This document shows, piece after piece, positions 1 to 64,000 of a stretch of DNA of 64,000 nucleotides. The notes beneath the pieces were generated by a model that was not told the DNA's origin, did no database searches, and was given only the letters and a program-made list of their open reading frames with translations. Within the stretch, counting starts at the first letter, position 1. The number at the start of each line of letters is the position of its first letter. The DNA is from Bacilli bacterium (GTDB lineage Bacteria > Bacillota_I > Bacilli_A > RFN20 > CAG-826), in assembly GCA_051872395.1 (NCBI GenBank), contig JBJEDU010000035.1, positions 5,740 to 69,739 on the forward strand, given 5' to 3'. The translations under genes and the position numbers were made by a program.

Positions 1-782
1 TAGTATTTCCATCATCAGTTAAGTTAATGGTTTTCATCTTAACATCGATGGAATAATCTTTTTCTTTTCGTAATGCTTTAGCAAATCTATCTGCGACCGT
101 ATATTGACTAGCGCTGGCTCTAGCACCACCTGAAATAATAAGAGGTGTACGAGATTCATCAATTAAAATTGAGTCAGCTTCATCGACGATACAGAAATTA
201 AGTCCTCTTAAAACTCGACCATTTAAATCAACGGCCATATTGTCGCGGAGATAATCAAAGCCTAATTCCGAGTTTGTAGAATATGTGATATCACATAAAT
301 ATGCTTCACGTTTTTCTGAGGTTGTTTTTGTTCTTAAGTTAACACCGACGGTTAAACCTAAGAAACGATAAACTTGGCCCATCCATTCGGCGTCACGTTG
401 TGATAAATATTCGTTGACGGTAACAACATGGACACCCTTCCCAGCGAGAGCGTTTAAATAAACCGCCATCGTGGCAGTTAATGTTTTACCTTCACCGGTT
501 TTCATTTCAGCGACATCACCATTATGTAAAACTAATGATCCAATAATTTGGACTTTATATGGAAATTCACCAAGAGTTCTTTTCGCAGCTTCGCGACAAA
601 CTGCAAAAGCTTCATATTTAATATCTTCTAATGTTTTTCCATTCGCTAGTTGTTCTTTAAAATAAGCTGTCTTTTCTCTTAATTCATCGTCAGATAATTG
701 ACTCATCGCTGTTTCATAAGCGATAACTTTATTCGCTTCTTTATCATATTTTTTTAACATGCGTTTATCAAAGAAACCCATC
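1..782 (-). CDS. secA: Preprotein translocase ATPase SecA, N-terminal part (5' end at 782, gene continues beyond window start)
   Basis: Hand translation of minus strand from ATG at 782 gives MGFFDKRML...[51 protein letters not shown]...[19 protein letters not shown], the canonical SecA DEAD-motor N-terminus; not in the ORF track because truncated. Confidence 0.9.
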
Positions 783-902
783 TAATATCACCTTTCACTT
801 GAAGCGTGCCTTTCTAGATAAAAATTAAATTATTAAATTATTCGTTAAATATAATAACACTAACTATATAAATTAGTCTAATAATAAATAGTATATTTAT
901 AC

Positions 903-1571
903 TTATAGTTTATATGGAGTTTTTGCCATAACTAAGACCTTAATCTTTTTTGGAGAGTAGGGTTTTATTAAATTAATCATGGCCTTAACAGTTGAACCAG
1001 TAGTAAAAACATCATCGACAATTAAAACATTTTTATTCGTTAACATTTCCCCGTTTTCAATTCTTAAATATTTATAAATATTTTTTCTTTCCTCTTTACT
1101 GACGTCAACTTGTCTTTTAATTATGTCTTTAAAAATGATGTTTATTTGTTTGTTTTTCATTACTTTAAACATTTCTTGAACATGATTAAAACCTCTATCT
1201 AAATCATCTTCTTTACTTGATGGAGCGCAAATCAAAATATAATTTGAAAATAAAAAATTTAGATATGATCGATAATTTATTAAAAATACATCTTTGAGAC
1301 AAATATCATAACAACCTTTAAATTGAAACAATAATTCTTTGATAAAATCATCGTATTCATATATGGATAAGCATTGGATATTTTCAAATTTAAATTTAAA
1401 AAATTTTGGATTCATCTTTGTTAAGCAAGATGGGCAAATCTTTGAAGAGTGAGCAAAAATAAAAGTGAACAAATTACTTTTAAAAGTAGATAAACAAATT
1501 TCACAATGAATTGTTTTTCTCTTTGATTGAGGAAATAGACTTTTCAATTTTGTCATTAATCTCATTAGCAA
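903..1571 (-). CDS. comFC: ComF operon protein C-like phosphoribosyltransferase (zinc-finger plus PRTase fold)
   Basis: CxxC...CxxC N-terminal motif and PRTase signature VLIVDDVFTTGSTV; overlaps upstream comFA-like gene. Confidence 0.8.
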   Translation of the reverse strand: MLMRLMTKLKSLFPQSKRKTIHCEICLSTFKSNLFTFIFAHSSKICPSCLTKMNPKFFKFKFENIQCLSIYEYDDFIKELLFQFKGCYDICLKDVFLINYRSYLNFLFSNYILICAPSSKEDDLDRGFNHVQEMFKVMKNKQINIIFKDIIKRQVDVSKEERKNIYKYLRIENGEMLTNKNVLIVDDVFTTGSTVKAMINLIKPYSPKKIKVLVMAKTPYKL

Positions 1572-2643
1572 TAAAAATTACCTTTCCAGTTGGAGCATCT
1601 TTTTTTCTGCCCACTCTTCCACTTATTTGCTCTAATGAATATTCATCGTATATTTCGTGATTAGCGTGCATAACTATCACTTGTAAATCTTTGACAGTTA
1701 CTCCTCTTTCCAAAACAGAAGTAGTAACTAAATAATCAAGATTCCCGTTTTTAAAAGATTGGATAATTTCATTTCTATTTTCTTTTTTAGAATGAACAAC
1801 ATTGCCGTTTGGGATAAAAAATTTGATAAATTTATAACCAGACTCTGAAAGAAGAATAGTAGGGAAAAATACAAATAATCTCTTTTTGTTTTTTATCAAT
1901 TTTTTCATTATGAAAACTAAATAAAAATAATCAAACGGGGATGCGATTCTTTTAAATTCTGGGATTGGCAAATCATAACCATGAAAACGATGATTAAGAT
2001 GCAATACTTCAAATCCATCTTGGGAAAAGTAGTCAATTGTTTCTTTGTTAGGGGTTGCACTTAGCAAAATATAGGGGCCTTTTAAAGAAGATACAAAGAA
2101 ATGATTGAGCAGCCTATTATCCTTGAATGGAAATGCATCGATTTCATCCATAATCAATAGATCAAAATAAAAAGTATATCGATATAGTTGATGTGTAGTT
2201 AAACATATAATATCCGCTGATAAAATCGAAGTATTTCCACCATATACTGCGACGACAGTATTATCTAAAAATATTTCTTTCAACCTTTGATATATTTCAA
2301 TCACAACATCTTTTCGAGGAATAGCAAAACCAATAGATAATTTATTTTTTAATGCATATGATATGACCTTTAAAACTATTTCTGTTTTTCCTGCTCCACA
2401 GACAGCATGGACTAAACTATTAACATTATTTTTATAATTTGATAAAAGTTTATCCGATAAAACTTCTTGCTCCCTCGATAACTTATAAGACAAATACGCT
2501 CGATATCCCTTTGGGTTAGTTTTTTCTATTTGTCTATTGTTTTGAAATTTAATACATACCCGACAATATCTAACCCCCTTTCTTATGCCGGTTAAGTTTA
2601 AATCTTTGTTTCCACATATAGGACAAATAAAAGGACTACCCAT
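1501..2643 (-). CDS. comFA: ComFA-like DEAD-box helicase/translocase (late competence)
   Basis: N-terminal Cys4 zinc finger (CPICG...CRVC), Walker A AVCGAGKTE, DEAD-like LIMDEID, helicase C-terminal motifs; upstream of comFC. Confidence 0.8.
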   Translation of the reverse strand: MGSPFICPICGNKDLNLTGIRKGVRYCRVCIKFQNNRQIEKTNPKGYRAYLSYKLSREQEVLSDKLLSNYKNNVNSLVHAVCGAGKTEIVLKVISYALKNKLSIGFAIPRKDVVIEIYQRLKEIFLDNTVVAVYGGNTSILSADIICLTTHQLYRYTFYFDLLIMDEIDAFPFKDNRLLNHFFVSSLKGPYILLSATPNKETIDYFSQDGFEVLHLNHRFHGYDLPIPEFKRIASPFDYFYLVFIMKKLIKNKKRLFVFFPTILLSESGYKFIKFFIPNGNVVHSKKENRNEIIQSFKNGNLDYLVTTSVLERGVTVKDLQVIVMHANHEIYDEYSLEQISGRVGRKKDAPTGKVIFIANEINDKIEKSISSIKEKNNSL

Positions 2644-2659
2644 ACTATCTAAGTAGTCC
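2633..2659 (-). terminator. 7-bp GC-containing inverted repeat (ggactac..13 nt..gtagtcc) followed on minus strand by UUUUAUUUGU; overlaps comFA start codon
   Basis: Seen directly; lies 25-50 nt downstream of ATPase stop (2684) and spans the comFA ATG at 2643. Confidence 0.3.
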
Positions 2660-2683
2660 CATTTTTTGTCTTTTGATTATAAA

Positions 2684-4846
2684 TTATTTAATTTTTTTAA
2701 CTAAAAGAAGCAAAACATAAATTGTTAATACTAACGATAAGCCAGTATCACATAACACTGCGACCCACATCGGAAGCTTAATAAATGGAATTAAAGATAA
2801 AACCATAATAATAACTTTTATTGAAAGCGCAAAAACGATAGAAGAAATAGCCTTGAATCTAGTTTTTTTAGCAATCTTAATCGCGCTAACCAATTTATAA
2901 GGGTCATCATTCATGATAACAATATCAGCGTTATCAACAACACTATCACTGCCTAATGAGCCCATCGCGACACCAACATCACTAAGTACAATACTTGGTG
3001 CGTCATTAACTCCATCGCCGACATAGCCAGTCGCTCCTTTATTATTATCAATAACCTCTTTTAAAGAAGATAATTTCTCTTCAGGTAATAATTCATATTT
3101 AACTGATTTGAGGTTAATTTTATCAGCGGTAAATAACGCGCTTTCCTTTTTCGCTCCAGTTAACATTACTGTATTAATATCATGATTATTTAAATATTCG
3201 ATAGTCTTATATGAACCTTCTTTAATTGTGTCATCTAAAGAAATATATCCATAACATTTATTATCAATAACTAAATAAATATTAAGTAGATTATACTCAG
3301 CTGAAACAAAATCTATATTGTGTTGTTTCAAATATGATTCATTTACAATTTTAATTTCTTTTCCAAGATAAGTATATTCCACTCCATGACCTTGAATTTC
3401 GTTAAAAGACTTAACATTTGCAACATTTACACTATTTTTTAACAAAGAAACAACAGCTTTTGCAATTGGATGAGAAGACAAAGATTCACCCATGACAATG
3501 TAGTTATAAAATTCTTCTTTAGAAATTTCTTCAGATATTTTTTCACCAACTAAAGAAAATTGACCAGTTGTTAAAGTTCCAGTTTTATCAAAAACCACTG
3601 TTGATAATTCATTTAAACGATCTAAATAATTACCACCTTTAATAATAATTCCATTCTTTGCTCCTAAAGCCACACCACTAAAATAACTAAGCGGTACCGA
3701 TATGACTATTGCGCATGGACAAGAAATTACTAAGAAGGTTAAAGCAGTATAAAGATAATTACTCCAAGTACTCCAGGCCCAAACATTTGTAAATAAACAA
3801 GTAAATAAAGGTGGAAATATAGCGATAATAAGCGCTAATAAACAGACGATAGGAGTATATATTTTAGCGAATTTATTAATAAAAGATTCAGCTTTGGCTT
3901 TATGTTCTCCGCTTTCTAAAACCATATTTAAAATTTGTGATGTTTTAGAATTGGTAAATGTTGAAGTAGCTTCAATGGATAAAGACCCATCTTTTAAAAT
4001 GGTCCCAGAATAAACAACATCATTTTCATTTACTAATACTGGAACAAATTCTCCAGTTAAAGATGATTGATCAATCGTTCCTTTTCCTTCTTTTACTATT
4101 CCATCAACTGGAAGAACTTCACCAATTTTTATTTTGAGTAAATCTCCTTCTTTAATATCATCACAACTTATTTCTTGAATACCCCCATTACTTAATATTT
4201 TAGATGCGGTTTTACTTCTCATATCAATTGTATTAACAATAATATTTTTTGATTTAATCAAAGAAATTTCTTCAAAAATATTACCGACTTGAGAAAGCAT
4301 AATAACAAGAATCGCTTCATTAAATTCCAATATGCAAAAAGCACCAATTGAAGCAACGACCATAAGTGTATTTTCATTAAATATAGTTTTAATAGATTTA
4401 AATCCTTTAAAGAATTTAATTAAAAAATCATAACTAATAAGTAAATAATCAATAATATATAAAGTAAAACTTATCCACCAAACTACATCGTAAGACTTTT
4501 TACTTAATGGACTAATAACAAAGATATTTATTAATAAGATAATTAAAGATAAAACTATCCTTCCAATCAAAATCATTATTGGCTTAGTAATAATCTTTGT
4601 TTTACCACTACTACGATTATCATTTTCAAATTTTGTAATGGTAATATCTTCGTTTTCAATTTCTTTAATTAAAGAAAGTAATTGTTCGTTTTCTAATTCG
4701 CTATTTTTATAAACTACTGTTAATTTTTCATTTAAAAAATCTAAGTTACAAGATTCAACTTCTTTATTAGTAGCAATATGATTTTGAATTTTTAAAGCAC
4801 AATTAGGGCAATCAATCCCTTTAATTTTATATTTAATCTTCTTCAT
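2684..4846 (-). CDS. P1B-type heavy-metal translocating ATPase (Cd/Zn/Pb-type, CadA/ZntA-like)
   Basis: N-terminal HMA domain with CPNC, TM6 CPC motif (SCPCAIV), DKTGTLT phosphorylation site, GDGVNDAP hinge, TM8 CDTG; 720 aa. Confidence 0.9.
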   Translation of the reverse strand: MKKIKYKIKGIDCPNCALKIQNHIATNKEVESCNLDFLNEKLTVVYKNSELENEQLLSLIKEIENEDITITKFENDNRSSGKTKIITKPIMILIGRIVLSLIILLINIFVISPLSKKSYDVVWWISFTLYIIDYLLISYDFLIKFFKGFKSIKTIFNENTLMVVASIGAFCILEFNEAILVIMLSQVGNIFEEISLIKSKNIIVNTIDMRSKTASKILSNGGIQEISCDDIKEGDLLKIKIGEVLPVDGIVKEGKGTIDQSSLTGEFVPVLVNENDVVYSGTILKDGSLSIEATSTFTNSKTSQILNMVLESGEHKAKAESFINKFAKIYTPIVCLLALIIAIFPPLFTCLFTNVWAWSTWSNYLYTALTFLVISCPCAIVISVPLSYFSGVALGAKNGIIIKGGNYLDRLNELSTVVFDKTGTLTTGQFSLVGEKISEEISKEEFYNYIVMGESLSSHPIAKAVVSLLKNSVNVANVKSFNEIQGHGVEYTYLGKEIKIVNESYLKQHNIDFVSAEYNLLNIYLVIDNKCYGYISLDDTIKEGSYKTIEYLNNHDINTVMLTGAKKESALFTADKINLKSVKYELLPEEKLSSLKEVIDNNKGATGYVGDGVNDAPSIVLSDVGVAMGSLGSDSVVDNADIVIMNDDPYKLVSAIKIAKKTRFKAISSIVFALSIKVIIMVLSLIPFIKLPMWVAVLCDTGLSLVLTIYVLLLLVKKIK

Positions 4847-5147
4847 CTTTTAATTTCTCCTTTGCATGTTGATAAGCAACAGAAATTAAAAGTTGAACAT
4901 GTTCATCATCTAAAAAATAAAAGACATAATTTTTTTCTTTTCTAAATGAAACAAGTTTCGCTTTCTTTAATATTTTTAATTGATGTGACACTAAAGATTG
5001 AGAAGCATTAATCTCAAATTGAATATCAGAAACACATTTTTCCCCTTCAAATAAACATAATAATATTTTTAGTCGAGTCTCATCAGCGGCTATTTGTAAT
5101 AACTGTGACATTTCTGTCAATAAATCTTCATTAATTTTATCAATCAT
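4833..5147 (-). CDS. ArsR/SmtB-family metalloregulator (CadC-like)
   Basis: wHTH ArsR signature (DETRLKILLCL...CVSDI...SQSLVSHQLKILKKAKLV); start moved to second Met (5147) which has RBS tagAGGTaaaatt; overlaps ATPase start by 14 nt. Confidence 0.8.
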   Translation of the reverse strand: MIDKINEDLLTEMSQLLQIAADETRLKILLCLFEGEKCVSDIQFEINASQSLVSHQLKILKKAKLVSFRKEKNYVFYFLDDEHVQLLISVAYQHAKEKLKDEED

Positions 5148-5159
5148 AATTTTACCTCT

Positions 5160-5212
5160 ATATGAATAACTGTTCATATTTCAATTATTATTATATGAAT
5201 AGTTGTTCATAT
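5160..5212. promoter_or_regulatory. Two tandem 20-bp imperfect palindromes ATATGAATAACTGTTCATAT and ATATGAATAGTTGTTCATAT: candidate ArsR/SmtB operators in promoter of the arsR-ATPase operon
   Basis: Direct reading; 7-6-7 inverted repeat ATATGAA..TTCATAT repeated 33 bp apart immediately upstream of the repressor gene. Confidence 0.45.
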
Positions 5213-5258
5213 TGTAAACAAAAAAATATCCTGGAATAACCAGAATATTAATTTTTTA

Positions 5259-5696
5259 TTAATCATTGATATTATCAATGAAATCTACACGAACTTGGTG
5301 TCTTCCACCTTCAAATTTAGTATTTAAGAATATTTCTAATCGGGTGATTATATCATTTAAAGCCATAAATTTTTGTGAAAATGATATAACATTCGCGTTA
5401 TTATGCTTTCTCATTAAAGAGGCAACTTGATCATTATACGCTAAGCCGCATCTAACACCCTTAACTTTATTTGCAGCCATGCAAACACCTTCGCCACTCG
5501 TACAAATAACTACGCCATAATCAGCCTTTTTAGTTTGAACATCTTTAGCGACTTTATAAGCATATTCTGCGTAATTACAAGAATCTAATGAATGTGTTCC
5601 TTCATCAATTACTTCATAATTATGTTCTTTTAAATATTTAATAACTTCTTGTTTATATTCATATCCGCCATGATCTGAACCAATGCTAATTACCAT
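5259..5696 (-). CDS. rpiB: Ribose-5-phosphate isomerase B (RpiB/LacAB family)
   Basis: 145 aa, MVISIGSDHGG...GVVICTSGEGVCMAANK motif typical of RpiB. Confidence 0.85.
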   Translation of the reverse strand: MVISIGSDHGGYEYKQEVIKYLKEHNYEVIDEGTHSLDSCNYAEYAYKVAKDVQTKKADYGVVICTSGEGVCMAANKVKGVRCGLAYNDQVASLMRKHNNANVISFSQKFMALNDIITRLEIFLNTKFEGGRHQVRVDFIDNIND

Positions 5697-6288
5697 GTTT
5701 AATAGCCTCCTTTATATCAATAAATTTAATACTTCCTTCTCTTATTAATTTTATATCATCTTGCGTTAAGTCAACAATAGTGGACGCAACAGATTTATTT
5801 GAATCAATTTGAACCAAATAATCAATTTCATCTTTAAAAACTTCATTTACTTCTTGATAAGTTAAACAAGGTTTTTCACCACTTTTATTAGCGCTCGGCA
5901 CTAATAATGGTTTATTTGCAATATTTAATATTTCTAAAGTGACATCAAAATTAGGAACTCTTATACCAATTATTCCACTATTATGAGTGACATAACCCGG
6001 TATATTATCTTTTGCTTTTACCAAAATAGTTAAAGCTCCAGGCATAAATTTATTAATGATTAATTTATCTCTTGAATTTAATAAAGCAAATTTTTCGATT
6101 TCATCAACATTTTTTAACATTAAAGTATATGGCTTATTTTCTTCTCTATTTTTGATTTTGTTCAATTTTTGATACGCTAAAAAATCATCATAAATTACCC
6201 CTAGTCCCATAACAGTTTCCGTAGGAAAAGCAATAACACCATGATTATTTAAAGCATTTAAAATTTTTTTTGAATCGATGTTTTTCAT
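5686..6288 (-). CDS. tsaC: L-threonylcarbamoyladenylate synthase (YrdC/Sua5 domain, short TsaC form)
   Basis: 200 aa YrdC-like fold; conserved position between rpiB and prmC as in many Firmicutes. Confidence 0.75.
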   Translation of the reverse strand: MKNIDSKKILNALNNHGVIAFPTETVMGLGVIYDDFLAYQKLNKIKNREENKPYTLMLKNVDEIEKFALLNSRDKLIINKFMPGALTILVKAKDNIPGYVTHNSGIIGIRVPNFDVTLEILNIANKPLLVPSANKSGEKPCLTYQEVNEVFKDEIDYLVQIDSNKSVASTIVDLTQDDIKLIREGSIKFIDIKEAIKHGN

Positions 6289-6290
6289 AA

Positions 6291-7133
6291 TTAATTTTTA
6301 AAAATAAATAAAAATCTATATTTATTATACATATCTTTTTTAAAGATATATGACATATTATTACTTAAATTATTTTTTAAAAATATTTCTAAATCATTAA
6401 CAGAAGTATCTTCAATTTCAAATGCGAATAAACCATTATCGTTAAGTAAATCCATTCCCTTTAAAATGATACGCTCATAAAATTCAATTGGATTAGAACA
6501 ATATAAAGCGATTGATGGTTCATATTTATTAACATTTTTGTCAACAGTATTTCGATTAAAAATATATGGTGGATTAGAAATAATCACATCAGCGTTTAAA
6601 TTATTTTTTAATGGATATTCTAAACAATCTGATTTGATTATATTAACTTCAAGTTTATTATTTAATGCATTAATTTTACTAACTTCAATAGCCTCTAAAG
6701 AAATATCAAATAAATACACATTCGAATTTTTAAAATAATCTTTTAAAGATAATCCAATTACTCCACTTCCAGAACAAACATCAAAAATATTTATTTTTTT
6801 ATCTTTGAATCTTTCTTTAATTAATTTCTTAGATATTTCCACTAATTCTTCAGTTTCATTTCGAGGAATTAAAACTCTTTCATCAACATAAAAATTTAAA
6901 GAACAAAACGAAACATTATTAGTAATATATTGGATAGGATATCCATCTTTTATTAAATATAAATATTTGTCAATTTTATCGATATTTTCTTTTTTTATTT
7001 CATCATCAAAATGAAAAGGAAGTTCATTAAAAGAAATGTTTAAACAAAAAGAAAACAATTCTTTAATTACTCTATCGTTTAAATATTCATTATCTAATTC
7101 TTTTAATTGAAAATATAGTTCACGAATTTTCAT
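6291..7133 (-). CDS. prmC: Release factor glutamine N5-methyltransferase PrmC (HemK)
   Basis: SAM-MTase motifs (DVCSGSGVIG) and NPPY catalytic motif; immediately downstream of prfA. Confidence 0.85.
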   Translation of the reverse strand: MKIRELYFQLKELDNEYLNDRVIKELFSFCLNISFNELPFHFDDEIKKENIDKIDKYLYLIKDGYPIQYITNNVSFCSLNFYVDERVLIPRNETEELVEISKKLIKERFKDKKINIFDVCSGSGVIGLSLKDYFKNSNVYLFDISLEAIEVSKINALNNKLEVNIIKSDCLEYPLKNNLNADVIISNPPYIFNRNTVDKNVNKYEPSIALYCSNPIEFYERIILKGMDLLNDNGLFAFEIEDTSVNDLEIFLKNNLSNNMSYIFKKDMYNKYRFLFIFKN

Positions 7134-8209
7134 TATGATTCTTGAGACATCTTTTGCTTTTGGTCAAAGTGAATCAAAGCTTCAATAACTTCCTCTAATT
7201 CACCTTCCATTACACGATCTAATTTTTGAATAGTAAAACCAATACGATGGTCAGTAACACGATTTTGAGGATAATTATATGTACGAATTTTTTCAGAACG
7301 CTCACCCGTTCCAACTTTTAACCTTCTCTCATTGCCAATTTTTTCTTGTTGCTCTTCGAGAAGTGTCGAATACATTTTCGCTCTTAACATTTGCATAGCA
7401 ATAGCTTTATTTTGAAGTTGGCTCTTCTCTGTTTGACAAGCGACAACAATACCAGTTGGAATATGTGTAATTCTAATTGCTGATTCAGTCTTATTGACGT
7501 TTTGTCCACCAGCGCCTTGAGAATGATATGTATCAATTTGTAAATCGTTAGGATTAATTTGAACATCAATTTCATCTGCTTCAGGCATGACAAGAACGGT
7601 CGCTGTTGAAGTATGAATTCTACCACTCGCTTCAGTGCGAGGAACTCTTTGAACACGATGTGCACCACTTTCAAATTTCAATTTAGAGTAAACAGAATCT
7701 CCCTTAATCATAAACGAAACTAACGCAAAACCCCCGGCTTCTGATGGATTTTCATCTATCATTTGAATTTTCCATCCTTGTGTTTCTGCGTAACGGGTAT
7801 ACATTCTAAAAAGGTCACCTGCAAAAATATTTGCTTCATCTCCACCAGCAGCCCCTCTTATTTCAACAATAATATTCTTATCATCATTTGGATCTTTTGG
7901 TAATAAAAGGGTACGAAGTTCTTCAATGAGATTATCTTCTTCTTCACATAATGATTTATATTCCATTCTTCCCATTTCAGAAATTTCAGCGTCGCTATCA
8001 CTACTCATTTCAAGTGCTTGTTCTTTTTCTTCAATAATTTTTTTGTATCTTAAAAATTTCGAAACTTGGACATCTAAAACCGCTCTTTCTTTTGATATTT
8101 GTTTAAAGTGATTAATGTCTTTTAATGTTTCTTCATTCAATAATTCTTCATCGATTTCTTTTAACCTATTTTCTGCAGTAGAAAGTCTTTGATACATGCT
8201 ATCGTCCAT
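7133..8209 (-). CDS. prfA: Peptide chain release factor 1
   Basis: GGQ motif (SQGAGGQNVNK), RF1-type PxT tripeptide (PRT), high similarity to B. subtilis RF1; start placed at Met8 (8209) because of strong RBS GGAGG 8 nt upstream. Confidence 0.9.
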   Translation of the reverse strand: MDDSMYQRLSTAENRLKEIDEELLNEETLKDINHFKQISKERAVLDVQVSKFLRYKKIIEEKEQALEMSSDSDAEISEMGRMEYKSLCEEEDNLIEELRTLLLPKDPNDDKNIIVEIRGAAGGDEANIFAGDLFRMYTRYAETQGWKIQMIDENPSEAGGFALVSFMIKGDSVYSKLKFESGAHRVQRVPRTEASGRIHTSTATVLVMPEADEIDVQINPNDLQIDTYHSQGAGGQNVNKTESAIRITHIPTGIVVACQTEKSQLQNKAIAMQMLRAKMYSTLLEEQQEKIGNERRLKVGTGERSEKIRTYNYPQNRVTDHRIGFTIQKLDRVMEGELEEVIEALIHFDQKQKMSQES

Positions 8210-8333
8210 AAAAGAACCTCCAAATCGCAACTTATAATAACATATCTTTAAGATATAAAAAAGTAGTTAAGAGTATTATTTGCTTTGAATTTGATAAAAT
8301 TAATAAAAGTTAATTAATATTATATATTAACTA

Positions 8334-8362
8334 TTTAAAGAAACTGCTAATTTATGTATAAT
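8334..8362 (+). promoter_or_regulatory. Putative sigma-A promoter for dnaX operon (-35 TTTAAA, 17-bp spacer, -10 TATAAT)
   Basis: Hexamer reading in 150-bp divergent intergenic region; RBS AGGTGA precedes dnaX ATG. Confidence 0.3.
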
Positions 8363-8380
8363 CTTTTTAGGTGATAAATT

Positions 8381-10087
8381 ATGGCATATAAAGCATTATA
8401 CAGAACTTATCGTCCCACAACATTTGAAGAAGTTGCAGGGCAACAACATATTGTTAAAACTTTAAAAAACGCAATTAATAATAACAAGATTGCGCATGCA
8501 TATTTATTTACTGGTCCTCGTGGAACTGGTAAAACAACCATGGCTAAATTATTAGCGAAATCTTTAAACTGCGAACATGGAATCGGTTGTCAATGTAATG
8601 AATGTAAAAACTGTTTAGCGATAAATGAAGGTTCACATCCAGATGTCATTGAAATCGATGCTGCGAGTAATAATGGTGTTGAAGAAGTCCGTGATTTAAT
8701 TGAAAAAGTTAAATACGGAACGATTTTAGGTCGCTATAAAGTTTATATCATCGATGAAGTTCATATGATGTCGACTGGAGCATTTAACGCTCTATTGAAA
8801 ACTTTAGAAGAACCACCAGAACATGTCGTATTTATTTTAGCGACAACTGAACCAAATAAAATTCTTCCCACTATTTTATCTAGATGTCAAAGATATGACT
8901 TTTCTAAATTAAGCGATAACGAAATAAAAGAAAGAATCAAAGAAGTTTTAGTCAAAGAAAATATTGAATATAACGGAGAAGCTGTCGATTTAATCATCTC
9001 TCTTTCCGATGGAGGAATGCGAGATGCATTATCTTTATTAGACCAAGTTTTAGCGTATTCAAATAATGTACTTAACCCCGAAGATATTCTCGAAGTATTT
9101 TCTATTGAAAGTAAAGAAGAAAAAATCGGATTAATCAGCTCTATTGCTAAAAAAGATTTAAGCGATGTGTTATTAAGATTTAATAACTACATTAATAAAG
9201 GAACTGATATTAAAAGATTGACTAATGACTTATTACAAATATTAAAAGATTTTGTCATATTCTTAACGACCAAAAACGAAGAACTATTAACTGTTATTAA
9301 AAAAGATGATGTTAGATACATGCAAACATTTTTAAATAACAAAACTGCTTTAAAAATGGTCGATGAATTAATGTCAGCAATTAAAGATTTTAAAAACGTT
9401 AATAGCGTTAATACTCTCTTTGAAATTACTTTATTAAAACTCGCTAATATTGAAACAATCGTTTCAAATAAAAACGATGAAATCATCGAAGAAAAAGAAG
9501 TTAGTAAACCTAGTAATGAAAAGAAAGAAATAACTGTTGAGAAAAAAGAAGAAATCAAAACAAAAGTTGAAGAAACTAAAGAAGAAAAAGATGAACAAAT
9601 GTCTTTATTCGATGAAGATATTAAAGACATAAATCCAGTTATTAGTAATAATATTATTTATTTAAATAATTCTCGTGTTGATCAATCTTTTGTGATATCA
9701 GATCAAAAATTAGTAGAAATAATGGTCTTATCAAAAAAAGAAATCAAAAAAGAATTATTGAATAAATGGAACAATATCAAAAAATTAGCGTTGCACCCTG
9801 TACTTGGAAAAACTGCGACACTATTATTTGATGGTCATCCACTCGTCGCCAGTAAAAACATTTTGATTATGGAATATCAAACTAAAACACTTGCTGAAAA
9901 AGTTAACAAAATTGAAATGCAAAATTCTCTTCAAGATGTTGTCTTTAACTCTTTTGGAAGAAAAATGTTTGTTTACGCTTTATCGAGAATGGATAGCATC
10001 AAATTCCAAAATTTATACATGAACTTATTACAAATTAACAAATTGCCAAAAGAAGCAAATATCACATTAGATATGGTGGGGGAATAA
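8381..10087 (+). CDS. dnaX: DNA polymerase III subunits gamma/tau
   Basis: AAA+ clamp-loader motifs GPRGTGKTT, zinc module CEHGIGCQCNECKNC, SRC motif; 568 aa. Confidence 0.95.
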   Translation: MAYKALYRTYRPTTFEEVAGQQHIVKTLKNAINNNKIAHAYLFTGPRGTGKTTMAKLLAKSLNCEHGIGCQCNECKNCLAINEGSHPDVIEIDAASNNGVEEVRDLIEKVKYGTILGRYKVYIIDEVHMMSTGAFNALLKTLEEPPEHVVFILATTEPNKILPTILSRCQRYDFSKLSDNEIKERIKEVLVKENIEYNGEAVDLIISLSDGGMRDALSLLDQVLAYSNNVLNPEDILEVFSIESKEEKIGLISSIAKKDLSDVLLRFNNYINKGTDIKRLTNDLLQILKDFVIFLTTKNEELLTVIKKDDVRYMQTFLNNKTALKMVDELMSAIKDFKNVNSVNTLFEITLLKLANIETIVSNKNDEIIEEKEVSKPSNEKKEITVEKKEEIKTKVEETKEEKDEQMSLFDEDIKDINPVISNNIIYLNNSRVDQSFVISDQKLVEIMVLSKKEIKKELLNKWNNIKKLALHPVLGKTATLLFDGHPLVASKNILIMEYQTKTLAEKVNKIEMQNSLQDVVFNSFGRKMFVYALSRMDSIKFQNLYMNLLQINKLPKEANITLDMVGE

Positions 10088-10090
10088 AAA

Positions 10091-10393
10091 ATGAATATTC
10101 AACAAATGATGATGCAAGCACAAAAAATGCAAAGAGAACTCAAAAAAGCTAAAGAAGATCTTGCTAAAAAAGAATTCACTCTTTCTAAAAGTGGACTTAT
10201 TACTGTTGTAATGACTGGAGACTATAAAGTTCAATCAATAAATATTGAAGAAGATGGTTTTGAAGCCGATAACAAAGAAATGATTGAAGAATTAATTGCT
10301 TCCACGATTAATGAACTGTATTTAGAAATCAAAGAAGTCGAGGAAGAAATTGAAGAAAAAATAACTGGACGAGCAGGAGGTCTTGGTTTTTAA
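10091..10393 (+). CDS. ybaB: Nucleoid-associated protein YbaB/EbfC
   Basis: 100 aa, conserved between dnaX and recR. Confidence 0.85.
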   Translation: MNIQQMMMQAQKMQRELKKAKEDLAKKEFTLSKSGLITVVMTGDYKVQSINIEEDGFEADNKEMIEELIASTINELYLEIKEVEEEIEEKITGRAGGLGF

Positions 10394-10989
10394 TGGACCA
10401 TTTACCACAAATAGATAAAGTTATTGAATCATTATCTAAACTTCCTTCTGTTGGGAAAAAGAGTGCTGAAAGAATTGCCTATTCTCTTTTAGACATGGAC
10501 GAAGAAGAAGTTAAAACATTAATAAACGATATTGAAATATTAAAATCTTCCATTTCATATTGTCCAATTTGTGGAGCGTATAAAGAGGAAGAAAATTGCG
10601 AATATTGTTCTAATGATTCAAGAGATAGAAGTGTCATTTTAGTAGTTAGTAACCCAAAAGATATTTTCAGTTTTGAAAAATCAGAAGAATATCATGGTTT
10701 ATATCACGTTTTAAATGGAGTAATTCAAACATCTAAAGGCATTGGACCAGACCAACTCAATATTGCTTCTTTAGTATCTCGCATTGAAAAAGAAAATATT
10801 AAAGAAGTCATCATCGCCACTAATCCAACACTCGATGGAGAAACGACAGCGTTATATATCTCAAAAATATTAGAACCATTAAATGTTGAAGTTACCCGTT
10901 TAGCGTATGGTCTACAAATGGGTGGAAATCTCGATTATGTCGATGCCATAACTTTATCAAAAGCCATCGAAGGAAGAAGAAAAATTTAA
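10393..10989 (+). CDS. recR: Recombination protein RecR
   Basis: HhH N-terminus, C4 zinc finger CPICG...CEYC, Toprim domain. Confidence 0.95.
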   Translation: MDHLPQIDKVIESLSKLPSVGKKSAERIAYSLLDMDEEEVKTLINDIEILKSSISYCPICGAYKEEENCEYCSNDSRDRSVILVVSNPKDIFSFEKSEEYHGLYHVLNGVIQTSKGIGPDQLNIASLVSRIEKENIKEVIIATNPTLDGETTALYISKILEPLNVEVTRLAYGLQMGGNLDYVDAITLSKAIEGRRKI

Positions 10990-10999
10990 GGAGAGAATT

Positions 11000-11620
11000 A
11001 TGTTTATTACTATAGAAGGACCAGAAGGTTCAGGAAAAACAAGCGCGATTGATTGGGCTTGTAAAGAATTAGAAAAATTGAATTATCAAATAGTAAGAAC
11101 AAGGGAACCAGGTGGAACAGAAATTTCTGAACAAATCAGAGAAGTTATCTTAAATAAAGATAATAAAAAGATGGATCCTAGAACTGAAGCTCTTTTATAC
11201 GCGGCAAGTAGACGTCAACATTTAGTAGAAAAAGTTTGGCCGGCTTTAAAAGAAGGCAAAATTGTTGTTTGTGACCGTTATTTAGATTCCTCTTTAGCGT
11301 ACCAAGGTGGAGCGAGAGGTCTCGGTATTGATGAAATATTATCTGTCAATATGTACGCGACAGAAAATACTTTTCCAGATTTAACTCTTTTATTTGATTT
11401 AGACCCTCAACTTGGATTAGAAAGAATTAGTCAAAACTCTTCAAGAGAAGTTAATAGATTAGATTTAGAAAAATTAGAATTCCATAACAAAGTAAGAAAT
11501 ACTTTTTTACTTTTAGCAGAACGTTACAAAGACCGTTATGTTGTAATTGATGCTTCTAAATCAAGAGAAGAAGTTAGAGAAGAAACATTACGAGTCATTT
11601 TAGAAAGACTATGCAAATAA
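11000..11620 (+). CDS. tmk: Thymidylate kinase
   Basis: P-loop EGPEGSGKTS, DRY motif (CDRYLDSSLAYQG), LID. Confidence 0.9.
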   Translation: MFITIEGPEGSGKTSAIDWACKELEKLNYQIVRTREPGGTEISEQIREVILNKDNKKMDPRTEALLYAASRRQHLVEKVWPALKEGKIVVCDRYLDSSLAYQGGARGLGIDEILSVNMYATENTFPDLTLLFDLDPQLGLERISQNSSREVNRLDLEKLEFHNKVRNTFLLLAERYKDRYVVIDASKSREEVREETLRVILERLCK

Positions 11621-12624
11621 AAAATTATCTCGAAAAATATCAACCAGTAATATTCCATACATTTAAAAACGCATTAAATAATCAAACATTATCTCATGCT
11701 TATTTAATTGTGGGAGAAGTTGGAACCAATCTAATTGATACCGCGAAATTTTTAGCAAAATCAATTTTATGTAATGATGGTGATCCTTTCGCATGCGATA
11801 GTTGCATTAATTGCATGCGCGTTGATAGCGATAATTATCCAGATTTAATGATTTTTAATGGTGAAAAATCAATAATCAAAAAAGAAGATGTGACATTTAT
11901 TGAATCGCAATTTGAAAAAACCGCTTTAGATGACAAAGGAATCAAAATATACATATTGCATCTTGTTGAAAATATGACATTAGAGGCCGTTAATTCTGTT
12001 TTAAAATTTTTAGAAGAACCAGAAAGTAATATTTACGCGATACTAACTTCTAATAATGAAAACGCTGTATTACCAACGATTATATCTCGTTGTCAAGTGA
12101 TGCATTTAAAACCAATCAAAAGAGAAATAATTATAGAAGAAGCAATAGAGGAAGGCATTACTAGAGAGGACGCTGAATTATTGTCGTATTTTTATAACGA
12201 TATAAATTTAATGAAATCCGCTCTCGAAAAAGATAAAATCAAAGAATACACTAATGCCAAAGAAGCTTTAATAAAATTTTTAAACGCCATTGAAAAAGAT
12301 GAAAAAGAAGCAATATACATTGAAGAAAAAGAAATTCAACCATTAGTGAAAAATAAAGAATCAATGAGATTTTTCTTAGATTTATTAATCAATTTCTTTG
12401 AACAAATATTATTGAAACAAAATAATAGAGAAGTATTACTAAAAAGTTATGATGAAATCATAACTACATTAAATAACAAACTAGAAAACATTGATAATTC
12501 TTTAATAGAATTAATGAAAGGGAGAAGTTTATTAAATTTAAATATTAATTCTTCTCTTTTATTAGATCATCTTACCCTTACCATACTCAAAAAGGAGGAA
12601 AACAATCAATATGATTTCGAATAA
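11611..12624 (+). CDS. holB: DNA polymerase III delta-prime subunit
   Basis: Clamp-loader fold, zinc module CDSCINC, SRC; follows tmk as in Firmicutes. Confidence 0.8.
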   Translation: MQIKNYLEKYQPVIFHTFKNALNNQTLSHAYLIVGEVGTNLIDTAKFLAKSILCNDGDPFACDSCINCMRVDSDNYPDLMIFNGEKSIIKKEDVTFIESQFEKTALDDKGIKIYILHLVENMTLEAVNSVLKFLEEPESNIYAILTSNNENAVLPTIISRCQVMHLKPIKREIIIEEAIEEGITREDAELLSYFYNDINLMKSALEKDKIKEYTNAKEALIKFLNAIEKDEKEAIYIEEKEIQPLVKNKESMRFFLDLLINFFEQILLKQNNREVLLKSYDEIITTLNNKLENIDNSLIELMKGRSLLNLNINSSLLLDHLTLTILKKEENNQYDFE

Positions 12625-13507
12625 TCAAACTGAAGTAAAAGAATATAAAAATGAAGATTTTACCCATTTCGCTGGTGTGAAATTTGAAACTGGAATTAGA
12701 TTTTATTTTTTTGGCACTAACGATGATACTTTAAAAATTGGTGATTCAGTGGTAGTCGAAACTTTAAGAGGAGTAGAACTTGGTTTTATCACTTTAGCCC
12801 CTATTCCAATGGAAAAATATACTAGCGAATTAGGTTTGAAACCTATATTAAGAAGTGCGACTGACGCTGATAAAAAGGCTTATGAGGCAAATCGAAAAAG
12901 CGCTGGCTTTGCAATGGAAATATGTCGAGCAGAAGTTAAAAAGCTCAACCTCGATATGAGACTTTTAAGTTGCGAATATACTTTAGATAAAACTAAAGTC
13001 ATCTTTTCATATCTTTCAGATGATCGAGTTGATTTTAGAGAATTACTAAAAGTTTTAGCCGCTAAACTTCATACACGAATTGAACTCCGTCAAATTGGAG
13101 CGAGAGATAAAGCAAAGATGGTTGGTGGTCTAGGAGTATGTGGACTTCCTTTGTGTTGTTCCACTTTCTTAAATGAATTTGATGGTATTTCCATCAATAG
13201 AGCGAAAAATCAACTACTCGCTATTAACATTCCAAAATTATCAGGCGCGTGTGGTAAATTATTTTGTTGTTTAAAATATGAAGATGATGCTTATACTGAA
13301 CTAAAGAAAGATTTCCCTGAAATTGGAACAAAATTTTTCATGGATAAAATTCAATTTACTGTTTCAAGCATCAATATAATTTCTAAAACAGTGGAAATAA
13401 GAAACGAAGAAACCATTCAAAATATTTCTTTAGAAGAATTTAATAACTTAAATAAAACGATTAAAAATAGAAAAGATAAAGATGAAAAGAAACAAATCGT
13501 TCAATAA
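12611..13507 (+). CDS. PSP1-domain protein (YaaT/RicT family)
   Basis: PSP1 C-terminal domain with Cys cluster (CGLPLCCSTFL...CGKLFCC); conserved position after holB. Confidence 0.8.
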   Translation: MISNNQTEVKEYKNEDFTHFAGVKFETGIRFYFFGTNDDTLKIGDSVVVETLRGVELGFITLAPIPMEKYTSELGLKPILRSATDADKKAYEANRKSAGFAMEICRAEVKKLNLDMRLLSCEYTLDKTKVIFSYLSDDRVDFRELLKVLAAKLHTRIELRQIGARDKAKMVGGLGVCGLPLCCSTFLNEFDGISINRAKNQLLAINIPKLSGACGKLFCCLKYEDDAYTELKKDFPEIGTKFFMDKIQFTVSSINIISKTVEIRNEETIQNISLEEFNNLNKTIKNRKDKDEKKQIVQ

Positions 13508-14348
13508 TAAAGAACCTCTTTTATATTTACTTAGCACTCCAATTGGGAATTTATCTGATATTTCTTTAAGAGCCAAAGAAATTCTTTCTTCATGCGATTT
13601 AATTGCCGCGGAAGATACAAGAAATACAAATTTTTTATTAGATAGAATTGGAATTAATAAACCCATTATTTCTTTACATGAACATAATGAAGTTAAAGCT
13701 TCTTTATCATTAATTAATAAAATTAAAGAAGAAAATATCAATGTAGTTTATGTATCTGACGCTGGATATCCAGGCATCAGCGATCCAGGCCATATCCTAG
13801 TAGAAAAATGTATCGAAAATAATATTAAAGTATCGGTCATTCCTGGACCTAGTGCTTTTTTAAGCGCTTTAGTCGCCTCAAATATTGACACTAATCACTT
13901 TGTTTTTTATGGTTTTTTAGACGCTAGAACAAATAAAGCGAGAAGTGAATTAAATAAATTAAAAGATTATGAGCATACTTTAATTTTTTATGAATCGCCA
14001 CATCGAATTGAGAAAACGATAAATTTATTTTATGAAGTACTTGGTGATAGAAAGTTCACTTTAGCGAGAGAATTAACCAAACTAAATGAAGAATATATTT
14101 ACGGAACATTATCTGAATTAGTTAATATTGATTTCTCATCTTTAAAAGGAGAAATTGTCATTGTAATTGAAGGCAAAAAAGAAGAAAAAGAACAATCTTC
14201 AATCGATAATGAAGAAATTAAATTAATCATCAAAAAATTATTGAAAGAAAACAAAACAAAAACTGAGATAACATCGTTATTAATCGAACAATATAAAATA
14301 AGTAAAAAAGTTATTTATAATCTATTTTCATTAATCGATAAAGAATAA
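13482..14348 (+). CDS. rsmI: 16S rRNA (cytidine1402-2'-O)-methyltransferase RsmI
   Basis: Tetrapyrrole-methylase fold motifs (LYLLSTPIGNLSDIS, AAEDTR, YESPHR). Confidence 0.9.
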   Translation: MKRNKSFNNKEPLLYLLSTPIGNLSDISLRAKEILSSCDLIAAEDTRNTNFLLDRIGINKPIISLHEHNEVKASLSLINKIKEENINVVYVSDAGYPGISDPGHILVEKCIENNIKVSVIPGPSAFLSALVASNIDTNHFVFYGFLDARTNKARSELNKLKDYEHTLIFYESPHRIEKTINLFYEVLGDRKFTLARELTKLNEEYIYGTLSELVNIDFSSLKGEIVIVIEGKKEEKEQSSIDNEEIKLIIKKLLKENKTKTEITSLLIEQYKISKKVIYNLFSLIDKE

Positions 14349-17300
14349 TTTTTTATTTTCTTTATCGACTTTCTTAATATCGAAATAGGAATAAGTTAAA
14401 TACATTATTATAAAAGAAACCATACCAACAAAACTCAAGGCATTGCCTTCTTTTAAATATGGTGGATAAAAGTCTAATTCATAATGATTATTTCCTTCAT
14501 TAGCTAAAAAGGAAACGAAACCACCTTGAGCAGGAAATACTTCAATATTTTTCTTTTCACCATTTTCATCAATTTCTTTAACTTTCCAACCCTCTTCATA
14601 CGCAATACGGGTGACAATTACTCTCTTAGAAGAATAATTAGTGTCAAAATCAAAATGGTTTGTTGAATAATTAACATTGTTTAATTTGTTTTCCTCTAAG
14701 GTAGATAAAGTATTATAAAAATCCGTGCCACTTTCATAATATAAGCGAATTGATGATTGAGCGTTAATCTCACTAAAACGTGGAACAATAATTATATTTT
14801 TAATTTTATTTTTGGTATAAAAAGTTCTTAATGATTTATTTGATGATGTCGTATTATCATCGTTATGATTATCAAATAAACAAATATTATCGTTTTCATC
14901 TAAAAAATAAACATTAATCTTTTTATTGCTTGTAAAAGAATATTGAAGAGTGAAAATATTTCCTTCTTCATCAAATGGGAAATAAGAAAATCCGCTATTG
15001 GATAAAAAGATTACGATGTGATTAGTAGAACTATTCGAAGCAGTTGGATTAGTTAAAGAATAGTTAGCAGGTATATTTTTTAATTCATCCAAACTCATTT
15101 TTAATGGATTTGAAGAACCTGTCGAATAATAATCAAATTGTAATGAAATATTTTTATTTAAAGCTTGCTCATTACCAAAATTATAAATAGTTTGTTCAGT
15201 TAATGTATTGTTAGATAATTCAAGAAGTCGATCATAATACTCATAAGAATAAAGTCCACATTTTAAATATAGTTCTTCATTTCTTAAAGGATAATATGAT
15301 GAACTCGCTAAAGTAGTTTGTTTATCTTCCATTGAATTATATGTCGCGATTTTATCAAAAGAGAAACCTAAATCGATAAATTTCGTATTTCGATAAACAT
15401 AAAATGAATCATTAGGATATAAAGAAGAAATATCTTCAAAATAAAATGGAACGTTGATGTTTACATCATCTAAACAAGTATCTTTTTCAACAAAGTAATA
15501 TTTAATACCTAAGAATGTATCTAAGTTGGCTCTTTTTTCTACGTAAGATCCACTCCACCCATTAATATTTTGAGTCAAACGACTCCAAGTAATAAATTCC
15601 ACAGTGTTAAAGTTATAAATAGAATGAAAGAAACTAACACCATTATAATTATTTCTCATCCCATCATTTCTTGCAGAATCAGTAGCTAAAGAAGAATAAC
15701 ATCGATAATATGTAGGGTCATCTTTTTTTATCCTACTTGTTAAGGCGTATAAATCTTCATTTTTTTCTAATCCATTATTGACAGAATTATAATTTGTGTA
15801 ACCATGGAAAATAGTAATTAAAGAACCCATCGTCACTAATTCGATACAAACAAATATATTAAAAGCTTTATAATAAGAACCCTTTTTAAGTGCGATACGA
15901 ACGACAAAATAGAAAACAGTTACATATACTAAATAAATGATGAGAGGTATAAATAAAGGCATTCTTTCACTAAAGTTATATTTCTCATTATTAACAAGAT
16001 AATAAGCGATGAGCACTGATGCCACTCCACCTATAAATGCAAATAAATAACCAAATAATAAATGAAGAGGTTTCATTTCTTTAATTCGATCAATATATAA
16101 ACCAACATAAGTAATTAAAGAAGTGGCGACAAACAAATACCATCTCGAATATGGTTTAGTAAAACCAAAGCACAAATAATAGAAAAATGGAGTGAAAATT
16201 GCAAGGATAAAGAAAATTATGGCAATAAAATGACTTATTTTTCTTCTTTTAAATGAGTCAATAATCGTCGGCACTAATAATACAATAAATGGAGAAAAAC
16301 AAAATAAAGAACCCGCAACATTATCATAAGATTCATTACCTAAAACAGTTAACGGTGTACCTCTATCGCTTGTGGTTGGGAAGAAAAATTCAATTATTGG
16401 ATATAAAACCCGATATCCTTTATTTCCCCCATCAACATCATTAAAAGAAAATAATAATTTTAAAGCATCAACAATTTTTCCTTCTTTAAATGCTGATAAT
16501 AAGTTTGCTAAATAAGTAGAACTAGTAGCCCTATCACTATTAATAGCAATCATCGCGCCAGGAAGGACAACTACTAGTGATAAAAGAATGCCAACTAAAA
16601 ATCCAATAAAGCCAATTCCTAAGATAATTAGATTATCTTTTGCATTGTTTAATTTTAACCTCTGGAAATATCTAAACATCGCATAAATAAAAGCGCAAAT
16701 AACGAAGCAAATAAAGAAGAAATAATTGGTTACACCCATTAAAAGTAATGACACCATTAAAACAAATGGGCGTTTTTCTTTTAATATTTTTTCTACACCT
16801 AATAAGATAAGAGGAAAAAAGACTGCAACTTCAGAAAAATGGTTAAACCATAAATACCAACTAACCCAACCAGAAAAAGCGTACGCTAAACCGCATAACA
16901 TCGAAGTCTCTTCTTTAACTTTGAAATAGCGAATGTAAAAATAAAACGCTAATCCTGAACAAGCTAATTTAAGTATAGTCATCGCCGCCATAACTTGTGG
17001 AATAATGGCGCGAGGAAATATCAAAGTTAATAAGAAAAAGGGATCAAATAAATAATAAAAGGAATTTGAACCAATATTATTTGCCCCTAAATATGTATTA
17101 GTATCATAAAAAACAAATTCACCAGTTTTAAAGAAATGATGCCAATCATCATATCCATTTAAATAAAAGGAAAATTGTTGAGCGCAATAATCTCCAGAAT
17201 ATGGAGTTGTAAAATTATTAGTAATTAAAATGGAAAAGAAAAATAATATTCCCATTATTAAAAGGAATAAAAAATATTCAAATTGAGATTTATGATTTTT

Positions 17301-17408
17301 AAAAAAATCTGTAATCATCAATAAAAATTTATTATTAGATTTCTTTTGATTATTTTTAAAAGCAATATCCATCTTCATTATTATAAAATCAAATAGAATA
17401 AATTGCAC
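14331..17408 (-). CDS. YfhO-family membrane glycosyltransferase-like protein (many N-terminal TM helices, large extracytoplasmic C-terminal domain)
   Basis: 1025 aa, hydrophobic N-terminal 550 aa, YfhO-like topology; start codon uncertain (several Met within first 31 codons, none with good RBS). Confidence 0.65.
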   Translation of the reverse strand: MQFILFDFIIMKMDIAFKNNQKKSNNKFLLMITDFFKNHKSQFEYFLFLLIMGILFFFSILITNNFTTPYSGDYCAQQFSFYLNGYDDWHHFFKTGEFVFYDTNTYLGANNIGSNSFYYLFDPFFLLTLIFPRAIIPQVMAAMTILKLACSGLAFYFYIRYFKVKEETSMLCGLAYAFSGWVSWYLWFNHFSEVAVFFPLILLGVEKILKEKRPFVLMVSLLLMGVTNYFFFICFVICAFIYAMFRYFQRLKLNNAKDNLIILGIGFIGFLVGILLSLVVVLPGAMIAINSDRATSSTYLANLLSAFKEGKIVDALKLLFSFNDVDGGNKGYRVLYPIIEFFFPTTSDRGTPLTVLGNESYDNVAGSLFCFSPFIVLLVPTIIDSFKRRKISHFIAIIFFILAIFTPFFYYLCFGFTKPYSRWYLFVATSLITYVGLYIDRIKEMKPLHLLFGYLFAFIGGVASVLIAYYLVNNEKYNFSERMPLFIPLIIYLVYVTVFYFVVRIALKKGSYYKAFNIFVCIELVTMGSLITIFHGYTNYNSVNNGLEKNEDLYALTSRIKKDDPTYYRCYSSLATDSARNDGMRNNYNGVSFFHSIYNFNTVEFITWSRLTQNINGWSGSYVEKRANLDTFLGIKYYFVEKDTCLDDVNINVPFYFEDISSLYPNDSFYVYRNTKFIDLGFSFDKIATYNSMEDKQTTLASSSYYPLRNEELYLKCGLYSYEYYDRLLELSNNTLTEQTIYNFGNEQALNKNISLQFDYYSTGSSNPLKMSLDELKNIPANYSLTNPTASNSSTNHIVIFLSNSGFSYFPFDEEGNIFTLQYSFTSNKKINVYFLDENDNICLFDNHNDDNTTSSNKSLRTFYTKNKIKNIIIVPRFSEINAQSSIRLYYESGTDFYNTLSTLEENKLNNVNYSTNHFDFDTNYSSKRVIVTRIAYEEGWKVKEIDENGEKKNIEVFPAQGGFVSFLANEGNNHYELDFYPPYLKEGNALSFVGMVSFIIMYLTYSYFDIKKVDKENKKLFFID

Positions 17409-17451
17409 TTAATTCAAATAAGGATTTTTATAATTTTTTATAAAAATATTC

Positions 17452-17480
17452 TTGTAATTTATTTTTCACTTTTCTAATAT
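17452..17480 (+). promoter_or_regulatory. Putative promoter for typA (-35 TTGTAA, 17-bp spacer, -10 TAATAT)
   Basis: Hexamers read directly; followed by RBS AGGAAA and typA ATG at 17506. Confidence 0.4.
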
Positions 17481-17505
17481 AGAAAAGAAAAAGTAGGAAA
17501 ATTAT

Positions 17506-19335
17506 ATGAATACAAGAAATATCGCCATTATTGCTCACGTCGACCATGGAAAAACTACCCTAGTAGACCAATTATTAAAAACTGCAGGGACATTTAGAAG
17601 CAATGAAGAAGTTAATGAACGTGTCATGGATAGCAATGATATTGAAAGAGAAAGAGGAATTACTATTCTCGCAAAAACTACTTCAATTTTTTATCATGAT
17701 TATAAAATAAATATTTTAGACACTCCTGGTCATGCTGATTTTGGAGGCGAAGTTGAAAGAATTATGAACATGGTTGATGGCGTTCTCTTATTAGTGGATG
17801 CCTTTGAAGGAACGATGCCACAAACAAGATTCGTTTTAAAGAAAGCATTACAAGCTCACATCAAACCAATTGTCGTCATTAATAAAATAGACCGCGCCAA
17901 TATTGATATACAAAAAACTTTAGATGAAGTTTTAGATTTATTTATAGAATTAGGTGCTGATGATGATTTATTAGATTTCAAAGTTGTTTATACTTCCGCT
18001 TTAAAAGGAACATCATCATTATCGCCTGAACTCGAATCACAAGTTCCAGGAATGGATGTATTATTTGAAACAATTATTAAAGAAATTCCTGAACCTAATG
18101 CTGATATTAACGGACCACTTCAATTACAAGTAGCGTTATTAGATTATAACGATTTCGTTGGAAGAATTGGTGTTGGCACTATTAAAAGAGGAACGATTAA
18201 AGTCAATGATAATGTCGCTTTAGCGAGAAATAATGACACTGTAAGACAATTTAGAGTAATGAAATTATTTGGTTATCAAGGTCTTAAAAGAGTGGAAATC
18301 GAAGAAGCTCATGCTGGTGATATTGTCGCTGTCGCTGGACTTAGTGATATTAATGTTGGTGAAACCATCTGCAGTGTCGATAATGTTGAACCACTACCAA
18401 AAATTAAATTAGATGAACCAACTCTTCAAATGACTTTTGGAACAAATACCTCTCCATTTTCAGGAAGAGATGGAAAACTTTTAACTGCTAGAAAAATTGA
18501 AGAAAGACTTTTTAAAGAGGTTCAAAAAGATATTGCGTTAAGAGTCGAAAGAATTCCTAATACTGAAAGTTGGATAGTTTCAGGTAGAGGAGAACTTCAT
18601 TTATCAATTTTAATTGAAAATATGAGAAGAGAAGGCTATGAACTTCAAGTATCAAAACCACAAGTAATTATCAAAGAAATTGATGGAGTAAAATGCGAAC
18701 CATACGAAGATTTAATGATCGATGTTCCAAACGATTATGTTGGAGATGTCATGACCACAATTGGAGAAAGAAGTGGCGAACTCATTAATATGGACGCTGG
18801 TGATGTCACAACAAGAATCGATTATATTATTCCTTCTCGCGGTTTATTAGGATATACGACTTCATTTTTAACATTAACCAAAGGTTATGGAATTATTTCT
18901 CACACTTTTAGAGAATATCGTCCATATAAAAAATTAGAGCTTGGAGAAAGATTATTAGGTGTTTTAGTCGCTACTGAAAGCGGATTAGCCACTCCATACG
19001 CTTTAGAACACGTTGAAGAAAGAGGAACAATGTTTATTGAACCAGGTGTTGAAGTATATGAAGGAATGATAGTTGGTGAAAATCGCTACGACATCGATTT
19101 AGCGGTCAATGTGGTTACTAAAAAGAATTTAACAAATGTTAGAAGTTCAACAAAAGATAACACTGTCGTTTTAAAAACACCTCGTAAAATGTCTCTTGAA
19201 GGTTGCTTGGATTACATTAATCTTGATGAATTAGTGGAAATTACCCCAAAAACTTATAGGATGAGAAAGAAAATATTAAATACGGTCGAAAGAAAGAAAT
19301 ATGACGCTCATCAAAAAAGAGATAATGAAAATTAA
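17506..19335 (+). CDS. typA: Ribosome-associated translational GTPase TypA/BipA
   Basis: GTPase G1-G4 (AHVDHGKTT, DTPGHADF, NKID), EF-G-like domains, 609 aa. Confidence 0.95.
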   Translation: MNTRNIAIIAHVDHGKTTLVDQLLKTAGTFRSNEEVNERVMDSNDIERERGITILAKTTSIFYHDYKINILDTPGHADFGGEVERIMNMVDGVLLLVDAFEGTMPQTRFVLKKALQAHIKPIVVINKIDRANIDIQKTLDEVLDLFIELGADDDLLDFKVVYTSALKGTSSLSPELESQVPGMDVLFETIIKEIPEPNADINGPLQLQVALLDYNDFVGRIGVGTIKRGTIKVNDNVALARNNDTVRQFRVMKLFGYQGLKRVEIEEAHAGDIVAVAGLSDINVGETICSVDNVEPLPKIKLDEPTLQMTFGTNTSPFSGRDGKLLTARKIEERLFKEVQKDIALRVERIPNTESWIVSGRGELHLSILIENMRREGYELQVSKPQVIIKEIDGVKCEPYEDLMIDVPNDYVGDVMTTIGERSGELINMDAGDVTTRIDYIIPSRGLLGYTTSFLTLTKGYGIISHTFREYRPYKKLELGERLLGVLVATESGLATPYALEHVEERGTMFIEPGVEVYEGMIVGENRYDIDLAVNVVTKKNLTNVRSSTKDNTVVLKTPRKMSLEGCLDYINLDELVEITPKTYRMRKKILNTVERKKYDAHQKRDNEN

Positions 19336-19361
19336 TTATTAATTAAACAAACTATATTTAT

Positions 19362-19398
19362 AAAAAAACTAGGTTGTATCAATTCGCCTAGTTTTTTC
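19362..19398. terminator. Bidirectional rho-independent terminator (A7-stem aactagg/cctagtt-T6) between convergent typA and P-II-like gene
   Basis: Inverted repeat flanked by A-run and T-run read directly. Confidence 0.45.
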
Positions 19399-19428
19399 TT
19401 ATATTAACTTTAATTATTAAAAGTTAAA

Positions 19429-19785
19429 TTATTCGCTATCTTTTTTTATACCTGCGACATCACTGACAGGGAGAGAAAAAGCAATGCCTTGACAATCAGT
19501 TCCTAATCCCGCCGCGGTATTTATCGCTAATAAAACATTATCTCTAATTGATTGATGAACGAGAATTAAAATTAATTCTTTATCTGGAGAAATGGTAATA
19601 TCAAATTTGGATGTTAATTCTTTAGTAGCGGTTCCTCTAGCGTGAAGAATTGTGCCACCTTTCGCTCCTTCTTTTCTCGCTGCGTCCATAACAATATCTG
19701 AATAGCCAGAATTGATAATGACAACAAGACATTCATATTCATTTTCTTCTGTAATAATCTCTTCTTTTTTTGTTTCTTTTTTCAT
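19429..19785 (-). CDS. P-II (GlnB-like) family small regulatory protein
   Basis: 118 aa; ferredoxin-like P-II pattern (LVVIINSGYSDIVMDAARKEGAKGGTIL...GTDCQGIAFSLPV resembling the GDGKIFV region). Confidence 0.65.
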   Translation of the reverse strand: MKKETKKEEIITEENEYECLVVIINSGYSDIVMDAARKEGAKGGTILHARGTATKELTSKFDITISPDKELILILVHQSIRDNVLLAINTAAGLGTDCQGIAFSLPVSDVAGIKKDSE

Positions 19786-19799
19786 AAAATAATCCTCGC

Positions 19800-20189
19800 T
19801 TACATCTTTGAAAATATGCGATATGCAGTAACGGAAGATATGGCTTTTAAGTCTACTGAAAATCCAATTCCTTTACTTGAATCATCCATTTTAAAATAGG
19901 CTTCAAGTTCAACTTTATAAAGAGGTAAATCTTCTTTTCGACATAATGTAAAAACTATATCTTTTTTATTATTTTCAATTCCTAAAATGTCATAGACATC
20001 TTTGCTTGCTGTTCCTAAACCAATTTGAGAAAAAGTTAAAATGGAACCGAGTGAATTAAATAATTTGGTAATAGAATTGCCTTCTCCACGAGGAACGATT
20101 GCGATGTAGAAAGAAAGTGGTTTAATATCACTTCGATCTTCGTATTTTTGTTTAACTTTCTCAACTTTTTTCTTAATTATTCTCGCCAT
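19800..20189 (-). CDS. Small hypothetical protein, possibly second P-II-like subunit
   Basis: 129 aa, operonic between DUF1538-like membrane protein and P-II-like gene; no definitive motif. Confidence 0.4.
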   Translation of the reverse strand: MARIIKKKVEKVKQKYEDRSDIKPLSFYIAIVPRGEGNSITKLFNSLGSILTFSQIGLGTASKDVYDILGIENNKKDIVFTLCRKEDLPLYKVELEAYFKMDDSSKGIGFSVDLKAISSVTAYRIFSKM

Positions 20190-20200
20190 AAAATTAAACC

Positions 20201-21733
20201 TTAAAAGTGAATAATTTGATTATCATCTTGGTCGTAAACAATTTTTCTATTGTGGAAGATAATCTTCATTTCTTTAACCTTTTCGACCATACCTAATAAT
20301 TGAATACCGATAATTGGTGTTAACGCAATAAGTGCGACAACACCAAAAGAAGTTGAATAGTAATCCGCGGATTCGCCATATAAAGTGAATGTTACACCTA
20401 AAATTAAAGGTAAGACAAAACTAACAGACATTGGTCCAGAAGCCGTTCCACCACTATCGAAAGCAAAGGCTGTATATATATCATTACAAAAGAACATGAG
20501 AACTAAAGAAATAATATATCCTGGAACCATGTAATACATAATTGAGAAATTATAAATCACCCTAATCGCACTAAGCATAATGGCTAAACCAACACCAATA
20601 GAAAGAGTAATTAAAACTGTTCTCTTTTTAATTCTTCCATCACTTATTGCTTCAATTTGTCCAGTTAAAACATGGACTGCGGGTTCACATAAAATAGTTA
20701 ATAAACCTATACCAAAACAAATGAGGATAATGACTATTGGTTCATGTTTTCCTAAAAGTGAACCAATCATTCCTCCGATAGGATTCATCACTGCACTAAC
20801 AGCGGTTAAAAATAAAACTAATCCGACATAAGTAAAAGCAAAACCAGTAAGTAACTTTAATACTTTCCTTCTTGGAAGTTTAATAAATATTAACTCATAA
20901 ATAAAGAAAATGACTAAAATTGGTAGAATCGCCATTAAGACTTCAATTAGAGAACCTAATGAAGTTGCACTGCTTGGTAAAAGAGCTTTAATAAAGTTTG
21001 ACCATTGAGGATTATTAATAGCGAATTCAAAGTAACCTGAAATATTTTTATTTAAGATAATTAGTAATGTCATAGTAAAGATTGGTCCAATTGAGGCCAT
21101 TCCTACTAAACCAAAAGAATCATTCGTGGAATTTTTACCACCACGAACAATCGCTACACCAGCGCCAAGAGATAAAATAAAAGGCACCGTCGCACTACCA
21201 GTAGTAATTCCACCACTATCAAAAATAAATGGAAGGAAAGTCGGATTATTAAGTGCGCATAAAATTATGAGCATAAATGTTATCGCATAGAAAAATAAAT
21301 ACCAAACTTTTAAAGAACCATGAATGATAATTCTAATAATTCCGATAACGACAAATATTCCCACTCCAACAGCGATAGAGCCAATCAATAAAAATTTATT
21401 AATATTTACTTGCTCGCTGACAACGATAATCGATGGTTCAGCGCATGTAATAAGCGCACCTAAAATAAATGAAAAGATTATAATTATCCAAATATTTTTT
21501 TGTTTTGATAAAGAACTTCCCATATATTCTCCAACTTTTGATAAGGAACTAGAGGCTCCAATTTGAAAGAGTGCTAACCCAACAATTAAAACTAAGGCAC
21601 CAACTAATAAAATTGGATAATTAGAAGATGGTAAAGGAGTTAAGCCTGTCAAAGACAAAATAATGACGATACCAATCATTGGAAGGATTGATAAGCAACT
21701 AGTTAGAAAAGCTTTTAAATATAAATTCTTCAT
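20201..21733 (-). CDS. Internally duplicated polytopic membrane protein (DUF1538-like, putative transporter)
   Basis: 510 aa, two homologous halves each with FDSGG(I/T)(T/A)SG motif (FIFDSGGITTGSATVPF / FAFDSGGTASGPMSVSF), about 12 TM segments. Confidence 0.6.
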   Translation of the reverse strand: MKNLYLKAFLTSCLSILPMIGIVIILSLTGLTPLPSSNYPILLVGALVLIVGLALFQIGASSSLSKVGEYMGSSLSKQKNIWIIIIFSFILGALITCAEPSIIVVSEQVNINKFLLIGSIAVGVGIFVVIGIIRIIIHGSLKVWYLFFYAITFMLIILCALNNPTFLPFIFDSGGITTGSATVPFILSLGAGVAIVRGGKNSTNDSFGLVGMASIGPIFTMTLLIILNKNISGYFEFAINNPQWSNFIKALLPSSATSLGSLIEVLMAILPILVIFFIYELIFIKLPRRKVLKLLTGFAFTYVGLVLFLTAVSAVMNPIGGMIGSLLGKHEPIVIILICFGIGLLTILCEPAVHVLTGQIEAISDGRIKKRTVLITLSIGVGLAIMLSAIRVIYNFSIMYYMVPGYIISLVLMFFCNDIYTAFAFDSGGTASGPMSVSFVLPLILGVTFTLYGESADYYSTSFGVVALIALTPIIGIQLLGMVEKVKEMKIIFHNRKIVYDQDDNQIIHF

Positions 21734-21775
21734 CTCGTTTTTATTATAAATAAAATATCTAATTGTTTATAGATG

Positions 21776-21816
21776 CAAAATAAAAATCATGTCTCTTTTT
21801 GATAAAGACATGATTT
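21776..21816 (-). terminator. Rho-independent terminator downstream of lemA (10-bp stem aatcatgtct/agacatgatt, U-run on minus strand)
   Basis: Read directly; stem followed by TTTTTATTTTG on transcribed strand. Confidence 0.5.
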
Positions 21817-21846
21817 CAAATATTCTTAGTAAGAAATATCTATCTA

Positions 21847-22509
21847 TTAAAAGAAGACATCTCTCGCTTTTTGTTTCATTTCTTTACTTGCGGTAAATGG
21901 AATACGTGTAGTGTATCCTGCTCTTGCTGCCACGATCATCTTAGTTGGCCAAGCAAATATTTCACGGTTCCAAGTCGCCACTGTATCGTTATAAACTTCT
22001 CTAGCGGCAGTAATTTCTCTTTGTAAATAAGAGTTTTGTTGCATCGCATCAGCGATTTCTTGGTGAGCTTTTAAATCTGGATAATTTTCCACTGCGACAT
22101 TGATTTTCGCATTGACGTTTTCAATTTCAGTTGCCATCGCATTTAAATCTTTGTTAGCAGCGTTTCCACTACGATATTTAGCAATTTCTGAGAATGTATC
22201 TTTATCAAGAGCGATTGCTTTATCTAATAATCTTGCAACGTTTTGTAAAATGACAACTCTTTGTTCAAGATAATTATCAATTGTTGATGCATCGTGTTGG
22301 ATTTTTTGTTGTAATTGTTGAAAATATTTTTTTGCATTGATTTTCATAAAAGTAAAAACAATACCTGGGATGATAAATAACACCCATAACAATACTTCAA
22401 AAAGGGTGCTGCCCCAACCAACTTTTACTTGGATTTGTTTTTCAATAACATTAATATCACGTCCATTTTCGTTAACTGGACCAGTTAATTCATCTAATTC
22501 ATTAGCCAT
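21847..22509 (-). CDS. lemA: LemA family membrane protein
   Basis: Single N-terminal TM, LemA signature (ENYPDLKA...REITAAREVYNDTV...NREI); RBS GGGAGG. Confidence 0.85.
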   Translation of the reverse strand: MANELDELTGPVNENGRDINVIEKQIQVKVGWGSTLFEVLLWVLFIIPGIVFTFMKINAKKYFQQLQQKIQHDASTIDNYLEQRVVILQNVARLLDKAIALDKDTFSEIAKYRSGNAANKDLNAMATEIENVNAKINVAVENYPDLKAHQEIADAMQQNSYLQREITAAREVYNDTVATWNREIFAWPTKMIVAARAGYTTRIPFTASKEMKQKARDVFF

Positions 22510-22586
22510 ATTTTTATTTATCCTCCCTAAATTAGATATACATACTTATAATAAATTATATTTTTGAATTATTAAATAATAATTGA

Positions 22587-24374
22587 TTATTTGCTGGGCG
22601 AAATCAAAGTCGCAAGAATACCACGTTTGAAAATTGATTTAAGTTTATCAACATTGGTATTTTTACTATATTGTTCATTTGTTTCGTTTGTTGCTTGAAC
22701 TAAAATAGTTGAATTCTTTTGAAGTGGAATATATTCATACCATTCAACTGGTACGTTGTGGTAGTGTCCATCACGACCATAAACTGAAACAAAGTCAACA
22801 TGTTTAATAGTCTTATATGAATAGCAAGTAACATTCACTTCATCCACTGTTTTGTCCTTCTTGATGAAATTGGTTTTTAAAATTCCAGGAGTAACACTTT
22901 CTGGATGAAGGAAATGCTTGGAATCAAATGTGTTCGCTGCTACTTCATGTTCATAATCAGTAACATTACTTGGCCAATCATATTTATAAATATATTCTTT
23001 AGTTTTTGTTTGTTGATATAAAGGAATAGATAATAAAGGAGCGAAATTGAAGAAGAATGATTTGAAATATTCGTCATTATATGAGACAAAATTATTTCTT
23101 GCATCTTCAAGATCAAAATTAATATATCTTCTTGGATCCGCGGTAATATCAAACCCTTGCGCGTGTTCTGCTTTGACAAAATTTAAATATTTATATTTAT
23201 AGAAATAGAAATCATCACCATATCCATAGTCATGGTCTTTAACTAACTCCATAATGTTGTTTTGCGCAAGTGGAGTAAAGAGCAATCTAAATTCCATATC
23301 GTTATCACGATTTAAAGCATTAAATAGCATTTCGAATTCAGCATTATACATTCTGGTAAATGTTGATGGATCATCATCAGTTAATGATTTTTGCACCATT
23401 TTATCTAATTTTTTATCGAATTTTGCCGCTTCTTTATCAATATTTTTTTCATCTAATTTAGCTTTATCAGTTGGCTTACGTGAGAAAGTTAAATGAGGCG
23501 CGGCATCACACCCATAAATGAGCCATGTGTCTCTATAATAAATTGGTTTTGGTTTTGTAATGAAAGCTTCAAGAACTTGAGAATGACTAACCGTGCGATA
23601 ACCATTGCTAGTTCTTTCAGTAGTCGTCCAATGAATTGTAATCGCCCCTCGATAAGTATAATCGACAATTTCTGTAACAAAATTTTCTCTTATAATAAAT
23701 GGATTACCTAAAATAGAACCAGATTGCACAGCGAGAGTACTTTGATTGACATTCGTATTGGAATCTAAACCATATTTTTCATGTAAATATTCAAATTTTT
23801 TGGTATCTAAATATTTATCCATTTGGAAAAGCGGACAAGTTTTAGACACTAAAGAGGCTGGAATATTCCAATCATACGAAGCGTTTAAAGGCGCCATTTG
23901 AGCGTAGGCTTCTTGTTTTAAATTATTGGCTTCTTCAATCAGTTTATTTTTTAACGAAAATAAGTCATTGATATCTTTATTGATGTCTTTAAAACCAAAG
24001 ACACAAATAATGATACCAATAATTAATCCACCTACTAATAGAGGGATAGAAATCGCTAAAGAAACACTAGAATTAAAAGCAATTAATAAAATTAAACCCA
24101 CAACAGCGGCTAAGAAAAAGATAATCGCTAATGCAATGATGAAATTTTTAATAGCCTTCTTCTTTTTTAATTTTTTATCTGTATTAGAAGCTTCTTTTAA
24201 TTTTGCGTAATGTTTTTTGACTGTTTCTTTATTGAGCTCTTCATCGACTTTATTAGATTTGACAAGCTCATCAAAAAACTTAATGCTATTTTCATGATGA
24301 AGGGATTTTAAAACCGATTTGTAAACTTTTAATGGTTCTAATAAATCATTTTGTTGCATTGTTTTTTCTCCCAA
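22587..24374 (-). CDS. Hypothetical membrane protein (N-terminal coiled-coil, TM hairpin, large C-terminal domain of unknown function)
   Basis: 595 aa ORF, two adjacent hydrophobic helices at aa 78-128; no recognisable catalytic motif. Confidence 0.5.
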   Translation of the reverse strand: MGEKTMQQNDLLEPLKVYKSVLKSLHHENSIKFFDELVKSNKVDEELNKETVKKHYAKLKEASNTDKKLKKKKAIKNFIIALAIIFFLAAVVGLILLIAFNSSVSLAISIPLLVGGLIIGIIICVFGFKDINKDINDLFSLKNKLIEEANNLKQEAYAQMAPLNASYDWNIPASLVSKTCPLFQMDKYLDTKKFEYLHEKYGLDSNTNVNQSTLAVQSGSILGNPFIIRENFVTEIVDYTYRGAITIHWTTTERTSNGYRTVSHSQVLEAFITKPKPIYYRDTWLIYGCDAAPHLTFSRKPTDKAKLDEKNIDKEAAKFDKKLDKMVQKSLTDDDPSTFTRMYNAEFEMLFNALNRDNDMEFRLLFTPLAQNNIMELVKDHDYGYGDDFYFYKYKYLNFVKAEHAQGFDITADPRRYINFDLEDARNNFVSYNDEYFKSFFFNFAPLLSIPLYQQTKTKEYIYKYDWPSNVTDYEHEVAANTFDSKHFLHPESVTPGILKTNFIKKDKTVDEVNVTCYSYKTIKHVDFVSVYGRDGHYHNVPVEWYEYIPLQKNSTILVQATNETNEQYSKNTNVDKLKSIFKRGILATLISPSK

Positions 24375-25289
24375 TTAATTTATATTAAACATTTTCTTAA
24401 ATTCTATTGGCATAGGCGCACAAAATTTCATTAACTTTCCAGTTATAGGATGAACGATATCAAGTTCATAAGCATGTAATCCAAGTCGAGAAATTGGATT
24501 AGAAGGATCCCCATATTTATCATCACCAATAACGGAATGATGATGTTCAAATAAATGAACACGAATTTGATTTTTTCTTCCAGTATCGATATTGACATCC
24601 AAAAGTGAATAATCTTCAATTTCTTTCATTACTTTATAATGGGTAATTGAATATTGTCCATCTGACTTCATAGATGAATACATCATATTTTGAGCGTTCT
24701 TTTTTAAATAAGATTTATAAGTTCCGCTTTCATTTTCCATGTGGCCTTCCACTATCGCGAAATATCCTCTTTTTTTCACGATGTCGTTCCAATTAGACAT
24801 AAATAATTCTTTGAGTTTTGGACTTTTAACAACCATCAAAACTCCAGAAGTATCTTCGTCTAGTCGATGGACGATAAATATACGATTATGTTTATCTTTT
24901 TGTTGAACATAATCAGTGAGCATACGGTAAACTGTCGAACATTTTTCTTTATCGCTAGCGATACTAAGTAACCCAGTTGGTTTATTGATGACAATCAAAT
25001 CATCATCTTCATAAATGATAGGTAAATTACTTCTAGTCTTCCTTCTAATAGGAGTGGAACTAATAATAATCGTGTCTCCCTTATATAGTTTGAAATTAAA
25101 TTGAGTAATAGGCGCGCCATCGATAGAGACACGATGACTACCTAAAAGTGACTTAATAGAATTTCTTGATTGTGAAGGAAAAGTTTTTAAAAGGAAAGGT
25201 AATAATTCAATATCTTCATTGACCTTATATTCTTTTAGATTTTTAAAATCTTTGGTACGATTATTTTTCTTAACGTAATTTTTATTCAT
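24375..25289 (-). CDS. RluA-family 23S rRNA pseudouridine synthase (S4 domain + catalytic HRLDxxTSG)
   Basis: S4-like N-terminus, catalytic motif HRLDEDTSGVLMV; 304 aa. Confidence 0.85.
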   Translation of the reverse strand: MNKNYVKKNNRTKDFKNLKEYKVNEDIELLPFLLKTFPSQSRNSIKSLLGSHRVSIDGAPITQFNFKLYKGDTIIISSTPIRRKTRSNLPIIYEDDDLIVINKPTGLLSIASDKEKCSTVYRMLTDYVQQKDKHNRIFIVHRLDEDTSGVLMVVKSPKLKELFMSNWNDIVKKRGYFAIVEGHMENESGTYKSYLKKNAQNMMYSSMKSDGQYSITHYKVMKEIEDYSLLDVNIDTGRKNQIRVHLFEHHHSVIGDDKYGDPSNPISRLGLHAYELDIVHPITGKLMKFCAPMPIEFKKMFNIN

Positions 25290-27811
25290 TATTCAACACT
25301 CTTTAATGATTCTACCATTTTTACTTTCTTTATTGATAGGGATAACAATACGTTGATAAGAAGTCCAGTTATAAAAGATATAACGAAACTGATGATGTAA
25401 CTACTAGTAAATACTGTATAGAGGAATTCAATGAGTGAATTACGATTGACGAATAACACTAAATATTCGACAGGGAATCCAATACATAATCCTAAAATCG
25501 CCCCAATAAATACTAAAATCATCGTTTCATAAATCAAAGATTTAGCAATTTGAGAATGAGGGAAACCTAATACTTTTAAAGTGGCCATCTCCCTAATTCT
25601 TTCTTTGAAATTTAAAAACGCTAAGTTATATAAAACAACAACCGCTAAAAGGATAGCGAAAACTTTAATTGTTAAAGTCATTGTTGAAACACTTGAAAGA
25701 ACGCTATTGATATTAACTCTAATCATATCTTGAGTTGTGAAAATTGATATACCCTCAACTTGATCAATAATTTGATTACCAAAAGTTTCAGGAGTTTCAT
25801 CAATACTAGATTTCATTTTTACAAAACTAACACTGACAGTGTCTAGCAAAGAAGCATACTGTTCATTTGCTATTGAAACATAAATACCATGACGAGAGAA
25901 AGTTTTTCCAATCTTTCCAACAACACCACTATAATGGTTGTTTAAAATATCAAACTCAATCGTATCGCCAACTTTGTAATTTCCATCGTTCGCGACTTTT
26001 TGAGTAATCATCACTTGATTGATATCAAAATCAACATCAATCAAATCATGTTGTTCTTCTAAAACGAAGAGAGTTGTTTTAATTTGTTTTTTGCCATAAG
26101 CATTTATCGAGATAGTTCTCATTTCATTAATCGATTCAATTTCATCAGAAAAATATGATAAAATCTCATCTTTTTTAGAACTACTTCCAGTGTTGTAAGT
26201 CAACATGACATCGCCTTGATAAAAATGTTCCATATCATAATCGACTGAATGATTTAAGGTATCTTCAATACCAAATCCAGCGACTAATAACGCTGTACAA
26301 CCCATTACACCAACAACAACCATGATTGATTTTAATAAATTTAATCGAATATTTCTTAAAGCCATTTTCATCGAAATAAGTTTGTTGGCTAATTTTTCTT
26401 TTTTGACATTGACTTTCGATTTAGTTTTCAATACTTTTACTTTCTTTGGTCGCATTGATTCAGATGGACATAATGAAATCTCTTTCTTTGTTGAGAAATA
26501 GACACATAAACAAGTAAGTCCACACATTGCTAAAACAATAATAAAGAAATATAAGAATGGGAAAACATAAGTCATCGTTGGTAACGTATATAAAATCGAA
26601 TATTTTATATTTAAAATATATGGAATTAATAATGGTCCAATAATCGAGCCTAATACAATACCAACGCCCACTAAAACGAGCATCAAAATCATATAATAAG
26701 CATATAAAGAAGAATTTTTAACGCCCAAAGCTTTTAGTGTTCCAATTTCTGTTCTCTCTTTGATAATGAGTTGAGAAATGGTAGTTAATATAACTAAGAT
26801 AGCGACAAAGAAAAATAAAAACGGAAAAACAATCATCAGTTGATATGATTGGTTAATATCCATTTGAATAATGGAATTAAATGGTTGATTTTCTAAGGAA
26901 CTAACATATAAAAGTGTTGATTCATCAGGGTTATTCGCATATTTATTTTCGTAATAAAAAGAAATATCGTTAACAATTTGATTAACTTTCTTTTGATTTT
27001 TAACTTTTACTAAATACTGATTCGCGAATACCGAATCATTCATATAACTTTCTAAATATGCCTTAACGAAATTCGCGAAAGCATCACTCATTCCATTTTC
27101 TTTTAATCCTTCAACAATTAAATCGATTAAAACATATGTAACATATTGTTTAGAAATGACATAACTATTAGATGAATAATCACCATTTTGAATATTTTCC
27201 ACAAATTGCATCGTCCCAGTTACTTTAAAAGGTAATTCAAATAAAGTTCCTTCGAATTCATCTAAATCAGATAAATCAAGGTCGGGAAATTGATATTTTA
27301 ACGCCATCAAAATATAACTTGTTTCAATAGATAGAGTTACTTCATCACCGAGTTTAACTGGGTTTTTATAATTCTTTTCATGAGTTAAAGTATCATCGAT
27401 ATATAAAAAACAATCGTCTGGTAAACCAGTATCCTCTAACTGTGAAATCACAATTGGCTTATTAATAATCGGATATTCATCATAAATACAGGCGACCGCG
27501 GATGAACTATTTAAAAAAGTTGGCAAATATCCACGATGAACAACTTCTCCTCCACCATTTGAAAGGAGGATATTATTTATCGCAGACTCTTCATCAACGT
27601 TATATCCTTGACAGGTGACATAAACATCAGCAGCGTTTCCTTGATTATAAAATCTATTGGTTCTTTCGCTGAGAGATAAAGAGTTACTAGCCAAACCTAA
27701 AAATAACGTAACCGCAATTGTCGCTATTCCGATAATAGCGATGAATTGACCTAAGCTATGTTTAATACTTCTCGTACATTTTTTAAAGAAAATCATTGAT
27801 AATTTCACCAA
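25289..27811 (-). CDS. ABC transporter permease with two FtsX/MacB-type domains
   Basis: 840 aa; two 4-TM FtsX-like modules separated by large extracytoplasmic domains; overlaps ATPase gene. Confidence 0.8.
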   Translation of the reverse strand: MVKLSMIFFKKCTRSIKHSLGQFIAIIGIATIAVTLFLGLASNSLSLSERTNRFYNQGNAADVYVTCQGYNVDEESAINNILLSNGGGEVVHRGYLPTFLNSSSAVACIYDEYPIINKPIVISQLEDTGLPDDCFLYIDDTLTHEKNYKNPVKLGDEVTLSIETSYILMALKYQFPDLDLSDLDEFEGTLFELPFKVTGTMQFVENIQNGDYSSNSYVISKQYVTYVLIDLIVEGLKENGMSDAFANFVKAYLESYMNDSVFANQYLVKVKNQKKVNQIVNDISFYYENKYANNPDESTLLYVSSLENQPFNSIIQMDINQSYQLMIVFPFLFFFVAILVILTTISQLIIKERTEIGTLKALGVKNSSLYAYYMILMLVLVGVGIVLGSIIGPLLIPYILNIKYSILYTLPTMTYVFPFLYFFIIVLAMCGLTCLCVYFSTKKEISLCPSESMRPKKVKVLKTKSKVNVKKEKLANKLISMKMALRNIRLNLLKSIMVVVGVMGCTALLVAGFGIEDTLNHSVDYDMEHFYQGDVMLTYNTGSSSKKDEILSYFSDEIESINEMRTISINAYGKKQIKTTLFVLEEQHDLIDVDFDINQVMITQKVANDGNYKVGDTIEFDILNNHYSGVVGKIGKTFSRHGIYVSIANEQYASLLDTVSVSFVKMKSSIDETPETFGNQIIDQVEGISIFTTQDMIRVNINSVLSSVSTMTLTIKVFAILLAVVVLYNLAFLNFKERIREMATLKVLGFPHSQIAKSLIYETMILVFIGAILGLCIGFPVEYLVLFVNRNSLIEFLYTVFTSSYIISFVISFITGLLINVLLSLSIKKVKMVESLKSVE

Positions 27812-28512
27812 CTGATATCCTCGATTTCTTTAATTTTGCGATTCTTTTTATCGCTTTCAATCTTGCCGTCTTGAATATGAATAACTCTCGAGGCAACTTC
27901 AGCGATTTTCGCATTATGTGTCACAATAATAATTGTGGTATTTTGAGTTTTGTTAATATTTTTTAATAATTTTAAAACAGAGGTACCGGTCTTTGAATCT
28001 AACGCTCCAGTAGGTTCATCACAAAGCAATAATTTTGGTTTTTTAACAATCGCTCGAGCGATAGATACTCTTTGTTGTTCTCCTCCACTAAGTTGTGAAG
28101 GAAAATTATTTTTTCTATCTTCTAAGTTTACCGCTTTTAAAGATGCTAAAGAGTTTTCGTTTTTCCCATTAGAAACTAACTCCGCGACCATGACGTTTTC
28201 ATAAGCGGTTAAATTAGGCATGAGATTATAAAATTGAAAGACAAAACCGATGTCTTCGCGACGTAATTTAGATAAACCTTTATCATTTAAAGATGTGACA
28301 TCAACATTTTCAACTTGATATAAACCAGAAGTAGCTTTGTCCATACCTCCTAATAGATTCAATAAAGTGGATTTTCCTGCTCCTGAAGCGCCAAGAATAA
28401 CAATAAATTCACCTTTTTCAATTTCAAAAGAAATATTATCTAAGGCCACAACTTCATTTGATTGTCCTTGGTTATAAATTTTAGATAAATTTTTTACGAT
28501 AACTTGTTTCAT
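27805..28512 (-). CDS. ABC transporter ATP-binding protein (MacB/LolD-type)
   Basis: Walker A GASGAGKST, ABC signature LSGGEQQR, Walker B LLLCDEPTGALD; 235 aa. Confidence 0.9.
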   Translation of the reverse strand: MKQVIVKNLSKIYNQGQSNEVVALDNISFEIEKGEFIVILGASGAGKSTLLNLLGGMDKATSGLYQVENVDVTSLNDKGLSKLRREDIGFVFQFYNLMPNLTAYENVMVAELVSNGKNENSLASLKAVNLEDRKNNFPSQLSGGEQQRVSIARAIVKKPKLLLCDEPTGALDSKTGTSVLKLLKNINKTQNTTIIIVTHNAKIAEVASRVIHIQDGKIESDKKNRKIKEIEDISW

Positions 28513-28589
28513 GTATTTAATTTTAATATATAAATTATATAAATTAAATAAAAATTGATTTTATTTGATATAAGTAAAAAAATAAGCAA

Positions 28590-28628
28590 ATAAAAATGAC
28601 TTCTTAATAGTAATTTTTTTAAGAAGTT
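28590..28628 (-). terminator. Putative terminator after hypothetical membrane protein gene (9-bp stem acttcttaa/ttaagaagt then U-rich tract on minus strand)
   Basis: Read directly. Confidence 0.35.
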
Positions 28629-28639
28629 ATCTAATAAAA

Positions 28640-29566
28640 TTATTTACTCTTTTTAAAAGATTTTATTAAGAAAATGAAGGCGGTAATTTCTGGTATGACA
28701 ATACCAATAAACAAGAACACTCCAGCGATAGGTAAAGAAGAGGAATGATCGATGAAAAATAATGGTGTCAAATCTCTACTAATAATATATGGACAAACAC
28801 AGGCTGAAATGATTCCATATGTGACAAAAAAGACTGTCACAGAAATCGAAATAATATAGAAAAGAAGAAATAATCTTTTATCATTATTTTTATGTTTATA
28901 AACAAGATAAAATATTCCATTCATCGTCATTAATACAAGAATGAAAATATATGGTAATGACAAATACCAAGTATCAGTTATTCCACCAATAAGTAAATAT
29001 ATAGAATGGAACGCTGCACCAAAGAAATAAGTTGCAACGCATAGATAAATAGAGAATAAAACCAAATATCTCTTTTTTACTTTTTCTTCAATGGTTTTTT
29101 CAATTTTTTCTTCTTTGATTGTCTTAAATGAATAGACAATTAAATAAATTGATAAACATAAAATAGCAAGAAGAATAATTAATACATCATAAGGGAATAA
29201 AGGAGAAATATTTTTTCCAATTGAATTCCATCCAAAAGAAATGAACATATTAATAAATTGAATTAAGAAAGCGAAGAAAGAAATAATAGTCATTGTAATT
29301 GAATAAGACTTCAAAACACGATGCTTGCTCGCATAATTTAAACAATGTTTATAAATGAAAAGGTAACATAAAGTAATGAGTGGAATGATAAATAAAATGA
29401 TTGTTGGTAAATAAGTTAAAGAGCCTCTCCCAGAATGAGAGATAATTGGAAACATCGTGTAAAAACCTTTAAAGGCAAATATCGAACTTATGACAAATAA
29501 GATACAAAATAAAGTAATGAAAATAGTTTTATTTTCAAAAGATTTCAATATTCTATTCATTTTCAT
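28640..29566 (-). CDS. Hypothetical polytopic membrane protein
   Basis: 308 aa, about 8 hydrophobic helices, no motif recognised. Confidence 0.45.
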   Translation of the reverse strand: MKMNRILKSFENKTIFITLFCILFVISSIFAFKGFYTMFPIISHSGRGSLTYLPTIILFIIPLITLCYLFIYKHCLNYASKHRVLKSYSITMTIISFFAFLIQFINMFISFGWNSIGKNISPLFPYDVLIILLAILCLSIYLIVYSFKTIKEEKIEKTIEEKVKKRYLVLFSIYLCVATYFFGAAFHSIYLLIGGITDTWYLSLPYIFILVLMTMNGIFYLVYKHKNNDKRLFLLFYIISISVTVFFVTYGIISACVCPYIISRDLTPLFFIDHSSSLPIAGVFLFIGIVIPEITAFIFLIKSFKKSK

Positions 29567-30692
29567 TAATCTCCTTATTTACAATTTCTTCAACACTCAT
29601 TTCATTAAATTGTCCACTATAGGTAACCTGGATTGGTTTCATTGAGAAAGTCTTATCATCTTTTAATGTGATGAAAGTTCCACCCATTAAAAATGGATCA
29701 TGATATATCCCTTTTGATGATTTTAATCCATAAATTAAACGAATTGGAAAATCGGTATTTTCACCTTTTATATAATGGAAATCAGAAAAATTAATATGGT
29801 CATGACCACAGACAATTCCTCTCGTCGAACGGAAGGCATTCATCGTTTCAAATAATAAATTACTACGATATCCAGAAGCAACACCACTTGATTCTTCCAT
29901 TCTCCAATAACTGTCTCTATCCGTGCCAGAAACACTCATACCAACTTCTTCCCAAGCTTCTTGAAATTCTTCTAAAGGAATATGGAAATACGCGATTGAG
30001 GGAATTAAATCAACATCGGATTTATTGACATCATCACTTAAATTATTTGCGTATCTAATTTGCTTTTTATACCATTCAATTTGATCATCATGAATGACAT
30101 CATAACCTAAGCCATAATATGTATTAGAATCTAAAACATATACTTGCCATTTCGTATCACCATTTTCTTTTAAATTGATGACATAATTCGCGTTTCCATA
30201 TACATTATCACTTGGATTTAAAAGAACTGAATTACGACATTTTTTTACGACTTTATCAATATATTTATTACCATATAATCCTTGTAAATCGTGATTGCCA
30301 TAAGTATAGGCAAAAGGAATATTAAAACTATCGATAAAAGAGAAAAATTTAGAAACGATATCGCTATTGACATCCATGAAAGTATCGCCATTTAAAACGA
30401 TGAGGTCGGGCTTAGCTTCTTCTTTGGTTAAACCTTCAGTTTCACATCTTGCAAAAATAACGTTTTCAATATAATTAAATTCTTCATCTAAATCTGTGAG
30501 AATTGATAAATGAATATCATTCAAAGATAAGATAGTAAAATTTTCTTTGTAATCAAGTTCATTAATGTAATCAGTTAAAGGAGGATTACTAACTTTTTGA
30601 CAAGAAGTCAAAAGGGCTACTAAAAATAAAGGTGCAATTTTATTAAATTTTTTCATTAAACTACCATCACTTTCTAAATATATTTTATACAC
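29553..30692 (-). CDS. Secreted lipoprotein metallophosphoesterase (calcineurin-like)
   Basis: Lipobox LTSC after MKKFNKIAPLFLVA (true start probably Met13 at 30656), metallophosphatase motifs LNGDTF, GNHD, GHDH. Confidence 0.7.
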   Translation of the reverse strand: MYKIYLESDGSLMKKFNKIAPLFLVALLTSCQKVSNPPLTDYINELDYKENFTILSLNDIHLSILTDLDEEFNYIENVIFARCETEGLTKEEAKPDLIVLNGDTFMDVNSDIVSKFFSFIDSFNIPFAYTYGNHDLQGLYGNKYIDKVVKKCRNSVLLNPSDNVYGNANYVINLKENGDTKWQVYVLDSNTYYGLGYDVIHDDQIEWYKKQIRYANNLSDDVNKSDVDLIPSIAYFHIPLEEFQEAWEEVGMSVSGTDRDSYWRMEESSGVASGYRSNLLFETMNAFRSTRGIVCGHDHINFSDFHYIKGENTDFPIRLIYGLKSSKGIYHDPFLMGGTFITLKDDKTFSMKPIQVTYSGQFNEMSVEEIVNKEINENE

Positions 30693-31609
30693 ATTTTTAA
30701 ATATTCTAGAGCAACATTTTTATTTGTGGTCTTTTCAAATTCATAAAACAACGCATTAGAATTTATTTCTAATAGCAAAATTTTATCGTTCTTATCAAAA
30801 AGAAAATCAAGACCTGCATATTTAATATTATATACTTTAATAATATTATTAATAATTTCAATTTCTTCATTATTAAGATTATAAATTTCAGAATATGTCC
30901 CTTTTAAAAAATTGGATCTAAAATCGTTATCATTTCTTCTAATAATCGCACCAAAGATTTGTCCATCGATTATTAAAACACGTAAAGACCTACCAACACT
31001 TGATTCAATAAATTGTTGAAATATCAAAGTGTCTTTATAATGTTTTTTATATTCATTTATCGCGGTTTGTTTATTATCGATTAAATACACTCCTTCTCCT
31101 AAAGAGGAAAATGATTTTTTCATAATGTATGGATAAGAGAGTTCTTTTTCAATAAAATCTAAGATTTTTAAATCTGACTCATCTAATTCATTAAATCTTA
31201 ATGGAGCGAAAATCGTTTTAACTAAAGGGATTTGATGATTTAAACCATATAAATAAGTTAAACCTTTGTCATTACAAATATGAAGAAACATTCCATCAGT
31301 GAATATTGGAATTTTTGCCTTACTAATTAAAGACGCTAAATAGAAATCTTTATCTAAATATATAACAAAAGAATACGCCTTGATTTTACTAACATTGACT
31401 AAACCTTGTTCATCAATAAACGCCAGTGTGCCATCATTAATTTTTATATCGAAATCAATATTTAATTTTCTTCCTTCATAAATTAATCTATCGATTTTAT
31501 ATTGGCTTTTCTTAATAGTTTTATTAGTAATTATTAATGCTTTCATAATAAATATAAAACGAGAATTAAAATAAGAATTACTAGCAAAATGAAGATAAAT
31601 AGTGAACAT
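30674..31609 (-). CDS. ATP-grasp ligase, RimK-like
   Basis: ATP-grasp C-terminal motifs (AGLDFLF...LLLEINSNA); likely start at Met22 (31546) forming ATGA overlap with GNAT stop. Confidence 0.65.
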   Translation of the reverse strand: MFTIYLHFASNSYFNSRFIFIMKALIITNKTIKKSQYKIDRLIYEGRKLNIDFDIKINDGTLAFIDEQGLVNVSKIKAYSFVIYLDKDFYLASLISKAKIPIFTDGMFLHICNDKGLTYLYGLNHQIPLVKTIFAPLRFNELDESDLKILDFIEKELSYPYIMKKSFSSLGEGVYLIDNKQTAINEYKKHYKDTLIFQQFIESSVGRSLRVLIIDGQIFGAIIRRNDNDFRSNFLKGTYSEIYNLNNEEIEIINNIIKVYNIKYAGLDFLFDKNDKILLLEINSNALFYEFEKTTNKNVALEYLKMCIKYI

Positions 31610-32238
31610 ATGATGATTTTTGACTTATTTATCTTCAAATTATTTTCTTTTTTTAATGAATAAACCATATGATAAGACATGTAATTACTTTCAAAATAAG
31701 TATATGTTTTAAAAGAATATAAAGGTTTAAAAGACAACGATTCATATAAATGAAAAGCCTTCTCGTTATGTTTTAAACATTCTAAAGAAATTGAATGATT
31801 TTTATATTTATTAATAAAATTAGATAAAAGTTTCTTTCCATATCCTTGAGATTGATATTGTTCATTAACTGCTAAATTATAAATATAAATATCTTCATGA
31901 AAATTCAATAGTTTAATAAAATAGCCATCTTTAATTGAAGTAAATATATTCTCATCATAAGAATCAAAACGAAGTAAAATTTCTTTGATTTTATCTTCAT
32001 CAAAAATAGTCTTCTTCGTAAAATACATCATTGAAGCGACCATCTTACCTTCATCAGTGAAATATCCATAAACATTTTTATAAGAAAAGTATTTACTTTC
32101 TTTTAAAAGCGCATTAAAAATATCTTTCTTTTTATCTTCTTTAAATAAAAGAGGATAGTTTTCTAAGTCACTTAAAAGCAAAGTGGAACTTATCTCATTA
32201 AAATCGTCATTTAAAGTAATCTTTCTAAAATTATTCAT
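31543..32238 (-). CDS. GNAT family N-acetyltransferase with C-terminal TM anchor
   Basis: GNAT motif A (AVNEQYQSQGYGKKLL); hydrophobic C-terminus IIICSLFIFILLVILILILVLYLL; stop codon TGA. Confidence 0.7.
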   Translation of the reverse strand: MNNFRKITLNDDFNEISSTLLLSDLENYPLLFKEDKKKDIFNALLKESKYFSYKNVYGYFTDEGKMVASMMYFTKKTIFDEDKIKEILLRFDSYDENIFTSIKDGYFIKLLNFHEDIYIYNLAVNEQYQSQGYGKKLLSNFINKYKNHSISLECLKHNEKAFHLYESLSFKPLYSFKTYTYFESNYMSYHMVYSLKKENNLKINKSKIIICSLFIFILLVILILILVLYLL

Positions 32239-32285
32239 TTCTTTAAAGATTATACAATAATAAGAGATTTTTTATATATATAAAA

Positions 32286-34067
32286 TTATTCAACTGTAAC
32301 CGCTTTCGCGAGATTTCTTGGCTTATCGACATTATAGCCTTTATATGTCGTTACATAATAAGCGAAATAAAAACCAAAAGATGATAAAACAATTGGAGAA
32401 AGATAAGAAGGATGGTCTTTAATAATTAAATAATCACTTTCTTTTGATAATGAAGAAGTAGAAATGGTATAAACGACCGCGCCTCGAGATTCAACTTCAC
32501 AAATATTTCCTCTCATAGAATGAGATGTTACAGGATCAGAAATAGTGACAATTACTGGAGTGTTATTTTCCATTAAAGCAATCGGACCATGTTTCAATTC
32601 TCCACCTGGCACTGCATCAGAGTGAATATAAGAAATTTCTTTAAGTTTTAAAGAAGCTTCTAAAGATAAATCATAATCATATCCTCTTCCAAGGAAATAA
32701 ATATCTTTTTCATTTTTTAGCTTTTCCGCTAAAAACATAATCTTTTCTTTTTTGTTTTGTTTAATATCAGTAATGACTTCGACACATTTTTCTAAATCAC
32801 TGATAACATCAATATTTTTTGTAATAGAAGAAGTTAATAACGCTAAAGTGGCAACCTCTGCGACATAGGCTTTGGTTGAAGCCACACTAACTTCAAGTCC
32901 AGCGAATAAAAGAAGAGAATAATCACATCCTCTTTCTAAAGAAGAACCTTTAGTGTTTGTTAACACTAATGATTTAATATTCTTTTCTTTAATAATTTTT
33001 AAGCAACGAATAACATCCGCAGTTTCTCCTGATTGCGATAAAAAGATAAAGAATGGTTTATTACCAGAATATCTTGGATAATATGCCCACTCTGAAGCAA
33101 TATAGCAACTTGCAGTTTTTCCAATCTTTTCAAAATATCTCGCACCCACTAAAGAGGCATGATAACTCGTTCCACAGCCAATGAAAATAATGTGGTCACT
33201 TGCTTCGATATCATGAAGTAATTTTTTATCAAAACAAAATTCGCCATGATCATAATATTCCACTGTCAATCGACGAATGACTTTATCAATTTCTTCAATT
33301 TCTTTAAGCATGAAATGTGGGTAACCCATTAAATCTCTCTTACTTAAATCTGGAGATTTTTCAGTGAAAGTATATTCAACTTCTTCTCCATTTTTGTATA
33401 GATGAACACTCGTTCTACTAACTGAACCATATTGTTCATCCTCTAAATCAATAAACTTTGAACAATATCGAATCATTGGAGAAGCATCTGAAGCCACTAA
33501 AGAGAAATTATCATTAGAAATAGCAATCATTAATGGTGAACTTCTTTTCATGACAAAAAGATGATTTTTATGCATCTCAGTAATAATAGAGACTGCGAAA
33601 CTACCTTTTAACATTCTCATCGTTTCTTCCATCGCTTTTTTAACATCACGATAAATGAAATAATTATCTTCTAATTGATTAGCAATAACTTCAGTATCTG
33701 TCTCACTTTTAAAGATAAAACCTTTATCGATAAGATTTGATTTCAAAGTAGAGTAATTTTCAATTACTCCATTATGGACTATATAAAACAATTTATGCAT
33801 TGAAGCATGTGGATGACAATTGATTGTTGAAGGACGACCATGAGTGGCCCAGCGCGTGTGGCCAATGCCTAAAGTTGATTCTAAATTTGAATCAACTAAT
33901 TGTTCCAAATTTGACACAGCACCAACAGCTTTAAAACATTCAATAGTGTCTTTATTTAAAAGAGCAATTCCTGCGGAATCATAACCACGATAATCAAGTT
34001 CTTTTAAACCATCAAGTAAAAATTTCTTGGTGTTTTTTAGTCCGATAGCACCAACAATTCCACACAT
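32286..34067 (-). CDS. glmS: Glutamine--fructose-6-phosphate aminotransferase (isomerising)
   Basis: N-terminal nucleophile MCGIVG, two SIS domains, 593 aa; RBS AAGGAGAT overlapping glnA stop. Confidence 0.95.
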   Translation of the reverse strand: MCGIVGAIGLKNTKKFLLDGLKELDYRGYDSAGIALLNKDTIECFKAVGAVSNLEQLVDSNLESTLGIGHTRWATHGRPSTINCHPHASMHKLFYIVHNGVIENYSTLKSNLIDKGFIFKSETDTEVIANQLEDNYFIYRDVKKAMEETMRMLKGSFAVSIITEMHKNHLFVMKRSSPLMIAISNDNFSLVASDASPMIRYCSKFIDLEDEQYGSVSRTSVHLYKNGEEVEYTFTEKSPDLSKRDLMGYPHFMLKEIEEIDKVIRRLTVEYYDHGEFCFDKKLLHDIEASDHIIFIGCGTSYHASLVGARYFEKIGKTASCYIASEWAYYPRYSGNKPFFIFLSQSGETADVIRCLKIIKEKNIKSLVLTNTKGSSLERGCDYSLLLFAGLEVSVASTKAYVAEVATLALLTSSITKNIDVISDLEKCVEVITDIKQNKKEKIMFLAEKLKNEKDIYFLGRGYDYDLSLEASLKLKEISYIHSDAVPGGELKHGPIALMENNTPVIVTISDPVTSHSMRGNICEVESRGAVVYTISTSSLSKESDYLIIKDHPSYLSPIVLSSFGFYFAYYVTTYKGYNVDKPRNLAKAVTVE

Positions 34068-34070
34068 AAA

Positions 34071-35405
34071 TTATCTCCTTAAATATCTATCGAGTTCCCA
34101 TTTTGAAATAGAATTATGATAAGATTTCCATTCCATTTCAGTCGCGGCTAAATATTTAGTGAAAGTATGTTCTCCAAGAGTCTCACGTAATAATTTTGAT
34201 TTTTTAAATTCTTGAACAGCCTCATGAAGAGTTTCTGGTAAATGAATAATACCTAATTTCTCAATTTCTTGTTCAGTAAGTGAGAAAATATTGTCGTAAA
34301 TTGGAGCAATGATTTCATCATCTTTTAAAGATGTAACTCCTTCAAGTCCGGCAGCGATTATTCCTGCTAACGCTAAATAAGGATTGGCCATTGGGTCAAC
34401 ATTTCTAACTTCTGCTCTCGTCGCTAAGCCTCTACCAGCAGGAATTCTAATTAACGCACTACGGTTTGAATCACTCCAGCAAGCATAAATTGGAGCTTCA
34501 TAACCAGACACTAAACGTTTATATGAATTGACGCTAGGATTAGTTAAAAGGGCTAATTCACGAGAATGTTTTAATACACCAGTAATCCATTTTTTTGCTA
34601 ACATGGATAATTTCATTGGGTCTTTTTCGTCAAAGAAAAGATTTTTGCCATCTTTTGAGAAAATGGAACAATTCGTATGCATTCCACTTCCAGCTTGACC
34701 TTGAACAGGTTTTGGCATAAATGTCGCTAAATATCCATGTTTACGAGCGATGGTTTTAACTACTTGTTTAAAAGTTAAAACACGGTCACAACTCGCAAGG
34801 ACATCATCGTATTTAAAATTAATTTCATTTTGTCCTGGACCAACTTCGTGATGGGATGTTTGAACAGTAAAACCTAATTTTTCTAATTCTAAAGTAATAT
34901 CTCTTCGTACATAATTTGCCCCATCAAGTGGACTTAAGTCAAAATAAGAAGCATTGTCGACAAAATCTAATTTTGGATTACCTTCTTCATCGAGTTTAAA
35001 TAAATAGAATTCAGGTTCAAATCCAACACAGAATTTTTCATAACCAATTTCTTTCATTTTCTCGATTTCTCTTTTAAGGATATATCTTGGATCACCCATA
35101 AATGGTTCACCATTAGTTTTATAGACATCACAAATGAATCTAGCAACTTTCCCATAACTACTATTTTCAAAAGAAAGGACCATAAAAGTCGATAAATCTG
35201 GATGAAGAACCATGTCCGCTTCTTTAATACGAACGAAGCCTTCAACACTTGAGCCATCAAAATTTATATTATTATCTAAAGCATCATCAAGTTTAGAAAT
35301 TGGAATTTCTACCGCTTTGATTGTGCCTAACATATCGCAAAATTGAAGTCGAATATATTTCACTTCCTCTTTCTCGCATATTTCTTTTATAGTATTTTTA
35401 TCCAT
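34071..35405 (-). CDS. glnA: Glutamine synthetase type I
   Basis: GS-I signatures (FDGSS..., KPVQGQAGSGMH, NPY adenylylation-loop region); start set at MDKNTIKEI (35405) with RBS GGAGG. Confidence 0.95.
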   Translation of the reverse strand: MDKNTIKEICEKEEVKYIRLQFCDMLGTIKAVEIPISKLDDALDNNINFDGSSVEGFVRIKEADMVLHPDLSTFMVLSFENSSYGKVARFICDVYKTNGEPFMGDPRYILKREIEKMKEIGYEKFCVGFEPEFYLFKLDEEGNPKLDFVDNASYFDLSPLDGANYVRRDITLELEKLGFTVQTSHHEVGPGQNEINFKYDDVLASCDRVLTFKQVVKTIARKHGYLATFMPKPVQGQAGSGMHTNCSIFSKDGKNLFFDEKDPMKLSMLAKKWITGVLKHSRELALLTNPSVNSYKRLVSGYEAPIYACWSDSNRSALIRIPAGRGLATRAEVRNVDPMANPYLALAGIIAAGLEGVTSLKDDEIIAPIYDNIFSLTEQEIEKLGIIHLPETLHEAVQEFKKSKLLRETLGEHTFTKYLAATEMEWKSYHNSISKWELDRYLRR

Positions 35406-35442
35406 AACCCTGCCTCCAATGTAATATGAAAAATACAAAATA

Positions 35443-35470
35443 AATTATACACGGATTTTAAAATCCTGTA
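35443..35470 (-). promoter_or_regulatory. glnA promoter region: -10 TATAAT (minus strand) overlapped by 21-bp near-palindrome ACAGGATTTTAAAATCCGTGT
   Basis: Read directly on reverse complement; candidate repressor operator. Confidence 0.3.
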
Positions 35471-35479
35471 TCTTATTTT

Positions 35480-35514
35480 TTAAAATAAAATAAAAAAATA
35501 TAGATTTCTCTATA
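35480..35514 (-). terminator. Weak terminator after membrane-protein gene (stem tataga/tctata followed by U7AU4)
   Basis: Read directly; AT-rich short stem so low confidence. Confidence 0.25.
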
Positions 35515-35543
35515 TTCTTTATTTATGTTTTTATTGATTATAT

Positions 35544-36179
35544 CTAATCTTTTTTCTTTTGATGTTTTAAAAATAAATCTTCTAAGTAAACATTAACAAC
35601 TGTAAATACAAACATCAAAATTGTGACAATTTGTCTAATTATTTCAATTGGAGTTAAATAAATCGCATGCCCTAAAATAAAGACCACAGAAGTTAAAATA
35701 GAGAAAACCATTGAAATAGTTACCATGAATCCTTTACTTTTTCGATTTAAGTTATAGTTAATAAACAAAGAAACAAAAATGAAGACAACATCATAAATTA
35801 AAAGCATGACAAGAAGAATTCCTTTTGTATCTAATGTGTTATAACCTAAACGATAAAAAGTAAAATAGAAAGAGAACAAATAAGTAATCAAATATAAAAC
35901 ATCTCTCGCTAATAAAGAAAGAGAGGATATATTAATCAATTTATTATCCACTTTATTAGTTATTATTAGTTTAACTAATCCATAACACGCAATAACCGCT
36001 CCAGAAAGATTAGTAACACTGACAAAAATTAAAATTAATGTCTCATAAGTTTTGCCTAATCCTTCCGCGTTAGCGATATTACTAATGCATTGAATTAATA
36101 AAGAAATAAACGCAAACAAAAATGAACAAATTAAAAAAGAGAAATAAGTAATTCTTGTTATTTTTTGGGCTTTAACCAT
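35544..36179 (-). CDS. Hypothetical small polytopic membrane protein
   Basis: 211 aa, 5-6 hydrophobic helices; RBS AGGAGAAAAG. Confidence 0.45.
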   Translation of the reverse strand: MVKAQKITRITYFSFLICSFLFAFISLLIQCISNIANAEGLGKTYETLILIFVSVTNLSGAVIACYGLVKLIITNKVDNKLINISSLSLLARDVLYLITYLFSFYFTFYRLGYNTLDTKGILLVMLLIYDVVFIFVSLFINYNLNRKSKGFMVTISMVFSILTSVVFILGHAIYLTPIEIIRQIVTILMFVFTVVNVYLEDLFLKHQKKKD

Positions 36180-36255
36180 AAATCTTTTCTCCTAAAAATT
36201 AAGATTATCGCCCTTCCTCACGTATTATTATAACAAAATATAATTGTTTATTAAA

Positions 36256-37071
36256 TTATTCTTTAATAATTTTATAAGTTCCTTTAATCGCTAAAGAGGA
36301 AATATCTTTTGGATTATAAATAGAACAATTTGAAGTGATAACATTACCTTTTAAGTCACTCTCTTCACCAAGATAATCACAATCCACTAATTCGCAATCG
36401 ATAAATTTAATATTTTCACTATAACAAAATGGTTGTTTAGATTTAATTTTACAACGAACAAAGGTGACATTTTTAGCGTACCACGCGACATATTCACCAA
36501 TGATTTCCATATCTTTTACCATGATATTTTCACTATGCCAAAATGGATCTTTCGTCTCTAGTCGACCAACATTTAAATTAATATCTTTAGAATATTGAAA
36601 AGAATATTTTCCTTTCAAATTCAAATTTGTCGCGTTGATATCTTGGCAATGTAAAAAAGCATATATGCTTTCAATATTAATATTTATTAGTTTAATATGT
36701 TGACATTTAATAATGCTTTCATCACCAAGAAGAACACCATTACTAAAATCAATATTTTGACATTCTCTTAAAACTTTATCTCCATTAAATGAAGTATCTT
36801 TAATAACGATGTTATTGCTATACCAAAAAGGTCCTCGACAAGTAATAGCGAAATTACTTCGATTAACTTCCACACCAAGACAATTCCAAAAAGGATAACG
36901 AAGAGCGAAATAAGAATCATTCACTTCGATATCTTTAGAAAATTTAAAAGCACTTTCACCATCTAAAGGACCACCAGTATAAATGTTAGTGAATGAAATC
37001 TTATTGCTTTTAAAAAATATTCTTTCTTGGTCTGAAGAAATATTTGAAATTATGTTTTGATATTTAGTCAT
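36256..37071 (-). CDS. Parallel beta-helix repeat protein of unknown function (DUF3737-like)
   Basis: 271 aa with repeated about 22-aa units rich in N/I/C/F (e.g. SENIMVKDMEIIG, SENIKFIDCELVDC); overlaps hydrogenase gene stop by 8 nt (translational coupling). Confidence 0.5.
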   Translation of the reverse strand: MTKYQNIISNISSDQERIFFKSNKISFTNIYTGGPLDGESAFKFSKDIEVNDSYFALRYPFWNCLGVEVNRSNFAITCRGPFWYSNNIVIKDTSFNGDKVLRECQNIDFSNGVLLGDESIIKCQHIKLININIESIYAFLHCQDINATNLNLKGKYSFQYSKDINLNVGRLETKDPFWHSENIMVKDMEIIGEYVAWYAKNVTFVRCKIKSKQPFCYSENIKFIDCELVDCDYLGEESDLKGNVITSNCSIYNPKDISSLAIKGTYKIIKE

Positions 37072-38497
37072 TTTTTAATACTTTAATCGCATCAGTAATT
37101 GTCTTTTCTAATGCTTCTCTCCCATATTTATCTACTTCTGATTTATCTCTAAATTCATGAGTTAAACAACAAGGACCGCCAATACAACCATTCGTGCACG
37201 CCATACCTTCAATAAAATTGAAATCTCTCAATTCAGGTTTATTTGCCTTATCTAATATGGCTTTACAATTATCAAGACCATCAGCAGCGACAGCTTTAGC
37301 GACAAAGGTAGAATTTTGTTCTTTAAGCGCTTCATTAACCGCGTCCACTAAACCACCACAACGAGCGAATATTCTTCCAAAATAAGAAGCATTATCTAAT
37401 TTATTTTCTTCTAATTCGCTAGCGACAATATCTCGAGAATCAATCAACGCTTGTAATTCTTCAAATGTCAAAACACTATCGACATAATTTTTAACTTTAT
37501 CTAATTGAATTTCTTTCTTTTTAGAAATGCAAGGTCCAATAAAGACAACCTTTGAGGTTGGATCGACACTTTTAATATATTTACTAATCGCCCCCATTGG
37601 AGATAAATTCGATGAAATATATTGAACCAAAGATGGATATTTCTTTTTGATAAAAGAAACAAATGAAGGACAACAACTGCTAGTTAAAAATCCTTTTTCT
37701 TCTAATTCTTTGGCTTCGTCATAACTGACCATATCCGCGCCTAAAGCAGCTTCAACAACACTATGGAAGCCTAACATTTTAATCGCGGTCACCACTTGTC
37801 CTAAAGAAGCATATTTAAATTGTGATGAAATGGAAGGGGCAACAACTGCGTAAACATGATATTTTTTGGAAAAATCACTATCTTTTAAGAAGTCAATAAC
37901 ATCTGTAATATATGATTTATCCATAATCGCTCCAAATGGACATTGATAAACACACGCTCCACATTGAATACATTTTTCATCATCAATTTTTGCAGCAAAG
38001 TCTTCACCCATTGAAATAGCTTTTACTTTACAAGCACTTTCACATGGTCTTTTAAAGTTGATAATCGCTCCATATTGACATGCCTTTGCACATAAACCAC
38101 AGTTGATACATTTAGTTTTATCAATTTGGGCAGTATGAGTCACTTCATTAAATGTAATCGCGTTTCTATGACATGCTTTTTCACATCGATGAGCGATACA
38201 TCCACGACAAGTTCTTGTAACTTCATATCCTCCTAATGGGCATTCATCACAAGCAATATTTAAAACTTGAACAACGTTTGAATTACTTCTATCCCCACCT
38301 TGAGCGACATGCATTCTTTCTAAAACGATTGCTCTTTCTTTATAAATACAACATCTCATCGTTGGTTTTGGACCAGGGACAATACGCTTTGGAATCTCAT
38401 TATATTCTTCAAGCAAAGTACCATTAAAATACGCTCTCGCGACTTCTTTTAATACTTTATATTTCAATTCTTGTACATTCGTATCAAATTTTAACAT
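37064..38497 (-). CDS. [FeFe]-hydrogenase-like protein with N-terminal Fe-S cluster domains (HydA2-like position; H-cluster motifs non-canonical)
   Basis: Two 4Fe-4S ferredoxin motifs (CINCGLCAKAC, CIQCGACVYQC), L1 SSCCPSF, L2 GPCISKKKE, L3 EGMACTNGCIGGPCC. Confidence 0.75.
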   Translation of the reverse strand: MLKFDTNVQELKYKVLKEVARAYFNGTLLEEYNEIPKRIVPGPKPTMRCCIYKERAIVLERMHVAQGGDRSNSNVVQVLNIACDECPLGGYEVTRTCRGCIAHRCEKACHRNAITFNEVTHTAQIDKTKCINCGLCAKACQYGAIINFKRPCESACKVKAISMGEDFAAKIDDEKCIQCGACVYQCPFGAIMDKSYITDVIDFLKDSDFSKKYHVYAVVAPSISSQFKYASLGQVVTAIKMLGFHSVVEAALGADMVSYDEAKELEEKGFLTSSCCPSFVSFIKKKYPSLVQYISSNLSPMGAISKYIKSVDPTSKVVFIGPCISKKKEIQLDKVKNYVDSVLTFEELQALIDSRDIVASELEENKLDNASYFGRIFARCGGLVDAVNEALKEQNSTFVAKAVAADGLDNCKAILDKANKPELRDFNFIEGMACTNGCIGGPCCLTHEFRDKSEVDKYGREALEKTITDAIKVLKND

Positions 38498-38526
38498 GGC
38501 ATTTTCTCCTTAATTTATAATATAAA

Positions 38527-39705
38527 TTAGAAATAACTAACTTTAATTTTCTTTCCCATTTGTTTTAATAATTTTGATAATTCATCAATCAATTGCATTT
38601 TAATTGAAAAATTAATTTGTAATCCTTCTTTTTGATGAGCAGGATTAACTGCACATCCAACAAAGAAATTAATATCTGTCGCTTCTTCAAATAATAATCT
38701 CGCTATTTGGCTCGCCCCATCTTGCGCGTAACTCCAATAAAAATATTTGGAATTATCTTCTAATACATTTTTCGCGTACTCTAATACTTTATTGATAGTG
38801 ATAACGCCTTCAGTAACTAAATCCACACCTTCAATCGAAGAAGTTGGAGGAATTTCTTTATCAATATAATCGAGTGATAATTCTAAGGGTTTATCTAAAA
38901 ATTTAGAAACCATATTAGATGTTGAACCACCTGAAACGATATGCTTCCCTTCTTTAGCGAAAAACAAAGATAACATTTTATTATCATCATCTCTATTACT
39001 CGCCGGTCCAATAAGAAGATTACACATTGATTTTTTTCTCACTCTCACCACGACCGCGGTCGTATCATCTTGAGGTTTACCACCATATAAACTATTACAA
39101 TGATCAATTAGCATCGTCGCTAAAGTTTTACTTGAATAAATTGGTGAATATAAATTAGACATGAAATCGACAATATTAGGTCTATCCCATCCCCAATTTA
39201 ATGAATTACCAATTCCAGCGTGAATTGTTCCATCACTCATCAAAATGAAAGTATCGTATAATTTTGCATTAATATGAGAGTGATATATTTTCTTTCCATC
39301 AATTTCAGACATCACTTGCATGACTGGATATTCCTTACCATCTCTTAAAATGATGGGTTGAGGATTGTCATAATTATATATATCAATCGAAGTGTTATTA
39401 GTAATTTTTAAAATGGTAAATGTTGAATATGCGACATGGCGATCTTTACAAACTGGAAGAGTTTCCACTACTGTTTGTACACATTCTTCAATCGAAATGT
39501 TATTAGCCATCATCGTTGAAAGAATGCGACTAGTCAAAGTCGACAAAATGTTAGCCTTAACTCCACTTCCTAAACCATCCGCTAAAACGACAATGTGGGT
39601 ATTATCATCTTTAGAAATTATCTCAACATGATCACCACATAATTGTTCACCTTCATGATTTAAAGATAAATAACCAATTTCTGTGACATAATTATTTAAT
39701 ATCAT
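38527..39705 (-). CDS. PP2C/SpoIIE-type serine phosphatase with about 165-aa C-terminal domain of unknown function
   Basis: PP2C motifs GDHVEII...VVLADGLGSGVKA and FILMSDGTIHAG; start overlaps hydS by 14 nt. Confidence 0.7.
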   Translation of the reverse strand: MILNNYVTEIGYLSLNHEGEQLCGDHVEIISKDDNTHIVVLADGLGSGVKANILSTLTSRILSTMMANNISIEECVQTVVETLPVCKDRHVAYSTFTILKITNNTSIDIYNYDNPQPIILRDGKEYPVMQVMSEIDGKKIYHSHINAKLYDTFILMSDGTIHAGIGNSLNWGWDRPNIVDFMSNLYSPIYSSKTLATMLIDHCNSLYGGKPQDDTTAVVVRVRKKSMCNLLIGPASNRDDDNKMLSLFFAKEGKHIVSGGSTSNMVSKFLDKPLELSLDYIDKEIPPTSSIEGVDLVTEGVITINKVLEYAKNVLEDNSKYFYWSYAQDGASQIARLLFEEATDINFFVGCAVNPAHQKEGLQINFSIKMQLIDELSKLLKQMGKKIKVSYF

Positions 39706-41380
39706 CTTTGAATGTATCCTTTAAACTTGATAAGGCCACTTTCGTTTCTGCTGCGGTTTCACCGAGTAAAGAAGCAATTTCTTGAACACTTCTCATATTT
39801 TTATCGATAACTTTATTAGTTATTTCGATAGATTTTCTTAATAATTCTTCTTTATTTTGTTTTTCAATCTCTTCATTAGTGATATCTCTCATAATGACGA
39901 TAAGAATATGGAATTGATGATCAAATACAATAGTTTGTTCGACATATTTATTGTATTCAGTCAAATATTCTTTTTTTCCATGAATTGTATCTAAACCACA
40001 TAACACTTTCGCATATAAATCTGGTTCTAATATCGTCGTGACATTTTTACCAGTAACAAAAGAAGAATCAGGAACTCCAATAATCTTACACATTGATTGA
40101 TTCATTAATTGAATGTTTAATTCTTCATCTAACACCATCAATCCATTTGGAGTATTGCTGACAATATTTTCCGAGAAAGATTCCGCTTTATCCATGAGGT
40201 AAGGTAAGCACATTTCTTTAACGGCTTTGCCTTCTAAAATCGCAATCGCTTTTTCTCGGCAAGTATTATATCCACAAGAACCACAGTTGAGTTCTTTTGA
40301 TTTATCATTTTTACCCATTTCTTTTAAAATGCGGTCAATTTCTTTTTCACTTGGTCTGGCTTTTTTAACATTGATTTCATAGAAATCTTTTCTTATATCT
40401 TCATAAGATTTTTCAGAGACTATAAAATCTTCTTTTCCAGCTTTTTGATGGACATATAAATAATCTTGTAATAAAGCTTTTCTTTTTGCATTTAACGCTG
40501 GTCCATTAATACAAGAACCACTACAAGCACTCATTTCAATAAAACAATGATGAACTTTTCCGCTTTCAATATCTTCTAAAGCTCGTAAAACATTATCCAT
40601 TCCATCAATTACCAAATATTGATAGTTTTTATTACGACATTCCATCGATGAAAGAATACCACCTGAAGTAGGAAATAGTCTTGTTTTACTATTGTTATTA
40701 ATTTCATCGTGATCTTGTTTAGAAATTTCAATATTGGCTTCTTTGAGCATATTATCTAATTCTAAAAATGTTAAGACCACGTCAATATAGGCTTTGTTTT
40801 TATCCGATTCATCCTTTTTAGCAATACATGGTCCAATAAAAACAACTTTCGCGTCTTTATGACGTAATTTAATGTCTTCTCCATGAGCGAGCATTGGTGA
40901 AAGGACATTAGCTAAATATGGTAAACATTTTGGATGATGTTTTTGTAAAAGTAAATTAATGGAATGACAGCAAGAAGAAATGATAATATCTTGCTTATTT
41001 TCATCGAGCATTTGATCATATACTTTTTTAACAATTGTCGCACCTATCGCAGTTTCTTCAACATCATAAAAACCTAATTTTAATAGTGCTTCTTTGACAT
41101 TATTAAAACCACAATTACGATACGCGGCAAAAAAGGAAGGGGCTAAAGAGACAATGACTTTCTCCCCGTTAGCGATCATATTTTTGACTAATCTCACATC
41201 ATCACGAATGACTTTTGTGCCTTGTGGACATGAAACATAGCAGCGACCACATAAGATACATTCATCATGGATAATTTTTGCTTGATTAGAAGAAAATGAA
41301 ATAGATTTTGTTGGACAACCTCTAATACATTTATAACAATTTTTACAATCATTTGTTTTGCTAGATAAACAATATTCCAT
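39692..41380 (-). CDS. hydS: Putative sensory [FeFe]-hydrogenase (HydS-like): 2x[4Fe-4S] domain, H-domain, Cx2Cx4Cx16C cluster motif, C-terminal PAS domain
   Basis: CKNCYKCIRGC/CILCGRCYVSC ferredoxin motifs; L1 SSCCHS, L2 GPCIAKKDE, L3 EMSACSGSC; CGSCGYNTC-x16-C; PAS-like C-terminus (aa about 400-520). Confidence 0.75.
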   Translation of the reverse strand: MEYCLSSKTNDCKNCYKCIRGCPTKSISFSSNQAKIIHDECILCGRCYVSCPQGTKVIRDDVRLVKNMIANGEKVIVSLAPSFFAAYRNCGFNNVKEALLKLGFYDVEETAIGATIVKKVYDQMLDENKQDIIISSCCHSINLLLQKHHPKCLPYLANVLSPMLAHGEDIKLRHKDAKVVFIGPCIAKKDESDKNKAYIDVVLTFLELDNMLKEANIEISKQDHDEINNNSKTRLFPTSGGILSSMECRNKNYQYLVIDGMDNVLRALEDIESGKVHHCFIEMSACSGSCINGPALNAKRKALLQDYLYVHQKAGKEDFIVSEKSYEDIRKDFYEINVKKARPSEKEIDRILKEMGKNDKSKELNCGSCGYNTCREKAIAILEGKAVKEMCLPYLMDKAESFSENIVSNTPNGLMVLDEELNIQLMNQSMCKIIGVPDSSFVTGKNVTTILEPDLYAKVLCGLDTIHGKKEYLTEYNKYVEQTIVFDHQFHILIVIMRDITNEEIEKQNKEELLRKSIEITNKVIDKNMRSVQEIASLLGETAAETKVALSSLKDTFKDDIK

Positions 41381-41406
41381 ATTGATTTCCTCAAAAAATT
41401 AGACTA

Positions 41407-41429
41407 TTAACCCCCAAATTGGGGGTTAA
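41407..41429. promoter_or_regulatory. Perfect GC-rich inverted repeat TTAACCCCC-AAATT-GGGGGTTAA in ferredoxin-hydS intergenic region (possible attenuator/processing or protein-binding site)
   Basis: Read directly; U6 tract lies 8 nt downstream on transcribed strand, then RBS GAGGAAAT of hydS. Confidence 0.4.
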
Positions 41430-41443
41430 TCAGTAAAATGTAA

Positions 41444-41689
41444 TTATAATTTTTCTAAAACGTGTTCATTGAATACATCTTGGAAGTTATCTTTATTAAC
41501 ACCAGTGATGATATCATCGTCAATTTTACAACTGACACCATGAATTCCACATTTTCCTAAGCAGAATGTCGCTTTTAAAGTAACTTTTTCTTCAAGATGA
41601 TTTTCGCTGATAGCTTTTTTGAAAAGTTCAATAATGTCATAAGAACCGTTCAAGTGACAGCTCGAACCAACACAGACAAGAATAGTCAT
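41444..41689 (-). CDS. Small thioredoxin-like [2Fe-2S] ferredoxin (NuoE/HndA-like module)
   Basis: 81 aa; Cys pattern CVGSSCHLNG...CLGKCGIHGVSC typical of thioredoxin-like 2Fe-2S ferredoxins. Confidence 0.6.
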   Translation of the reverse strand: MTILVCVGSSCHLNGSYDIIELFKKAISENHLEEKVTLKATFCLGKCGIHGVSCKIDDDIITGVNKDNFQDVFNEHVLEKL

Positions 41690-41692
41690 AAA

Positions 41693-44305
41693 TTAAATAC
41701 CTTTGTAAGCCTTTCTTAATATTTCTTTCATATCATTAACAAGAGGAACTCTTGGATTGGCAGGTGAACATTGATCTTCATAGGCTAAGACAGCGATTTC
41801 ATCAATCTTGCTATCCCAGTCTTCTTGAGAAATTCCACATCCTTCAAAAGAAATCGCTAAGCCAATTTCTTCGCCTAAATTTCTCACTGCAGTCGCTAAG
41901 GAATCGACAGCGACTTCTGGAGTTTCAGCATTTAAACCAAGAAGCTTAGCAATATCTTGATATTTCTTATCGGCACAATAAGTATTATATTTTGGCCAGA
42001 CAGATAATTTAGTAGGAACTTCGCCATTATAACGAATAACATATGGTAATAAGATGGCACATGTATGACCATGAACAGTATGGAATTCCGCTCCAACTTT
42101 ATGGGCTAAAGAGTGAGTCATACCTAAGAACGCATTAGCGAAAGCCATACCGGCGATAGTCGCGGCATTATGCATTTTTTCTCTCGCTTCTAAATCATTT
42201 TTGCCATTTTTCACAGCACGTGGTAAATATTCGAACACTAATTTGATAGCTTGTAAAGCCAAACCATCAGTGTAATCATTGGCCAAGACAGAAACATAAG
42301 CTTCGATAGCGTGAGTTAATACATCCATACCAGTTTGAGCAGTTGGTCGAGCAGGTAAATTAGTGGTAAATTCTGGGTCGACAATCGCGACGGTAGGAGT
42401 TAATGAATAATCGGTAAGAGGATATTTTTTCATATTCTTCTTATCTGAAATAACCGCGAATGGAGTGACTTCAGAACCGGTACCAGAAGTAGTAGGAATA
42501 CAAATTAATTTTGATTTTCTTCCAAGTTCAGGATATTTAAAGGCTCTCTTTCTAATATCCATGAATTTTTGTTTTAAGTCATCGAAATTGACTTCTGGAT
42601 GTTCATAGAATAACCACATTCCTTTAGCAGCATCCATTGGTGAACCACCACCGAGCGCGATGATAGTGTCAGGTTGGAACGCTTCCATCAATTTCACACC
42701 ACGTCTTACAGTTTCAATATCTGGATCTGGTTCAACATCGCAGAATAATTGAACTTGAACAGGACTTCTTCTAAGAGATAATTGTTCAGTAATTTTATTA
42801 ACGAAACCGAAATCGACCATCGAACGGTCAGTAACGATAAAGACTTTATTGACATCACGGCAAGATTGTAAATATTGAATTGAATTTCTTTCAAAATAAA
42901 TTTTGCTTGGAACTTTAAACCATTGCATATTGTTTCTCCTTTTTCCAACACGTTTAATGTTAAGTAAATTGACCGCGGAGACATTGCCTCCGATTGAGTT
43001 ACGTCCATAACTACCACATCCAAGAGTTAAGGATGGTAAGAATGAGTTATAGACATTACCAATACCACCAAAGGTGGAAGGAGAATTCCAAATGATTCTC
43101 ATCGCTTTGCATGCTTCACCAAATTTATCCGCTAAAGCTTGGTCTTTGCAGTGAATTGCTGCGCTATGACCTAAACCATTGAAATTGACACATGAAGCAG
43201 CTAAATGAATACCTTCATCTTCATCTTTCGATTTATATACTGCTAAAACTGGAGATAATTTTTCTCTTGAAAGAGGTTCATCGACTCCAACAGTTTTACA
43301 GAAAGCCGCTAAAACAGAAGTGTCATCTGGGACATCAAAGCCAGCTTGATTGGCAATCCATTTCGCGCTTTGACCAACGATTGTTGGATTTAATTTTGCT
43401 TTGTCGACTTCGCTTGGACTAGAAACTCCGAACATAAATTTTTCGAGCATTTCTTTTTCTTTCTTAGTAACGAAATAAACTTTGAATCTTTTGAATATTT
43501 CAATTGCTTCATCAAAAACTTCTTGGTCGATAATGACTGATTGTTCAGAAGCACAAATCATTCCATTATCAAAGGCTTTAGATAAAACGATATCATTAAC
43601 TGCTTGTTCGACATTCGCAGATTTATTAATATAGGCAGGAACATTACCAGCACCAACACCCATCGCTGGTTTACCACAACTATAGGCAGCTTTAACCATT
43701 GCATTACCACCAGTCGCCAAAATAGTAGCAACACCAGTATGATTCATGAGGGCGGTTGTCGCATCCATTGAAGGATGTTCGACCCATTGAATACAGTTTT
43801 TAGGAGCGCCAGCTTTCACTGCAGCGTCTCTAATCACTTCTGCTGCCATCTTCGAACATTTTTGTGCGCTTGGATGGAAAGCAAAAATAATTGGGTTTCT
43901 TGTTTTTAAACAAATCAAAGCTTTAAAAATAACTGTTGATGTTGGATTAGTAACAGGGGTGATACCACACACGACACCAAGAGGTTCAGCAATTTCAGTA
44001 ATTCCAGTAACTGGGTCATCGCTAATAATTCCAACAGTTTTTAAATGACGCATGTTATTAACAACATATTCACATGCAAATAAATTTTTTGTGGCCTTAT
44101 CTTCGAAAACACCACGTTTTGTTTCATCAATCGCGGCTTTAGCTAAAACACCATGTTGGTCTAAGCCGGCAACACTACATTTTGCTACAATGTAGTCAAC
44201 TTGCTCTTGATTGAGATTTAAAAATTCATCAAGGGCTTCTTTTGCGTTTTTAACAAGTTGATCAACTTCTTCAAACGCTTCAACGCTTACAATTTTTTCT
44301 GCCAT
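41693..44305 (-). CDS. adhE: Bifunctional acetaldehyde-CoA/alcohol dehydrogenase
   Basis: 870 aa; N-terminal ALDH domain with catalytic Cys region (NGMICASEQS), C-terminal iron-ADH domain (GGGSPMDAAK, His-rich metal site). Confidence 0.95.
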   Translation of the reverse strand: MAEKIVSVEAFEEVDQLVKNAKEALDEFLNLNQEQVDYIVAKCSVAGLDQHGVLAKAAIDETKRGVFEDKATKNLFACEYVVNNMRHLKTVGIISDDPVTGITEIAEPLGVVCGITPVTNPTSTVIFKALICLKTRNPIIFAFHPSAQKCSKMAAEVIRDAAVKAGAPKNCIQWVEHPSMDATTALMNHTGVATILATGGNAMVKAAYSCGKPAMGVGAGNVPAYINKSANVEQAVNDIVLSKAFDNGMICASEQSVIIDQEVFDEAIEIFKRFKVYFVTKKEKEMLEKFMFGVSSPSEVDKAKLNPTIVGQSAKWIANQAGFDVPDDTSVLAAFCKTVGVDEPLSREKLSPVLAVYKSKDEDEGIHLAASCVNFNGLGHSAAIHCKDQALADKFGEACKAMRIIWNSPSTFGGIGNVYNSFLPSLTLGCGSYGRNSIGGNVSAVNLLNIKRVGKRRNNMQWFKVPSKIYFERNSIQYLQSCRDVNKVFIVTDRSMVDFGFVNKITEQLSLRRSPVQVQLFCDVEPDPDIETVRRGVKLMEAFQPDTIIALGGGSPMDAAKGMWLFYEHPEVNFDDLKQKFMDIRKRAFKYPELGRKSKLICIPTTSGTGSEVTPFAVISDKKNMKKYPLTDYSLTPTVAIVDPEFTTNLPARPTAQTGMDVLTHAIEAYVSVLANDYTDGLALQAIKLVFEYLPRAVKNGKNDLEAREKMHNAATIAGMAFANAFLGMTHSLAHKVGAEFHTVHGHTCAILLPYVIRYNGEVPTKLSVWPKYNTYCADKKYQDIAKLLGLNAETPEVAVDSLATAVRNLGEEIGLAISFEGCGISQEDWDSKIDEIAVLAYEDQCSPANPRVPLVNDMKEILRKAYKGI

Positions 44306-44311
44306 AATGTT

Positions 44312-44950
44312 TCAATCTTCCTTTAACTTAGTATTTAATTTATGTGAGAGAACGGCGAGTGAACTCGCTAAGTTGACATTTTCCACTATGACGTTCTCAT
44401 TCACTTTTAGAATTGTCGGAGCAAAGTTCCAAATGGCTTTGACTCCTGAATTAATTAATCTATCGCATACTTCTTGAGCGACTTCAGTCGGAGTACATAA
44501 TATTGCGATATGAACATTTAATCGGGGAATTAAGTTTTCAATCCTTTCGATGGAAAATATTTCTTTTCCATTAATGCGAGTTCCTATCTTATTTGGATCA
44601 ATATCAAATCCTGCTAAGATGTTTAATCCAAATTCTTCAAATCCATTAAAGTTCATGAACGCTGAACCTAAATGTCCAACACCAACAATTACTGTTGAAG
44701 TTGAATCACGATAACCGAGATAATTTTCTAAATCATCAATGAGGTCTTGAACTTGTCTTCCAGTTTTTGGTTTACCAGAATTAGAAGTAACAATTTGCAA
44801 GTCTTTACGAACTTGCTCTTCATTAAATCCATTCATCGCAGCAATTTGAGGCGCGCTGGTATGGGTAATACCTTCACTTTTTAACCCCTTCAAATACTTT
44901 AAGTAAATTGGAAGTCTCGCTAATTGTTTAACTGAAATGGGCTTTTCCAC
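44312..44950 (-). CDS. rex: Redox-sensing transcriptional repressor Rex
   Basis: wHTH N-terminus (RLPIYLKYLK), Rossmann GVGHLG; GTG start with RBS AAGGAGAG; 6 nt upstream of adhE. Confidence 0.9.
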   Translation of the reverse strand: MEKPISVKQLARLPIYLKYLKGLKSEGITHTSAPQIAAMNGFNEEQVRKDLQIVTSNSGKPKTGRQVQDLIDDLENYLGYRDSTSTVIVGVGHLGSAFMNFNGFEEFGLNILAGFDIDPNKIGTRINGKEIFSIERIENLIPRLNVHIAILCTPTEVAQEVCDRLINSGVKAIWNFAPTILKVNENVIVENVNLASSLAVLSHKLNTKLKED

Positions 44951-44988
44951 TTGTCTCTCCTTATCAGTATTTTTTTACTGACATCGAT

Positions 44989-45019
44989 ATTATACATATG
45001 AAAATGTATATATGCAATA
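44989..45019 (-). promoter_or_regulatory. Putative rex promoter (-35 TTGCAT, -10 TATAAT on minus strand) with 6-6-6 palindrome ATACAT-N6-ATGTAT in the spacer
   Basis: Read on reverse complement of 44951-45105. Confidence 0.3.
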
Positions 45020-45107
45020 TAAAATGTTTTAAATAAATACTAGTTTGATTATATCAATACTTTTTATAAATAAAAAGAGTAATAAAAAATTACTTTTTTT
45101 CTATACT

Positions 45108-45146
45108 TTAAAAAATAAAAAAATCGTAAGTGAAACACTCACGATT
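45108..45146 (-). terminator. Rho-independent terminator of ATP-grasp gene (stem atcgtaagtg/cactcacgat, loop AAA, then U-rich tract on minus strand)
   Basis: Read directly; 10-bp stem, U7AU6 follows on transcribed strand. Confidence 0.55.
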
Positions 45147-45187
45147 AATAAAAATAATAATGAATAATTACTGAATTTTAAAAATTA

Positions 45188-46384
45188 TTACACTCTTTTA
45201 GAAACAAATTCTTTAAATTCCATTAACTCTTCAAATGTTTCAAATTTCGCCATGAAAAATCTATTTCCCATCGCTCCTGAAAAAATATCTGGATATCTTC
45301 CATACCAACAAAGATTATTTTTAAACTTAGAAATAATGTCATAATCACCATAATAATAATTATGAATATCTCTTCTTGAGGCACATCCAGCATAATATTT
45401 TGGATAATCCATTTTGAAGTTATTAGTGTCATACGCTAAAGAGTCTCCCCAAATTTCATAGCAAGACACACTATTCGCGAAATTTATTAAATCAGGAGTA
45501 TATCCTCCCGCGGGTCTCATATTAGTTTCTAAAGCGACATAGTCACCTTTTCTTCCAAGATTTTTCTTACCTTTTTTTAGTCTAAAAAACTCGAGATGAA
45601 AAAATCTATTTTTAACATCGAATGCTTTGATGACCGCGTGTCCATATTTTTCTAATTTTGTTGGAGTTTTTTTGTTCGTATAATAAAATACATCACTCTT
45701 CTCTTTGACAATATCAGCGATGGAAGGAGGAAATTCATTGGAAGTAAAAAATAACACTTCCGCGGTCGAAGAAGAAATACCATCAAAAGAAACAATATCA
45801 CCATCAATAAATTCTTCAGCGATATAACTGACTCCATCAACTTTTTCATTGAAGAAATTAATTAAATCATCATAGTTATTAATTTTAAAATCACCATACG
45901 CTCCAACACCAACATCAGGTTTAATAAAAATTGGATATTTAACTTCTTCAACGAATTGTTCTAATTTTTCTAAAGTTGATACTAAGATATAACGAGCAAA
46001 AGGAACACCCGCAATCGCATATTTTTCCTTCATTTTAGATTTGTGATTGTAAAACTCAATATCACTACCTCTAACACCGTTTTTAATATTGAACATCTCT
46101 CTTAATTTCGCATCTTTTTCTAGCCAATATTCATTGTTAGATTCTAAATAATCGATGTCATGATATTTATCAACAAAATATTTGACCGCTTTAATTTCAT
46201 TATCAAAATTATCCATATCTGGACATGTGTAATATTCATCTAAACAACTTTTCAGTTCATCGCTAATGTCATTATAAGGAGAATCACCAATACCTAAAGT
46301 AATAAATCCTCTTTTTTTCATCGCTTCGACAAAACGATAATAAGTTTTTGGAAAATGTGGGGATATAAATATAATTTTTTTCAT
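45188..46384 (-). CDS. ATP-grasp domain protein (carboxylate-amine ligase family, unknown substrate)
   Basis: 398 aa, ATP-grasp fold features (KPDVGVGAYGDF, EEFIDGDIVSFDG, ALETNMRPAGG); monocistronic between own promoter region and terminator. Confidence 0.65.
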   Translation of the reverse strand: MKKIIFISPHFPKTYYRFVEAMKKRGFITLGIGDSPYNDISDELKSCLDEYYTCPDMDNFDNEIKAVKYFVDKYHDIDYLESNNEYWLEKDAKLREMFNIKNGVRGSDIEFYNHKSKMKEKYAIAGVPFARYILVSTLEKLEQFVEEVKYPIFIKPDVGVGAYGDFKINNYDDLINFFNEKVDGVSYIAEEFIDGDIVSFDGISSSTAEVLFFTSNEFPPSIADIVKEKSDVFYYTNKKTPTKLEKYGHAVIKAFDVKNRFFHLEFFRLKKGKKNLGRKGDYVALETNMRPAGGYTPDLINFANSVSCYEIWGDSLAYDTNNFKMDYPKYYAGCASRRDIHNYYYGDYDIISKFKNNLCWYGRYPDIFSGAMGNRFFMAKFETFEELMEFKEFVSKRV

Positions 46385-46517
46385 TTAATTAGTCTCCGAA
46401 ATAAAATACTTAAAACATTATAAAGGGAAAGAAATATTTTTCCATTAAAAAGATATGAAAAGATATTTCTTGTTTAAATATTAGTAAGGATATAAATAAT
46501 AAAATAATTAATATTTT

Positions 46518-48419
46518 TTATTCAACTTTATCATCGATGAGGTTGAAATCAATTTGAGAAACATCGAGATTATATCCGTATTTATTAACAGCGAAGCAAG
46601 TTGCAGCTTTATCTAAAATAAATGAATAGTAAGTATCTAAAACTTTATCATTTAAATACAAAACTGTTTTCGCTCCAAGAACGGATTCATTGTTGAATTT
46701 AAGTTTTAAATTTTGACCTTTAATGACTTCTTTTTTATTTGTCACTCTCGTCAAATTATCAAATGGAACAGTAATTTGATATTTATGTTTTCCTTCTAAT
46801 AATATCGAATTAGCGATTTTGATATTATTATTCAATAATTTGAACTTAGAAACACCATTTTTAGTATTAACTAAAACATCAAATTTATTTTCTAAAAGTG
46901 GATATTTACAAGTTAACACAGTGTCCATTTCTTTATTCATTAATACTAAATTCTCTTTCTTGACATAAACAGTAATATCATCATCAACATTTAAATCAAG
47001 AAGAGGTAATTTAACACCTAAATAAGTATCACGATCACTTGTTGAAATATAAAGGAGCATCGAATCTTTTGATTTTTCAATGATTTTGATTTTCGCTTTA
47101 ATTTCAATATCATCGTCTTTCTCTTTTGTTAATGAGAAATTCGCTGTATCAATTTTTAAAACCACATCATGGACACCAGTCCAATATGAAGGAAGGACAA
47201 ACGCTCTTTCGTTTTCTGTTAAAGGAATAAGTTTATCCCCAAGCGTAATTACACCATTATCTCCATCATATCTCGCTAATAAATAATTGAAATTAGTCAA
47301 ACCAGAAATACGATTTTGATTATTTGCATCAAATAGATGAATGTGACGAGTGTGGAATTTAACAGTAATGACATCGCCTTCTTTAATTTCTTTTCTTCCA
47401 TCAATTTTACAAACGATAGGAATTTCTGTTTCATTAATTTTTCCATAGACGATAAGTTCAGAACCAAGTTTTTCAATAACATCGACAAAAACTTTAAAAA
47501 CGTCACTTCCAGAAACTTCATCTGTTTGATAAATTTCTTCTGGACGAATACCAATTTTTACATCTTTGCCGATATAATCTAAACTCACTAATTGGTGAAT
47601 TGTGTCTTCATGTAAAACGATTTTACAAGTCGATTCACCACTTGTTATTGTCGCATAATATTTATTCTTTTCTTTCGATAACTTCGCATCAAATAAATTC
47701 ATTTGAGGCGCGCCTAAGAAAGTCGCGACGAAAATATTTGTTGGATGGTCATATAAATTTGTTGGGGTATCAATTTGTTGAATGACACCATCTTTCATAA
47801 CGACAATTTTACTCCCCATTGTCAAGGCTTCGGTTTGGTCATGGGTAACATAAATGAAAGTTGTTTGAAGTCGACGATGAAGTTTAGTAATTTCGCTTCT
47901 CATTTGAACACGTAGTTTTGCGTCTAAGTTACTTAAAGGTTCATCGAGCAAGAATACTTTTGGTTCACGAACAATACTTCTTCCTAACGCAACTCTTTGA
48001 CGTTGACCACCTGAAAGAGCTTTTGGTTTACGAGTCAAATAATCAGTTAAACCTAATATTTCTGCTGCGGCTTTAATACGTCGGTCAATTTCATCATTAT
48101 CAACATGAGCGAGTCTTAAACCAAATGCCATATTTTCATAAACGGTTTTATGTGGATATAAGGCATAATTTTGGAAAACCATTGTAATATCACGGTCTTT
48201 TGGAGGTAATTCGTTCACTAATGTATCTCCAATATAAAGATCACCTGAAGTAATTGCTTCAAGACCTGCAATCATTCTTAAAGTTGTTGATTTACCACAT
48301 CCAGAAGGTCCAACAAAGACAACGAAATCTTTATCATCGATTTTTAAATTCAAATCGTTGACCGCTTTGACACCTCCATCATAAACTTTGTAAATGTGGT
48401 CTAATTTTAAACTCGCCAT
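46518..48419 (-). CDS. MalK/MsmX-type sugar ABC transporter ATP-binding protein with about 260-aa C-terminal extension
   Basis: Walker A GPSGCGKST, signature LSGGQRQR, Walker B FLLDEPLSNLD, TOBE-like domain to about aa 370, then additional unique about 260 aa. Confidence 0.85.
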   Translation of the reverse strand: MASLKLDHIYKVYDGGVKAVNDLNLKIDDKDFVVFVGPSGCGKSTTLRMIAGLEAITSGDLYIGDTLVNELPPKDRDITMVFQNYALYPHKTVYENMAFGLRLAHVDNDEIDRRIKAAAEILGLTDYLTRKPKALSGGQRQRVALGRSIVREPKVFLLDEPLSNLDAKLRVQMRSEITKLHRRLQTTFIYVTHDQTEALTMGSKIVVMKDGVIQQIDTPTNLYDHPTNIFVATFLGAPQMNLFDAKLSKEKNKYYATITSGESTCKIVLHEDTIHQLVSLDYIGKDVKIGIRPEEIYQTDEVSGSDVFKVFVDVIEKLGSELIVYGKINETEIPIVCKIDGRKEIKEGDVITVKFHTRHIHLFDANNQNRISGLTNFNYLLARYDGDNGVITLGDKLIPLTENERAFVLPSYWTGVHDVVLKIDTANFSLTKEKDDDIEIKAKIKIIEKSKDSMLLYISTSDRDTYLGVKLPLLDLNVDDDITVYVKKENLVLMNKEMDTVLTCKYPLLENKFDVLVNTKNGVSKFKLLNNNIKIANSILLEGKHKYQITVPFDNLTRVTNKKEVIKGQNLKLKFNNESVLGAKTVLYLNDKVLDTYYSFILDKAATCFAVNKYGYNLDVSQIDFNLIDDKVE

Positions 48420-48421
48420 AA

Positions 48422-49336
48422 TTATTCTCCTTCCTTGGTGAGTAACCCTTTGTTAACAATTTCTTTCGAATATTTTTTGTTTATGAATTTGTCAAACATC
48501 TTGAAGGCATAAAGACAAAAACATAAACTCATATGTGAAAATCCATAAAGGACAATTAATATCAAACTAATAATTTGGATAAGTGCGATTGGAATAAAAA
48601 TATAAAGAAGAAAAAATAGCGCACTAATCGCAACAAATAATAAATTTAATGGATATAAAACAAACGATAACATCAAATTATTTTTTAATGCTGGAATAAA
48701 TTTAAAATTATATAGTGTCCCCGAGGCGAGGAGATAGAGGGACAGCATGATTGAAAATAGATATACGATAGTTAATAAAATTATTAATATCACTTTAACA
48801 AATGAAGGAATATCAGTCATTAAAGGATAAAAATAAATATTGGAAATATAAAGGAATGAAAAAAGAGAAAATATCGCACCACTTAAAAGGGAAGATTTTA
48901 TATTATCTTTGATTCCAAAAAAGAAATCTTGTCCGACATTGATTTTTGGATCTTGAAACACTAACTTCTTAATGACATAAAATAGTCCACCTAAACCAAT
49001 AAATCCAATAATTAATAAAGGAATTGAAATCAAAGAAGAAATCATATTTAAAGAGAAATTTCTTAAATCGATATCGGCTTGAGTTAATGAAGTGGTATCG
49101 ATTGGCTGCATCATATAAAGTTTCCAAATAAAATTAAAAGCGAAAAACGGAATAAAAAATAACGCGCTAAGAAAAGATAAAGCGATTAATGTTCCAAATC
49201 GATGAGATAAAATATCAAAATACGCATAAAAACGATTCGATGGAAGTTTATCTCCGTTTTTTGATCGATTTTTATTGAAGAAATTATATAATTTCGTTCC
49301 TCTTTTATTTTCTGACATTTTGTTTAAATTTTTCAA
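48422..49336 (-). CDS. Hypothetical membrane protein associated with sugar ABC locus (YesL/DUF624-like?)
   Basis: 304 aa, 6 hydrophobic helices, N-terminal basic cytoplasmic segment. Confidence 0.45.
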   Translation of the reverse strand: MKNLNKMSENKRGTKLYNFFNKNRSKNGDKLPSNRFYAYFDILSHRFGTLIALSFLSALFFIPFFAFNFIWKLYMMQPIDTTSLTQADIDLRNFSLNMISSLISIPLLIIGFIGLGGLFYVIKKLVFQDPKINVGQDFFFGIKDNIKSSLLSGAIFSLFSFLYISNIYFYPLMTDIPSFVKVILIILLTIVYLFSIMLSLYLLASGTLYNFKFIPALKNNLMLSFVLYPLNLLFVAISALFFLLYIFIPIALIQIISLILIVLYGFSHMSLCFCLYAFKMFDKFINKKYSKEIVNKGLLTKEGE

Positions 49337-50237
49337 TTTCAGTCATTGTTGGACAAGAATCAATCGCACCCTTTTTTAAAGTAGTCAACCCTCCAACAAT
49401 GTTCGCTGTGGTAAATATTTCTTTAAGTTCTTCTTTTGATAAAAGAGAATAATCTTTCTTATCAAATGAAGATAACAAATATGAATAGAAAGCATCACCT
49501 GCCCCCGTAGTGTCAACTGGTTTAACTTTATAAGTATCAATATGTTCAAGTTTATCTTGATAAAAATAGTAACTACCATTTCCACCATCAGATAGACAAG
49601 TGAAGATATTTTTATTAACTAAAGAAGATAGTCCTTTAATAATATCTTTTTCTCCAGTTAATATTTCTAATTCATCAGTGGTGATTTTTAATATATCGAC
49701 ACTAGGAATGATGGATAAATAATATTTTTTACTTTCTTCTAAAGAAGAAAAAATATCGCTTCGATAATTGATATCAAAAGAAATTTTACATTTAGTGTTA
49801 TTTTTTAAATAATCAATCATCTTAATAAGTAATTCTCTACCTTCTTTAAAAGAAAGCATAAGAGAACCAAGATGAACAATATTAATATTTGAAAAATCAA
49901 ATTTTTTAAATGTTTCAAAATCTAATCGGTAATCCGCTCCATTATCGCGGTCAAATTTAAAATCTCTTTCCCCATCGGTTAAAGTGACGATTGCTTTCGA
50001 GGTATTATATGAATCAAGCTGTAAAATTTCTAATTTCTTAAAATTTTTCGTTTTTGCGAAATCACATAATAATTTCCCGTATCGATCTTTTCCAATCGCA
50101 CCAAAAAAGCAAACATCATTACCAAATAAAGTCAAGTTAGAGGCAACATTAAAAGGCGCTCCACCTGGGAAAACTGTTTCATTTTTATTTTCATCGACGA
50201 ATATATCCACTAATATTTCGCCAACACATAAAATCAT
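49305..50237 (-). CDS. PfkB-family fructokinase
   Basis: Ribokinase/pfkB signatures (GGAPFNVA, DTTGAGDAF); in fructan locus next to LacI regulator. Confidence 0.85.
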   Translation of the reverse strand: MILCVGEILVDIFVDENKNETVFPGGAPFNVASNLTLFGNDVCFFGAIGKDRYGKLLCDFAKTKNFKKLEILQLDSYNTSKAIVTLTDGERDFKFDRDNGADYRLDFETFKKFDFSNINIVHLGSLMLSFKEGRELLIKMIDYLKNNTKCKISFDINYRSDIFSSLEESKKYYLSIIPSVDILKITTDELEILTGEKDIIKGLSSLVNKNIFTCLSDGGNGSYYFYQDKLEHIDTYKVKPVDTTGAGDAFYSYLLSSFDKKDYSLLSKEELKEIFTTANIVGGLTTLKKGAIDSCPTMTEIEKFKQNVRK

Positions 50238-50239
50238 AT

Positions 50240-51187
50240 TTAGGCCGTTTCTCCGATTACAAATTCTGTTTTTATTTTATAAAGACTATCGACTTTTTCT
50301 TTCTTTATTCTTCTAAGCAAGACATCGACAGTAACTTTTGCCATCTCTTCGATATTTTGTCTCACTGATGTAAAAGTTGGAACTTGAATCCACTTATTCA
50401 TACATCCATCATAGGTAATAATATCGATTTTTTTATTAATATCATTGCAAATTCGATAAAACGCAAATCCAAAAGCGTCACTTGTCGCAAATAAGGCATC
50501 AACGTCAGGATACTTTTCATTGAATTGCAATGATCTTAATATTTCTTCACCATGTCTAAAATCTTCGTAATAGACATAAGATTCAAGATTGTATGCTTTA
50601 ATAAAATCTAAGTAAGCATCATATCTTTTTGATACTTCACTTTCGACTTTTGGACATCCACCTATAAACCCGATTTTGCGGTGTCCTTTTTGATATAAAT
50701 ATTTCAATGCTTTATAAGTTGCATCATAGTTGTCTGAAGTTATGCAAGGAACATTTTTTCCAAAGTGACGATCAATAGTCACTACTGGAAGCGATGAGTC
50801 GAAATGTCTATATTTATTATGAGTAATGAATATAATTCCATCGACTTGATTATGAGAGAGTAAATCAATAAATTCTTTTTCTCTTTCAACATCATTCGCG
50901 CTTCCAGTAATTAGAAGTTTATATCCATTGGCATGAGCTTCATTTTCTATCGCTTGAATCATCAACGCGAAGAAAGGATGACTAACAACAGGAACACATA
51001 AGGCGATCGTCTTAGTTGAATTATCTTTAAACATCTTCCCAATTGAATTTGTTTTGTAATTCAATTCATTGATAGCTTTTTCAATTTTTATGCGAACCTC
51101 TTTAGAGACATAGCCGTTATTAAAATAACGTGAGACAGTTGATTTTGATACTCCTGCAGATTTTGCTACATCCAAGATGCTAGACAT
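50240..51187 (-). CDS. LacI-family transcriptional regulator
   Basis: N-terminal HTH (ILDVAKSAGVSKSTVSRYFNN), periplasmic-binding-like sugar sensor domain; 315 aa. Confidence 0.85.
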   Translation of the reverse strand: MSSILDVAKSAGVSKSTVSRYFNNGYVSKEVRIKIEKAINELNYKTNSIGKMFKDNSTKTIALCVPVVSHPFFALMIQAIENEAHANGYKLLITGSANDVEREKEFIDLLSHNQVDGIIFITHNKYRHFDSSLPVVTIDRHFGKNVPCITSDNYDATYKALKYLYQKGHRKIGFIGGCPKVESEVSKRYDAYLDFIKAYNLESYVYYEDFRHGEEILRSLQFNEKYPDVDALFATSDAFGFAFYRICNDINKKIDIITYDGCMNKWIQVPTFTSVRQNIEEMAKVTVDVLLRRIKKEKVDSLYKIKTEFVIGETA

Positions 51188-51292
51188 TATTCTCCTTCCT
51201 CCCTAATCGTTGAATAATTCTTATTATGTATAATAGAACTAATTTTGAATAATAAAATTATATAGTAATTGTTTCGTTAGAGTAATTATATT

Positions 51293-53182
51293 CTATCTAT
51301 GAGAATACTTTTTCTTTTTGACAATTAATATAATTAATGCGCTGATAACTACAATTGAAATAATTGAAACAAATCCGACAAGTGTGTTGCCATTACTAAT
51401 GAAGTTTACATAAACGGAACCTAAAGTAGAAACAACAGCGGCACTATTCATATAGTTAATTGTTTCAACTACACCACATTTAGTAACTACGACATCATTA
51501 AGGTAATAAGTTTCACCTGGATCTACAATATTATTGTAATTATAATCATCGCTATTATTAATGATGGTTTTCGCAGTTACATCACTTATCGCATTATATT
51601 TACTAACTATATCGTTTCTTGTTTCAGTAGATAATTGACACAATGTATCACTACCATAATTACGCACTGTCGCATAGAATTCATCTAAGAAATTGAATGC
51701 TTTGAGTACAGAATCATTTTCTTCTTCAATATTTGAAACACCACGAACATATTTTGGATAAACAACGCCTTTGAATGTTTGATCTGGAGTCGCATCACAG
51801 GTTTGTTTAATAATATTGTCATCGAGTTCAACTTTAATGTCATTAACATTTAAATTGAATCTAATTTCATCAATATAGGATAAACCCCATCCATCACCGG
51901 TATTATTTTCACCGATTTCTAAATAAACGGTTTTTCCAACTAAACCAGAAATATCAACAAATACTTCGGTCATAGTATTAATCATACTTTTGCTGCTAAC
52001 AATATTGGCTACACCATTATCAACGAAGTAACGCATATTATTTCCAGTAGGAGTAAATTCAAATAAAACATCTTCAGTAGTAGAGTCAATTAAACGAACA
52101 TTAGCTTTCGCTGCTCCAATACGGAATGCCATATAATTATCTGTAATATTGATAGTAAATTTTGATCTTAATAATACTTTTACAGTTTCAGCAATTCCAG
52201 TCCAAGTTGGGTGAGTAGAGAAAAATTTATTACCGTGTTTATTAAATGGCATATGTTCTGCCCATTCATAACAATCTCTGGAAGAAATCATAGCGTTCCA
52301 CATATCATTTGTTAATTCAAGTGTCGATGAATCTTCATTGATAGAAAGATTAGTGAAATAATCCGCTAAAGCGATACCTTCAAAATCTAAAACCTCATAA
52401 CTTTGCCAATCATTTGATCTAAATGATGCAAATTCTTCAGTTTCATTGATTTTGCTCATCATATAGGCGTATTGACCAGCGTCTTTGTCGCCATCTGTTT
52501 GAGTGAGATAAGCATTTTTACGATAAGCCCTAATATCATTAGTAACATCCTCTGCAGTTTGATTGAATTTCAAACCACCGAAGTTGACAATACCAAATCC
52601 GCCAGTATTATTATCGACAACACGAACTGAAATATAATGATCGACATAATCCGCTAAATCAGCGACACGAATGTATAAAGCTTCACCAGTTTTTGGATCA
52701 TGAAATAAGCCAACATTCGTGAATTTTTTGATAGCAACACTACTGGTATTATCAGTGCCATTATCAATAATTTCGACATAGAGATTTTCTTCATTCGCTC
52801 CACCGCCTAAATAGAAAGTAAGATATCTTTCTGTTTGTTTGACTGGAGTTTTTAATTGAAGCTTTGATGTATTAGCGTCTCCACTTGCGGTTATTGTTTC
52901 ACCATCAGTGTCATAATTAACATCATCTACGCTTCGGTAAAAATCGATACCCTCTGGTACAAAGAATGAACGCACTGACCACCATCTACTAGTGCTGTTT
53001 GATGTAGGAAAACAACCAGTTGTTCCATCGACATATTCAAATGTATCACTACTGAATGCCACAGAAGTAACTGGGGATTCATCTTCTGCTTTTGCAACAT
53101 GACTATTATTTGCTTTCAAACCACTTGCAAATAATAATGACGCCATGAAAACAGGGACGAATAATAATTTCTTATTTTTCAT
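51293..53182 (-). CDS. Cell-surface protein with signal peptide, two degenerate CBM_4_9-like modules and C-terminal TM anchor
   Basis: Signal MKNKKLLFVPVFMASLLFASG; module endings LYIRVADLADYVDHYISVRVVDNNTGGFGIVNFGGLKF and VYLEIGENNTGDGWGLSYIDEIRF; C-terminal hydrophobic anchor plus KKKK. Confidence 0.6.
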   Translation of the reverse strand: MKNKKLLFVPVFMASLLFASGLKANNSHVAKAEDESPVTSVAFSSDTFEYVDGTTGCFPTSNSTSRWWSVRSFFVPEGIDFYRSVDDVNYDTDGETITASGDANTSKLQLKTPVKQTERYLTFYLGGGANEENLYVEIIDNGTDNTSSVAIKKFTNVGLFHDPKTGEALYIRVADLADYVDHYISVRVVDNNTGGFGIVNFGGLKFNQTAEDVTNDIRAYRKNAYLTQTDGDKDAGQYAYMMSKINETEEFASFRSNDWQSYEVLDFEGIALADYFTNLSINEDSSTLELTNDMWNAMISSRDCYEWAEHMPFNKHGNKFFSTHPTWTGIAETVKVLLRSKFTINITDNYMAFRIGAAKANVRLIDSTTEDVLFEFTPTGNNMRYFVDNGVANIVSSKSMINTMTEVFVDISGLVGKTVYLEIGENNTGDGWGLSYIDEIRFNLNVNDIKVELDDNIIKQTCDATPDQTFKGVVYPKYVRGVSNIEEENDSVLKAFNFLDEFYATVRNYGSDTLCQLSTETRNDIVSKYNAISDVTAKTIINNSDDYNYNNIVDPGETYYLNDVVVTKCGVVETINYMNSAAVVSTLGSVYVNFISNGNTLVGFVSIISIVVISALIILIVKKKKYSHR

Positions 53183-53203
53183 AAGTCTAGTTTTCTCCTT
53201 TCT

Positions 53204-55426
53204 TTAAAGTGTATTTATAGCGTTAGCCCAAGGAATATCTGTCACTACTGGCGGGTTACCAGTAACTTCAACTTGGGATACGGTATCAAATTTTGTTGAG
53301 ACATCAATTTCAGTCTCATAATAAGTGACGATTTCATCAAAGAAGACAACTTGCCATCCTCCATCGATAACTTCATCCACTAATTCGATATATAAGTTTT
53401 CTCCAATATAATCACTTAAATCAGCAACATAAGTTACCATTGTTGCTAAGCGACAACCATTAGAAACAGATGGGAAATTAACATCCGCGAAATTATAATT
53501 TTCATATTTTGCAATCATTTCGCCATTTTCTCTTCTAACAATTACTCTCGTGGAACGACCACCTAATTTAAATGAGATTTGTCCACTACCACCTAAGGTG
53601 AAATTAGTGGATTTAAATGAGAAGCCATTTGATTCTTCTACTCCGGCATCCCATCCATTGAAGAAGTATGTTCCAGTTTTGTTATAAGGAATTTCTTCAC
53701 TCCAGAAGGTATCAAGCGAACAAATGGCCGCATTGAGATTTGGACTACCACTTGTAATGGTCCAGCCAGTGGCATCTCCAGTTTCAAATCCACCATTAAC
53801 GATGTTATTATCGTAAGTCATCTTAGTAACAACTTCGATTTTGATTGTACCTACTGAAACATTGTTATAAGCATCAGTCGCGCTGAAAGTATATAAATAT
53901 GTTCCGTTTTGACTTAAATCACAAGCATAGTAATTGACATCTTCTAAAGTTGTTCCGTTTCTACTTAATGAAACTGAACGAATGACGAGATCATTTCTAA
54001 CAGTGTAATCATCTTTAATAGTTGTATTTTTGATGAGTTCCACTAAATTGTATGAACTACTAGCAGAAATCATTGTTTGATAAGCGTAATCGTTTTCATC
54101 GACTGAAATGACAGGAGCGTCTCCACCTACTGGGAATGAAATAACATTGTTATAAGCATCAATATAGGCGTTTTTCGCTACGCTATCATCGTTATATAAA
54201 CTACCATCCACTAAAGAAGCTCTTTCATTAATGATGGTTTCTTGACTCAAATTAATTCTGAATTCGTCAGCGTTAATTGCTGCAAAGCCTCCACTAGTCG
54301 CATTATCGTTAATAGTGAAATATAATGTTTGACCAATATAATTTGATAAATCGACATAATATCTCACTAATGAAAGTGATAATTCTGGGTCTTTAAAGGC
54401 AATGTTTTTAATTTTAATTAACTCTTCGCCTGTTAAACCGTTGTTAACAGCGATATATCCACTCGCGTCTTTAATACCACCTAATAAAACCGAAGCGTAT
54501 GAGGTGTTATTGCCTTGATCGGTGACGAGGAATTTTTCACTTCTTATCGTGCCGGTTAAATTTTCAGCATTTTTATATCCATTAAGGAAATAATTTCCAC
54601 TTGCGTTATGTTTTCTATCGGTCCAGAAATTTTCACTACTTAAACTAACTGAACCTTGAGTAAAGGCATTACCTTTAAGTATTTTCCAATAAGATAAATC
54701 GCCAGTTTCAAACCCACCATTTCTTAATTCTGTCACTGGAGGGTCATTATCGATGACTTCATCATGATATTCAATTAATTGTTCTTCTCTTTGAGTTCTT
54801 GCATCATTTAATTCTTGAGCGTTTTTCAAAATGCGAACATCATCGAGATTGACAAATGAATAATCGATATAATCACTATTTCTATCATTATCAGTAACTT
54901 TGATATAAATGACTTTTTCAAAATAATCACTCAAATCAACAACTTGTCTAATAAGTTGAGATTTAATGGTCGAATCATTGAAATCATCATTTGTTAATTT
55001 TGTGACTGTTTCTTGTTTTTGATTGACAATAAATGAAAGTGGTTCCGTTTTGCCGTATTCAAAAAATTCAATATAGCAATTTTCTTTATTTTTCATCGCT
55101 CCAATTTTTAAGGTAATTTGACCGATACCTTCTAAAACGAATGGATCTGAGATTAAACTACCAGTAAATGATGGAAGAGAAGAATAACCACCTACATAAC
55201 AATATGACCCTTCTTTATTTGTTGGAAGTCCGTCATTAAAAGTATCGATGTTCACAATATCTTCTTCTGTGAATGCACCTTCACCACTGACAGTCCAGCC
55301 TGTAATTCCATCTTCAAAGCTTCCGTTAGTGACACTATCAGGGAAAGAAGTAGTATCAGTGGTATCTTTTTGACAGCCAGTTAATAAAAGAGGGAGAATC
55401 AATAAGGGGAGAATCTTTTTGTTCAT
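53204..55426 (-). CDS. Surface lipoprotein with three tandem CBM_4_9-like beta-sandwich modules (putative fructan-binding protein)
   Basis: Lipobox LLLTGC; three repeats starting NGSFEDGITGW / NGGFETGDLSYW / NGGFETGDATGW and ending (V/Y)VDLS(D/N)YIG..LY(F/I); 740 aa. Confidence 0.65.
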   Translation of the reverse strand: MNKKILPLLILPLLLTGCQKDTTDTTSFPDSVTNGSFEDGITGWTVSGEGAFTEEDIVNIDTFNDGLPTNKEGSYCYVGGYSSLPSFTGSLISDPFVLEGIGQITLKIGAMKNKENCYIEFFEYGKTEPLSFIVNQKQETVTKLTNDDFNDSTIKSQLIRQVVDLSDYFEKVIYIKVTDNDRNSDYIDYSFVNLDDVRILKNAQELNDARTQREEQLIEYHDEVIDNDPPVTELRNGGFETGDLSYWKILKGNAFTQGSVSLSSENFWTDRKHNASGNYFLNGYKNAENLTGTIRSEKFLVTDQGNNTSYASVLLGGIKDASGYIAVNNGLTGEELIKIKNIAFKDPELSLSLVRYYVDLSNYIGQTLYFTINDNATSGGFAAINADEFRINLSQETIINERASLVDGSLYNDDSVAKNAYIDAYNNVISFPVGGDAPVISVDENDYAYQTMISASSSYNLVELIKNTTIKDDYTVRNDLVIRSVSLSRNGTTLEDVNYYACDLSQNGTYLYTFSATDAYNNVSVGTIKIEVVTKMTYDNNIVNGGFETGDATGWTITSGSPNLNAAICSLDTFWSEEIPYNKTGTYFFNGWDAGVEESNGFSFKSTNFTLGGSGQISFKLGGRSTRVIVRRENGEMIAKYENYNFADVNFPSVSNGCRLATMVTYVADLSDYIGENLYIELVDEVIDGGWQVVFFDEIVTYYETEIDVSTKFDTVSQVEVTGNPPVVTDIPWANAINTL

Positions 55427-56826
55427 TATTTTTTGACTCCTAAACCATGTTTAATTAAATTGTTGATTATCACTTCACTATTATTATTAATAGGGGTGAT
55501 TTTAAATTTTGTTCCAATTTTTTTGAAATAAGTTGATGAAAAAGAATATTTTCCATCGTTTATAAGAATATCGATACAAGAATTATCGATAATCATATCT
55601 AGTTTGAGATGAGTGAGATTGTCATCAATATCAATGATGCGATTTTTCGCATCAGTTAAATCTTTATTGACTATTTCTATATCCATGTTGTTTCTTGACA
55701 CAGTGATGTTGTTATTTATAACACTGACAGTGATATCAAAATCATCTTCAACACTGATTTTATAATCACCATTTGAAACAATTTCTATTTCAATACGACA
55801 ATTTCTCGAAGATAAATTATCATCGCTAAATTCACTATTGATATGGACATTATTTAAACAGTATTCATCAGTGTAATAATTCTTAATCGAAGGAATGAAT
55901 GATTGATACATCAAGTTATCAATGATTTTAATTTCACGAATAAAGGTAAATTGTCCAACATAACCTTCTTCTTGACTTGGATAGTTTCTATCCCACATAT
56001 TTTCCCACGCGACAAGATAAGATTTTCCATCTCTTTGTAGTGTTTGCGTTGCATAGAAATCAAATCCATAATCAACTTCTTTGACATCGCTTAAATGTGA
56101 CAAGACACCACTTTCTAAATCGATGATTCCAGTTTGATAAACTGTCGAATGGACATTTTGAAATTTGTTTTTAATTTTTTCTTTAAATTGCATGCAATAA
56201 ATCAAACAAATTTCATTTTTCTCTTTGTTAGTAAAAATGACATCTGGGCATTCAATCATTCCATTATTGATATCTTCTAATCTCATCACTTCATTAATAA
56301 AACCATAGTTTCTAAAATCTAAAGTTTTATATAAAAGTAAAGAGACTCCTTTATCTTTTCTTCTTGCCCCAATAAAGACATAGAAGACATCATCTTTTTC
56401 AATAATTTTTGGATCACGAAAATCCGCGACAATAAAATCATCTGGAAGATTATATTTAGAAATGACTGGATTAAAATGTGATTTAACAAAATGATTTCCA
56501 TCGACAGAAGTCGCTAAGCATTGAACTTGTTCATTTTCATTCGCTCCAGTATAAAGAAGATAAAGAGTTTTACCATGAACCATCGCACTTCCTGAAAAAC
56601 AACCATAAAATTTTTCATATTCTTCAGTTGGAAATAAAATAATTCCTTCTTCATTGAAAGTCACTAAATCTTCACTGGTGAAATGTAACCAGTGCATCGT
56701 GTCCCATTTGACACTATTGGGATTGTGTTGAGCGAAAAGATGATATTTTCCGTTGTAATAAATAAAACCATTTGGATCGTTAATCCAACCTTTTTTTGCT
56801 GTAATATGTAATTTTGGACGATACAT
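55426..56826 (-). CDS. Intracellular GH32 beta-fructofuranosidase (sucrose-6-P hydrolase/invertase-like)
   Basis: GH32 blocks WINDPNG, FRDPK, ECPD; no signal peptide; 466 aa. Confidence 0.9.
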   Translation of the reverse strand: MYRPKLHITAKKGWINDPNGFIYYNGKYHLFAQHNPNSVKWDTMHWLHFTSEDLVTFNEEGIILFPTEEYEKFYGCFSGSAMVHGKTLYLLYTGANENEQVQCLATSVDGNHFVKSHFNPVISKYNLPDDFIVADFRDPKIIEKDDVFYVFIGARRKDKGVSLLLYKTLDFRNYGFINEVMRLEDINNGMIECPDVIFTNKEKNEICLIYCMQFKEKIKNKFQNVHSTVYQTGIIDLESGVLSHLSDVKEVDYGFDFYATQTLQRDGKSYLVAWENMWDRNYPSQEEGYVGQFTFIREIKIIDNLMYQSFIPSIKNYYTDEYCLNNVHINSEFSDDNLSSRNCRIEIEIVSNGDYKISVEDDFDITVSVINNNITVSRNNMDIEIVNKDLTDAKNRIIDIDDNLTHLKLDMIIDNSCIDILINDGKYSFSSTYFKKIGTKFKITPINNNSEVIINNLIKHGLGVKK

Positions 56827-56835
56827 AAATAATTT

Positions 56836-58872
56836 TTATAAAACCTCAATTGTATTTTTAATTAAGTTTGTAATTTTTGATTTTCCTGTCGAATAAACTG
56901 AATAATTTAATTCATTATTTGTGGGGTACACTAATCCACTCATGGTGTAATAACCATCATTAATGAATACTTCTACGCTTGAAACATCGACATAAATTTC
57001 AAGAGTGATTTTGTTATCGATTGGAGTGATAGATGCATATCTAACATCTAATTCTCCATCATCGTCTGCAGTGGAAATTTTTCTACCACTATTTCGACGA
57101 TCGAATACAACTTTTTGAATTGTAGAATCGTAATAGATATTAGTTTCTTCATCTTCACCTTTTAATAATTTGAAGCCAACTGTTCCATTTAATTCACTAA
57201 CATCAATTTCTGCTTTAAATGTCAATGTATTACCAGAAAAATCTAAGCCAACTTCATTATTATCTAGCGATATTTCATCGACAACTTGTTCATTGACGAA
57301 ATAATTTTTTATCGCTGATATTGGTTTTTGATAAAGATGATTATCTTTGAGTTCTAAGGTTCGAGGAAGAGTAACTTCACCAGTCCAACCATCGACGCTG
57401 GAAGGATAACTTCTCGACCACATATTCATCCACGCAAGCATAATGGCTTCATCATCATGATTAAGTGTTTGTGTCGCATAGAAATCGAATCCTTTATCAA
57501 ATTCTTCCATGTAATCCGTGCCATTATCGTTCGTGAATGTTCCATTTGTATAATCAATGTGTCCGATTTGATAAGTCACTGAATGCATATTTTGATAAAT
57601 TGAGATATCTTCATTTCTCACAGATTGAGGAGAACTTAAGATAATGTCTTTTCCACCAACTTCAACATAATTTGGACACTCAAACATTCCAGTATTGGTA
57701 ATTGTTGAATCGACGAGCGTGCCAAGATATTTCCAAGATAAGAAATCATTTGATTCATAAAGTAATATCTTGCCTCCTGGACCTTCATTTTTTCCACCCA
57801 CTAAAGCGTAATATTTACCATCTTTTTCATAGACGTATGGATCTCTAAAATCAGTAATTCTTGAACCTTGTCTCATCGATGAATCAATGACAGGGTTTTT
57901 ACTTCTTTTTGTGAAATTAACGCCATCAAAAGAGGTGGCAATTGCTTGTTGTTGAACACCATTTGGTCCGACCGCAGTATACATGACATAAAGTTTGTCA
58001 TCAATGGTTAAGGCTCCACCCGAGAAAACTCCTAAAGAGTCATATGATTTATCAGGAGCGAAAGCGACAGGTAAATATTCCCATTTAACTAAGTCTCTAC
58101 TTCGTGCATGTCCCCAGTGCATCGTGTCCCAATTTGGACTATAAGGATTATGTTGATAAAACAAATGATAATAACCATCGTAATAACATAAGCCGTTTGG
58201 ATCGTTCATCCATCCGATATCAGGCATGAGGTGATATGTATGTCGATATGTATCACCAACATCACCAGCGTGACTCGAAACATAATTTCTTGCATCTTCT
58301 AGTAATGTTCCAATATCTTCACTACCTTCATAATCGAGAAGTACATCATCAAGAAGGATATGATTGAATCCATCCGTGCCATTGTCGTTATCGACGATTT
58401 TTAAATATAATTCTTTGTTGAGATATTTATTTAAATTTACTTTTAATCGATAAAGTCTATCGTTTGGTGCTTCTTCGTTAAAAAATTTATTAGTGATTCG
58501 ATATACTTCTTCGTTCGTGGAAGCATCGATAACACTGACATATACTTTATCTTTATAGCGACCTCCACCAATAAGAAGAGATAAGACCCCATTCTTTTTT
58601 AATTTGAATGGACTACTTGTCAAAGTTCCAGTCGCCGAATCTCCAGCTTGATATCCATCTAAGAAGAAGTTACCAACCACATGACGCTTTGTTATAGCAG
58701 AATCATCAGCGATTTGAACTGAATTTAATGAATAAGCATTGCCAGTGGCTTTCCAACCAAGAAGTGAACCATCTTCAAATCCACCATTGAGTAATTCATT
58801 TTTAGCATTTGAAGAGGAAGAACAACTTGTTAATAACAAAAGTGGAATTATAAGTGATATTTTTTTATTCAT
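56836..58872 (-). CDS. Surface lipoprotein GH32 exo-fructanase (levanase/inulinase-type) with N-terminal CBM_4_9-like module
   Basis: Lipobox LLLLTSC; N-terminal NGGFEDGSLLGW module; WMNDPNG, FRDPYV, MFECPNY; C-terminal beta-sandwich. Confidence 0.9.
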   Translation of the reverse strand: MNKKISLIIPLLLLTSCSSSSNAKNELLNGGFEDGSLLGWKATGNAYSLNSVQIADDSAITKRHVVGNFFLDGYQAGDSATGTLTSSPFKLKKNGVLSLLIGGGRYKDKVYVSVIDASTNEEVYRITNKFFNEEAPNDRLYRLKVNLNKYLNKELYLKIVDNDNGTDGFNHILLDDVLLDYEGSEDIGTLLEDARNYVSSHAGDVGDTYRHTYHLMPDIGWMNDPNGLCYYDGYYHLFYQHNPYSPNWDTMHWGHARSRDLVKWEYLPVAFAPDKSYDSLGVFSGGALTIDDKLYVMYTAVGPNGVQQQAIATSFDGVNFTKRSKNPVIDSSMRQGSRITDFRDPYVYEKDGKYYALVGGKNEGPGGKILLYESNDFLSWKYLGTLVDSTITNTGMFECPNYVEVGGKDIILSSPQSVRNEDISIYQNMHSVTYQIGHIDYTNGTFTNDNGTDYMEEFDKGFDFYATQTLNHDDEAIMLAWMNMWSRSYPSSVDGWTGEVTLPRTLELKDNHLYQKPISAIKNYFVNEQVVDEISLDNNEVGLDFSGNTLTFKAEIDVSELNGTVGFKLLKGEDEETNIYYDSTIQKVVFDRRNSGRKISTADDDGELDVRYASITPIDNKITLEIYVDVSSVEVFINDGYYTMSGLVYPTNNELNYSVYSTGKSKITNLIKNTIEVL

Positions 58873-61231
58873 AAATTGAATTCATCCTTGTAATTTTTAT
58901 GTAATTAATACTGACGTTTCCTTCTTCAAGAAGAGAGATTCCATTCGCATATAAATCGCTTGGATAACTTCTCGCTGAAATTGTTTTTTGAGAATTGAAA
59001 TTAACTTCTATTTGACTTCTATCAACATATAAAACGAGTTGAACTTTGTTTTCACTAGTTTTATAAGTGAATGGAGAATAATAATAATCTCCACTGGTAT
59101 ATGAAGAATTTACTTGATTGAGTGAAGTATTAACTCCTCCAGTTGAGGTAGAACCATCAAAATAAACAATGGTTCTTTCTTCACTGATAGAAGATTCTCT
59201 TATATTGAGTTTTAAAGTTGAATTATTAGGAACAAATTCCATCTCTAATTTATACATATCGTCATCAAAATCTTTTAATGATTCGTTAAAAGAAGAAATG
59301 GATGGATTATTTGCTTCATAAATGATTTCACCTTCAATTCCTTCGGTATTGATGAAATCAATGCCTAAATCATTAGTGGAAGTATCATAAAATACTTTTC
59401 TAACGAGTCCAACATTATGCGACCACCCAGATTCCGAAAGAAGTGAGGAAGGGCGTTTTGATTGCATGATTGAAAAAATCATTGCATCATTACTAATCGG
59501 ATCAATGAATCCACTTGGACCAGTAAAAACATTTTGACCTAAGTCCATACGTCGAGGGTTGGAGAATGAAGGAATAAAACGACAATTAACTTTGTCAAAT
59601 TCGCCAATCCAATAGATAACATTGTTGTCTGCTGTGGTCGCAGGTGCTGGTGAAATTATAAAAACGTACTTATTGGTAGTATTTCCGTTTTCATCTTTTA
59701 AAGGTAATAAAACTGGAAGTTCCCATACATTGCCCATCTCTAACGATGCGACATTGTATTCAAATAGGTGACCACGATATTCCCAGTTATGAAAATAATC
59801 GACTTTATTGACATTCGTGGTATAAATAAGTGCAGTACCACATGAATTATTTTCATTACCACTTCCAATGACAAGGTAATAATTATCTCCATCTTTTAAG
59901 ATGGTCATATCTCTAAATTCATTGCTTCGACCTTGTCCTTGAAGTTGTGCGATAGCGAGTCGATCACTTACTTCCCATTCTGTTAAGTATGGATCAGATA
60001 AATCTTTTGGATAAGCAATACCAACATTTTGATTGCTCACTAATCCTGGATGAGCGTAGTTACCGGCAGTAAAAAATAAATAAGGAACTCCATCTTTATC
60101 GTAAGTTGATCCACCACTCCAGACACCATCAGGGCACACGGTACCATTTTTAAAGACGACAACTTCTTTTCTTGGTGTCCAATCAACCATATCAGTACTA
60201 GTTAAATGTCCCCAAACAATTCCTTGAGCGTCATTAAAATATGGTCCGTTAGGATTGCATTGATAAAATAAATGGTAGACCCCATTGTAATATATTGGAG
60301 CGTGTGGTTCATTCATCCAATGTTCATATGGACCACCATGATATTGTGGTTTATATAAATCATCAGTTAATGAATTTTGTAGCCATACATCGTTAAAATC
60401 ACATGTTTTGATATTGTGATTTTCATCTAGACATGATTCGTAATAACTTCTAATCGTTGAATACGATAAGGCTTTTTTATACATGCGTAACTCATCTAAT
60501 AAACCAGAAATCATTCCTTTGGAACAATCTCCACTTGAAGAAGTAACGCTATTTTTTCCTATTAATAATGGAATATCGTCCGCGCGAAGGATATAACTAT
60601 CTTTTTCAATTTCGACACGATTGATAATTTTTCCATTTCTAAATAATTGAAGTTCACCATTGACCCCATCAAATTTAGCGAGGACATGGTTCCATTCATA
60701 TTGGTCGAGTGGACTATTGACATCAGTAATTTCTACCCAGCCATTATTAGTGCCAACACCAAAATATATTTGGCCTTCTCTTTTATAGCCTAAGGTAAAG
60801 CCCATAGAAAAGGTATCATCTCGATAATATTGTGAAGCGACAGCTTGAATTATCGTGTCGCTTGTATTATTGATATCACTCCAGTTATAACTTCTTGGAG
60901 CAATCCAACAAGAAATAGTGAATTCTTTTCCAGAAACAGAAAATTTTTCACTATCGATTTCTCCATAAATTGAATATCCATCAAAGACCATCGCATCTTT
61001 AACTACACCATCTTTAAAAGGAACTTCTTGTCTTTCTAAAGTTGAAGAGTTATGAAGATGATAATTCATTTCCACACTATTAATTTTCTTTGTTGAATCA
61101 ACTAAAAGAGAAGAATCGTTTTTATCAAAAGCAAAATACGCAATCATCGATGAATTATAATTATCATTTGATGAAGAACAACCAGTTAACAATAATAATG
61201 AAGATAAAGCAATAATCGATATTTTTTTCAT
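58865..61231 (-). CDS. Surface lipoprotein GH32 with N-terminal LamG/concanavalin-like domain and WMNEP active-site block (putative endo-fructanase)
   Basis: Lipobox LLLLTGC; LamG-like region aa about 35-265; GH32 blocks WMNEPHA (Glu at nucleophile position, codon RC of 60308-60310), EFRDM, NVWELP. Confidence 0.85.
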   Translation of the reverse strand: MKKISIIALSSLLLLTGCSSSNDNYNSSMIAYFAFDKNDSSLLVDSTKKINSVEMNYHLHNSSTLERQEVPFKDGVVKDAMVFDGYSIYGEIDSEKFSVSGKEFTISCWIAPRSYNWSDINNTSDTIIQAVASQYYRDDTFSMGFTLGYKREGQIYFGVGTNNGWVEITDVNSPLDQYEWNHVLAKFDGVNGELQLFRNGKIINRVEIEKDSYILRADDIPLLIGKNSVTSSSGDCSKGMISGLLDELRMYKKALSYSTIRSYYESCLDENHNIKTCDFNDVWLQNSLTDDLYKPQYHGGPYEHWMNEPHAPIYYNGVYHLFYQCNPNGPYFNDAQGIVWGHLTSTDMVDWTPRKEVVVFKNGTVCPDGVWSGGSTYDKDGVPYLFFTAGNYAHPGLVSNQNVGIAYPKDLSDPYLTEWEVSDRLAIAQLQGQGRSNEFRDMTILKDGDNYYLVIGSGNENNSCGTALIYTTNVNKVDYFHNWEYRGHLFEYNVASLEMGNVWELPVLLPLKDENGNTTNKYVFIISPAPATTADNNVIYWIGEFDKVNCRFIPSFSNPRRMDLGQNVFTGPSGFIDPISNDAMIFSIMQSKRPSSLLSESGWSHNVGLVRKVFYDTSTNDLGIDFINTEGIEGEIIYEANNPSISSFNESLKDFDDDMYKLEMEFVPNNSTLKLNIRESSISEERTIVYFDGSTSTGGVNTSLNQVNSSYTSGDYYYSPFTYKTSENKVQLVLYVDRSQIEVNFNSQKTISARSYPSDLYANGISLLEEGNVSINYIKITRMNSIYE

Positions 61232-61233
61232 AA

Positions 61234-62145
61234 TTATTTTAATCCTGTAAAGGAAACTCCTTCGACGATATATTTTTGACAGAAAATATAGACGATCGCG
61301 ATTGGAATCGTCGATATAGTTAATGAGGCCATGACCATACCAATATCTCTTTGCGCTGCACTATTGACGACTTGAAGAAATACTTGTAAAGGTTGTTGGT
61401 CAGTCGTTGGGAACATCAATTGAGCGAAAATGTATTCGTTCCATTGTCCCATAAATGTAAAGATAGCCACTGTCGCAAAAATTGGTTTTGATAATGGAAC
61501 TATCATTTTGAAAAATACCCCAATACGAGAGCAACCATCAATTCTTGCCGCTTCTTCAATTTCCACTGGCATTCCTAAAAAATATTGACGGAACATATAG
61601 GTGTAAAACAAAGACGCAACGCTAGGTAATAAATAACCAATGACATTTAAAGGTTTGGCTAATAAACCTAAATAGTAAAGAACTAAATATGTTGGAACGA
61701 TACTCGTTTCAATTGGAATAATCATTAAAACCAAAATGATTGTTGTCATCAATTTATTTCCTGGAAATCTAATTTTCGCTAAAGCATAACCAGATAAAGA
61801 ATTAATGACGAGAACTGAAACAATCATCACACTACAATAGAGAATAGAATTGAGAATGGATTGACCAAAATTTTCCATCGAATTGAATAATTTGATATAA
61901 GAAACAAACCATTCAGTAATATTCCAACTAGGTGGGAAAAATGTCCATATTGTCGATAATTGACGATTGACAGTGTCATTGTCTTTGAATGAGTTTGAAA
62001 GCATCCAAATGACAGGGAATAAAAATATAAACGCCAGTAAAGCGCAGCAAATAGCCACAATCGCAGTCTTTAAAATCTTGCTAATTTTGATATTCTTTTT
62101 AACTTTTGAAATGTTTTCAACGTGAGATAAATATTCCATTTTCAT
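61234..62145 (-). CDS. Sugar ABC transporter permease (MalG/UgpE-like)
   Basis: 6 TM, EAA-type loop (EAARIDGCSRIGVFFKMIVPLSKP). Confidence 0.9.
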   Translation of the reverse strand: MKMEYLSHVENISKVKKNIKISKILKTAIVAICCALLAFIFLFPVIWMLSNSFKDNDTVNRQLSTIWTFFPPSWNITEWFVSYIKLFNSMENFGQSILNSILYCSVMIVSVLVINSLSGYALAKIRFPGNKLMTTIILVLMIIPIETSIVPTYLVLYYLGLLAKPLNVIGYLLPSVASLFYTYMFRQYFLGMPVEIEEAARIDGCSRIGVFFKMIVPLSKPIFATVAIFTFMGQWNEYIFAQLMFPTTDQQPLQVFLQVVNSAAQRDIGMVMASLTISTIPIAIVYIFCQKYIVEGVSFTGLK

Positions 62146-62149
62146 AAGA

Positions 62150-63085
62150 TTATGCCTCGTTATCTCCGCCTAAAGCTTTTCTTAATGTTAAGGAAACTGT
62201 GGCTAAAATGATGGTATAGAATAAGGCAATCGCGGATGAATATCCGACATCCTTATATGTAATACCTTGTTTGTAAATGTAATATGACATTGTAAGCGTA
62301 GAATCTAATGGTCCACCACCAGTCATAATCATTGGTTGAACACAAATTCTAAAAGCTCCAATTAGCATCGTAATGAAGACAAAAACCATCGTTGGTTTTA
62401 ATCCTGGAAGGGTGACATTAATAAATTTTTGCCATGCGTTAGCCCTATCGATATCAGCGGCTTCATAAACATCACGTGGAATATTTTTAAGACCACTTAA
62501 TAAAATTAACATTTGATATCCAGCGCCTTGCCAAGCAGAAATAAATATAATACTTCCCATCGCTAAATTTGGATCATCAAGGAAGGCGACCGGATTAGCA
62601 CCCATTGCCAGTAATAATGTATTAATTAAACCATTTTGAGTATTTAATAAATTCATCCATAGCATTGATGTGACCGCTAAAGATAACATAACAGGGACGA
62701 AAAACGCCCAACGGAGAAATGTATTAAATCTTTTAATTTTATTTAATAAAAGTGCTAAACCTAAAGCAGTACCGAATTGTAAAGGCATAACACCTAAAAC
62801 AAATATCGCGGTATTTCTTAAGGCAACAAGAATTTTTGTATCATGCACTAATCGGACAAAATTTTCAAATCCGACAAATTTCATTTGAGTTAATCGACCC
62901 ATATTCGCATCAGTAAACGCCATCGTTAAAGAGAAAGCAATTGGAATGAAAACGAATATGATAGATAAAATCATACAAGGCGCAATAAAGGCTAAACCCG
63001 TTAACGATTCGTTAACGGTGTATTCTTTTTTGCCGATTTTAAAGTGATTTTTCTTTCGCTTAAAAGCGATATTTTCAACAGTCAT
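62150..63085 (-). CDS. Sugar ABC transporter permease (MalF/UgpA-like)
   Basis: 6 TM, EAA loop (EAADIDRANAWQKFINVTLPGLKP). Confidence 0.9.
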   Translation of the reverse strand: MTVENIAFKRKKNHFKIGKKEYTVNESLTGLAFIAPCMILSIIFVFIPIAFSLTMAFTDANMGRLTQMKFVGFENFVRLVHDTKILVALRNTAIFVLGVMPLQFGTALGLALLLNKIKRFNTFLRWAFFVPVMLSLAVTSMLWMNLLNTQNGLINTLLLAMGANPVAFLDDPNLAMGSIIFISAWQGAGYQMLILLSGLKNIPRDVYEAADIDRANAWQKFINVTLPGLKPTMVFVFITMLIGAFRICVQPMIMTGGGPLDSTLTMSYYIYKQGITYKDVGYSSAIALFYTIILATVSLTLRKALGGDNEA

Positions 63086-63086
63086 A

Positions 63087-64000
63087 TTAGCCTCTTGAAG
63101 CGTCGACTACACTCATCAATTCTTGAATTTTATTTTTTAAGTTATAGTTAGAAACAATGTTCATATTCTTGATGTATTCAAGAACACTACCATACGCATC
63201 TTTTAATTGAGGATATTTGACCATTTTAGGTCTAGTAAATGTATTAGCTTGTAAATAGATTGATAATGAATGAGCAGGACCAGTTGATAATTCATCCATT
63301 GTGGAAAGAAGTGTTTTGTTTGTTGGGAATGTACCAATCGCGTCATACATCATTCTCGATGCACTTTCGCCAGTGAGGTATTTAACCGCAATCGCTGCGG
63401 CTTCAAGATTTTTACTATCTTTGGTAATACCAAATCCATAACTACCACATGGAGAAGCAAAAATATTGCTCTTATTTCCATTTTCGTCTTCATAAACTGG
63501 ATAAGGCATAATATCGTATTGATCTTTTAACGAAGAAGTACCTTTGGAAATCTTTCTAGCATCCCATGGACCATGAATTTGGAAAGGAATTTGTTCTAAA
63601 ACGAAAGCACTATCACTAGTTCCAGAATAGACCCAAGATTCATTATTAGAAAGTCCAGTTTTGGAATAAAACATTTCTAGTTGAGCAATTCCACTGACAG
63701 CGTTATCTGTCGTCAATGCTTCAGTGACATGGTCGTCAGTGCCAAAGGTTGCTCCTGCCGAATACACTAATGGAGAATATAAATACATATATCCATCAGT
63801 GCCAAAACCAGTATTTAAGGCAATTTGATATGGTTGATTTGCCGCTTTTAATCTAATTTGGGCATCATGAACATCTTTGAATGACCAAGGATTTTCAAGC
63901 GTACCAAAATCCGCGTCAGTGTAACCAACTTTATATAACATTGCTTTGTTATAATATAATCCACCTGGGGCTTCCATCCCACTAAGTGAATATAATTTTC
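63087..64000 (-). CDS. Extracellular solute-binding protein of sugar ABC transporter (C-terminal part; 5' end beyond window)
   Basis: Open frame continues to window edge; family-1 SBP-like sequence; position upstream of permeases. Confidence 0.8.
   Translation of the reverse strand, partial: KLYSLSGMEAPGGLYYNKAMLYKVGYTDADFGTLENPWSFKDVHDAQIRLKAANQPYQIALNTGFGTDGYMYLYSPLVYSAGATFGTDDHVTEALTTDNAVSGIAQLEMFYSKTGLSNNESWVYSGTSDSAFVLEQIPFQIHGPWDARKISKGTSSLKDQYDIMPYPVYEDENGNKSNIFASPCGSYGFGITKDSKNLEAAAIAVKYLTGESASRMMYDAIGTFPTNKTLLSTMDELSTGPAHSLSIYLQANTFTRPKMVKYPQLKDAYGSVLEYIKNMNIVSNYNLKNKIQELMSVVDASRG

Follow-up and report, generated by a model that had tools for sequence, protein, structure and literature searches.

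A DUF1538 membrane protein encoded with two P-II-like proteins: a probable P-II-gated secondary transporter

Few signal processors in biology are as widespread as the P-II proteins and, to our knowledge, AmtB-GlnK and SbtA-SbtB are the only P-II/transporter partnerships understood in structural detail. In the window analysed here, a 64,000-nt stretch of contig JBJEDU010000035.1 from a Bacilli bacterium, a gene for a DUF1538 membrane protein is followed by two small genes of kinds currently annotated as "P-II family nitrogen regulator" or "hypothetical protein". In ecological genomics, for instance in papers on cable bacteria, annotation transfer makes a Na+/H+ antiporter of the membrane gene. 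The locus thus raises the question of whether these genes encode a transporter that is switched by P-II proteins and, if so, what it would carry and to what it would respond.

The operon and its boundaries

A sequence-only reading of this locus had proposed an operon for a membrane protein of 510 aa and two proteins of 129 and 118 aa. Indeed, three same-strand ORFs occupy window positions 19429-21733 on the minus strand, exactly where they had first been placed, and public annotation of the source contig calls the same three ORFs (Table 1). They are separated by gaps of 11 and 14 nt, with Shine-Dalgarno-like motifs adjoining the upstream stop codons. On the 5' side, the terminator hairpin of lemA has a 14-bp stem followed by a T run, and a TATAAT box lies about 10 nt 5' of the DUF1538 ATG. 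The promoter is placed tentatively, since a consensus promoter scan gave promoter-like sites at background frequency only. The hairpin on the 3' side was found by reading the sequence and is absent from the output of the consensus terminator scan. The three genes form a self-contained operon bounded by terminators.

No Rfam family matched window positions 19000-23000 at an E of 1 or better, and none matched anywhere in the whole window at gathering scores. The regions upstream of DUF1538 in 15 distant loci likewise gave no riboswitch or leader for the module. The sole Rfam match among those 15 loci was a Guanidine-I riboswitch before sugE in one of them (L079), which is unrelated.

Table 1. 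Features of the DUF1538/P-II operon and its flanks, in window coordinates.
Feature	Position	Strand	Basis
Fused two-repeat DUF1538 (UmpAB-family) membrane protein, 510 aa	20201..21733	-	Pfam, alignment of the halves, AlphaFold2
PII-A, divergent P-II-like protein, 129 aa	19800..20189	-	hhalign, alignment to tandem N-domain, AlphaFold2/Foldseek
PII-B, P-II family protein, 118 aa	19429..19785	-	Pfam P-II, family profile against PDB
Short 5' region between lemA terminator and start codon; likely promoter, tentative	21734..21782	-	Sequence reading
Terminator-like hairpin ending upstream lemA; operon 5' boundary	21783..21817	-	Terminator scan and sequence
Hairpin AAAAAACTAGG-(loop)-CCTAGTTTTTT between convergent typA and PII-B; probable bidirectional terminator, operon 3' boundary	19362..19397	.	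Sequence reading

The DUF1538 protein and UmpAB

The 510-aa protein had been called DUF1538-like, and a Pfam search bears this out: PF07556 matches it twice (358.4 bits, E 1.3e-107; gathering score 22.6 bits), both matched stretches spanning the full 211-position profile of a family with about 2,900 clusters at 50% identity. The internal duplication that had also been pointed out is real, because an alignment of one half with the other spans 224 residues with 31% identity (E 3e-23), and an FDSGG motif is found in each half. The AlphaFold2 model is all-helical (pLDDT 81.7, pTM 0.82). A fold search of this model against the PDB returned no counterpart, and neither SbtA (PF05982) nor Amt (PF00909) showed sequence or fold similarity to the DUF1538 protein.

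We read the protein as 7+7 transmembrane segments forming repeats of inverted topology with both termini cytoplasmic, a count of seven per repeat that depends on taking two broken helices as single crossings. The Lys plus Arg bias of the loops runs in opposite directions in the two repeats, with means of 6.2 versus 2.3 in N-repeats (bias in 140 of 148) and of 1.8 versus 7.0 in C-repeats (148 of 153). Inverted repeats are the usual architecture of alternating-access carriers. Moreover, each repeat contains an invariant Glu and an invariant Asp (E99/D172 in the first, E350/D426 in the second), and the conserved basic residues of the protein are R134 and R391. All 313 aligned repeats carry this Glu and this Asp, and every one has R or K at the position of R134. 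The Glu sits in an A/C-E-P helix break and the Asp in the F-D-S-G-G helix break; together with the conserved Arg, these are likely the ion-binding and proton-coupling residues of each repeat.

The only characterised member of the DUF1538 family is UmpAB, in which two DUF1538 proteins of Halomonas zhaodongensis together act as a Na+(Li+,K+)/H+ antiporter (PMC5484666). The evidence comes from a single study, by complementation of E. coli KNabc and with everted vesicles; UmpA and UmpB were required jointly and co-immunoprecipitated, their homologues have conserved Arg, Asp and Glu residues in common, and the pair was active in E. coli with no P-II gene on the clone (PMC5484666). The window protein shares with UmpAB the presence of PF07556 in two homologous copies, each with about seven predicted transmembrane segments, but the copies are two separate proteins there and two repeats of one fused 510-aa chain here. 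The systems differ also in that UmpAB was assayed without a P-II partner, whereas the window operon includes two P-II-like genes.

The module had initially been regarded as uncharacterised. This stands for the combination, as we found no paper joining DUF1538 and P-II in the searchable literature, but not for the membrane protein family, given that UmpAB is characterised and NCBIfam equivalog models exist for UmpA (NF041627) and UmpB (NF041628). Strictly, then, the membrane protein does match a characterised transporter family, which the sequence-only reading had named as an outcome that would refute it; however, it scores 122.6 and 132 bits with these models, far under their cut-offs of 490 and 500 bits. 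Clostridial and alphaproteobacterial DUF1538 relatives also fall far below, at 80-175 bits. Judged by these scores, the window protein belongs to the DUF1538/UmpAB family but is far from being an orthologue of UmpAB, and the substrate of UmpAB is therefore not simply transferable to it. As the UmpAB activity rests on one study, the substrate of the DUF1538 family is weakly anchored, and the Na+/H+ antiporter annotation of DUF1538 genes leans on one distant homologue.

The P-II pair, its tandem forms and its fusions

The 118-aa protein, PII-B, had been credited with P-II features. It passes the Pfam P-II profile (PF00543) narrowly, at 28.8 bits against a gathering score of 25, the match covering residues 20-116 of the protein and positions 4-101 of the 102-position profile. 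The profile of 65 orthologues matches GlnB/GlnK/NifI-like PDB chains at E of 3e-7 to 1e-3 and more than 35 solved P-II chains at E <=0.03, the best match being 9p1x, a 105-aa P-II family chain (E 3.1e-7) that presumably resembles NifI1. PII-B is 36-45% identical to the products of the P-II genes in the DUF1538 operons of three other loci (L078, L081 and L082). When ligand contacts were mapped by alignment to 3o8w, G24, G27, T29, G35, G37, K58, G87 and G89 were found to be kept, and R38 was replaced by T, Q39 by K, D88 by Q, K90 by I, R101 by G and R103 by K. As its T-loop also falls 5 residues short of the usual length, PII-B has neither the full ligand contacts nor the T-loop of a canonical GlnB/GlnK protein. 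The best conserved parts of both small proteins are the blocks adjoining the T-loop.

PII-A lacks equivalents of G27/T29 (the "GGT" motif) and, since contacts are replaced in PII-B as well, classical ATP/2-oxoglutarate sensing by the pair is unlikely. The label "P-II family nitrogen regulator" is probably misleading, because the canonical nitrogen/2-oxoglutarate sensing residues are missing. As the host belongs to the Bacillota, a c-di-AMP receptor of the PstA/DarA type was also considered and is not supported for PII-B: its profile matched no PstA or DarA chain in the PDB at an E of 1 or better, and its B-loop is of canonical length. PII-B may bind c-di-AMP in some other mode.

In PII-A, residues 25-113 make up the P-II core, preceded by an N-terminal extension rich in Lys (residues 1-24). 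The protein gave no match in Pfam and none in the PDB by direct sequence search, and a word-indexed search recovered 6 relatives only. Because direct searches found too little, its homology was shown via profiles built from syntenic loci. With hhalign it aligns to the PII-B family over 101 columns (probability 97.9%, E 6.5e-13), and it also aligns to the N-domain of tandem P-II proteins (E 2e-5 with the Clostridial one), a domain that passes Pfam P-II in locus L080. The AlphaFold2 model, made from a 6-sequence alignment only (pLDDT 74), has a beta-alpha-beta-beta-alpha-beta fold, for which the best Foldseek matches in the PDB are SbtB, CPII and GlnK1 (SbtB chains at E 6.5e-5), and the top 50 matches are all P-II-like. 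Profile and model thus describe PII-A as a divergent P-II paralogue of PII-B, in agreement with the early suggestion that both small proteins are P-II-like.

That suggestion had counted them as two P-II proteins, and in this respect it needs correction, as they are not independent. In Clostridia, Treponema and Desulfitobacterium, DUF1538 is followed by a tandem P-II protein of ~220 aa, to the N-terminal domain of which PII-A corresponds, and to the C-terminal domain PII-B. By domain alignment, PII-A and PII-B are the split form of this tandem P-II. PII-B is also the counterpart of the single P-II in proteobacterial split DUF1538 operons.

Of 77 species-level loci from uncultured gut and rumen Bacilli, 75 have the genes in the order DUF1538, PII-A, PII-B, and thus the association of the genes is far beyond chance. 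A distant sample comprised 85 loci, 80 metagenomic (the metagenome scan used alignment of DUF1538 C-repeats only) and 5 on plasmids or chromids. A P-II gene lies directly downstream in all of the 83 loci where the contig continues; the other two contigs end at the DUF1538 gene. Where a fused DUF1538 is complete, it is followed by two P-II genes (27 loci) or by one tandem P-II gene (34), and 12 further contigs stop just past a first gene that is PII-A-like. P-II genes are also present in seven loci whose DUF1538 is truncated, and split DUF1538 pairs are accompanied by a single P-II (L081 and L082, the latter from Methylocystis) or a tandem one (L126). The arrangement is found too in Desulfitobacterium hafniense, Treponema pedis and Virgibacillus necropolis, there with overlapping stop and start codons. 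Hence, genetic coupling of a dedicated P-II gene to that of the transporter extends, in the sampled loci, over Bacillota, Spirochaetota and Pseudomonadota.

Moreover, natural fusions of 709-739 aa contain two DUF1538 repeats, PII-A and PII-B in one polypeptide. They form at least 9 clusters at 90% identity, with 37% to 72% identity to the query fusion (P0221), and one fusion is intact on contigs of three different samples, among at least 6 contigs that carry it. The fusion point is the C-terminus of DUF1538, which is cytoplasmic by the Lys plus Arg bias. Fused and split DUF1538 forms are interchangeable among relatives.

It could be argued that adjacency is gene order with no functional coupling, or that DUF1538 is a membrane enzyme or a structural protein and not a transporter, considering that a function is not readable from the predicted fold, which has no solved counterpart. 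Both ideas seem to us very improbable in view of the co-occurrence in those three phyla with 0 exceptions in 83 distant loci, the overlapping codons, the recurrent fusions, the inverted-repeat architecture typical of carriers and the transport demonstrated for UmpAB (PMC5484666).

A survey of orthologue contexts had been recommended as a source of substrate clues and, when run, yielded none that is usable, since no flanking family recurs widely. The nearest flanking ORFs of the distant loci (n=105) belong to 102 Pfam families, none of them in more than 7 loci; the commonest were sigma-70 factors (7 loci) and pseudouridine synthases (5). A convergent typA gene follows the module in only about one in three of the close loci.

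The neighbourhood and the fusions also bear on whether the P-II pair, and not transport, is the real output. The membrane protein would then be mainly a sensor or docking site (a "transceptor"), by which sequestration of the pair controls other cytoplasmic targets, as AmtB-GlnK acts on DraG and SbtB on the glycogen-branching enzyme. P-II proteins, GlnK and SbtB included, commonly have multiple targets, the pair is retained even in small, Mollicutes-like genomes, and PII-A, with its putative nucleotide-pocket motif lost, might be specialised for protein binding. However, no third partner gene is conserved, the invariant Glu and Asp within the membrane suggest that ions are really translocated, and in several lineages the P-II domains are covalently fused to the transporter, which would prevent their release to other targets. 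We therefore consider such a role improbable.

Proposed gating and comparison with known systems

The reading that we favour, with a probability of roughly 0.6, is that the module is a P-II-gated secondary transporter, probably for cation/proton exchange. The idea of a P-II-regulated transporter module, already put forward from the sequence, is strongly supported by synteny in every sampled locus and by the natural fusions; the regulation itself we infer, as we do the ligand and the substrate. The transporter would be one chain with two homologous seven-segment repeats in opposite orientations and, by homology with UmpAB, would most likely act as an antiporter of H+ and a monovalent cation (Na+, Li+ or K+). 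PII-A and PII-B would probably form a hetero-oligomer on its cytoplasmic face, where their conserved T-loop regions may bind the transporter and either open or block it under the control of a small ligand. This ligand would most plausibly be an adenine nucleotide bound by PII-B, and the gating would work as that of GlnK on AmtB or SbtB on SbtA.

The same P-II-gated architecture could instead serve a substrate other than an alkali cation, such as bicarbonate or another anion, or a small metabolite, with the UmpAB antiport as a side activity or a trait of one subfamily. The window protein is distant from UmpAB, for which the evidence is a single heterologous study (PMC5484666), and the F-D-S-G-G-x-x-x-G helix breaks might just as well bind an anion or the carboxylate of a substrate, although one invariant Glu and one invariant Asp per repeat suit the binding of cations or protons better than that of anions. 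The best structural matches of PII-A include SbtB and CPII, partners of inorganic-carbon transporters, but GlnK1 scores almost equally with SbtB, so that the match reflects the shared fold only. Furthermore, the predicted DUF1538 fold is unlike SbtA or any solved transporter, no carbonic anhydrase, carboxysome or metabolic gene is recurrent among the neighbours, no riboswitch lies upstream, and the hosts are gut, rumen and sediment anaerobes of CO2-rich habitats. On balance, a non-cation substrate is unlikely, though it deserves more weight than the alternatives discussed above.

The favoured reading, of a P-II-gated and probably cation/proton transporter, can be carried further. DUF1538 would in that case represent a structurally new class of inverted-repeat (antiparallel) secondary transporters, obligately associated with a heteromeric P-II pair in which one partner is ligand-competent and the other degenerate. 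The effector would not be classical ATP/2-oxoglutarate, the substrate may not be that of UmpAB, and the whole would be a third paradigm of P-II control of transport. This extended proposal is tentative, and we give it somewhat less than even odds.

Probably the DUF1538 module is a hitherto undescribed instance of a transporter switched on and off by P-II proteins; if so, it would add a third P-II/transporter partnership. The series of split, tandem and target-fused P-II forms offers a natural handle on stoichiometry and interaction surfaces. As cultured hosts exist (Desulfitobacterium hafniense, Virgibacillus necropolis and Treponema pedis), the module is directly open to experiment.

Antiparallel pairs of small transporters with fused descendants are known from EmrE-type SMR proteins and from Fluc/CrcB. 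DUF1538 resembles them in having homologous units of opposite Lys plus Arg bias, encoded by adjacent genes (L081, L082, L126) or joined in a fused chain, but each of its units is much larger, with seven segments in about 240 aa, and a soluble P-II regulator accompanies them. Regarding the regulator, NifI1/NifI2 are also two distinct P-II paralogues encoded side by side, and they act as a heteromer; PII-A and PII-B would presumably likewise work as one heteromeric regulator. The target of NifI1/NifI2, however, is nitrogenase and not a membrane transporter, and the DUF1538-linked paralogues also occur in fused form, both with one another and with the transporter that is their target.

With AmtB-GlnK the module has in common the operonic pairing of a membrane transport protein with a P-II protein, and the PII-B profile aligns over its full length with GlnB/GlnK structures. 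In contrast, DUF1538 has no similarity to Amt proteins, a second, degenerate P-II paralogue always accompanies fused DUF1538, and PII-B differs in its shorter T-loop (by 5 residues) and in the replacement of R38, Q39, D88, K90 and R101. In SbtA-SbtB, the cyanobacterial Na+/bicarbonate transporter system, the transporter gene is likewise followed by a dedicated P-II-like gene, and SbtB chains are the best PDB matches of the PII-A model, although by sequence SbtB is only a marginal match for the PII-B profile (E 0.35). The DUF1538 model has no fold similarity to SbtA, no carbon-concentrating gene context surrounds the DUF1538 loci, and two distinct P-II-like proteins take the place of one. By analogy, a T-loop that locks the carrier in response to adenine nucleotides would presumably be common to both systems.

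Gene arrangement and neighbourhood

The DUF1538 membrane protein is encoded together with two small proteins, PII-A and PII-B, in an operon with intergenic gaps of 11 and 14 nt. The sequence-only reading had described this arrangement with exact coordinates, and the public gene calls for the source contig give the identical three genes. Shine-Dalgarno-like motifs (TAAGGT, GAGGA) adjoin the stop codons of the preceding genes. Upstream, the terminal hairpin of lemA, a 14-bp stem followed by a T run, leaves ~50 nt before the DUF1538 start codon, with a TATAAT box inside, and a hairpin AAAAAACTAGG...CCTAGTTTTTT lies between PII-B, the last gene, and the convergent typA. Thus, considering the short gaps and the hairpins on both sides, the three genes are a compact unit of their own.

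Coordinates of the features in the window and in related loci
Feature	Sequence	Position	Strand
DUF1538 membrane protein, 510 aa (ORF)	window	20201-21733	-
PII-A, 129 aa (ORF)	window	19800-20189	-
PII-B, 118 aa (ORF)	window	19429-19785	-
lemA terminal hairpin	window	21783-21817	
LemA-family (220 aa) and MAG1210-family (595 aa) proteins, adjoining	window	21847-24374	-
Polytopic membrane protein, 1025 aa, beside typA	window	14331-17408	-
Second fused DUF1538 gene directly after tandem P-II gene	L118	3224-7042	
Guanidine-I riboswitch	L079	11083-11185	
Enlarged PII-A orthologue	L050	6581-7222	
Enlarged PII-A orthologue	L051	6578-7201	
DUF1538-P-II fusion gene	L164-L166	3001-5220	

The window has a G+C content of ~30% and derives from a metagenome-assembled 'Bacilli bacterium', whose P0001 is identical (100%). 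The LemA/MAG1210 pair upstream of the operon ends in its own terminator; its 595-aa protein matches NCBIfam MAG1210 with 607 bits and DUF2207_C weakly, and the name MAG1210 suggests a Mycoplasma-like lineage. The 1025-aa protein has a large C-terminal extracytoplasmic part.

The P-II-like proteins

PII-B narrowly exceeds the Pfam P-II threshold (28.8 bits vs 25), and with a profile made from 65 syntenic orthologues, full-length matches to solved structures of GlnB, GlnK and related chains were obtained (E 3e-7 to 1e-3). In PDB 9p1x, the best sequence match of this profile, a 105-aa chain named 'P-II family nitrogen regulatory protein' is present 12 times, and its sequence presumably resembles NifI1. 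PII-A gave no match in Pfam, NCBIfam or PDB sequence searches; its profile (62 orthologues) matches that of PII-B with 97.9% probability (E 6.5e-13, 101 columns). The AlphaFold2 model of PII-A, from an alignment of six sequences only, has a pLDDT of 74 overall and ~85-90 in its beta-alpha-beta-beta-alpha-beta core, and every one of its 50 best Foldseek matches in the PDB is a P-II-like protein (SbtB, CPII, GlnK1; best E 6.5e-5). Both small proteins are therefore P-II-like, as had been proposed from the sequence, PII-B by its Pfam and profile matches and PII-A by the profile-profile match and the modelled fold. Two genomes labelled Erysipelotrichaceae encode a longer PII-A orthologue, of 207-213 aa, with ~80 extra residues.

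Other lineages refine this description. Downstream of the fused DUF1538 gene, Clostridia (Vescimonas, Paraclostridium, Peptoclostridium) have one gene whose ~222-aa product, a 'P-II family nitrogen regulator' by annotation, aligns with PII-B in its C-terminal domain (27-45% identity, E 1e-13 to 1e-20) and with PII-A in its N-terminal domain (24-26% identity, E ~2e-5); in the Peptoclostridium protein Pfam P-II matches both domains. Alphaproteobacteria (Chelativorans, Methylocystis) have two separate DUF1538 genes and, after them, only one P-II gene (112-122 aa), with 36-43% identity to PII-B. The comparison indicates that PII-A and PII-B, rather than being two independent small proteins, correspond to a single tandem P-II split in two. 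One locus carries a fused DUF1538 gene on either side of its tandem P-II gene, so that two transporters flank one regulator.

According to the alignment with 3o8w, from which the canonical numbering was taken, PII-B retains G24, G27, T29, G35, G37, K58, G87 and G89, and shows the substitutions R38 to T, Q39 to K, D88 to Q, K90 to I and R101 to G. Its T-loop is five residues shorter than the canonical one, and PII-A additionally lacks the G-G-T motif. Because of these changes, classical sensing of ATP and 2-oxoglutarate seems unlikely; PII-B may have kept an adenine-nucleotide pocket. The best-conserved blocks flank the T-loop in both families (PII-A residues 51-80, PII-B residues 41-70), which would fit a partner-binding role for this region. 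The window's own PII-B has A53 at canonical G37 and C98 at canonical G87, positions occupied by glycine in most orthologues, which is a possible reason for its marginal Pfam score.

The membrane protein and its likely substrate

Pfam DUF1538 matches the 510-aa protein twice (E 1.3e-107). The internal duplication previously noticed is real, since the two halves share 31% identity over 224 residues (E 3e-23). NCBIfam UmpA and UmpB match weakly, with 122-132 bits vs equivalog cut-offs of 490-500. UmpA and UmpB are the subunits of a Na+(Li+,K+)/H+ antiporter from Halomonas zhaodongensis, the only DUF1538 member characterised: the two ~240-aa subunits are both required and co-immunoprecipitate, E. 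coli KNabc regains its tolerance of salt and alkali when it carries them, and everted vesicles containing them show pH-dependent antiport (PMC5484666). P-II proteins are not mentioned in that work. Papers on cable-bacteria genomes already annotate homologues as UmpAB by transfer (PMC12093952). In a machine-learning study DUF1538 is among the features predicting optimal growth pH, beside cation transporters (PMC13255231), which fits, if weakly, a function in ion and pH homeostasis.

The AlphaFold2 model, from 22 homologues, is confident (pLDDT 81.7, pTM 0.82) and all-helical, with helix breaks in each repeat at the A/C-E-P and F-D-S-G-G motifs. Foldseek found no match to it among solved structures at E <= 1e-3 (TM-scores <= 0.22), and neither did a PDB sequence search; for this reason an SbtA-, Amt-, NhaA-, MFS- or CLC-like identity was ruled out. 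In the alignment of 313 DUF1538 repeats from all loci retrieved, neither Glu99 (E-P motif) nor Asp172 (F-D-S-G-G motif) varies (313/313), several glycines are likewise invariant, and the position of Arg134 is occupied by R in 287 repeats and by K in 26. Five homologues (P0152, P0155, P0159, P0177 and P0197) have acidic, low-complexity C-terminal tails of 116-174 aa with no detectable domain.

Reading the model helices as seven membrane segments per repeat, we counted Lys and Arg in the loops. N-repeats have a mean of 6.2 in even-numbered loops vs 2.3 in odd ones, a bias seen in 140/148 and reversed in none, and C-repeats have 1.8 vs 7.0 (148/153). Of the split pairs, L081 and L082 were covered: their second subunits show the C-repeat bias (1 vs 7 and 2 vs 5, respectively), and the first subunit of L082, from Methylocystis, leans weakly towards the opposite one (3 vs 2). 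By the positive-inside rule, this opposite bias predicts that the two repeats are oppositely oriented in the membrane and that both termini of the fused protein are cytoplasmic. Such an inverted-repeat design is typical of alternating-access carriers. It would also imply that split UmpA/UmpB-type pairs are antiparallel heterodimers, a point undiscussed in the UmpAB paper (PMC5484666).

The paired acidic residues at the helix breaks would be obvious candidates for cation and proton binding. Together with the homology to UmpAB, these invariant residues make monovalent cation/proton exchange the most likely activity. The anchor for this substrate is a single, distant homologue assayed heterologously, and transport of another substrate by the same module is a less probable alternative.

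Association of transporter and regulator

The order DUF1538, PII-A, PII-B with short gaps is present in 75 of the 77 close relatives, species-representative genomes of uncultured gut or rumen Bacilli (51-66% identity); one exception is a truncated contig, and in the other only PII-A was missed by tblastn. A broader pattern, run against metagenomes, added 80 distant loci (37-62% identity to the C-repeat), which were scored together with five plasmid loci using HMMs of both P-II families. A P-II gene lies directly downstream in 83/83, and two further contigs end at the DUF1538 gene. After a complete fused DUF1538 gene, 27 loci have two P-II genes, 34 have one tandem gene and 12 have a first, PII-A-like gene, after which the contig stops; seven loci with truncated DUF1538 also have P-II genes, and split pairs have a single P-II (L081, L082) or a tandem one (L126). 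This arrangement recurs, with stop and start codons that overlap, in cultured Desulfitobacterium hafniense, Treponema pedis and Virgibacillus necropolis. With 2,904 clusters (50% identity, E <= 1e-3) among 1.84 billion, the family is medium-sized. No flanking gene is conserved (102 Pfam families among 105 neighbouring ORFs), and neither the operon nor its counterparts in 15 distant loci have a known riboswitch upstream. An unrelated Guanidine-I riboswitch (91.8 bits) lies before sugE on the plasmid of Paraclostridium bifermentans (L079), at a distance of ~4 kb from the DUF1538 module.

Eight of the 150 best cluster representatives are two-repeat DUF1538 proteins with one or two P-II-like domains fused at the C-terminus. 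With one of them as query (P0221, 720 aa), at least nine clusters of 709-739-aa proteins carrying both Pfam domains were retrieved, with 37% to 72% identity to P0221 and, in some, up to 262 member sequences. Full fusions of two DUF1538 repeats, PII-A and PII-B (P0221, P0277-P0282, P0298 and P0231) span several diverged clusters; P0278 is an intact ORF on contigs of three different samples, out of at least six contigs on which it is present. Shorter fusions (P0143, P0194, P0216, P0244, P0261 and P0269, protein sequences only) have a single P-II-like domain, PII-A-like in some and PII-B-like in others. The fused domains sit at the terminus that charge bias assigns to the cytoplasm. These natural fusions argue for a probable direct physical partnership, and it is very improbable that DUF1538 and P-II proteins lack functional coupling.

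The best-supported reading is that the locus is a self-contained module in which an UmpAB-family secondary transporter with inverted repeats is paired with its own heteromeric P-II unit. This unit would bind the cytoplasmic face of the transporter and gate it in response to a small ligand; binding and stoichiometry are inferred. A complex devoted mainly to signalling, as a 'transceptor', seems unlikely. The earlier suggestion of a P-II-regulated transporter was thus largely right, except that the family is not wholly uncharacterised, UmpAB being its one characterised member. The module occurs widely, automated annotation already shows it, and it is not a new kind of system. The DUF1538/P-II link was not found in the searchable literature mentioning DUF1538. 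The proposed analogues are GlnK on AmtB and SbtB on SbtA, and the module is an undescribed variant of such P-II-controlled transport, whose transporter has an unsolved fold and whose regulator, unusually, consists of two paralogues.

Follow-up and report, generated by a model that had tools for sequence, protein, structure and literature searches.

A cluster of seven genes, all on the minus strand and running from rex (44950) to a gene for a DUF3737 protein (36256), lies within the 64-kb stretch of DNA analysed here (the window), which belongs to a low-GC (30%) Bacilli lineage. Genes were assigned by profile searches of every cluster protein against Pfam and NCBIfam using curated cut-offs, and are given below together with the non-coding features.

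45122..45146, minus strand: intrinsic terminator (11-bp stem, then TTTTTATTTT) belonging to the ATP-grasp gene upstream
44989..45017, minus strand: candidate sigma-70 promoter (TTGCAT, 17 nt, TATAAT), read directly from the sequence
44963..44982, minus strand: palindromic candidate operator, GTCAGTAAAAAAATACTGAT
44312..44950, minus strand: rex, 212 aa, GTG start; NF003994, 250 bits (cut-off 130)
41693..44305, minus strand: adhE, 870 aa; NF010378, 1407 bits (cut-off 951)
41444..41689, minus strand: hfsA-like gene, 81 aa; thioredoxin-like [2Fe-2S] protein, PF01257, 34.7 bits
41406..41430, minus strand: hairpin in the 63-nt hfsA-hfsB spacer, MFE -19.3 kcal/mol (71-nt intergenic stretch folded)
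39692..41380, minus strand: hfsB/hydS, 562 aa; two Fer4 domains, Fe_hyd_lg_C, FeS and PAS
38527..39705, minus strand: hfsC, 392 aa; PF07228 (SpoIIE), over residues 34-223 only
37064..38497, minus strand: hfsD/hydA2, 477 aa; TIGR04105 (FeFe_hydrog_B1), 549.6 bits (cut-off 450), residues 4-447
36256..37071, minus strand: gene for a DUF3737 beta-helix protein, 271 aa; PF12541, 259 bits

The intergenic distances, from rex to the DUF3737 gene, are +6, +3, +63, -14 (overlap), +29 and -8 (overlap) nt, and the seven co-directional, tightly spaced or overlapping genes described in the initial annotation were borne out in coordinates, strand and overlaps. Every profile search also agreed with the identities proposed there, namely Rex, AdhE, a HydS with a PAS domain, a PP2C/SpoIIE-type phosphatase and a second hydrogenase. 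The rex product, with its PF06971 and PF02629 domains and a nucleotide-binding motif (GVGHLG) visible in the translation, is predicted to be an NADH/NAD+-sensing transcriptional repressor, while adhE, which starts 6 nt past the rex stop codon, encodes a bifunctional acetaldehyde-CoA/alcohol dehydrogenase. The 5' boundary of the cluster is marked by the terminator of the ATP-grasp gene.

The arrangement of these genes is not due to chance, as their order recurs across loci from many species. Nearly all of 80 loci, each from a different species and taken from at least 558 matching stretches in a species-representative genome collection, keep the order hfsA-B-C-D and likewise the hfsB/hfsC overlap, with AdhE encoded directly upstream of the hfs genes in 32 and Rex in 22. 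In this well-conserved cluster, an NADH-sensing repressor and an ethanol-forming enzyme are linked with a putative H2-sensing hydrogenase, a phosphatase and an H2-producing hydrogenase. We consider the locus likely to be the uncultured Bacilli counterpart of the Ruminococcus albus rex-adhE-hydS-hydA2 cluster, with hfsABCD as its core, in a streamlined form lacking the APH/RIO-like kinase as well as the kinase-proximal HfsA.

The seven genes are predicted to be co-transcribed in this organism, co-transcription and a regulatory effect of hfsB deletion being known only for Thermoanaerobacterium and R. albus (PMC5707799, PMC6776011). The stable hairpin between hfsA and hfsB, which is followed by a weak and displaced T-run, could split the cluster into two transcripts, and in this respect counts against the counterpart reading. 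It is possibly an internal attenuator or a transcript-stability element; a conserved attenuator role was rejected, most orthologous spacers being 15-30 nt long and unstructured. Taken further, the hairpin and its T-tail would fit a view in which rex-adhE and the hydrogenase genes are separate units, neighbours without a functional connection, as would the adhE of Thermoanaerobacterium saccharolyticum (tsac_0416), which is treated as separate from the four-gene hfs operon (PMC5707799). However, adhE stops only 3 nt before hfsA starts, the hairpin is found behind hfsA and not between adhE and the hfs genes, adhE and hfs are linked in the 32 species loci counted above, and the R. albus cluster is co-regulated, being down 111-fold when a partner organism consumes H2 (PMC6776011). 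Two unconnected units are thus extremely improbable.

The region upstream of rex

The candidate promoter at 44989..45017 was not listed by the promoter scan because its -35 element matches at just three of six positions. Between its -10 element and the rex ribosome-binding site lies the palindrome GTCAGTAAAAAAATACTGAT, which has no other match within the window. Allowing one mismatch at most, TCAGTA-N6-TACTGA occurred eight times in 1.3 Mb of related loci, and seven of these sites lay 30-80 bp upstream of a rex homologue (loci L001, L002-4, L012 with two copies, and L048). A further case, with rex-adhE beside the site, was found in L179. TCAGTA-N6-TACTGA is a conserved palindrome, newly described here, that stands upstream of the window's rex in place of a canonical Rex box.

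A canonical Rex operator (TTGTTAA/TTGTGAA-N4-TTAACAA/TTCACAA) was not found upstream of rex, the best match having four mismatches, nor was the Rex box TTGTTAAnnnnTTAACAA found upstream of the window's rex with up to three mismatches. A search of the window and of the rex-upstream regions of related loci gave no convincing canonical site in this lineage, and several partial matches in other places look like extended -10 elements (TGTTAAAAT). Two relatives that have no rex, L014 and L015, carry a near-perfect Rex box upstream of adhE. The missing canonical box upstream of rex counts against the counterpart reading; hfs-linked rex genes might instead use a non-canonical operator, for which TCAGTA-N6-TACTGA and ATCGATA-N6-TATCGAT are candidates. 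When metagenome contigs were scanned for the exact 18-mer TCAGTAAAAAAATACTGA, at least 120 contigs matched, and among the matches listed only L179 had an adjoining rex-adhE, the other 119 showing no match to the cluster proteins; no regulon of the palindrome emerged from these listed matches.

The two hydrogenases

A small [2Fe-2S] gene lies directly upstream of hfsB in nearly all the loci compared. In the window it is present as a single copy of the A2 (hfsB-proximal) paralogue type, and the cysteines of its 81-aa product (Cys6, Cys11, Cys43 and Cys47) fit a Cx4C...Cx3C pattern; this HfsA probably serves the sensory hydrogenase as its small subunit. HfsB itself combines N-terminal Fer4 domains for two [4Fe-4S] clusters (residues 8-54), an H-domain (PF02906 Fe_hyd_lg_C, 173 bits), an FeS domain (PF04060, 36 bits, residues 364-393), a PAS domain (PF00989, 25.2 bits against a cut-off of 22.6; TIGR00229, 23.8 bits against 22.9) and, after the PAS domain, a helical tail at its C-terminal end. 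The H-domain, the PAS domain and the Cx2Cx4Cx16C motif (C366-x2-C369-x4-C374-x16-C391) claimed for this 562-aa protein are therefore all present.

The H-cluster motifs of HfsB are SSCCHS (L1), GPC (L2) and EMSACxGSC (L3; EMSACSGSC in the window); they are family-wide, align with the CpI-type motifs and include the four H-cluster cysteines (L1 C, L2 C and the L3 CxxxC). Comparison of sensor-type residues (PMC8163306, PMC10055695) places Gly at CpI Met353 and Ser at CpI Met497, the same substitutions as reported for TmHydS, and a sensor-like Lys at CpI Glu279. We regard HfsB as a putative H2-sensing group C (M2f-type) [FeFe]-hydrogenase, H2 sensing by group C enzymes being still termed putative in the literature (PMC8924675). 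A Cys is kept at the CpI C299 position in HfsB and all its orthologues; since only around 17% of group C sequences retain this residue (PMC10055695), HfsB may turn over H2 faster than TmHydS. The PDB holds no group B or C hydrogenase, and the closest entries belong to group A (E 1e-21 and 1e-32).

HfsD carries the motifs TSSCCPxF (L1; TSSCCPSF in the window), FIGPC (L2) and EGMACxxGCIGG (L3; EGMACTNGC in the window), and alignment to CpI showed that the equivalents of C299, E279, E282 and S319 are all kept. The catalytic proton path is thus intact in HfsD and apparently not in HfsB. From profile and alignment, HfsD is predicted to be a group B ferredoxin-dependent, H2-evolving [FeFe]-hydrogenase. 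The SSCCPSF and SSCCHS motifs are indeed present, but what had been termed non-canonical proved to be the consensus of about 70 hfsB-type and group B orthologues.

HfsA-D might also be read as one multi-subunit catalytic hydrogenase, with HfsB as a second subunit for catalysis or electron transfer and not a sensor, and with HfsC tuning enzyme activity post-translationally and not controlling transcription. Such a complex would agree with the tight translational coupling of the genes and with the retention in HfsB of both L1 cysteines (SSCCHS), including the proton-relay equivalent of CpI C299; the possibility that HfsABC makes H2 without HfsD has been raised (PMC13277313), and changes in ADH activity unexplained by transcript levels have been reported (PMC5707799). 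However, HfsB has the sensor-type Gly, Ser and Lys at Met353, Met497 and Glu279 as well as a PAS domain. Moreover, deletion of hfsB in Thermoanaerobacterium raised hydrogenase activity and ethanol yield whereas deletion of the whole operon did not (PMC5707799), and the phenotype was restored by hfsD expressed alone (PMC11837493). A single enzyme is thus unlikely.

The phosphatase, the tail gene and the missing kinase

The hfsC start overlaps the hfsB end by 14 nt. The first part of HfsC (residues 1-225) is a PP2C/SpoIIE-family Ser/Thr phosphatase in which the PP2C fold and the metal-binding aspartates are present and the active site is intact, and it is followed by a C-terminal domain (about residues 227-392). 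Reported here as a Rossmann-like α/β fold, this domain gave neither a Pfam match nor a confident structural homologue; it contains many invariant polar residues (17 chosen from the alignment) and a GxHIVxGGxT loop, and could serve for docking HfsB or for binding a metabolite, for instance a nucleotide. In a set of more than 8,000 homologues, virtually all carry this 165-aa domain, which the initial annotation had listed as uncharacterised. The domain occurs in kinase-containing loci too and is therefore not a substitute for the kinase.

At the other end of the cluster, the beta-helix protein said to be coupled to the downstream hydrogenase is indeed encoded by a gene (DUF3737, PF12541) that shares 8 nt with the 3' end of hfsD. 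A DUF3737 gene lies behind hfsD in the relatives L202 (81% identity) and L204 (48% identity), whereas L206 and all 66 hfsD loci from other species lack it at this place; a homologue with 40% identity was found among unrelated genes. Both L202 and L204 are syntenic with the window, so that shared ancestry explains the linkage; DUF3737 was rejected as a conserved partner outside this Bacilli clade, and its gene is probably a tail addition peculiar to the clade that does not belong to the core of the system.

No kinase homologue was detected in the window by tblastn with the kinases of two Ruminococcus loci (L040 and L041) as queries (best E=2.2). Pfam scans of the other window ORFs of at least 120 aa gave no protein kinase, no HydE, HydF or HydG and no radical-SAM enzyme, in agreement with the initial annotation, which saw neither a kinase nor HydEFG; the only kinase-family matches were a thymidylate kinase and a PfkB sugar kinase. 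Nor did these scans reveal a STAS substrate or a GHKL kinase, and a partner-switching model was rejected on these grounds. A 64-kb window with no recognisable kinase or phospho-substrate, STAS or other, counts against the counterpart reading.

The absence of the kinase had been presented as distinctive, but kinase-less loci are common and recurrent: adhE directly abuts hfsA in at least 10 further species, and the hfsABCD operon of Thermoanaerobacterium is also described as four genes. A new observation is that loci with the APH/RIO-like kinase tend also to have the A1-type HfsA paralogue, and loci without the one tend to lack the other. The clade of the window has neither; this co-occurrence would point to HfsA1 as the partner or substrate of the kinase. 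A distinct minimal signalling architecture, with only an A2-type HfsA, no kinase, adhE and hfsA fused, and HfsC alone integrating H2 and metabolic state, is conceivable but rather unlikely.

A truly variant, kinase-free H2-dependent phospho-relay, using a novel phosphatase domain and DUF3737 as a newly recruited component, is very unlikely. Such a relay could account for 64 kb without a kinase homologue, for a C-terminal domain of HfsC with no Pfam match and no confident relative by structure, and for an overlapping DUF3737 gene that stays behind hfsD in two relatives down to 48% identity. Against this, the HfsC domain accompanies kinases in other loci, loci without a kinase are frequent, the genome beyond the 64 kb visible here could hold a kinase gene, and DUF3737 is missing from 66 of 66 hfsD loci of other species, with its linkage in the two syntenic relatives explained by descent. 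The regulatory reading of the initial annotation thus stands as regards an H2/redox-linked cluster of the R. albus type; it does not as regards a distinctive variant, since the unusual features are mostly those of the family.

Proposed working and comparison with known systems

In anaerobes of the gut, the rumen and industry, H2-sensing [FeFe]-hydrogenases are believed to tip fermentation towards either acetate plus H2 or ethanol. The signalling mechanism, which the initial annotation called unresolved, was still described as unknown in 2026 (PMC13277313), and we infer every signalling step set out here, as well as the target of HfsC. As H2 builds up, NADH would no longer be reoxidised via a bifurcating hydrogenase, and the cell would then need AdhE (NADH to ethanol) and the ferredoxin-only group B enzyme HfsD (reduced ferredoxin to H2). 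HfsA and HfsB would form a dimeric sensory [FeFe]-hydrogenase whose H-cluster is in slow equilibrium with H2, and the C-terminal [4Fe-4S] cluster would relay the redox state to the PAS domain and the helical tail of HfsB. This signal may alter the activity of the translationally coupled phosphatase HfsC, which would dephosphorylate a target that sets the expression or activity of AdhE and HfsD, while Rex could let the NADH/NAD+ ratio act on the promoter in front of rex. With this locus the cluster is seen to reach low-GC Bacilli, and a form with a single HfsA and no kinase recurs. The comparison offers three handles on the step from sensor to expression: the co-occurrence of kinase and HfsA paralogue, the C-terminal domain of HfsC and the candidate operator upstream of rex.

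Among single components, HfsB has the same architecture as Thermotoga maritima HydS (group C, M2f; Chongdar 2018; PMC10055695), with two [4Fe-4S] clusters, an H-domain, the Cx2Cx4Cx16C motif and a PAS domain, but TmHydS has Ala where HfsB has Cys at the CpI C299 position, and the operon partners differ too. HfsD passes TIGR04105 and shares its L1-L3 signatures with group B hydrogenases such as CpIII and an enzyme of gut Bacteroides (PMC12578642); those enzymes stand alone, whereas the window's hfsD is embedded in a sensor/phosphatase cluster. Unlike the SpoIIE, RsbU and RsbP phosphatases, HfsC has no STAS or GHKL gene nearby and carries its regulatory domain, a Rossmann-like one, at the C-terminus, and the kinase tied to HfsC-type phosphatases in related loci is APH/RIO-like.

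As a whole, the locus resembles two described systems. The eight-gene cluster of R. albus 7 comprises rex, adhE, a Ser/Thr kinase, small Fe-S proteins, hydS, a phosphatase and hydA2 (Greening et al. 2019, PMC6776011; Zheng et al. 2014, as described in later papers). Ruminococcus loci L040 and L041 have eight genes, among them two HfsA copies and an APH/RIO-like kinase of 249 aa, and agree with the cluster of PMC6776011; the rex-adhE-hydS-hydA2 arrangement with kinase and phosphatase that the initial annotation ascribed to R. albus is confirmed by PMC6776011, PMC5707799 and the two Ruminococcus loci. From Rex through AdhE, the [2Fe-2S] protein, the PAS-hydrogenase and the PP2C phosphatase to the ferredoxin-only hydrogenase, the gene families and their order are shared with the window, where rex and adhE immediately precede the hfs genes in the same orientation, a trait of the R. 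albus type. Gene for gene the identities to L040 and L041 are 53-54% for HfsB, 59-60% for HfsC and 64% for HfsD. The window differs in having a 3-nt gap where the R. albus type has the kinase, between adhE and hfsA, and the kinase-proximal HfsA, and further in the added DUF3737 gene, another palindrome upstream of rex and its low-GC Bacilli host.

The second system is the hfsABCD operon of Thermoanaerobacterium saccharolyticum and T. thermosaccharolyticum, to which the initial annotation had made no connection. Its core order and domain content (Shaw 2009, as described in later papers) are identical to those of the window, and the roles are shared: a small HfsA, a PAS [FeFe]-hydrogenase HfsB, a Ser phosphatase HfsC and a ferredoxin-linked group B HfsD. 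That operon has four genes with no kinase described (PMC5707799, PMC11837493) and is described apart from adhE, whereas rex and adhE are fused to the hfs genes in the window. Deletion of hfsA or hfsB in Thermoanaerobacterium raises adhE expression and ethanol yield, an effect that requires hfsC and hfsD; genetic support for hfsB acting as a regulator comes from PMC5707799 and PMC11837493. The system is thus already known from R. albus and Thermoanaerobacterium, and the locus described here is a further example of it and not a new kind.

Gene content and conservation of the cluster

Seven co-directional open reading frames, as the initial annotation had read them from the sequence, were found on the minus strand of the window:

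44950..44312, minus strand, rex, 212 aa
44305..41693, minus strand, adhE, 870 aa
41689..41444, minus strand, hfsA-like gene, 81 aa
41380..39692, minus strand, hfsB, 562 aa
39705..38527, minus strand, hfsC, 392 aa
38497..37064, minus strand, hfsD, 477 aa
37071..36256, minus strand, DUF3737 gene, 271 aa

The intergenic distances from rex to the DUF3737 gene were, in order, 6, 3, 63, -14, 29 and -8 nt, and the G+C content of the window was approximately 30%. A 15-kb Logan contig carried an identical copy of the locus. The four central genes have the same order and domain content as the hfsABCD operon of Thermoanaerobacterium.

Curated profile models identified Rex (NF003994, 250 bits against a cut-off of 130) and AdhE (NF010378, 1407 bits), while the 81-aa protein was a thioredoxin-like [2Fe-2S] protein (PF01257) with cysteines at Cys6, Cys11, Cys43 and Cys47. 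In the 562-aa protein, profile searches detected two Fer4 domains and the hydrogenase H-domain (Fe_hyd_lg_C, 173 bits), together with both sensory features previously attributed to it, namely the extra Cx2Cx4Cx16C motif (PF04060 over CGSCGYNTC...C) and a PAS domain (PF00989, 25.2 bits against a cut-off of 22.6; TIGR00229, 23.8 against 22.9). A SpoIIE/PP2C profile spanned residues 34-223 of the 392-aa protein. The 477-aa protein, proposed earlier as a second [FeFe]-hydrogenase with odd motifs, was indeed a full-length group B enzyme (TIGR04105, 550 bits against a cut-off of 450), although the motifs proved to be the family consensus; the 271-aa protein matched DUF3737 (259 bits).

Pfam scans of the other window ORFs of at least 120 aa returned housekeeping genes and a GH32 fructan-utilisation locus. 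No HydE, HydF or HydG maturase was found among them, in agreement with the initial annotation, nor any radical-SAM enzyme or protein kinase, the sole kinase-family matches being a thymidylate kinase and a PfkB sugar kinase. The fructan locus (46518-63977) comprised three GH32 enzymes, ABC transporter components, a LacI regulator and the PfkB kinase, with two large ORFs lacking a Pfam match (51293..53182, 629 aa; 53204..55426, 740 aa).

Species-representative genomes were scanned with an HfsC alignment, giving at least 558 confirmed matching stretches, and the best 80 loci were fetched (L-numbers below) and their gene order read by tblastn with the window's proteins. Among these best 80 of at least 558 loci, hfsA-hfsB-hfsC-hfsD was co-linear in nearly all, the hfsB/hfsC overlap was kept, and AdhE lay directly upstream in 32 and Rex in 22. 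Three loci (L016, L039 and L050) had no group B hydrogenase after hfsB-hfsC; a distant hydrogenase with 28-30% identity to HfsD lay approximately 3 kb downstream, accompanied in L016 and L039 by a further HfsA-like gene, and the partner of the sensor/phosphatase pair there may be a hydrogenase of another kind, possibly a bifurcating one.

The DUF3737 gene, described earlier as a beta-helix protein coupled to the hydrogenase, does overlap hfsD by 8 nt, but was missing from 66/66 hfsD-containing loci of other species. It was also found 3' of hfsD in two related organisms (L202, 81% identity; L204, 48% identity), the second of which has downstream GNAT/RimK/Metallophos synteny in common with the window, and a 40%-identical homologue was located in an unrelated context. 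We have treated it as a clade-specific tail gene. The syntenic block downstream of the cluster (window 28640-32238; L204 6482-10483) encodes a GNAT acetyltransferase, a RimK-type ATP-grasp protein, a calcineurin-like phosphoesterase and a 304-309-aa protein, with a small 130-aa gene inserted in the L204 version. Just after DUF3737, at 35544-36179 on the minus strand, lay a gene that has a promoter-like element to itself (extended -10) and encodes a predicted membrane protein of 211 aa without Pfam or NCBIfam match; L202 and L203 have a 213-aa gene without Pfam match similarly placed, the likeness being one of position.

The hydrogenases and the phosphatase

Both hydrogenases had been described as carrying non-canonical H-cluster motifs. 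Since the window's L1-L3 motifs are common to the HfsB and HfsD orthologue alignments, they represent the family consensus and do not set the locus apart.

H-cluster binding motifs in HfsB (70 orthologues and the window protein) and HfsD (65 orthologues and the window protein)
L1: HfsB, I[ST]SCCHS; HfsD, LTSSCCPxF
L2: HfsB, F[IV]GPC; HfsD, FIGPC
L3: HfsB, FIEMSACxGSC; HfsD, FIEGMACxGGCIGG

Alignment to group A enzymes, numbered after CpI, showed that HfsB carries Gly for Met353, Ser for Met497 and Lys for Glu279, the two methionine replacements being the same as in the sensory group C enzyme of Thermotoga maritima, TmHydS (PMC8163306). HfsB retains the Cys equivalent to C299, which is present in only approximately 17% of group C sequences (PMC10055695). 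HfsD, aligned likewise to group A enzymes, retains equivalents of C299, E279, E282, S319 and M497, the residues that a working catalyst would be predicted to have. No solved group B or C structure was found in the PDB, the nearest entries being group A (E 1e-21 and 1e-32).

Residues 224-392 of HfsC matched no curated profile model, in keeping with the uncharacterised 165-aa C-terminal domain noted earlier, but this region is family-wide and not a distinctive feature of the locus. At least 8,000 HfsC homologues were found and, among the 120 listed, nearly all were 386-393 aa and covered the query end to end, and when only residues 228-392 served as the query, an exhaustive search gave 972 cluster representatives, the domain lying almost always at ~227-390 of ~390-aa proteins. 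Because of this full-length coverage and fixed position, the C-terminal domain is, judged by homology, a defining part of the family. The AF2 model of whole HfsC had a pLDDT of 81 and a pTM of 0.83, and D25, D43, D158, D213 and D214 were invariant. Modelled alone (pLDDT 86.6), the C-terminal domain adopted a three-layer α/β/α Rossmann-like fold, for which Foldseek returned no match in the PDB at E<=1e-3. Numerous polar positions in it are invariant, and a GxHIVxGGxT loop lies along the C-terminal edge of its sheet; these features suggest that it may hold a specific site for a ligand or partner.

Transcription signals

Four elements were located on the minus strand in and upstream of the cluster:

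45146..45122, minus strand, strong terminator closing the upstream ATP-grasp gene
45017..44989, minus strand, promoter-like TTGCAT-17 nt-TATAAT upstream of rex, read from sequence
44982..44963, minus strand, palindrome GTCAGTAAAAAAATACTGAT, between the -10 element and the ribosome-binding site of rex
41430..41406, minus strand, hairpin between hfsA and hfsB, 11-bp GC-rich stem with a weak displaced T-run

No canonical Rex box (<=3 mismatches) was present upstream of rex in the window; in L014 and L015, relatives that lack rex, TTGTTAAAATAATAAC(A/G)A is found upstream of adhE. TCAGTA-N6-TACTGA, with at most one mismatch, occurred eight times in 1.3 Mb of loci and in seven of these lay 30-80 bp upstream of a rex homologue, namely in the window organism, L002 (position 1716), L003 and L004 (both 4673), the Anaeroplasmatales locus L012 (two copies, 4719 and 4757) and the Desulfitobacterium locus L048 (2303). 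An exact 18-mer scan of metagenomes added one further case of site, rex and adhE (L179, 5899) among the at least 120 contigs matched, the other 119 of those listed having no match to the cluster's proteins beside the site. The element thus recurs in several distantly related lineages at the place expected of a canonical Rex box; either Rex, through a variant operator, or another regulator may act there.

Other hfs-linked rex genes had ATCGATA-N6/7-TATCGAT 90-127 bp upstream (L008, L023 with two copies, L058, L069, L070, L062 and L080), all in Clostridia except L070, which is from Mycoplasmatota. Immediately 5' of the TCAGTA-N6-TACTGA palindrome of the window lies a TATCGAT half-site, and TATTGATATAATCAA near 45050 parallels TATCGATATAATCG in L002. 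Within the window, the sequence closest to a Rex box was TTGTTAAAACTTTAAAAA (one mismatch, 8451-8468), which lies inside the 5' end of a dnaX-like ORF and is probably a chance occurrence in AT-rich sequence.

The 71-nt intergenic stretch containing the hfsA-hfsB hairpin folded with an MFE of -19.3 kcal/mol. The hairpin was not kept in most orthologous spacers, similarly strong ones being found only in L011, L021, L061 and L069, and its effect may be to keep expression of hfsBCD below that of rex-adhE-hfsA.

The kinase, HfsA types and comparison with known systems

Upstream of hfsA, 38 of the best 80 of at least 558 loci encode a 249-aa ORF matching APH (54 bits), RIO1 and, weakly, Pkinase; in those that have adhE, the ORF falls between that gene and hfsA. 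By tblastn, no homologue of this APH/RIO-like kinase was found in the window (best E=2.2), and, as originally noted and as the Pfam scans of ORFs of at least 120 aa agree, no protein kinase is visible there. The kinase-less adhE-hfsA junction recurs in L002-4, L006 (Erysipelotrichaceae), L012 (Anaeroplasmatales), L014, L015, L018, L065 and L071.

Typing of HfsA-like proteins from loci L002-L081 gave two types: A1, the distal copy in two-copy loci, which adjoins the kinase where there is one, and A2, which adjoins hfsB. Two copies were present in 23/35 kinase-bearing loci as against 8/32 kinase-less loci (Fisher p=0.0013), and single-HfsA loci with a kinase had the A1 type in 11/12, while the window and its relatives L002-6, L012, L014, L015, L018, L026 and L078 had A2 only and no kinase. 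Taken together, these associations suggest that the kinase and HfsA1 may act as a pair, gained or lost together.

The Thermoanaerobacterium operon encodes a small HfsA, a PAS-containing [FeFe]-hydrogenase (HfsB), a Ser phosphatase (HfsC) and a ferredoxin-linked hydrogenase (HfsD), and HfsB and HfsD have been equated with HydS and HydA2, respectively, of Ruminococcus albus (PMC5707799, PMC11837493, PMC8924675). In that genus, both the expression of adhE and the yield of ethanol are under negative control by hfsA and hfsB, an effect that requires hfsC and hfsD (PMC5707799, PMC11837493). The eight-gene cluster of R. albus 7, comprising a ferredoxin-only hydrogenase, AdhE and regulatory elements including a sensory hydrogenase and a Ser/Thr phosphatase, dropped 111-fold in co-culture with an H2 consumer, H2 level governing its expression (PMC6776011). 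The signalling mechanism was called unknown as late as 2026 (PMC13277313). For the window, we envisage that HfsA and HfsB would form a dimeric sensor in which the redox state of the H-cluster would be passed on, by way of the C-terminal cluster, PAS domain and helical tail, to HfsC, which would dephosphorylate a putative target. Rex would contribute an NADH input, and the outputs, HfsD and AdhE, would dispose of reduced ferredoxin and NADH at high H2. The reading given in the initial annotation was right in kind, but in proposing a variant H2-dependent phospho-relay it overstated the distinctiveness of the locus, the motifs and the C-terminal domain being family-wide.

Beyond the published work, only the HfsC C-terminal domain, the co-occurrence of kinase and HfsA1 and the palindrome upstream of rex are new. 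In contrast to the eight-gene form of Ruminococcus (e.g. L041, R. bicirculans), which has the 249-aa kinase and two tandem HfsA copies, the window has no kinase and one HfsA, and its cluster is a streamlined, kinase-less subtype of a known, genetically studied system.

Follow-up and report, generated by a model that had tools for sequence, protein, structure and literature searches.

What does the C-terminal part of a phosphatase do when its gene overlaps that of a putative sensory [FeFe] hydrogenase, and on which side of the presumed switch does it stand: the side that receives the signal or the side that acts on a target? This question is raised by a 392-residue protein encoded in the window, i.e. 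the whole stretch of 64,000 nucleotides that was analysed here. The cluster around its gene (Table 1) has the gene order and orientation of the hfsABCD operons of Thermoanaerobacterium saccharolyticum, T. thermosaccharolyticum and Clostridium thermocellum and of the hydS-hydA2 cluster of Ruminococcus albus 7, including the linkage to Rex and AdhE (PMC5707799, PMC11837493, PMC6776011). In the known order, the small [2Fe-2S] protein HfsA is followed by the PAS-containing [FeFe] hydrogenase HfsB/HydS, the serine phosphatase HfsC and the ferredoxin-type hydrogenase HfsD; the same three papers name HfsC only a 'serine phosphatase homologue' and leave its C-terminal domain unmentioned (PMC5707799, PMC11837493, PMC6776011). 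The gene in the window is thus the hfsC of a Rex-AdhE-HfsA-HydS-HfsC-HfsD operon and an ordinary member of an already known gene family. The earlier note on this DNA did not recognise the gene set as the named hfsABCD operon.

Table 1. Features of the hfs cluster in the window, in order of position; residue numbers are those of the 392-residue HfsC-like protein.
Feature	Position	Strand	Basis or remark
DUF3737 gene, 8-nt overlap with the hfsD stop	36256..37071	(-)	PF12541, E 7e-77
hfsD-like gene, group B monomeric [FeFe] hydrogenase, ferredoxin-type, 477 aa	37064..38497	(-)	TIGR04105, 549.6 bits against a cut-off of 450
hfsC-like gene, PP2C and C-terminal domain, 392 aa	38527..39705	(-)	ATG start; NCBI MGM9874241.1
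Undescribed C-terminal alpha/beta domain, residues 226-392, with stop codon	38527..39030	(-)	No Pfam, NCBIfam or PDB sequence match
G350-C-A-V-N354-P-A-H-Q358 motif after strand 4	38632..38658	(-)	G350 and N354 invariant
D295-L-V-T298-E299-G300 motif	38806..38823	(-)	E299 and G300 invariant
G259-G260-S261-T262, GG[ST][ST] loop that connects strand 2 to helix 2; may bind phosphate or serve as phospho-acceptor	38920..38931	(-)	Conservation and model
PP2C (SpoIIE/RsbU-type) catalytic domain, residues 1-225	39031..39705	(-)	D25, D43, D158 and D213/D214 conserved
Overlap of hydS stop and hfsC start, 14 nt (ATGATATTAAATAA)	39692..39705	(-)	Translational coupling
hydS/hfsB, putative sensory [FeFe] hydrogenase: Fer4, Fe_hyd_lg_C, PF04060 FeS, PAS, C-terminal helical tail	39692..41380	(-)	Pfam
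hfsA-like gene, small thioredoxin-like [2Fe-2S] protein, 81 aa	41444..41689	(-)	PF01257, E 2e-8
adhE, bifunctional aldehyde/alcohol dehydrogenase; separated from the downstream hfsA by 3 nt	41693..44305	(-)	Related loci have homologues in this place
rex, redox-sensing repressor; the tightly packed cluster begins with it	44312..44950	(-)	PF06971 and PF02629

Putative sensory [FeFe] hydrogenases are still termed uncharacterised in reviews and recent papers (PMC13104023; bioRxiv 10.1101/2024.08.15.608110). In HydDB, [FeFe] group C3 is labelled 'phosphatase-linked (putative)' and described as a putative H2 sensor co-transcribed with a Ser/Thr phosphatase, its role being given as undetermined (PMC5037454). 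The HydS of the window presumably falls into group C3, an assignment that follows from its phosphatase linkage only and that concerns the hydrogenase, which is what HydDB classifies, and not the phosphatase.

An identical NCBI record exists for the 392-residue protein, under the title 'MAG: SpoIIE family protein phosphatase [Bacilli bacterium]'. Indeed, the N-terminal 225 residues belong to the SpoIIE/PP2C family, as the earlier note had proposed: the Pfam SpoIIE profile (PF07228) matches residues 34-223 with 53.3 bits (E 4.4e-14, cut-off 25) and is covered from position 2 to 192, and NCBIfam TIGR02865 matches with its phosphatase end only, at residues 6-222. The motifs on which that proposal was based are present, and in an alignment of 15 homologues CGDH (D25), LADGLGSGVKA (D43), MSDG (D158) and DDTT (D213/D214) are invariant. 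These metal-binding aspartate motifs align with SGD, SDGMGNG, MSDG and EDDMT of SpoIIE, and the N-terminal part of HfsC has the beta-sandwich fold of PP2C phosphatases. Residues 1-225 are therefore a SpoIIE/RsbU-type PP2C Ser/Thr phosphatase, predicted from its motifs to be catalytically competent. Its domain order is distinct: in SpoIIE, RsbU, RsbP and RsbX the regulatory domains are N-terminal, whereas in HfsC the PP2C domain comes first and the extra domain is C-terminal.

A database search returned at least 8000 significant homologues, and among the 120 matches listed almost all are 386-393 residues long, with a query coverage of 98-100%. Given this full-length coverage and the continuous reading frame, the C-terminal region is neither a separate gene nor the product of a frameshift; a frameshift that would make it a separate gene was a refutation named in the earlier note. 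In a model of the full-length protein (pTM 0.83), the strand formed by residues 215-224 enters the next one, residues 227-232, after two residues; as modelled, no flexible linker separates the C-terminal domain from the last PP2C strand. Synteny, together with the size and the single architecture of the family, suggests that the gene is orthologous to the genetically studied HfsC (ACU11596.1).

Is the close association of hydS and hfsC peculiar to the window? A search with the full-length alignment yielded 80 related genome loci (proteins 58-73% identical), from Oscillospiraceae, Christensenellales, Erysipelotrichaceae, Selenomonadales, a Mycoplasmatota isolate, Desulfitobacterium and others; 77 metagenome loci were gathered independently. 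Nearly all of the genome loci have the order HfsA-HydS-HfsC-HfsD. The 14-nt overlap described in the earlier note follows from the extent of hydS and the ATG of hfsC at 39705, and it has counterparts in most relatives: the hydS stop and the hfsC start overlap by 8-17 nt (8, 11, 14 or 17) in 71 of 76 genome loci and in 52 of the 55 metagenome loci measured, 49 of these with 8 nt. HydS stands immediately 5' of HfsC in all 58 metagenome loci whose sequence extends far enough. These figures support a coupling of the phosphatase to HydS. One genome locus (L031) carries an orphan HfsC with no HydS nearby.

Clustering of the neighbouring genes yielded HydS/HfsD, HfsA, a gene with an APH/RIO-like protein-kinase fold, AdhE, a LysR regulator and Rex as the only recurrent companions. 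A logic of the anti-sigma or partner-switch type, as put forward in the earlier note, is not borne out: STAS, anti-sigma or RsbW-type genes are recurrent nowhere among the 80 related loci, and none was found within about 20 kb in the window. Unlike partner-switch PP2Cs, HfsC has no linked STAS substrate, anti-sigma factor or kinase of the RsbW/SpoIIAB type; where a kinase is linked, it is the APH/RIO-like one. The latter matches the Pfam families APH (3e-14) and RIO1 (1e-8) and lies between adhE and hfsA in 38 of the 80 genome loci and in 43 of 46 metagenome loci. The operon in the window differs in this respect from the R. albus cluster, which includes an APH-like Ser/Thr kinase: tblastn detected no homologue of it across the whole 64 kb, and Pfam scans of the open reading frames of at least 110 aa between 19.4 and 56.8 kb revealed no other kinase or partner-switch component. 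The APH-like kinase is also absent from the loci of the closest relatives (L001-L005 and L011). Since this kinase is common among the loci and not universal, its absence does not exclude membership in the hfsC clusters.

The earlier note had further held that the remaining 165 or so residues belong to no recognised family, and we found this to be correct. Residues 226-392 match no Pfam or NCBIfam family; a PDB sequence search with a profile of 42 C-terminal domain sequences gave nothing better than E = 0.12, and Pfam scans of these 42 members returned scattered weak matches only. The region is nonetheless widespread. A search with residues 226-392 against 1.84 billion cluster representatives (E<=1e-3) identified 971 clusters that contain it, in most of them at about residues 225-390 of a protein of about 390 residues. 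An AlphaFold (AF2) model of residues 226-392 alone, built from the 42 diverse domains (34-64% identical to the query), reached a pLDDT of 92.5 and a pTM of 0.87. In this model a beta-alpha-beta-alpha unit is followed by a loop with the IPP motif, a short strand, three helices and a final beta-alpha-beta unit. Thus, the C-terminal region of about 165 residues is an autonomous, conserved alpha/beta domain outside any described family, with a predicted Rossmann-like fold.

Conservation was counted over 82 diverse domains, about 35-65% identical to the query. G233, G259, G260, E299, G300, G350 and N354 are invariant, and P234, P286, G293, T298 and T303 are conserved in at least 96%; a Thr or a Ser occupies positions 261 and 262 in 96-98%, and most domains also keep D295, K369 and K385. 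The resulting motifs are GPP, GG[ST][ST], D-LVTEG and G-x-A-x-N. In the model, nearly all of the conserved residues are found where strands end or helices begin, with K385 at the opposite edge. The ends of the strands are where Rossmann-like folds usually have their ligand-binding or active-site crevice, and the conserved residues probably line a crevice of this type. It would suit the binding of a small molecule no less than that of a phosphoprotein.

Does the fold point to a known family? A Foldseek search of the domain model against the PDB returned no match at E<=1e-3, and the best TM-score was 0.41. The top matches, UbiX, methylglyoxal synthase and PGK (TM <=0.41, E >=4e-3), were set aside as a generic Rossmann-like resemblance; sequence identity to the fold matches does not exceed 17%. 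A SIS domain was the single match of the PDB profile search (E 0.12). The NBD_C domain of the DUF1537 four-carbon acid sugar kinases (PF17042) had come to mind through a similar GGxT(A/S) motif and two weak Pfam matches. Two of the 42 members match it (best E 3.7e-4), and an hhalign comparison of the domain profile with an NBD_C protein, E. coli YgbK, aligned 20 columns at the GGxTS loop with a probability of 2.7%, in a test weakened by the C-terminally short K-12 copy; homology to NBD_C was rejected. A further set of five top matches brings in the MGD-binding Rossmann-like domain of molybdopterin oxidoreductases (FdhF of HDCR, 7qv7_S; FwdB-like, 6s6y_B; FdnG, 1kqf_A) and the related cofactor-less domain of NuoG. 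Identity to these five is 8-13%, the Pfam Molybdopterin family is not matched and Foldseek gave no significant match; a likeness of this level is common among Rossmann-like folds, and homology is not established by it.

The most informative members of the family are those in which the C-terminal domain is encoded on its own. These genes of 162-207 aa have their own N-termini and group together in a neighbour-joining tree, in a small clade of about eight divergent representatives (P0149/P0277, P0150, P0181, P0195, P0214 and P0225/P0276; P0171 is a separate case). They retain all invariant residues of the domain, and their operons contain no HydS, no PAS protein of any kind and no PP2C domain. 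In six of the eight informative contexts the stand-alone gene directly follows hfsA, and in three of these six the APH-like kinase gene precedes hfsA. With Cdom for the stand-alone domain, the six arrangements are HfsA-Cdom-HfsD (L085 and L092), LysR-APH kinase-HfsA-Cdom-NfnA-NfnB with a 4-nt overlap of hfsA and the domain gene (L100), APH kinase-HfsA-Cdom-NfnA-NfnB (L096), AdhE-APH kinase-HfsA-Cdom (L098) and HfsA-Cdom (L099). The two others are without hfsA upstream, one reading dnaX-ybaB-Cdom (L081) and one lying next to a divergently transcribed AdhE-like fragment (L087). Taking HydS and the PP2C domain out of the fused layout gives the stand-alone one, and HfsA, often together with the kinase, is the most constant companion of the stand-alone domain.

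Most of the short homologues returned by a search with the stand-alone profile (165, 211, 237 and 328 aa) retain part of the PP2C end; they are fused genes that were called too short, and were not counted as stand-alone. A scan for further stand-alone loci in metagenomes found 77 of 80 to be fused and added no new stand-alone example; in one locus (L133) the PP2C and the C-terminal domain are split into two open reading frames on a contig with a coverage of 1.7x, where a frameshift error is likely. In the literature that we found, HfsC has not been divided in this way: its C-terminal 165 residues are a discrete unannotated domain family that is separable from HydS and PP2C, yet stays with HfsA and the APH-like kinase.

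What do the stand-alone copies imply for the role of the domain? As they sit in operons devoid of HydS and of a PP2C domain, the domain must be able to function without HydS and without a fused phosphatase. This makes the target or kinase side the more likely place for it, and the domain is probably located on the output side of the switch rather than being the receiver of the hydrogen signal. The receiver role was one of two offered in the earlier note: the domain would dock the PAS domain or the C-terminal helix of HydS and relay a conformational change to the PP2C domain. Such a role would agree with the finding that hydS and hfsC are strictly adjacent and translationally coupled, and with the fusion of nearly all family members to a PP2C domain that follows HydS; moreover, the PP2C domain of HfsC, unlike those of SpoIIE, RsbU and RsbP, has no N-terminal regulatory domain, so that the sole extra domain is the C-terminal one. 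It is hard to reconcile with stand-alone copies that carry all invariant residues in operons without HydS or a PAS protein and with the orphan HfsC, and the conservation looks like that of a crevice for a ligand or an active site rather than that of a flat surface for docking. We consider a HydS receiver quite improbable; the other role offered, the binding of a target, appears to be the better half of that proposal.

The crevice itself would be accounted for, as would the fold matches, if the domain were a sensor of a small molecule such as NAD(P)H, ATP/ADP or a sugar phosphate that acts allosterically on PP2C, through which HfsC would merge the metabolic or redox state with the H2 signal. 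Neither Foldseek against the PDB nor hhalign against YgbK produced a significant match in favour of such a sensor, and on its own it leaves the tie of the stand-alone copies to hfsA and the kinase unexplained; we regard it as rather unlikely. PP2C phosphatases of the SpoIIE/RsbU/RsbP group are regulated via the dimerisation of accessory domains, and the domain could be a structural module that pairs two PP2C domains and has no ligand or partner of its own. The rigid two-residue connection and the confidently predicted arrangement of the two domains are in line with this. However, the loops along one edge of the sheet contain seven invariant and five near-invariant residues, E299 and N354 among them, which is more than a dimer interface usually shows, and copies without a PP2C domain keep the conserved residues; a purely structural role thus seems very doubtful to us.

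We therefore favour, tentatively and with a probability of roughly 40%, a HydS-controlled PP2C phosphatase whose C-terminal domain works on the output side, where it helps to set the phosphorylation state for HfsD. Apart from domain anatomy and gene order, each step of this mechanism is one that we infer. HydS would sense H2 at its H-cluster, and its PAS domain and C-terminal helix would modulate the PP2C domain within a stoichiometric HydS-HfsC complex. The C-terminal domain would act as an output-side module that links the phosphatase to the [2Fe-2S] protein HfsA, the APH-like kinase and the hydrogenase, and it may dock on, or belong to, a module of HfsA, kinase and HfsD (or NfnAB). Its crevice, formed by GPP, GG[ST][ST], D-LVTEG, G-x-A-x-N and K/R369, might recognise phosphate, whether carried by a docked phosphoprotein or by the domain's own GG[ST][ST] loop. 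Kinase and PP2C would together set a phosphorylation state that controls the activity of HfsD and, indirectly, the expression of adhE. The small size of the stand-alone clade, the truncated gene calls among the short homologues, the two stand-alone loci without hfsA (L081 and L087) and the absence of a kinase from the operon and from the 64 kb of the window weigh against this output-side reading, as does the equal fit of the crevice to a small molecule.

Published genetics are compatible with it. In T. saccharolyticum, deletion of hfsA or hfsB leads to a higher ethanol yield, and deletion of hfsB to a higher hydrogenase activity, while the deletions of hfsC and hfsD share a phenotype of wild-type ethanol and high lactate (PMC5707799). 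Over-expression of hfsD alone reproduces the phenotype of the hfsB deletion (PMC11837493). These observations fit a role of HfsC as a positive factor for HfsD that is restrained by HfsA and HfsB.

A more far-reaching possibility, to which we give little credence at present, is that the C-terminal domain is a new phospho-switch domain, an analogue of STAS that is unrelated to it in fold. The APH-like kinase would phosphorylate the GG[ST][ST] loop or HfsA, the HydS-controlled PP2C would reverse this, and the resulting state would gate HfsD, or NfnAB in the stand-alone systems; the triad of kinase, HfsA and C-terminal domain would be the ancestral core, with HydS and PP2C as an added H2 input. 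If true, this would amount to a widespread post-translational redox switch in fermentative Firmicutes.

How sensory hydrogenases relay their signal becomes a narrower question with a discrete conserved domain that travels with HfsA and the kinase free of HydS. Testable handles are the residues T/S261-262, E299 and N354 and the partners HfsA, kinase, HfsD and NfnAB. The hfs operon also has a practical side, as deletion of hfsB makes several thermophiles high-yield ethanol producers, and related clusters control the output of H2 and ethanol in Clostridia of the rumen and the gut. We anticipate that the domain is of relevance to research on HydS signalling and to the engineering of hfs-based ethanologens; at the level of the system, the locus holds no surprise.

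Some variation is seen at the downstream end of the cluster. In a few loci, a bifurcating HydB/HydA hydrogenase replaces HfsD. The operon in the window differs from the R. albus cluster also in the DUF3737 gene that is coupled to hfsD; no homologue of this gene was found in the 80 related loci, and it is a lineage-specific addition to the cluster.

The C-terminal domain of HfsC (C-domain, residues 226-392), the PP2C phosphatase encoded in the hfs operon, is also found away from the putative sensory hydrogenase HydS. In two related loci, L100 and L096, it is encoded by a stand-alone gene in a cluster that contains no hydrogenase and includes nfnA and nfnB. Since high ethanol yield in T. thermosaccharolyticum was reported to require NfnAB together with HfsD, the group B monomeric [FeFe] hydrogenase (PMC11837493), this link between the C-domain and NfnAB may be functional. 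An orphan HfsC retaining both phosphatase and C-domain is present in L031, where genes for a SpoIID-like protein and an M23 peptidase adjoin it and none for HydS, HfsA or HfsD was found nearby. In a further locus, L133, gene calling divided the PP2C part and the C-domain into two ORFs that share 4 nt; given the contig coverage of only 1.7x, the more likely explanation is a sequencing frameshift, not a true split.

Does the phosphatase have a kinase as its counterpart? Among the relatives, a gene with an APH/RIO-like protein-kinase fold lies upstream of hfsA in 38 of 80 genome loci and in 43 of 46 metagenome loci (an example from L039 is listed in the table). Such a gene was found neither in the operon studied here nor anywhere else in the 64-kb window, and HfsC is thus left without a visible cognate kinase.

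The translations of the two hydrogenase genes differ in the H-cluster motif, which reads SSCCH in HydS and SSCCP in the catalytic HfsD. Such changes near the proton-transfer cysteine are typical of sensory [FeFe] hydrogenases. Downstream, there is an 8-nt overlap between the hfsD stop and the DUF3737 gene, which therefore looks translationally coupled to this hydrogenase gene; as no homologue was found among the 80 related hfs loci, it is a lineage-specific addition to the cluster.

The hfsA stop is separated from the hydS start by a 63-nt gap, and within it lies a strong terminator-like hairpin with a weak T tail; this hairpin could act as an intra-operon attenuator or as an mRNA-stability element. 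In the closest related loci this gap spans only ~19 nt, and the hairpin is thus not conserved.

Coordinates of the features discussed, in the window or in related loci (L-numbers)
Feature	Position	Strand	Details
HydS	39692-41380	minus	
HfsD	37064-38497	minus	
DUF3737 gene	36256-37071	minus	E 7e-77
Terminator-like hairpin	41406-41430	minus	ATTAACCCCCAATTTGGGGGTTAAT, 11-bp stem
Stand-alone C-domain cluster	L100:5031-8983		APH kinase-HfsA-C-domain-NfnA-NfnB
Stand-alone C-domain cluster	L096:462-3468		APH kinase-HfsA-C-domain-NfnA-NfnB
Orphan HfsC	L031:5489-6721		61% identical
Split PP2C/C-domain	L133:1066-2228		between HydS and HfsD
APH/RIO-like kinase gene	L039:5056-5805		
Large ORF	51293-53182	minus	629 aa
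Large ORF	53204-55426	minus	740 aa
P-II-like protein, ORF, DUF1538 protein	19429-21733	minus	118 aa, 129 aa, DUF1538 E 1e-107

Elsewhere in the window, two large ORFs have no Pfam match at E<=1e-4; they are flanked by a GH32 glycoside hydrolase gene on one side and a LacI/PfkB/ABC sugar cluster on the other. A gene for a P-II-like protein, an unassigned small ORF and a gene for a DUF1538 membrane protein are arranged head to tail and may form a P-II-regulated transporter module.

Follow-up and report, generated by a model that had tools for sequence, protein, structure and literature searches.

Among prebiotics, inulin and FOS see the widest use and, to our knowledge, gut capture of inulin as a polymer is known only from a handful of cultured organisms (Bacteroides, Roseburia/Eubacterium, lactobacilli). 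Lee, Kim and Choi reportedly described the inulin-binding module of the Paenibacillus (Bacillus) macerans CFTase in 2004, and CBM66 is the levan-end binder of B. subtilis SacC. The founding region of family CBM38 is residues 32-389 of the P. macerans CFTase, which form two β-sandwiches and bind inulin and levan at low micromolar levels (PMC10076258). In CFTases, CBM38 modules are β-sandwiches of ~150-180 aa that are associated with GH32, occur in several copies per protein and flank the enzyme; dbCAN annotated one protein of the same architecture as CBM38(44-189)+CBM38(221-367)+CBM38(409-527)+GH32+CBM38(1313-1448) (PMC7355431). Fructan gpPULs of Eubacterium rectale and Roseburia inulinivorans (Eub-3, Eub-4; Sheridan et al. 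2016) contain GH32, ABC transporter, LacI and fructokinase genes, and Bacteroides encodes lipid-anchored, non-catalytic surface glycan-binding proteins of multiple β-sandwiches (SGBPs, SusE/F-like) beside the enzymes and transporter of a single glycan.

Within the window, by which we mean the whole stretch of 64,000 nucleotides that was analysed, we found a conserved gene cluster that, judged by homology, is a system for the capture, cutting, import and catabolism of plant fructans such as inulin, employing a binding-module family that is already catalogued. We consider it likely that this is an operon-like, gpPUL-type fructan locus of uncultured anaerobic low-GC Bacilli, with inulin-type β-2,1 fructan and its oligosaccharides as the likeliest substrate. 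ORF calls and domain searches placed all locus genes on the minus strand with short gaps between them, and the ORFs and Pfam domains of the window agree with the initial annotation, whose inventory of an SBP, two permeases and three GH32 enzymes (two lipoproteins and one cytoplasmic) was borne out by ORFs, domains and lipoboxes. The resemblance to a gpPUL also holds, as three GH32 genes, a complete ABC importer and a LacI gene on one strand match the definition by enzyme, transporter and regulator (Sheridan et al. 2016; PMC5320581). The designation as Gram-positive is loose: an identical protein has been deposited under 'MAG: Bacilli bacterium', and records of close relatives name Tenericutes, Anaeroplasma or Izemoplasmatales. 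Compared with Eub-3 and Eub-4, the locus carries three GH32 genes, two non-catalytic module proteins, a MusI-like subunit and its own extended ATPase, and its modules are of the CBM38 type rather than CBM66.

The SBP of a sugar ABC importer (63087..>64000; SBP_bac_1 4e-16, SBP_bac_8) extends beyond the window at its 5' end; in L003, the locus opens with a complete homologue of 450 aa. Permease 1 (62150..63085; BPD_transp_1 2e-15), which is syntenic in related loci, and permease 2 (61234..62145; BPD_transp_1 5e-15) complete this end. The downstream part, below 51293, spans 46518-51187 and comprises four genes that are syntenic in the loci of relatives: a LacI-family regulator (50240..51187; LacI 2.5e-16, Peripla_BP_1 1.5e-19), a PfkB-family sugar kinase that is probably a fructokinase (49305..50237; PfkB 3e-39), a polytopic MusI/DUF624-like membrane protein (48422..49336) and a long ABC ATPase (46518..48419). 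The fructokinase of the initially proposed scheme would have its gene here, on the same strand. The membrane protein matched NCBIfam MusI_fam at 4.6e-05, below cutoff, and its L003 homologue has a weak DUF624 match; the gene is kept in 14 loci, and its product is probably an accessory subunit of the ABC importer. The ATPase is of the MsmX/MalK type over aa 1-365 (UgpC-type 2.5e-143), with ABC_tran, OB_MalK and TOBE_2 domains that stop at aa 363, and continues into a C-terminal extension of ~265 aa that is kept in 14 related loci. An ATP-grasp gene at 45188..46384 was dropped as a locus member because it shows no synteny in relatives.

All three enzymes belong to GH32, with Glyco_hydro_32N at 2e-50 to 3e-93 and Glyco_hydro_32C above cutoff in two of them and at cutoff in GH32-466. 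GH32-678 is a surface lipoprotein of 678 aa (56836..58872; GH32N 3e-93, GH32C 1e-27) in which the lipobox LLTSC is followed by a module at aa 25-201 (nt 58270-58800) and the GH32 part at aa 214-669 (nt 56866-58233). Its motifs WMNDPNG, FRDP and ECP are canonical for exo-type enzymes, and its nearest solved structures are β-fructofuranosidases and sucrose-6-P hydrolases (7vco, 3e-84). GH130 matches in this protein were dismissed as sub-threshold or due to the common β-propeller. GH32-466 (466 aa, 55426..56826; GH32N 7e-80) has no signal peptide, carries WINDPNG, FRDP and ECP, and is a predicted cytoplasmic β-fructofuranosidase (scrB_fam 6e-97, below cutoff; PDB 7bwb 6e-60).

The third enzyme, GH32-788, is a surface lipoprotein of 788 aa (58865..61231) with an LLTGC lipobox matched by LPAM_1, a Laminin_G_3 domain at aa 89-260 (nt 60452-60967) and Pfam GH32 catalytic and C-terminal domains at nt 58892-60340. 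Its catalytic motifs are variant, WMNEPHAP, FRDM and WELP as against WMNDPNG, RDP and EC. The nucleophile position is thus occupied by Glu, in a motif that is kept in homologues of its clade. CFTases and the fungal endo-inulinase INU2 (PDB 3RWK) likewise have Glu in place of the Asp nucleophile and a residue other than Cys after the acid/base Glu. Overall similarity of GH32-788 to INU2 is limited, at 4e-18. In INU2, Glu43 within YWMNEPNG is catalytic (PMC5245892). The LamG+GH32 core aligned with residues ~420-1146 of the P. polymyxa CFTase at 33% identity (E 1e-128), and the two have in common WMNE.HAP and VWELPVLLPL, the latter identical around the acid/base residue. GH32-788 differs from CFTases in being lipid-anchored, in lacking CBM38 repeats and in reading WMNEPHAP instead of WMNEAHAP; its nearest relative is an uncharacterised Paenibacillus lipoprotein paralogue with WMNEPHAP, not CFTase proper. 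These alignments suggest that GH32-788 belongs to a CFTase/endo-inulinase-like clade, and the Glu nucleophile motif and the 33% identity to CFTase make endo or transferase activity plausible.

The remaining module copies reside in two proteins. The first, p740, is a non-catalytic lipoprotein of 740 aa (53204..55426; lipobox LLTGC) whose CBM38-type modules, detected by BLAST and by a profile of CFTase repeats alone, lie at nt 54779-55339, 54200-54733 and 53270-53809. Of the three tandem copies initially described, the number stands and the strictly tandem order does not, as a helical linker and a β-rich insert of ~95 aa (nt ~53822-54109) lie between copies 2 (aa 232-409) and 3 (aa 540-719). No Pfam family scored above cutoff in p740, and its modules are mutually 25-38% identical. 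AF2 modelled a single module with pLDDT 94.4 and the full-length protein with pLDDT 89.9, and the models predict a β-sandwich CBM fold. Foldseek with the full-length model returned nothing but generic multi-β-sandwich matches, such as reelin, CBM51 proteins and a weak one to BtSGBP-B, and none that identified the insert domain. The second protein, p629, is a secreted protein of 629 aa (51293..53182; BLAST, profile) with copies at nt 52511-53062 and 51815-52396, then a C-terminal region; its signal peptide lacks a Cys, and a C-terminal hydrophobic helix (nt ~51320-51382) precedes KKKKYSHR. Its portrayal as a TM-anchored protein with two degenerate copies proved correct (profile 1.9e-11 and 1.6e-09; BLAST against p740 and GH32-678 modules 1e-07 to 2e-08), and in the closest Bacilli loci a two-module homologue follows the p740 homologue. 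A PHB_acc_N match in p629 was sub-threshold and was dismissed.

The sixth copy had been placed N-terminal to the exo-type GH32, where we found it in GH32-678. BLASTP with this module recovered all three p740 copies (7e-23, 2e-20, 1e-13) and both p629 copies (1e-07, 0.02), and the CFTase-repeat profile, whose sequences all come from other organisms, recovered all six, with 1e-27 for GH32-678 and 1.7e-20, 5.5e-32 and 9.3e-48 within p740. The six copies are genuine and homologous, well beyond chance. The module start and end motifs quoted in the initial annotation are seen in alignments of the copies; the p629 copies lack the NGxFE start, and a W-W/E signature common to CFTase repeat R1 and p740 modules 2 and 3 is absent from p740 module 1 and both p629 copies.

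The proposal that this module family is uncharacterised could not be upheld, since the modules have homologues in the repeats that characterised CFTases carry at their N- and C-terminal ends, the seat of CBM38. Between module 3 of p740 and CFTase repeat R1, identity reached 45.6% (E 2e-42). In the reverse direction, a profile derived from the window's modules and built without Paenibacillus sequences matched the P. polymyxa CFTase (1333 aa) at 76-255 (7.5e-64), 261-398 (5e-18) and 1169-1333 (5e-36), and the B. circulans CFTase at 58-237, 243-421, 424-563 and 1332-1502; these matches fall on the named CFTases BAA24360/O52973 and on the cluster that contains AAL82574/Q8RLU3. The P. macerans CBM38 coordinates (AAG47946.1, residues 32-389) were mapped via these two CFTases and the literature statement, the P. 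macerans accession not being among the 15 listed members of that cluster. Published dbCAN positions of CBM38 (PMC7355431) coincide with our profile matches in the same-architecture proteins P0121 and P0284. By homology to the CFTase inulin-binding region, we assign the repeated module to CBM38, a family that was already among the profiles proposed for checking in the initial annotation. CBM66, proposed alongside it, was rejected, as the modules resemble solved CBM66 neither in sequence nor in fold. The likeness to CBM_4_9 held at the level of the β-sandwich fold and failed at the level of the family: Pfam CBM_4_9 (PF02018) did not reach its gathering threshold of 25.9 bits and, like NCBIfam NTTRR-F1, covered only the common N-terminal motif. 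PDB sequence searches yielded no solved structure matching the module family.

A profile of the six-copy alignment gave zero matches against an index of 5.8 billion proteins, which we attribute to a failure of sensitivity and not to absence, because a whole-protein query and an exhaustive search of representatives show a large family of thousands of sequences. A contig scan with a single protein as query likewise found nothing, and loci were retrieved by a contig scan of GTDB representatives with the full-length family alignment. This yielded 51 loci with a p740 relative, in Bacilli, Clostridia and Paenibacillus and with rearranged gene order; at least one GH32 gene lies within 10 kb in 45 of them, and a LamG-GH32 gene is present in 43. 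Direct fusion to LamG+GH32 occurs in ~18 of the best 142 family representatives, the others carrying only Ig-like or FIVAR spacers. Paenibacillus loci that code for a CFTase-type protein possess the matching set of accessory genes: an SBP and two permeases, lipoproteins of two kinds (two-module and LamG-GH32) and a cytoplasmic GH32. Among cultured organisms, Paenibacillus endophyticus CECT 8234 and Paenibacillus sp. 2TAB23 carry the homologous locus.

The scheme of capture, surface cleavage, ABC import and intracellular breakdown by GH32 and fructokinase agrees with the predicted protein locations, and we propose the following working model. N-terminal lipids would hold p740, GH32-788 and GH32-678 on the outside of the membrane, and its C-terminal helix would do so for p629. 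With three CBM38 β-sandwiches presented on helical and Ig-like spacers, p740 would retain the polymer at the surface, the role of SGBPs in Bacteroides. This is a functional analogy only, as p740 has neither sequence relation to SGBPs nor a SusC/D partner and is predicted to sit on the cytoplasmic membrane of a monoderm. GH32-788 would make internal cuts or rearrange chains, while GH32-678, with one CBM38 and a canonical exo GH32, would shorten them from the ends. Oligosaccharides and fructose would then be imported by an ABC system of the SBP, both permeases, the MusI-like protein and the long ATPase of the MsmX type; GH32-466 would complete hydrolysis in the cytoplasm, PfkB would phosphorylate fructose and LacI would regulate the set. 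Fructan binding by each copy, a preference for inulin over levan, endo action of GH32-788 and the role of p629 are the parts of the model that we infer.

The same architecture might instead serve levan (β-2,6) or mixed graminan-type fructan, with CBM38 recognising levan or chain ends. Binding to levan besides inulin has been reported for the founding CBM38 (PMC10076258), exo enzymes of the 7vco/7bwb type, the nearest solved relatives here, are commonly promiscuous, and modules as divergent as those of p740 could serve different linkages. We nevertheless regard a levan or graminan substrate as rather unlikely, given that GH32-788 aligns with the inulin-specific CFTase and has the INU2-like Glu nucleophile, that the solved endo-levanase 9h8i matched it weakly (4e-08 over ~90 residues) and that the levan-end binder CBM66 is absent. 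The adhesin-like spacers of certain relatives raise another question, namely whether p740 and p629 are general adhesins or scaffolds, or bind some other glycan and merely co-travel with GH32. Related modules occur in giant proteins of 9-10 modules with Big_2/FIVAR spacers, on GH125 and in GH130/DUF1861 mannoside-type loci; the last two settings indicate that fructan specificity is not inherent in the fold family, and single copies may have diverged in function, the degenerate p629 copies without the NGxFE start being in line with such a reading. It is improbable, however, because the linkage to GH32 in 45 of 51 loci persists across distant lineages and rearranged gene order, and because the CFTase repeat resembled by p740 module 3 is part of the region for which inulin binding was established by experiment.

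A further departure from the inulin capture model concerns the products of GH32-788, which as a CFTase-like surface transfructosylase could supply cyclic or unusual oligofructans to be imported and opened by GH32-466. The alignment over LamG+GH32 to a characterised CFTase, the identical VWELPVLLPL and the matching accessory genes of CFTase-encoding Paenibacillus loci are compatible with such a route, yet 33% identity cannot tell hydrolase from transferase, the CBM38 repeats that flank CFTases are missing from GH32-788, which groups with the WMNEPHAP paralogue and not with the WMNEAHAP clade, and no gene of the locus is specific to cyclic substrates. We therefore give this route little credence, and equally little to its interpretation, by analogy, as a selfish strategy resembling cyclodextrin-mediated starch use. 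In its broadest form, the multi-CBM38 lipoprotein and its membrane-anchored partner would be the SusE/F-equivalent capture apparatus of monoderm or wall-less gut Bacilli and the LamG-GH32 a transfructosylase making private oligofructans, a long shot that, if true, would be a fructan counterpart to the cyclodextrin pathway.

The inulin capture model leaves current understanding intact and its novelty is modest, residing in the stand-alone multi-CBM38 surface proteins, for which our literature search found no characterised member, and in the uncharacterised LamG-GH32 clade with its Glu nucleophile, a sister to the industrially interesting CFTases. Whereas the repeats of CFTases flank an enzyme, here three copies are gathered in non-catalytic p740 and two degenerate ones in p629. 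Uncultured Bacilli and Clostridia lineages encode a full predicted surface-capture system built on CBM38. The locus is kept in many uncultured MAGs of both groups, whose record names suggest chicken, rabbit, mouse and human gut.

We identified the genes of the fructan locus by Pfam and NCBIfam scans of the high-coordinate end of the window (GC about 30%, low), where all sizeable ORFs between 46518 and 64000 share the minus strand and either overlap or are separated by short gaps. In gene order, these encode a solute-binding protein (SBP) truncated at the window end, two BPD_transp_1 permeases, three GH32 enzymes of 788 aa (GH32-788, 58865-61231, with an N-terminal Laminin_G_3 (LamG) domain), 678 aa (GH32-678) and 466 aa (GH32-466), the 740-aa p740 and the 629-aa p629, a LacI regulator, a PfkB kinase, a polytopic 304-aa membrane protein weakly resembling the MusI family and DUF624 (48422-49336) and, last, a 633-aa MalK/MsmX-type ABC ATPase (46518-48419). 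Pfam returned no family above threshold for p740 or p629. Lipoprotein signal peptides were present in GH32-788 (LLTGC), GH32-678 (LLTSC) and p740 (LLTGC), while none was detected in GH32-466; p629 carries a signal peptide without Cys and, at its C-terminus, a hydrophobic helix that precedes a KKKK stretch. The gene inventory of the initial annotation was thus correct. Its coordinates end before the regulator, the kinase and the energising subunits, which belong to the same fructan unit and are syntenic in relatives. A strong terminator-like hairpin, the sole one on the minus strand, lies downstream of the locus at 45146-45122. The downstream minus-strand genes (38527-46384) are ordinary anaerobe housekeeping genes without synteny to the fructan locus in relatives: an ATP-grasp enzyme and, beyond the hairpin, a Rex-type redox regulator, a bifunctional AdhE, an Fe-hydrogenase-like PAS protein and a SpoIIE-type phosphatase.

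A BLASTP search with the N-terminal 180 residues of GH32-678 recovered the repeated module three times in p740 (7e-23, 2e-20 and 1e-13) and twice in p629 (1e-07 and 0.02). All six copies were also found with a profile made solely from repeats of cycloinulo-oligosaccharide fructanotransferases (CFTases) of other organisms (E 9e-48 to 2e-09). The six copies postulated earlier are real, those of p629 being degenerate yet true homologues, and the quoted start and end motifs were present in the alignments. The copies of p740 are not strictly tandem as had been stated, since a beta-rich insert of about 95 residues separates the second from the third. The full-length AlphaFold model of p740 (pLDDT 89.9) places a helix after each sandwich and renders the insert (aa ~440-535; 53822-54109, minus strand) with confidence; the insert contains conserved DDYT and DAY motifs, had no Pfam match and was given no fold class by a full-length Foldseek search. 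The CBM matches listed for the module comprised the CBM of a GH31 transferase (12.7), TmCBM61 (12.6), CBM16 (12.6) and CBM4-2 (11.3), followed by CBM22, CBM4 and others. The earlier description as a CBM_4_9-like beta-sandwich holds at the fold level; with the Pfam model itself, the module scored 17.8 bits, below the cutoff of 25.9. Searches of PDB sequences revealed no solved structure matching the family, the profile giving only a weak match to a CBM61-bearing galactanase (E 5e-4). CBM66 was rejected as the module's identity, its structures being absent from every search.

The module family had been considered uncharacterised, and this is the main point that we correct. A scan of GTDB species representatives led us to two genomes of cultured Paenibacillus that encode relatives; in a 2230-aa S-layer protein there, the LamG+GH32 core has five modules ahead of it and one behind. 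A search with this protein led to the CFTases of Niallia (Bacillus) circulans (BAA24360/O52973, 1503 aa) and of a P. polymyxa cluster including AAL82574/Q8RLU3 (1333 aa). A module profile built from the window family, leaving out Paenibacillus sequences, matched the 1333-aa CFTase at 76-255 (7.5e-64), 261-398 (5e-18) and 1169-1333 (5e-36) and the 1503-aa CFTase at four positions; the CFTase repeat R1 and p740 module 3 share 45.6% identity. The founding sequence of CAZy family CBM38 is the segment of the P. macerans CFTase spanning residues 32-389, described as a pair of beta-sandwich domains with low micromolar affinity for inulin and levan (PMC10076258). A Defluviitalea protein of the same architecture was annotated with dbCAN as CBM38(44-189)+CBM38(221-367)+CBM38(409-527)+GH32(808-1121)+CBM38(1313-1448) (PMC7355431), and our profile found the same module pattern in proteins of this architecture. 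Judged by these sequence matches, the window modules very probably are CBM38.

Proteins related to p740 with 52%, 36% and 28% identity are each encoded within an SBP-permease-GH32-LacI-kinase locus. At least one GH32 gene was located within 10 kb in 45 of 51 species-representative loci, and a LamG-GH32 in 43 of the 51; three of the six loci lacking a nearby GH32 are contigs below 8 kb. Hosts comprise Bacilli, Christensenellaceae, Oscillospiraceae, Lachnospiraceae and Paenibacillus, with varying gene order. An exhaustive search yielded 3999 module-family clusters (50% identity) at E <= 1e-3 and 1501 at E <= 1e-10; about 18 of the best 142 new representatives carry the LamG+GH32 fusion, while a sample of 39 others contained only Big_2, FIVAR and similar spacers.

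GH32-678 and GH32-466 contain the canonical WMNDPNG/WINDPNG, RDP and EC motifs, and their closest solved structures are beta-fructofuranosidases and sucrose-6-phosphate hydrolases, so that exo action is the reasonable reading for both. The motifs of GH32-788 are WMNEPHAP, FRDM and WELP, kept in four diverged homologues; in the LamG_3-GH32 clade, Glu replaces Asp at the nucleophile position (WMNEP). GH32-788 is 33% identical to the P. polymyxa CFTase across LamG+GH32 (E 1e-128), which has WMNEAHAP and an identical VWELPVLLPL. The fungal endo-inulinase INU2 similarly uses Glu43, within YWMNEPNG, and has EVP at its acid/base position (PMC5245892). Cultured Paenibacillus encode two LamG-GH32 paralogues side by side (L046:5656-8037 and L046:9917-16606), a WMNEPHAP lipoprotein and an S-layer-anchored CFTase type with WMNEAHAP, and GH32-788 is closer to the former. 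GH32-788 may therefore plausibly have an endo-inulinase-like or transferase role.

The MusI/DUF624-like gene, located between fructokinase and ATPase and kept in the closest loci, likely encodes an accessory subunit of the importer. The ATPase extends about 265 aa (aa ~366-633) beyond its OB_MalK/TOBE_2 regulatory domain; this extension had no match in a Pfam scan, and 14 related Bacilli loci conserve it next to the fructan genes.

The locus falls within the published definition of a Gram-positive polysaccharide utilisation locus (gpPUL). It resembles the Eub-3/Eub-4 fructan gpPULs, to which it adds further surface components. We propose that p740, perhaps with p629, would capture fructan at the membrane surface, where GH32-788 would process chains internally and the CBM38-bearing GH32-678 would trim their ends. 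Products would be imported by the ABC system, including the MusI-like and long ATPase subunits, and GH32-466 and the PfkB kinase would complete breakdown in the cytoplasm under LacI control. The CBM38 precedent, the kinship of GH32-788 with CFTase and endo-inulinase and the lack of any CBM66 incline us towards inulin rather than levan as the substrate. A private cyclofructan route, served by a capture apparatus like that of surface glycan-binding proteins, seems improbable. Locus type, GH32 enzymes and module family are of known kinds; in the literature searched, we found no description of non-catalytic multi-CBM38 surface proteins, of a degenerate membrane-anchored partner of the p629 type or of the WMNEPHAP LamG-GH32 clade.

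Linkage of the module family is not exclusive to fructan. Three distant loci encode two-module proteins alongside a GH125 (itself with two modules), GH130 and DUF1861, and one match of a whole-protein search is a GH125. Izemoplasmatales-type and other MAGs have non-fructan loci with CBM38-like modules (L057:1276-22584; also L056, L058 and L055), among whose products are a GH125 carrying two N-terminal modules, two GH130 proteins, DUF1861 and a 1508-aa CBM_X2 and purple-acid-phosphatase protein with two modules; this suggests a mannoside-specific branch of the family. Two giant proteins consist almost wholly of modules: a 2273-aa Oscillibacter protein with nine copies, adjoining a p740 homologue (L024:2662-9480, minus strand), and a 3900-aa metagenomic protein with ten (P0097). 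Firmicutes-style fructan loci with four- and three-module proteins were also found on contigs labelled Akkermansia muciniphila (L045) and Coriobacteriaceae (L051), which are probably mis-binned in those MAGs.
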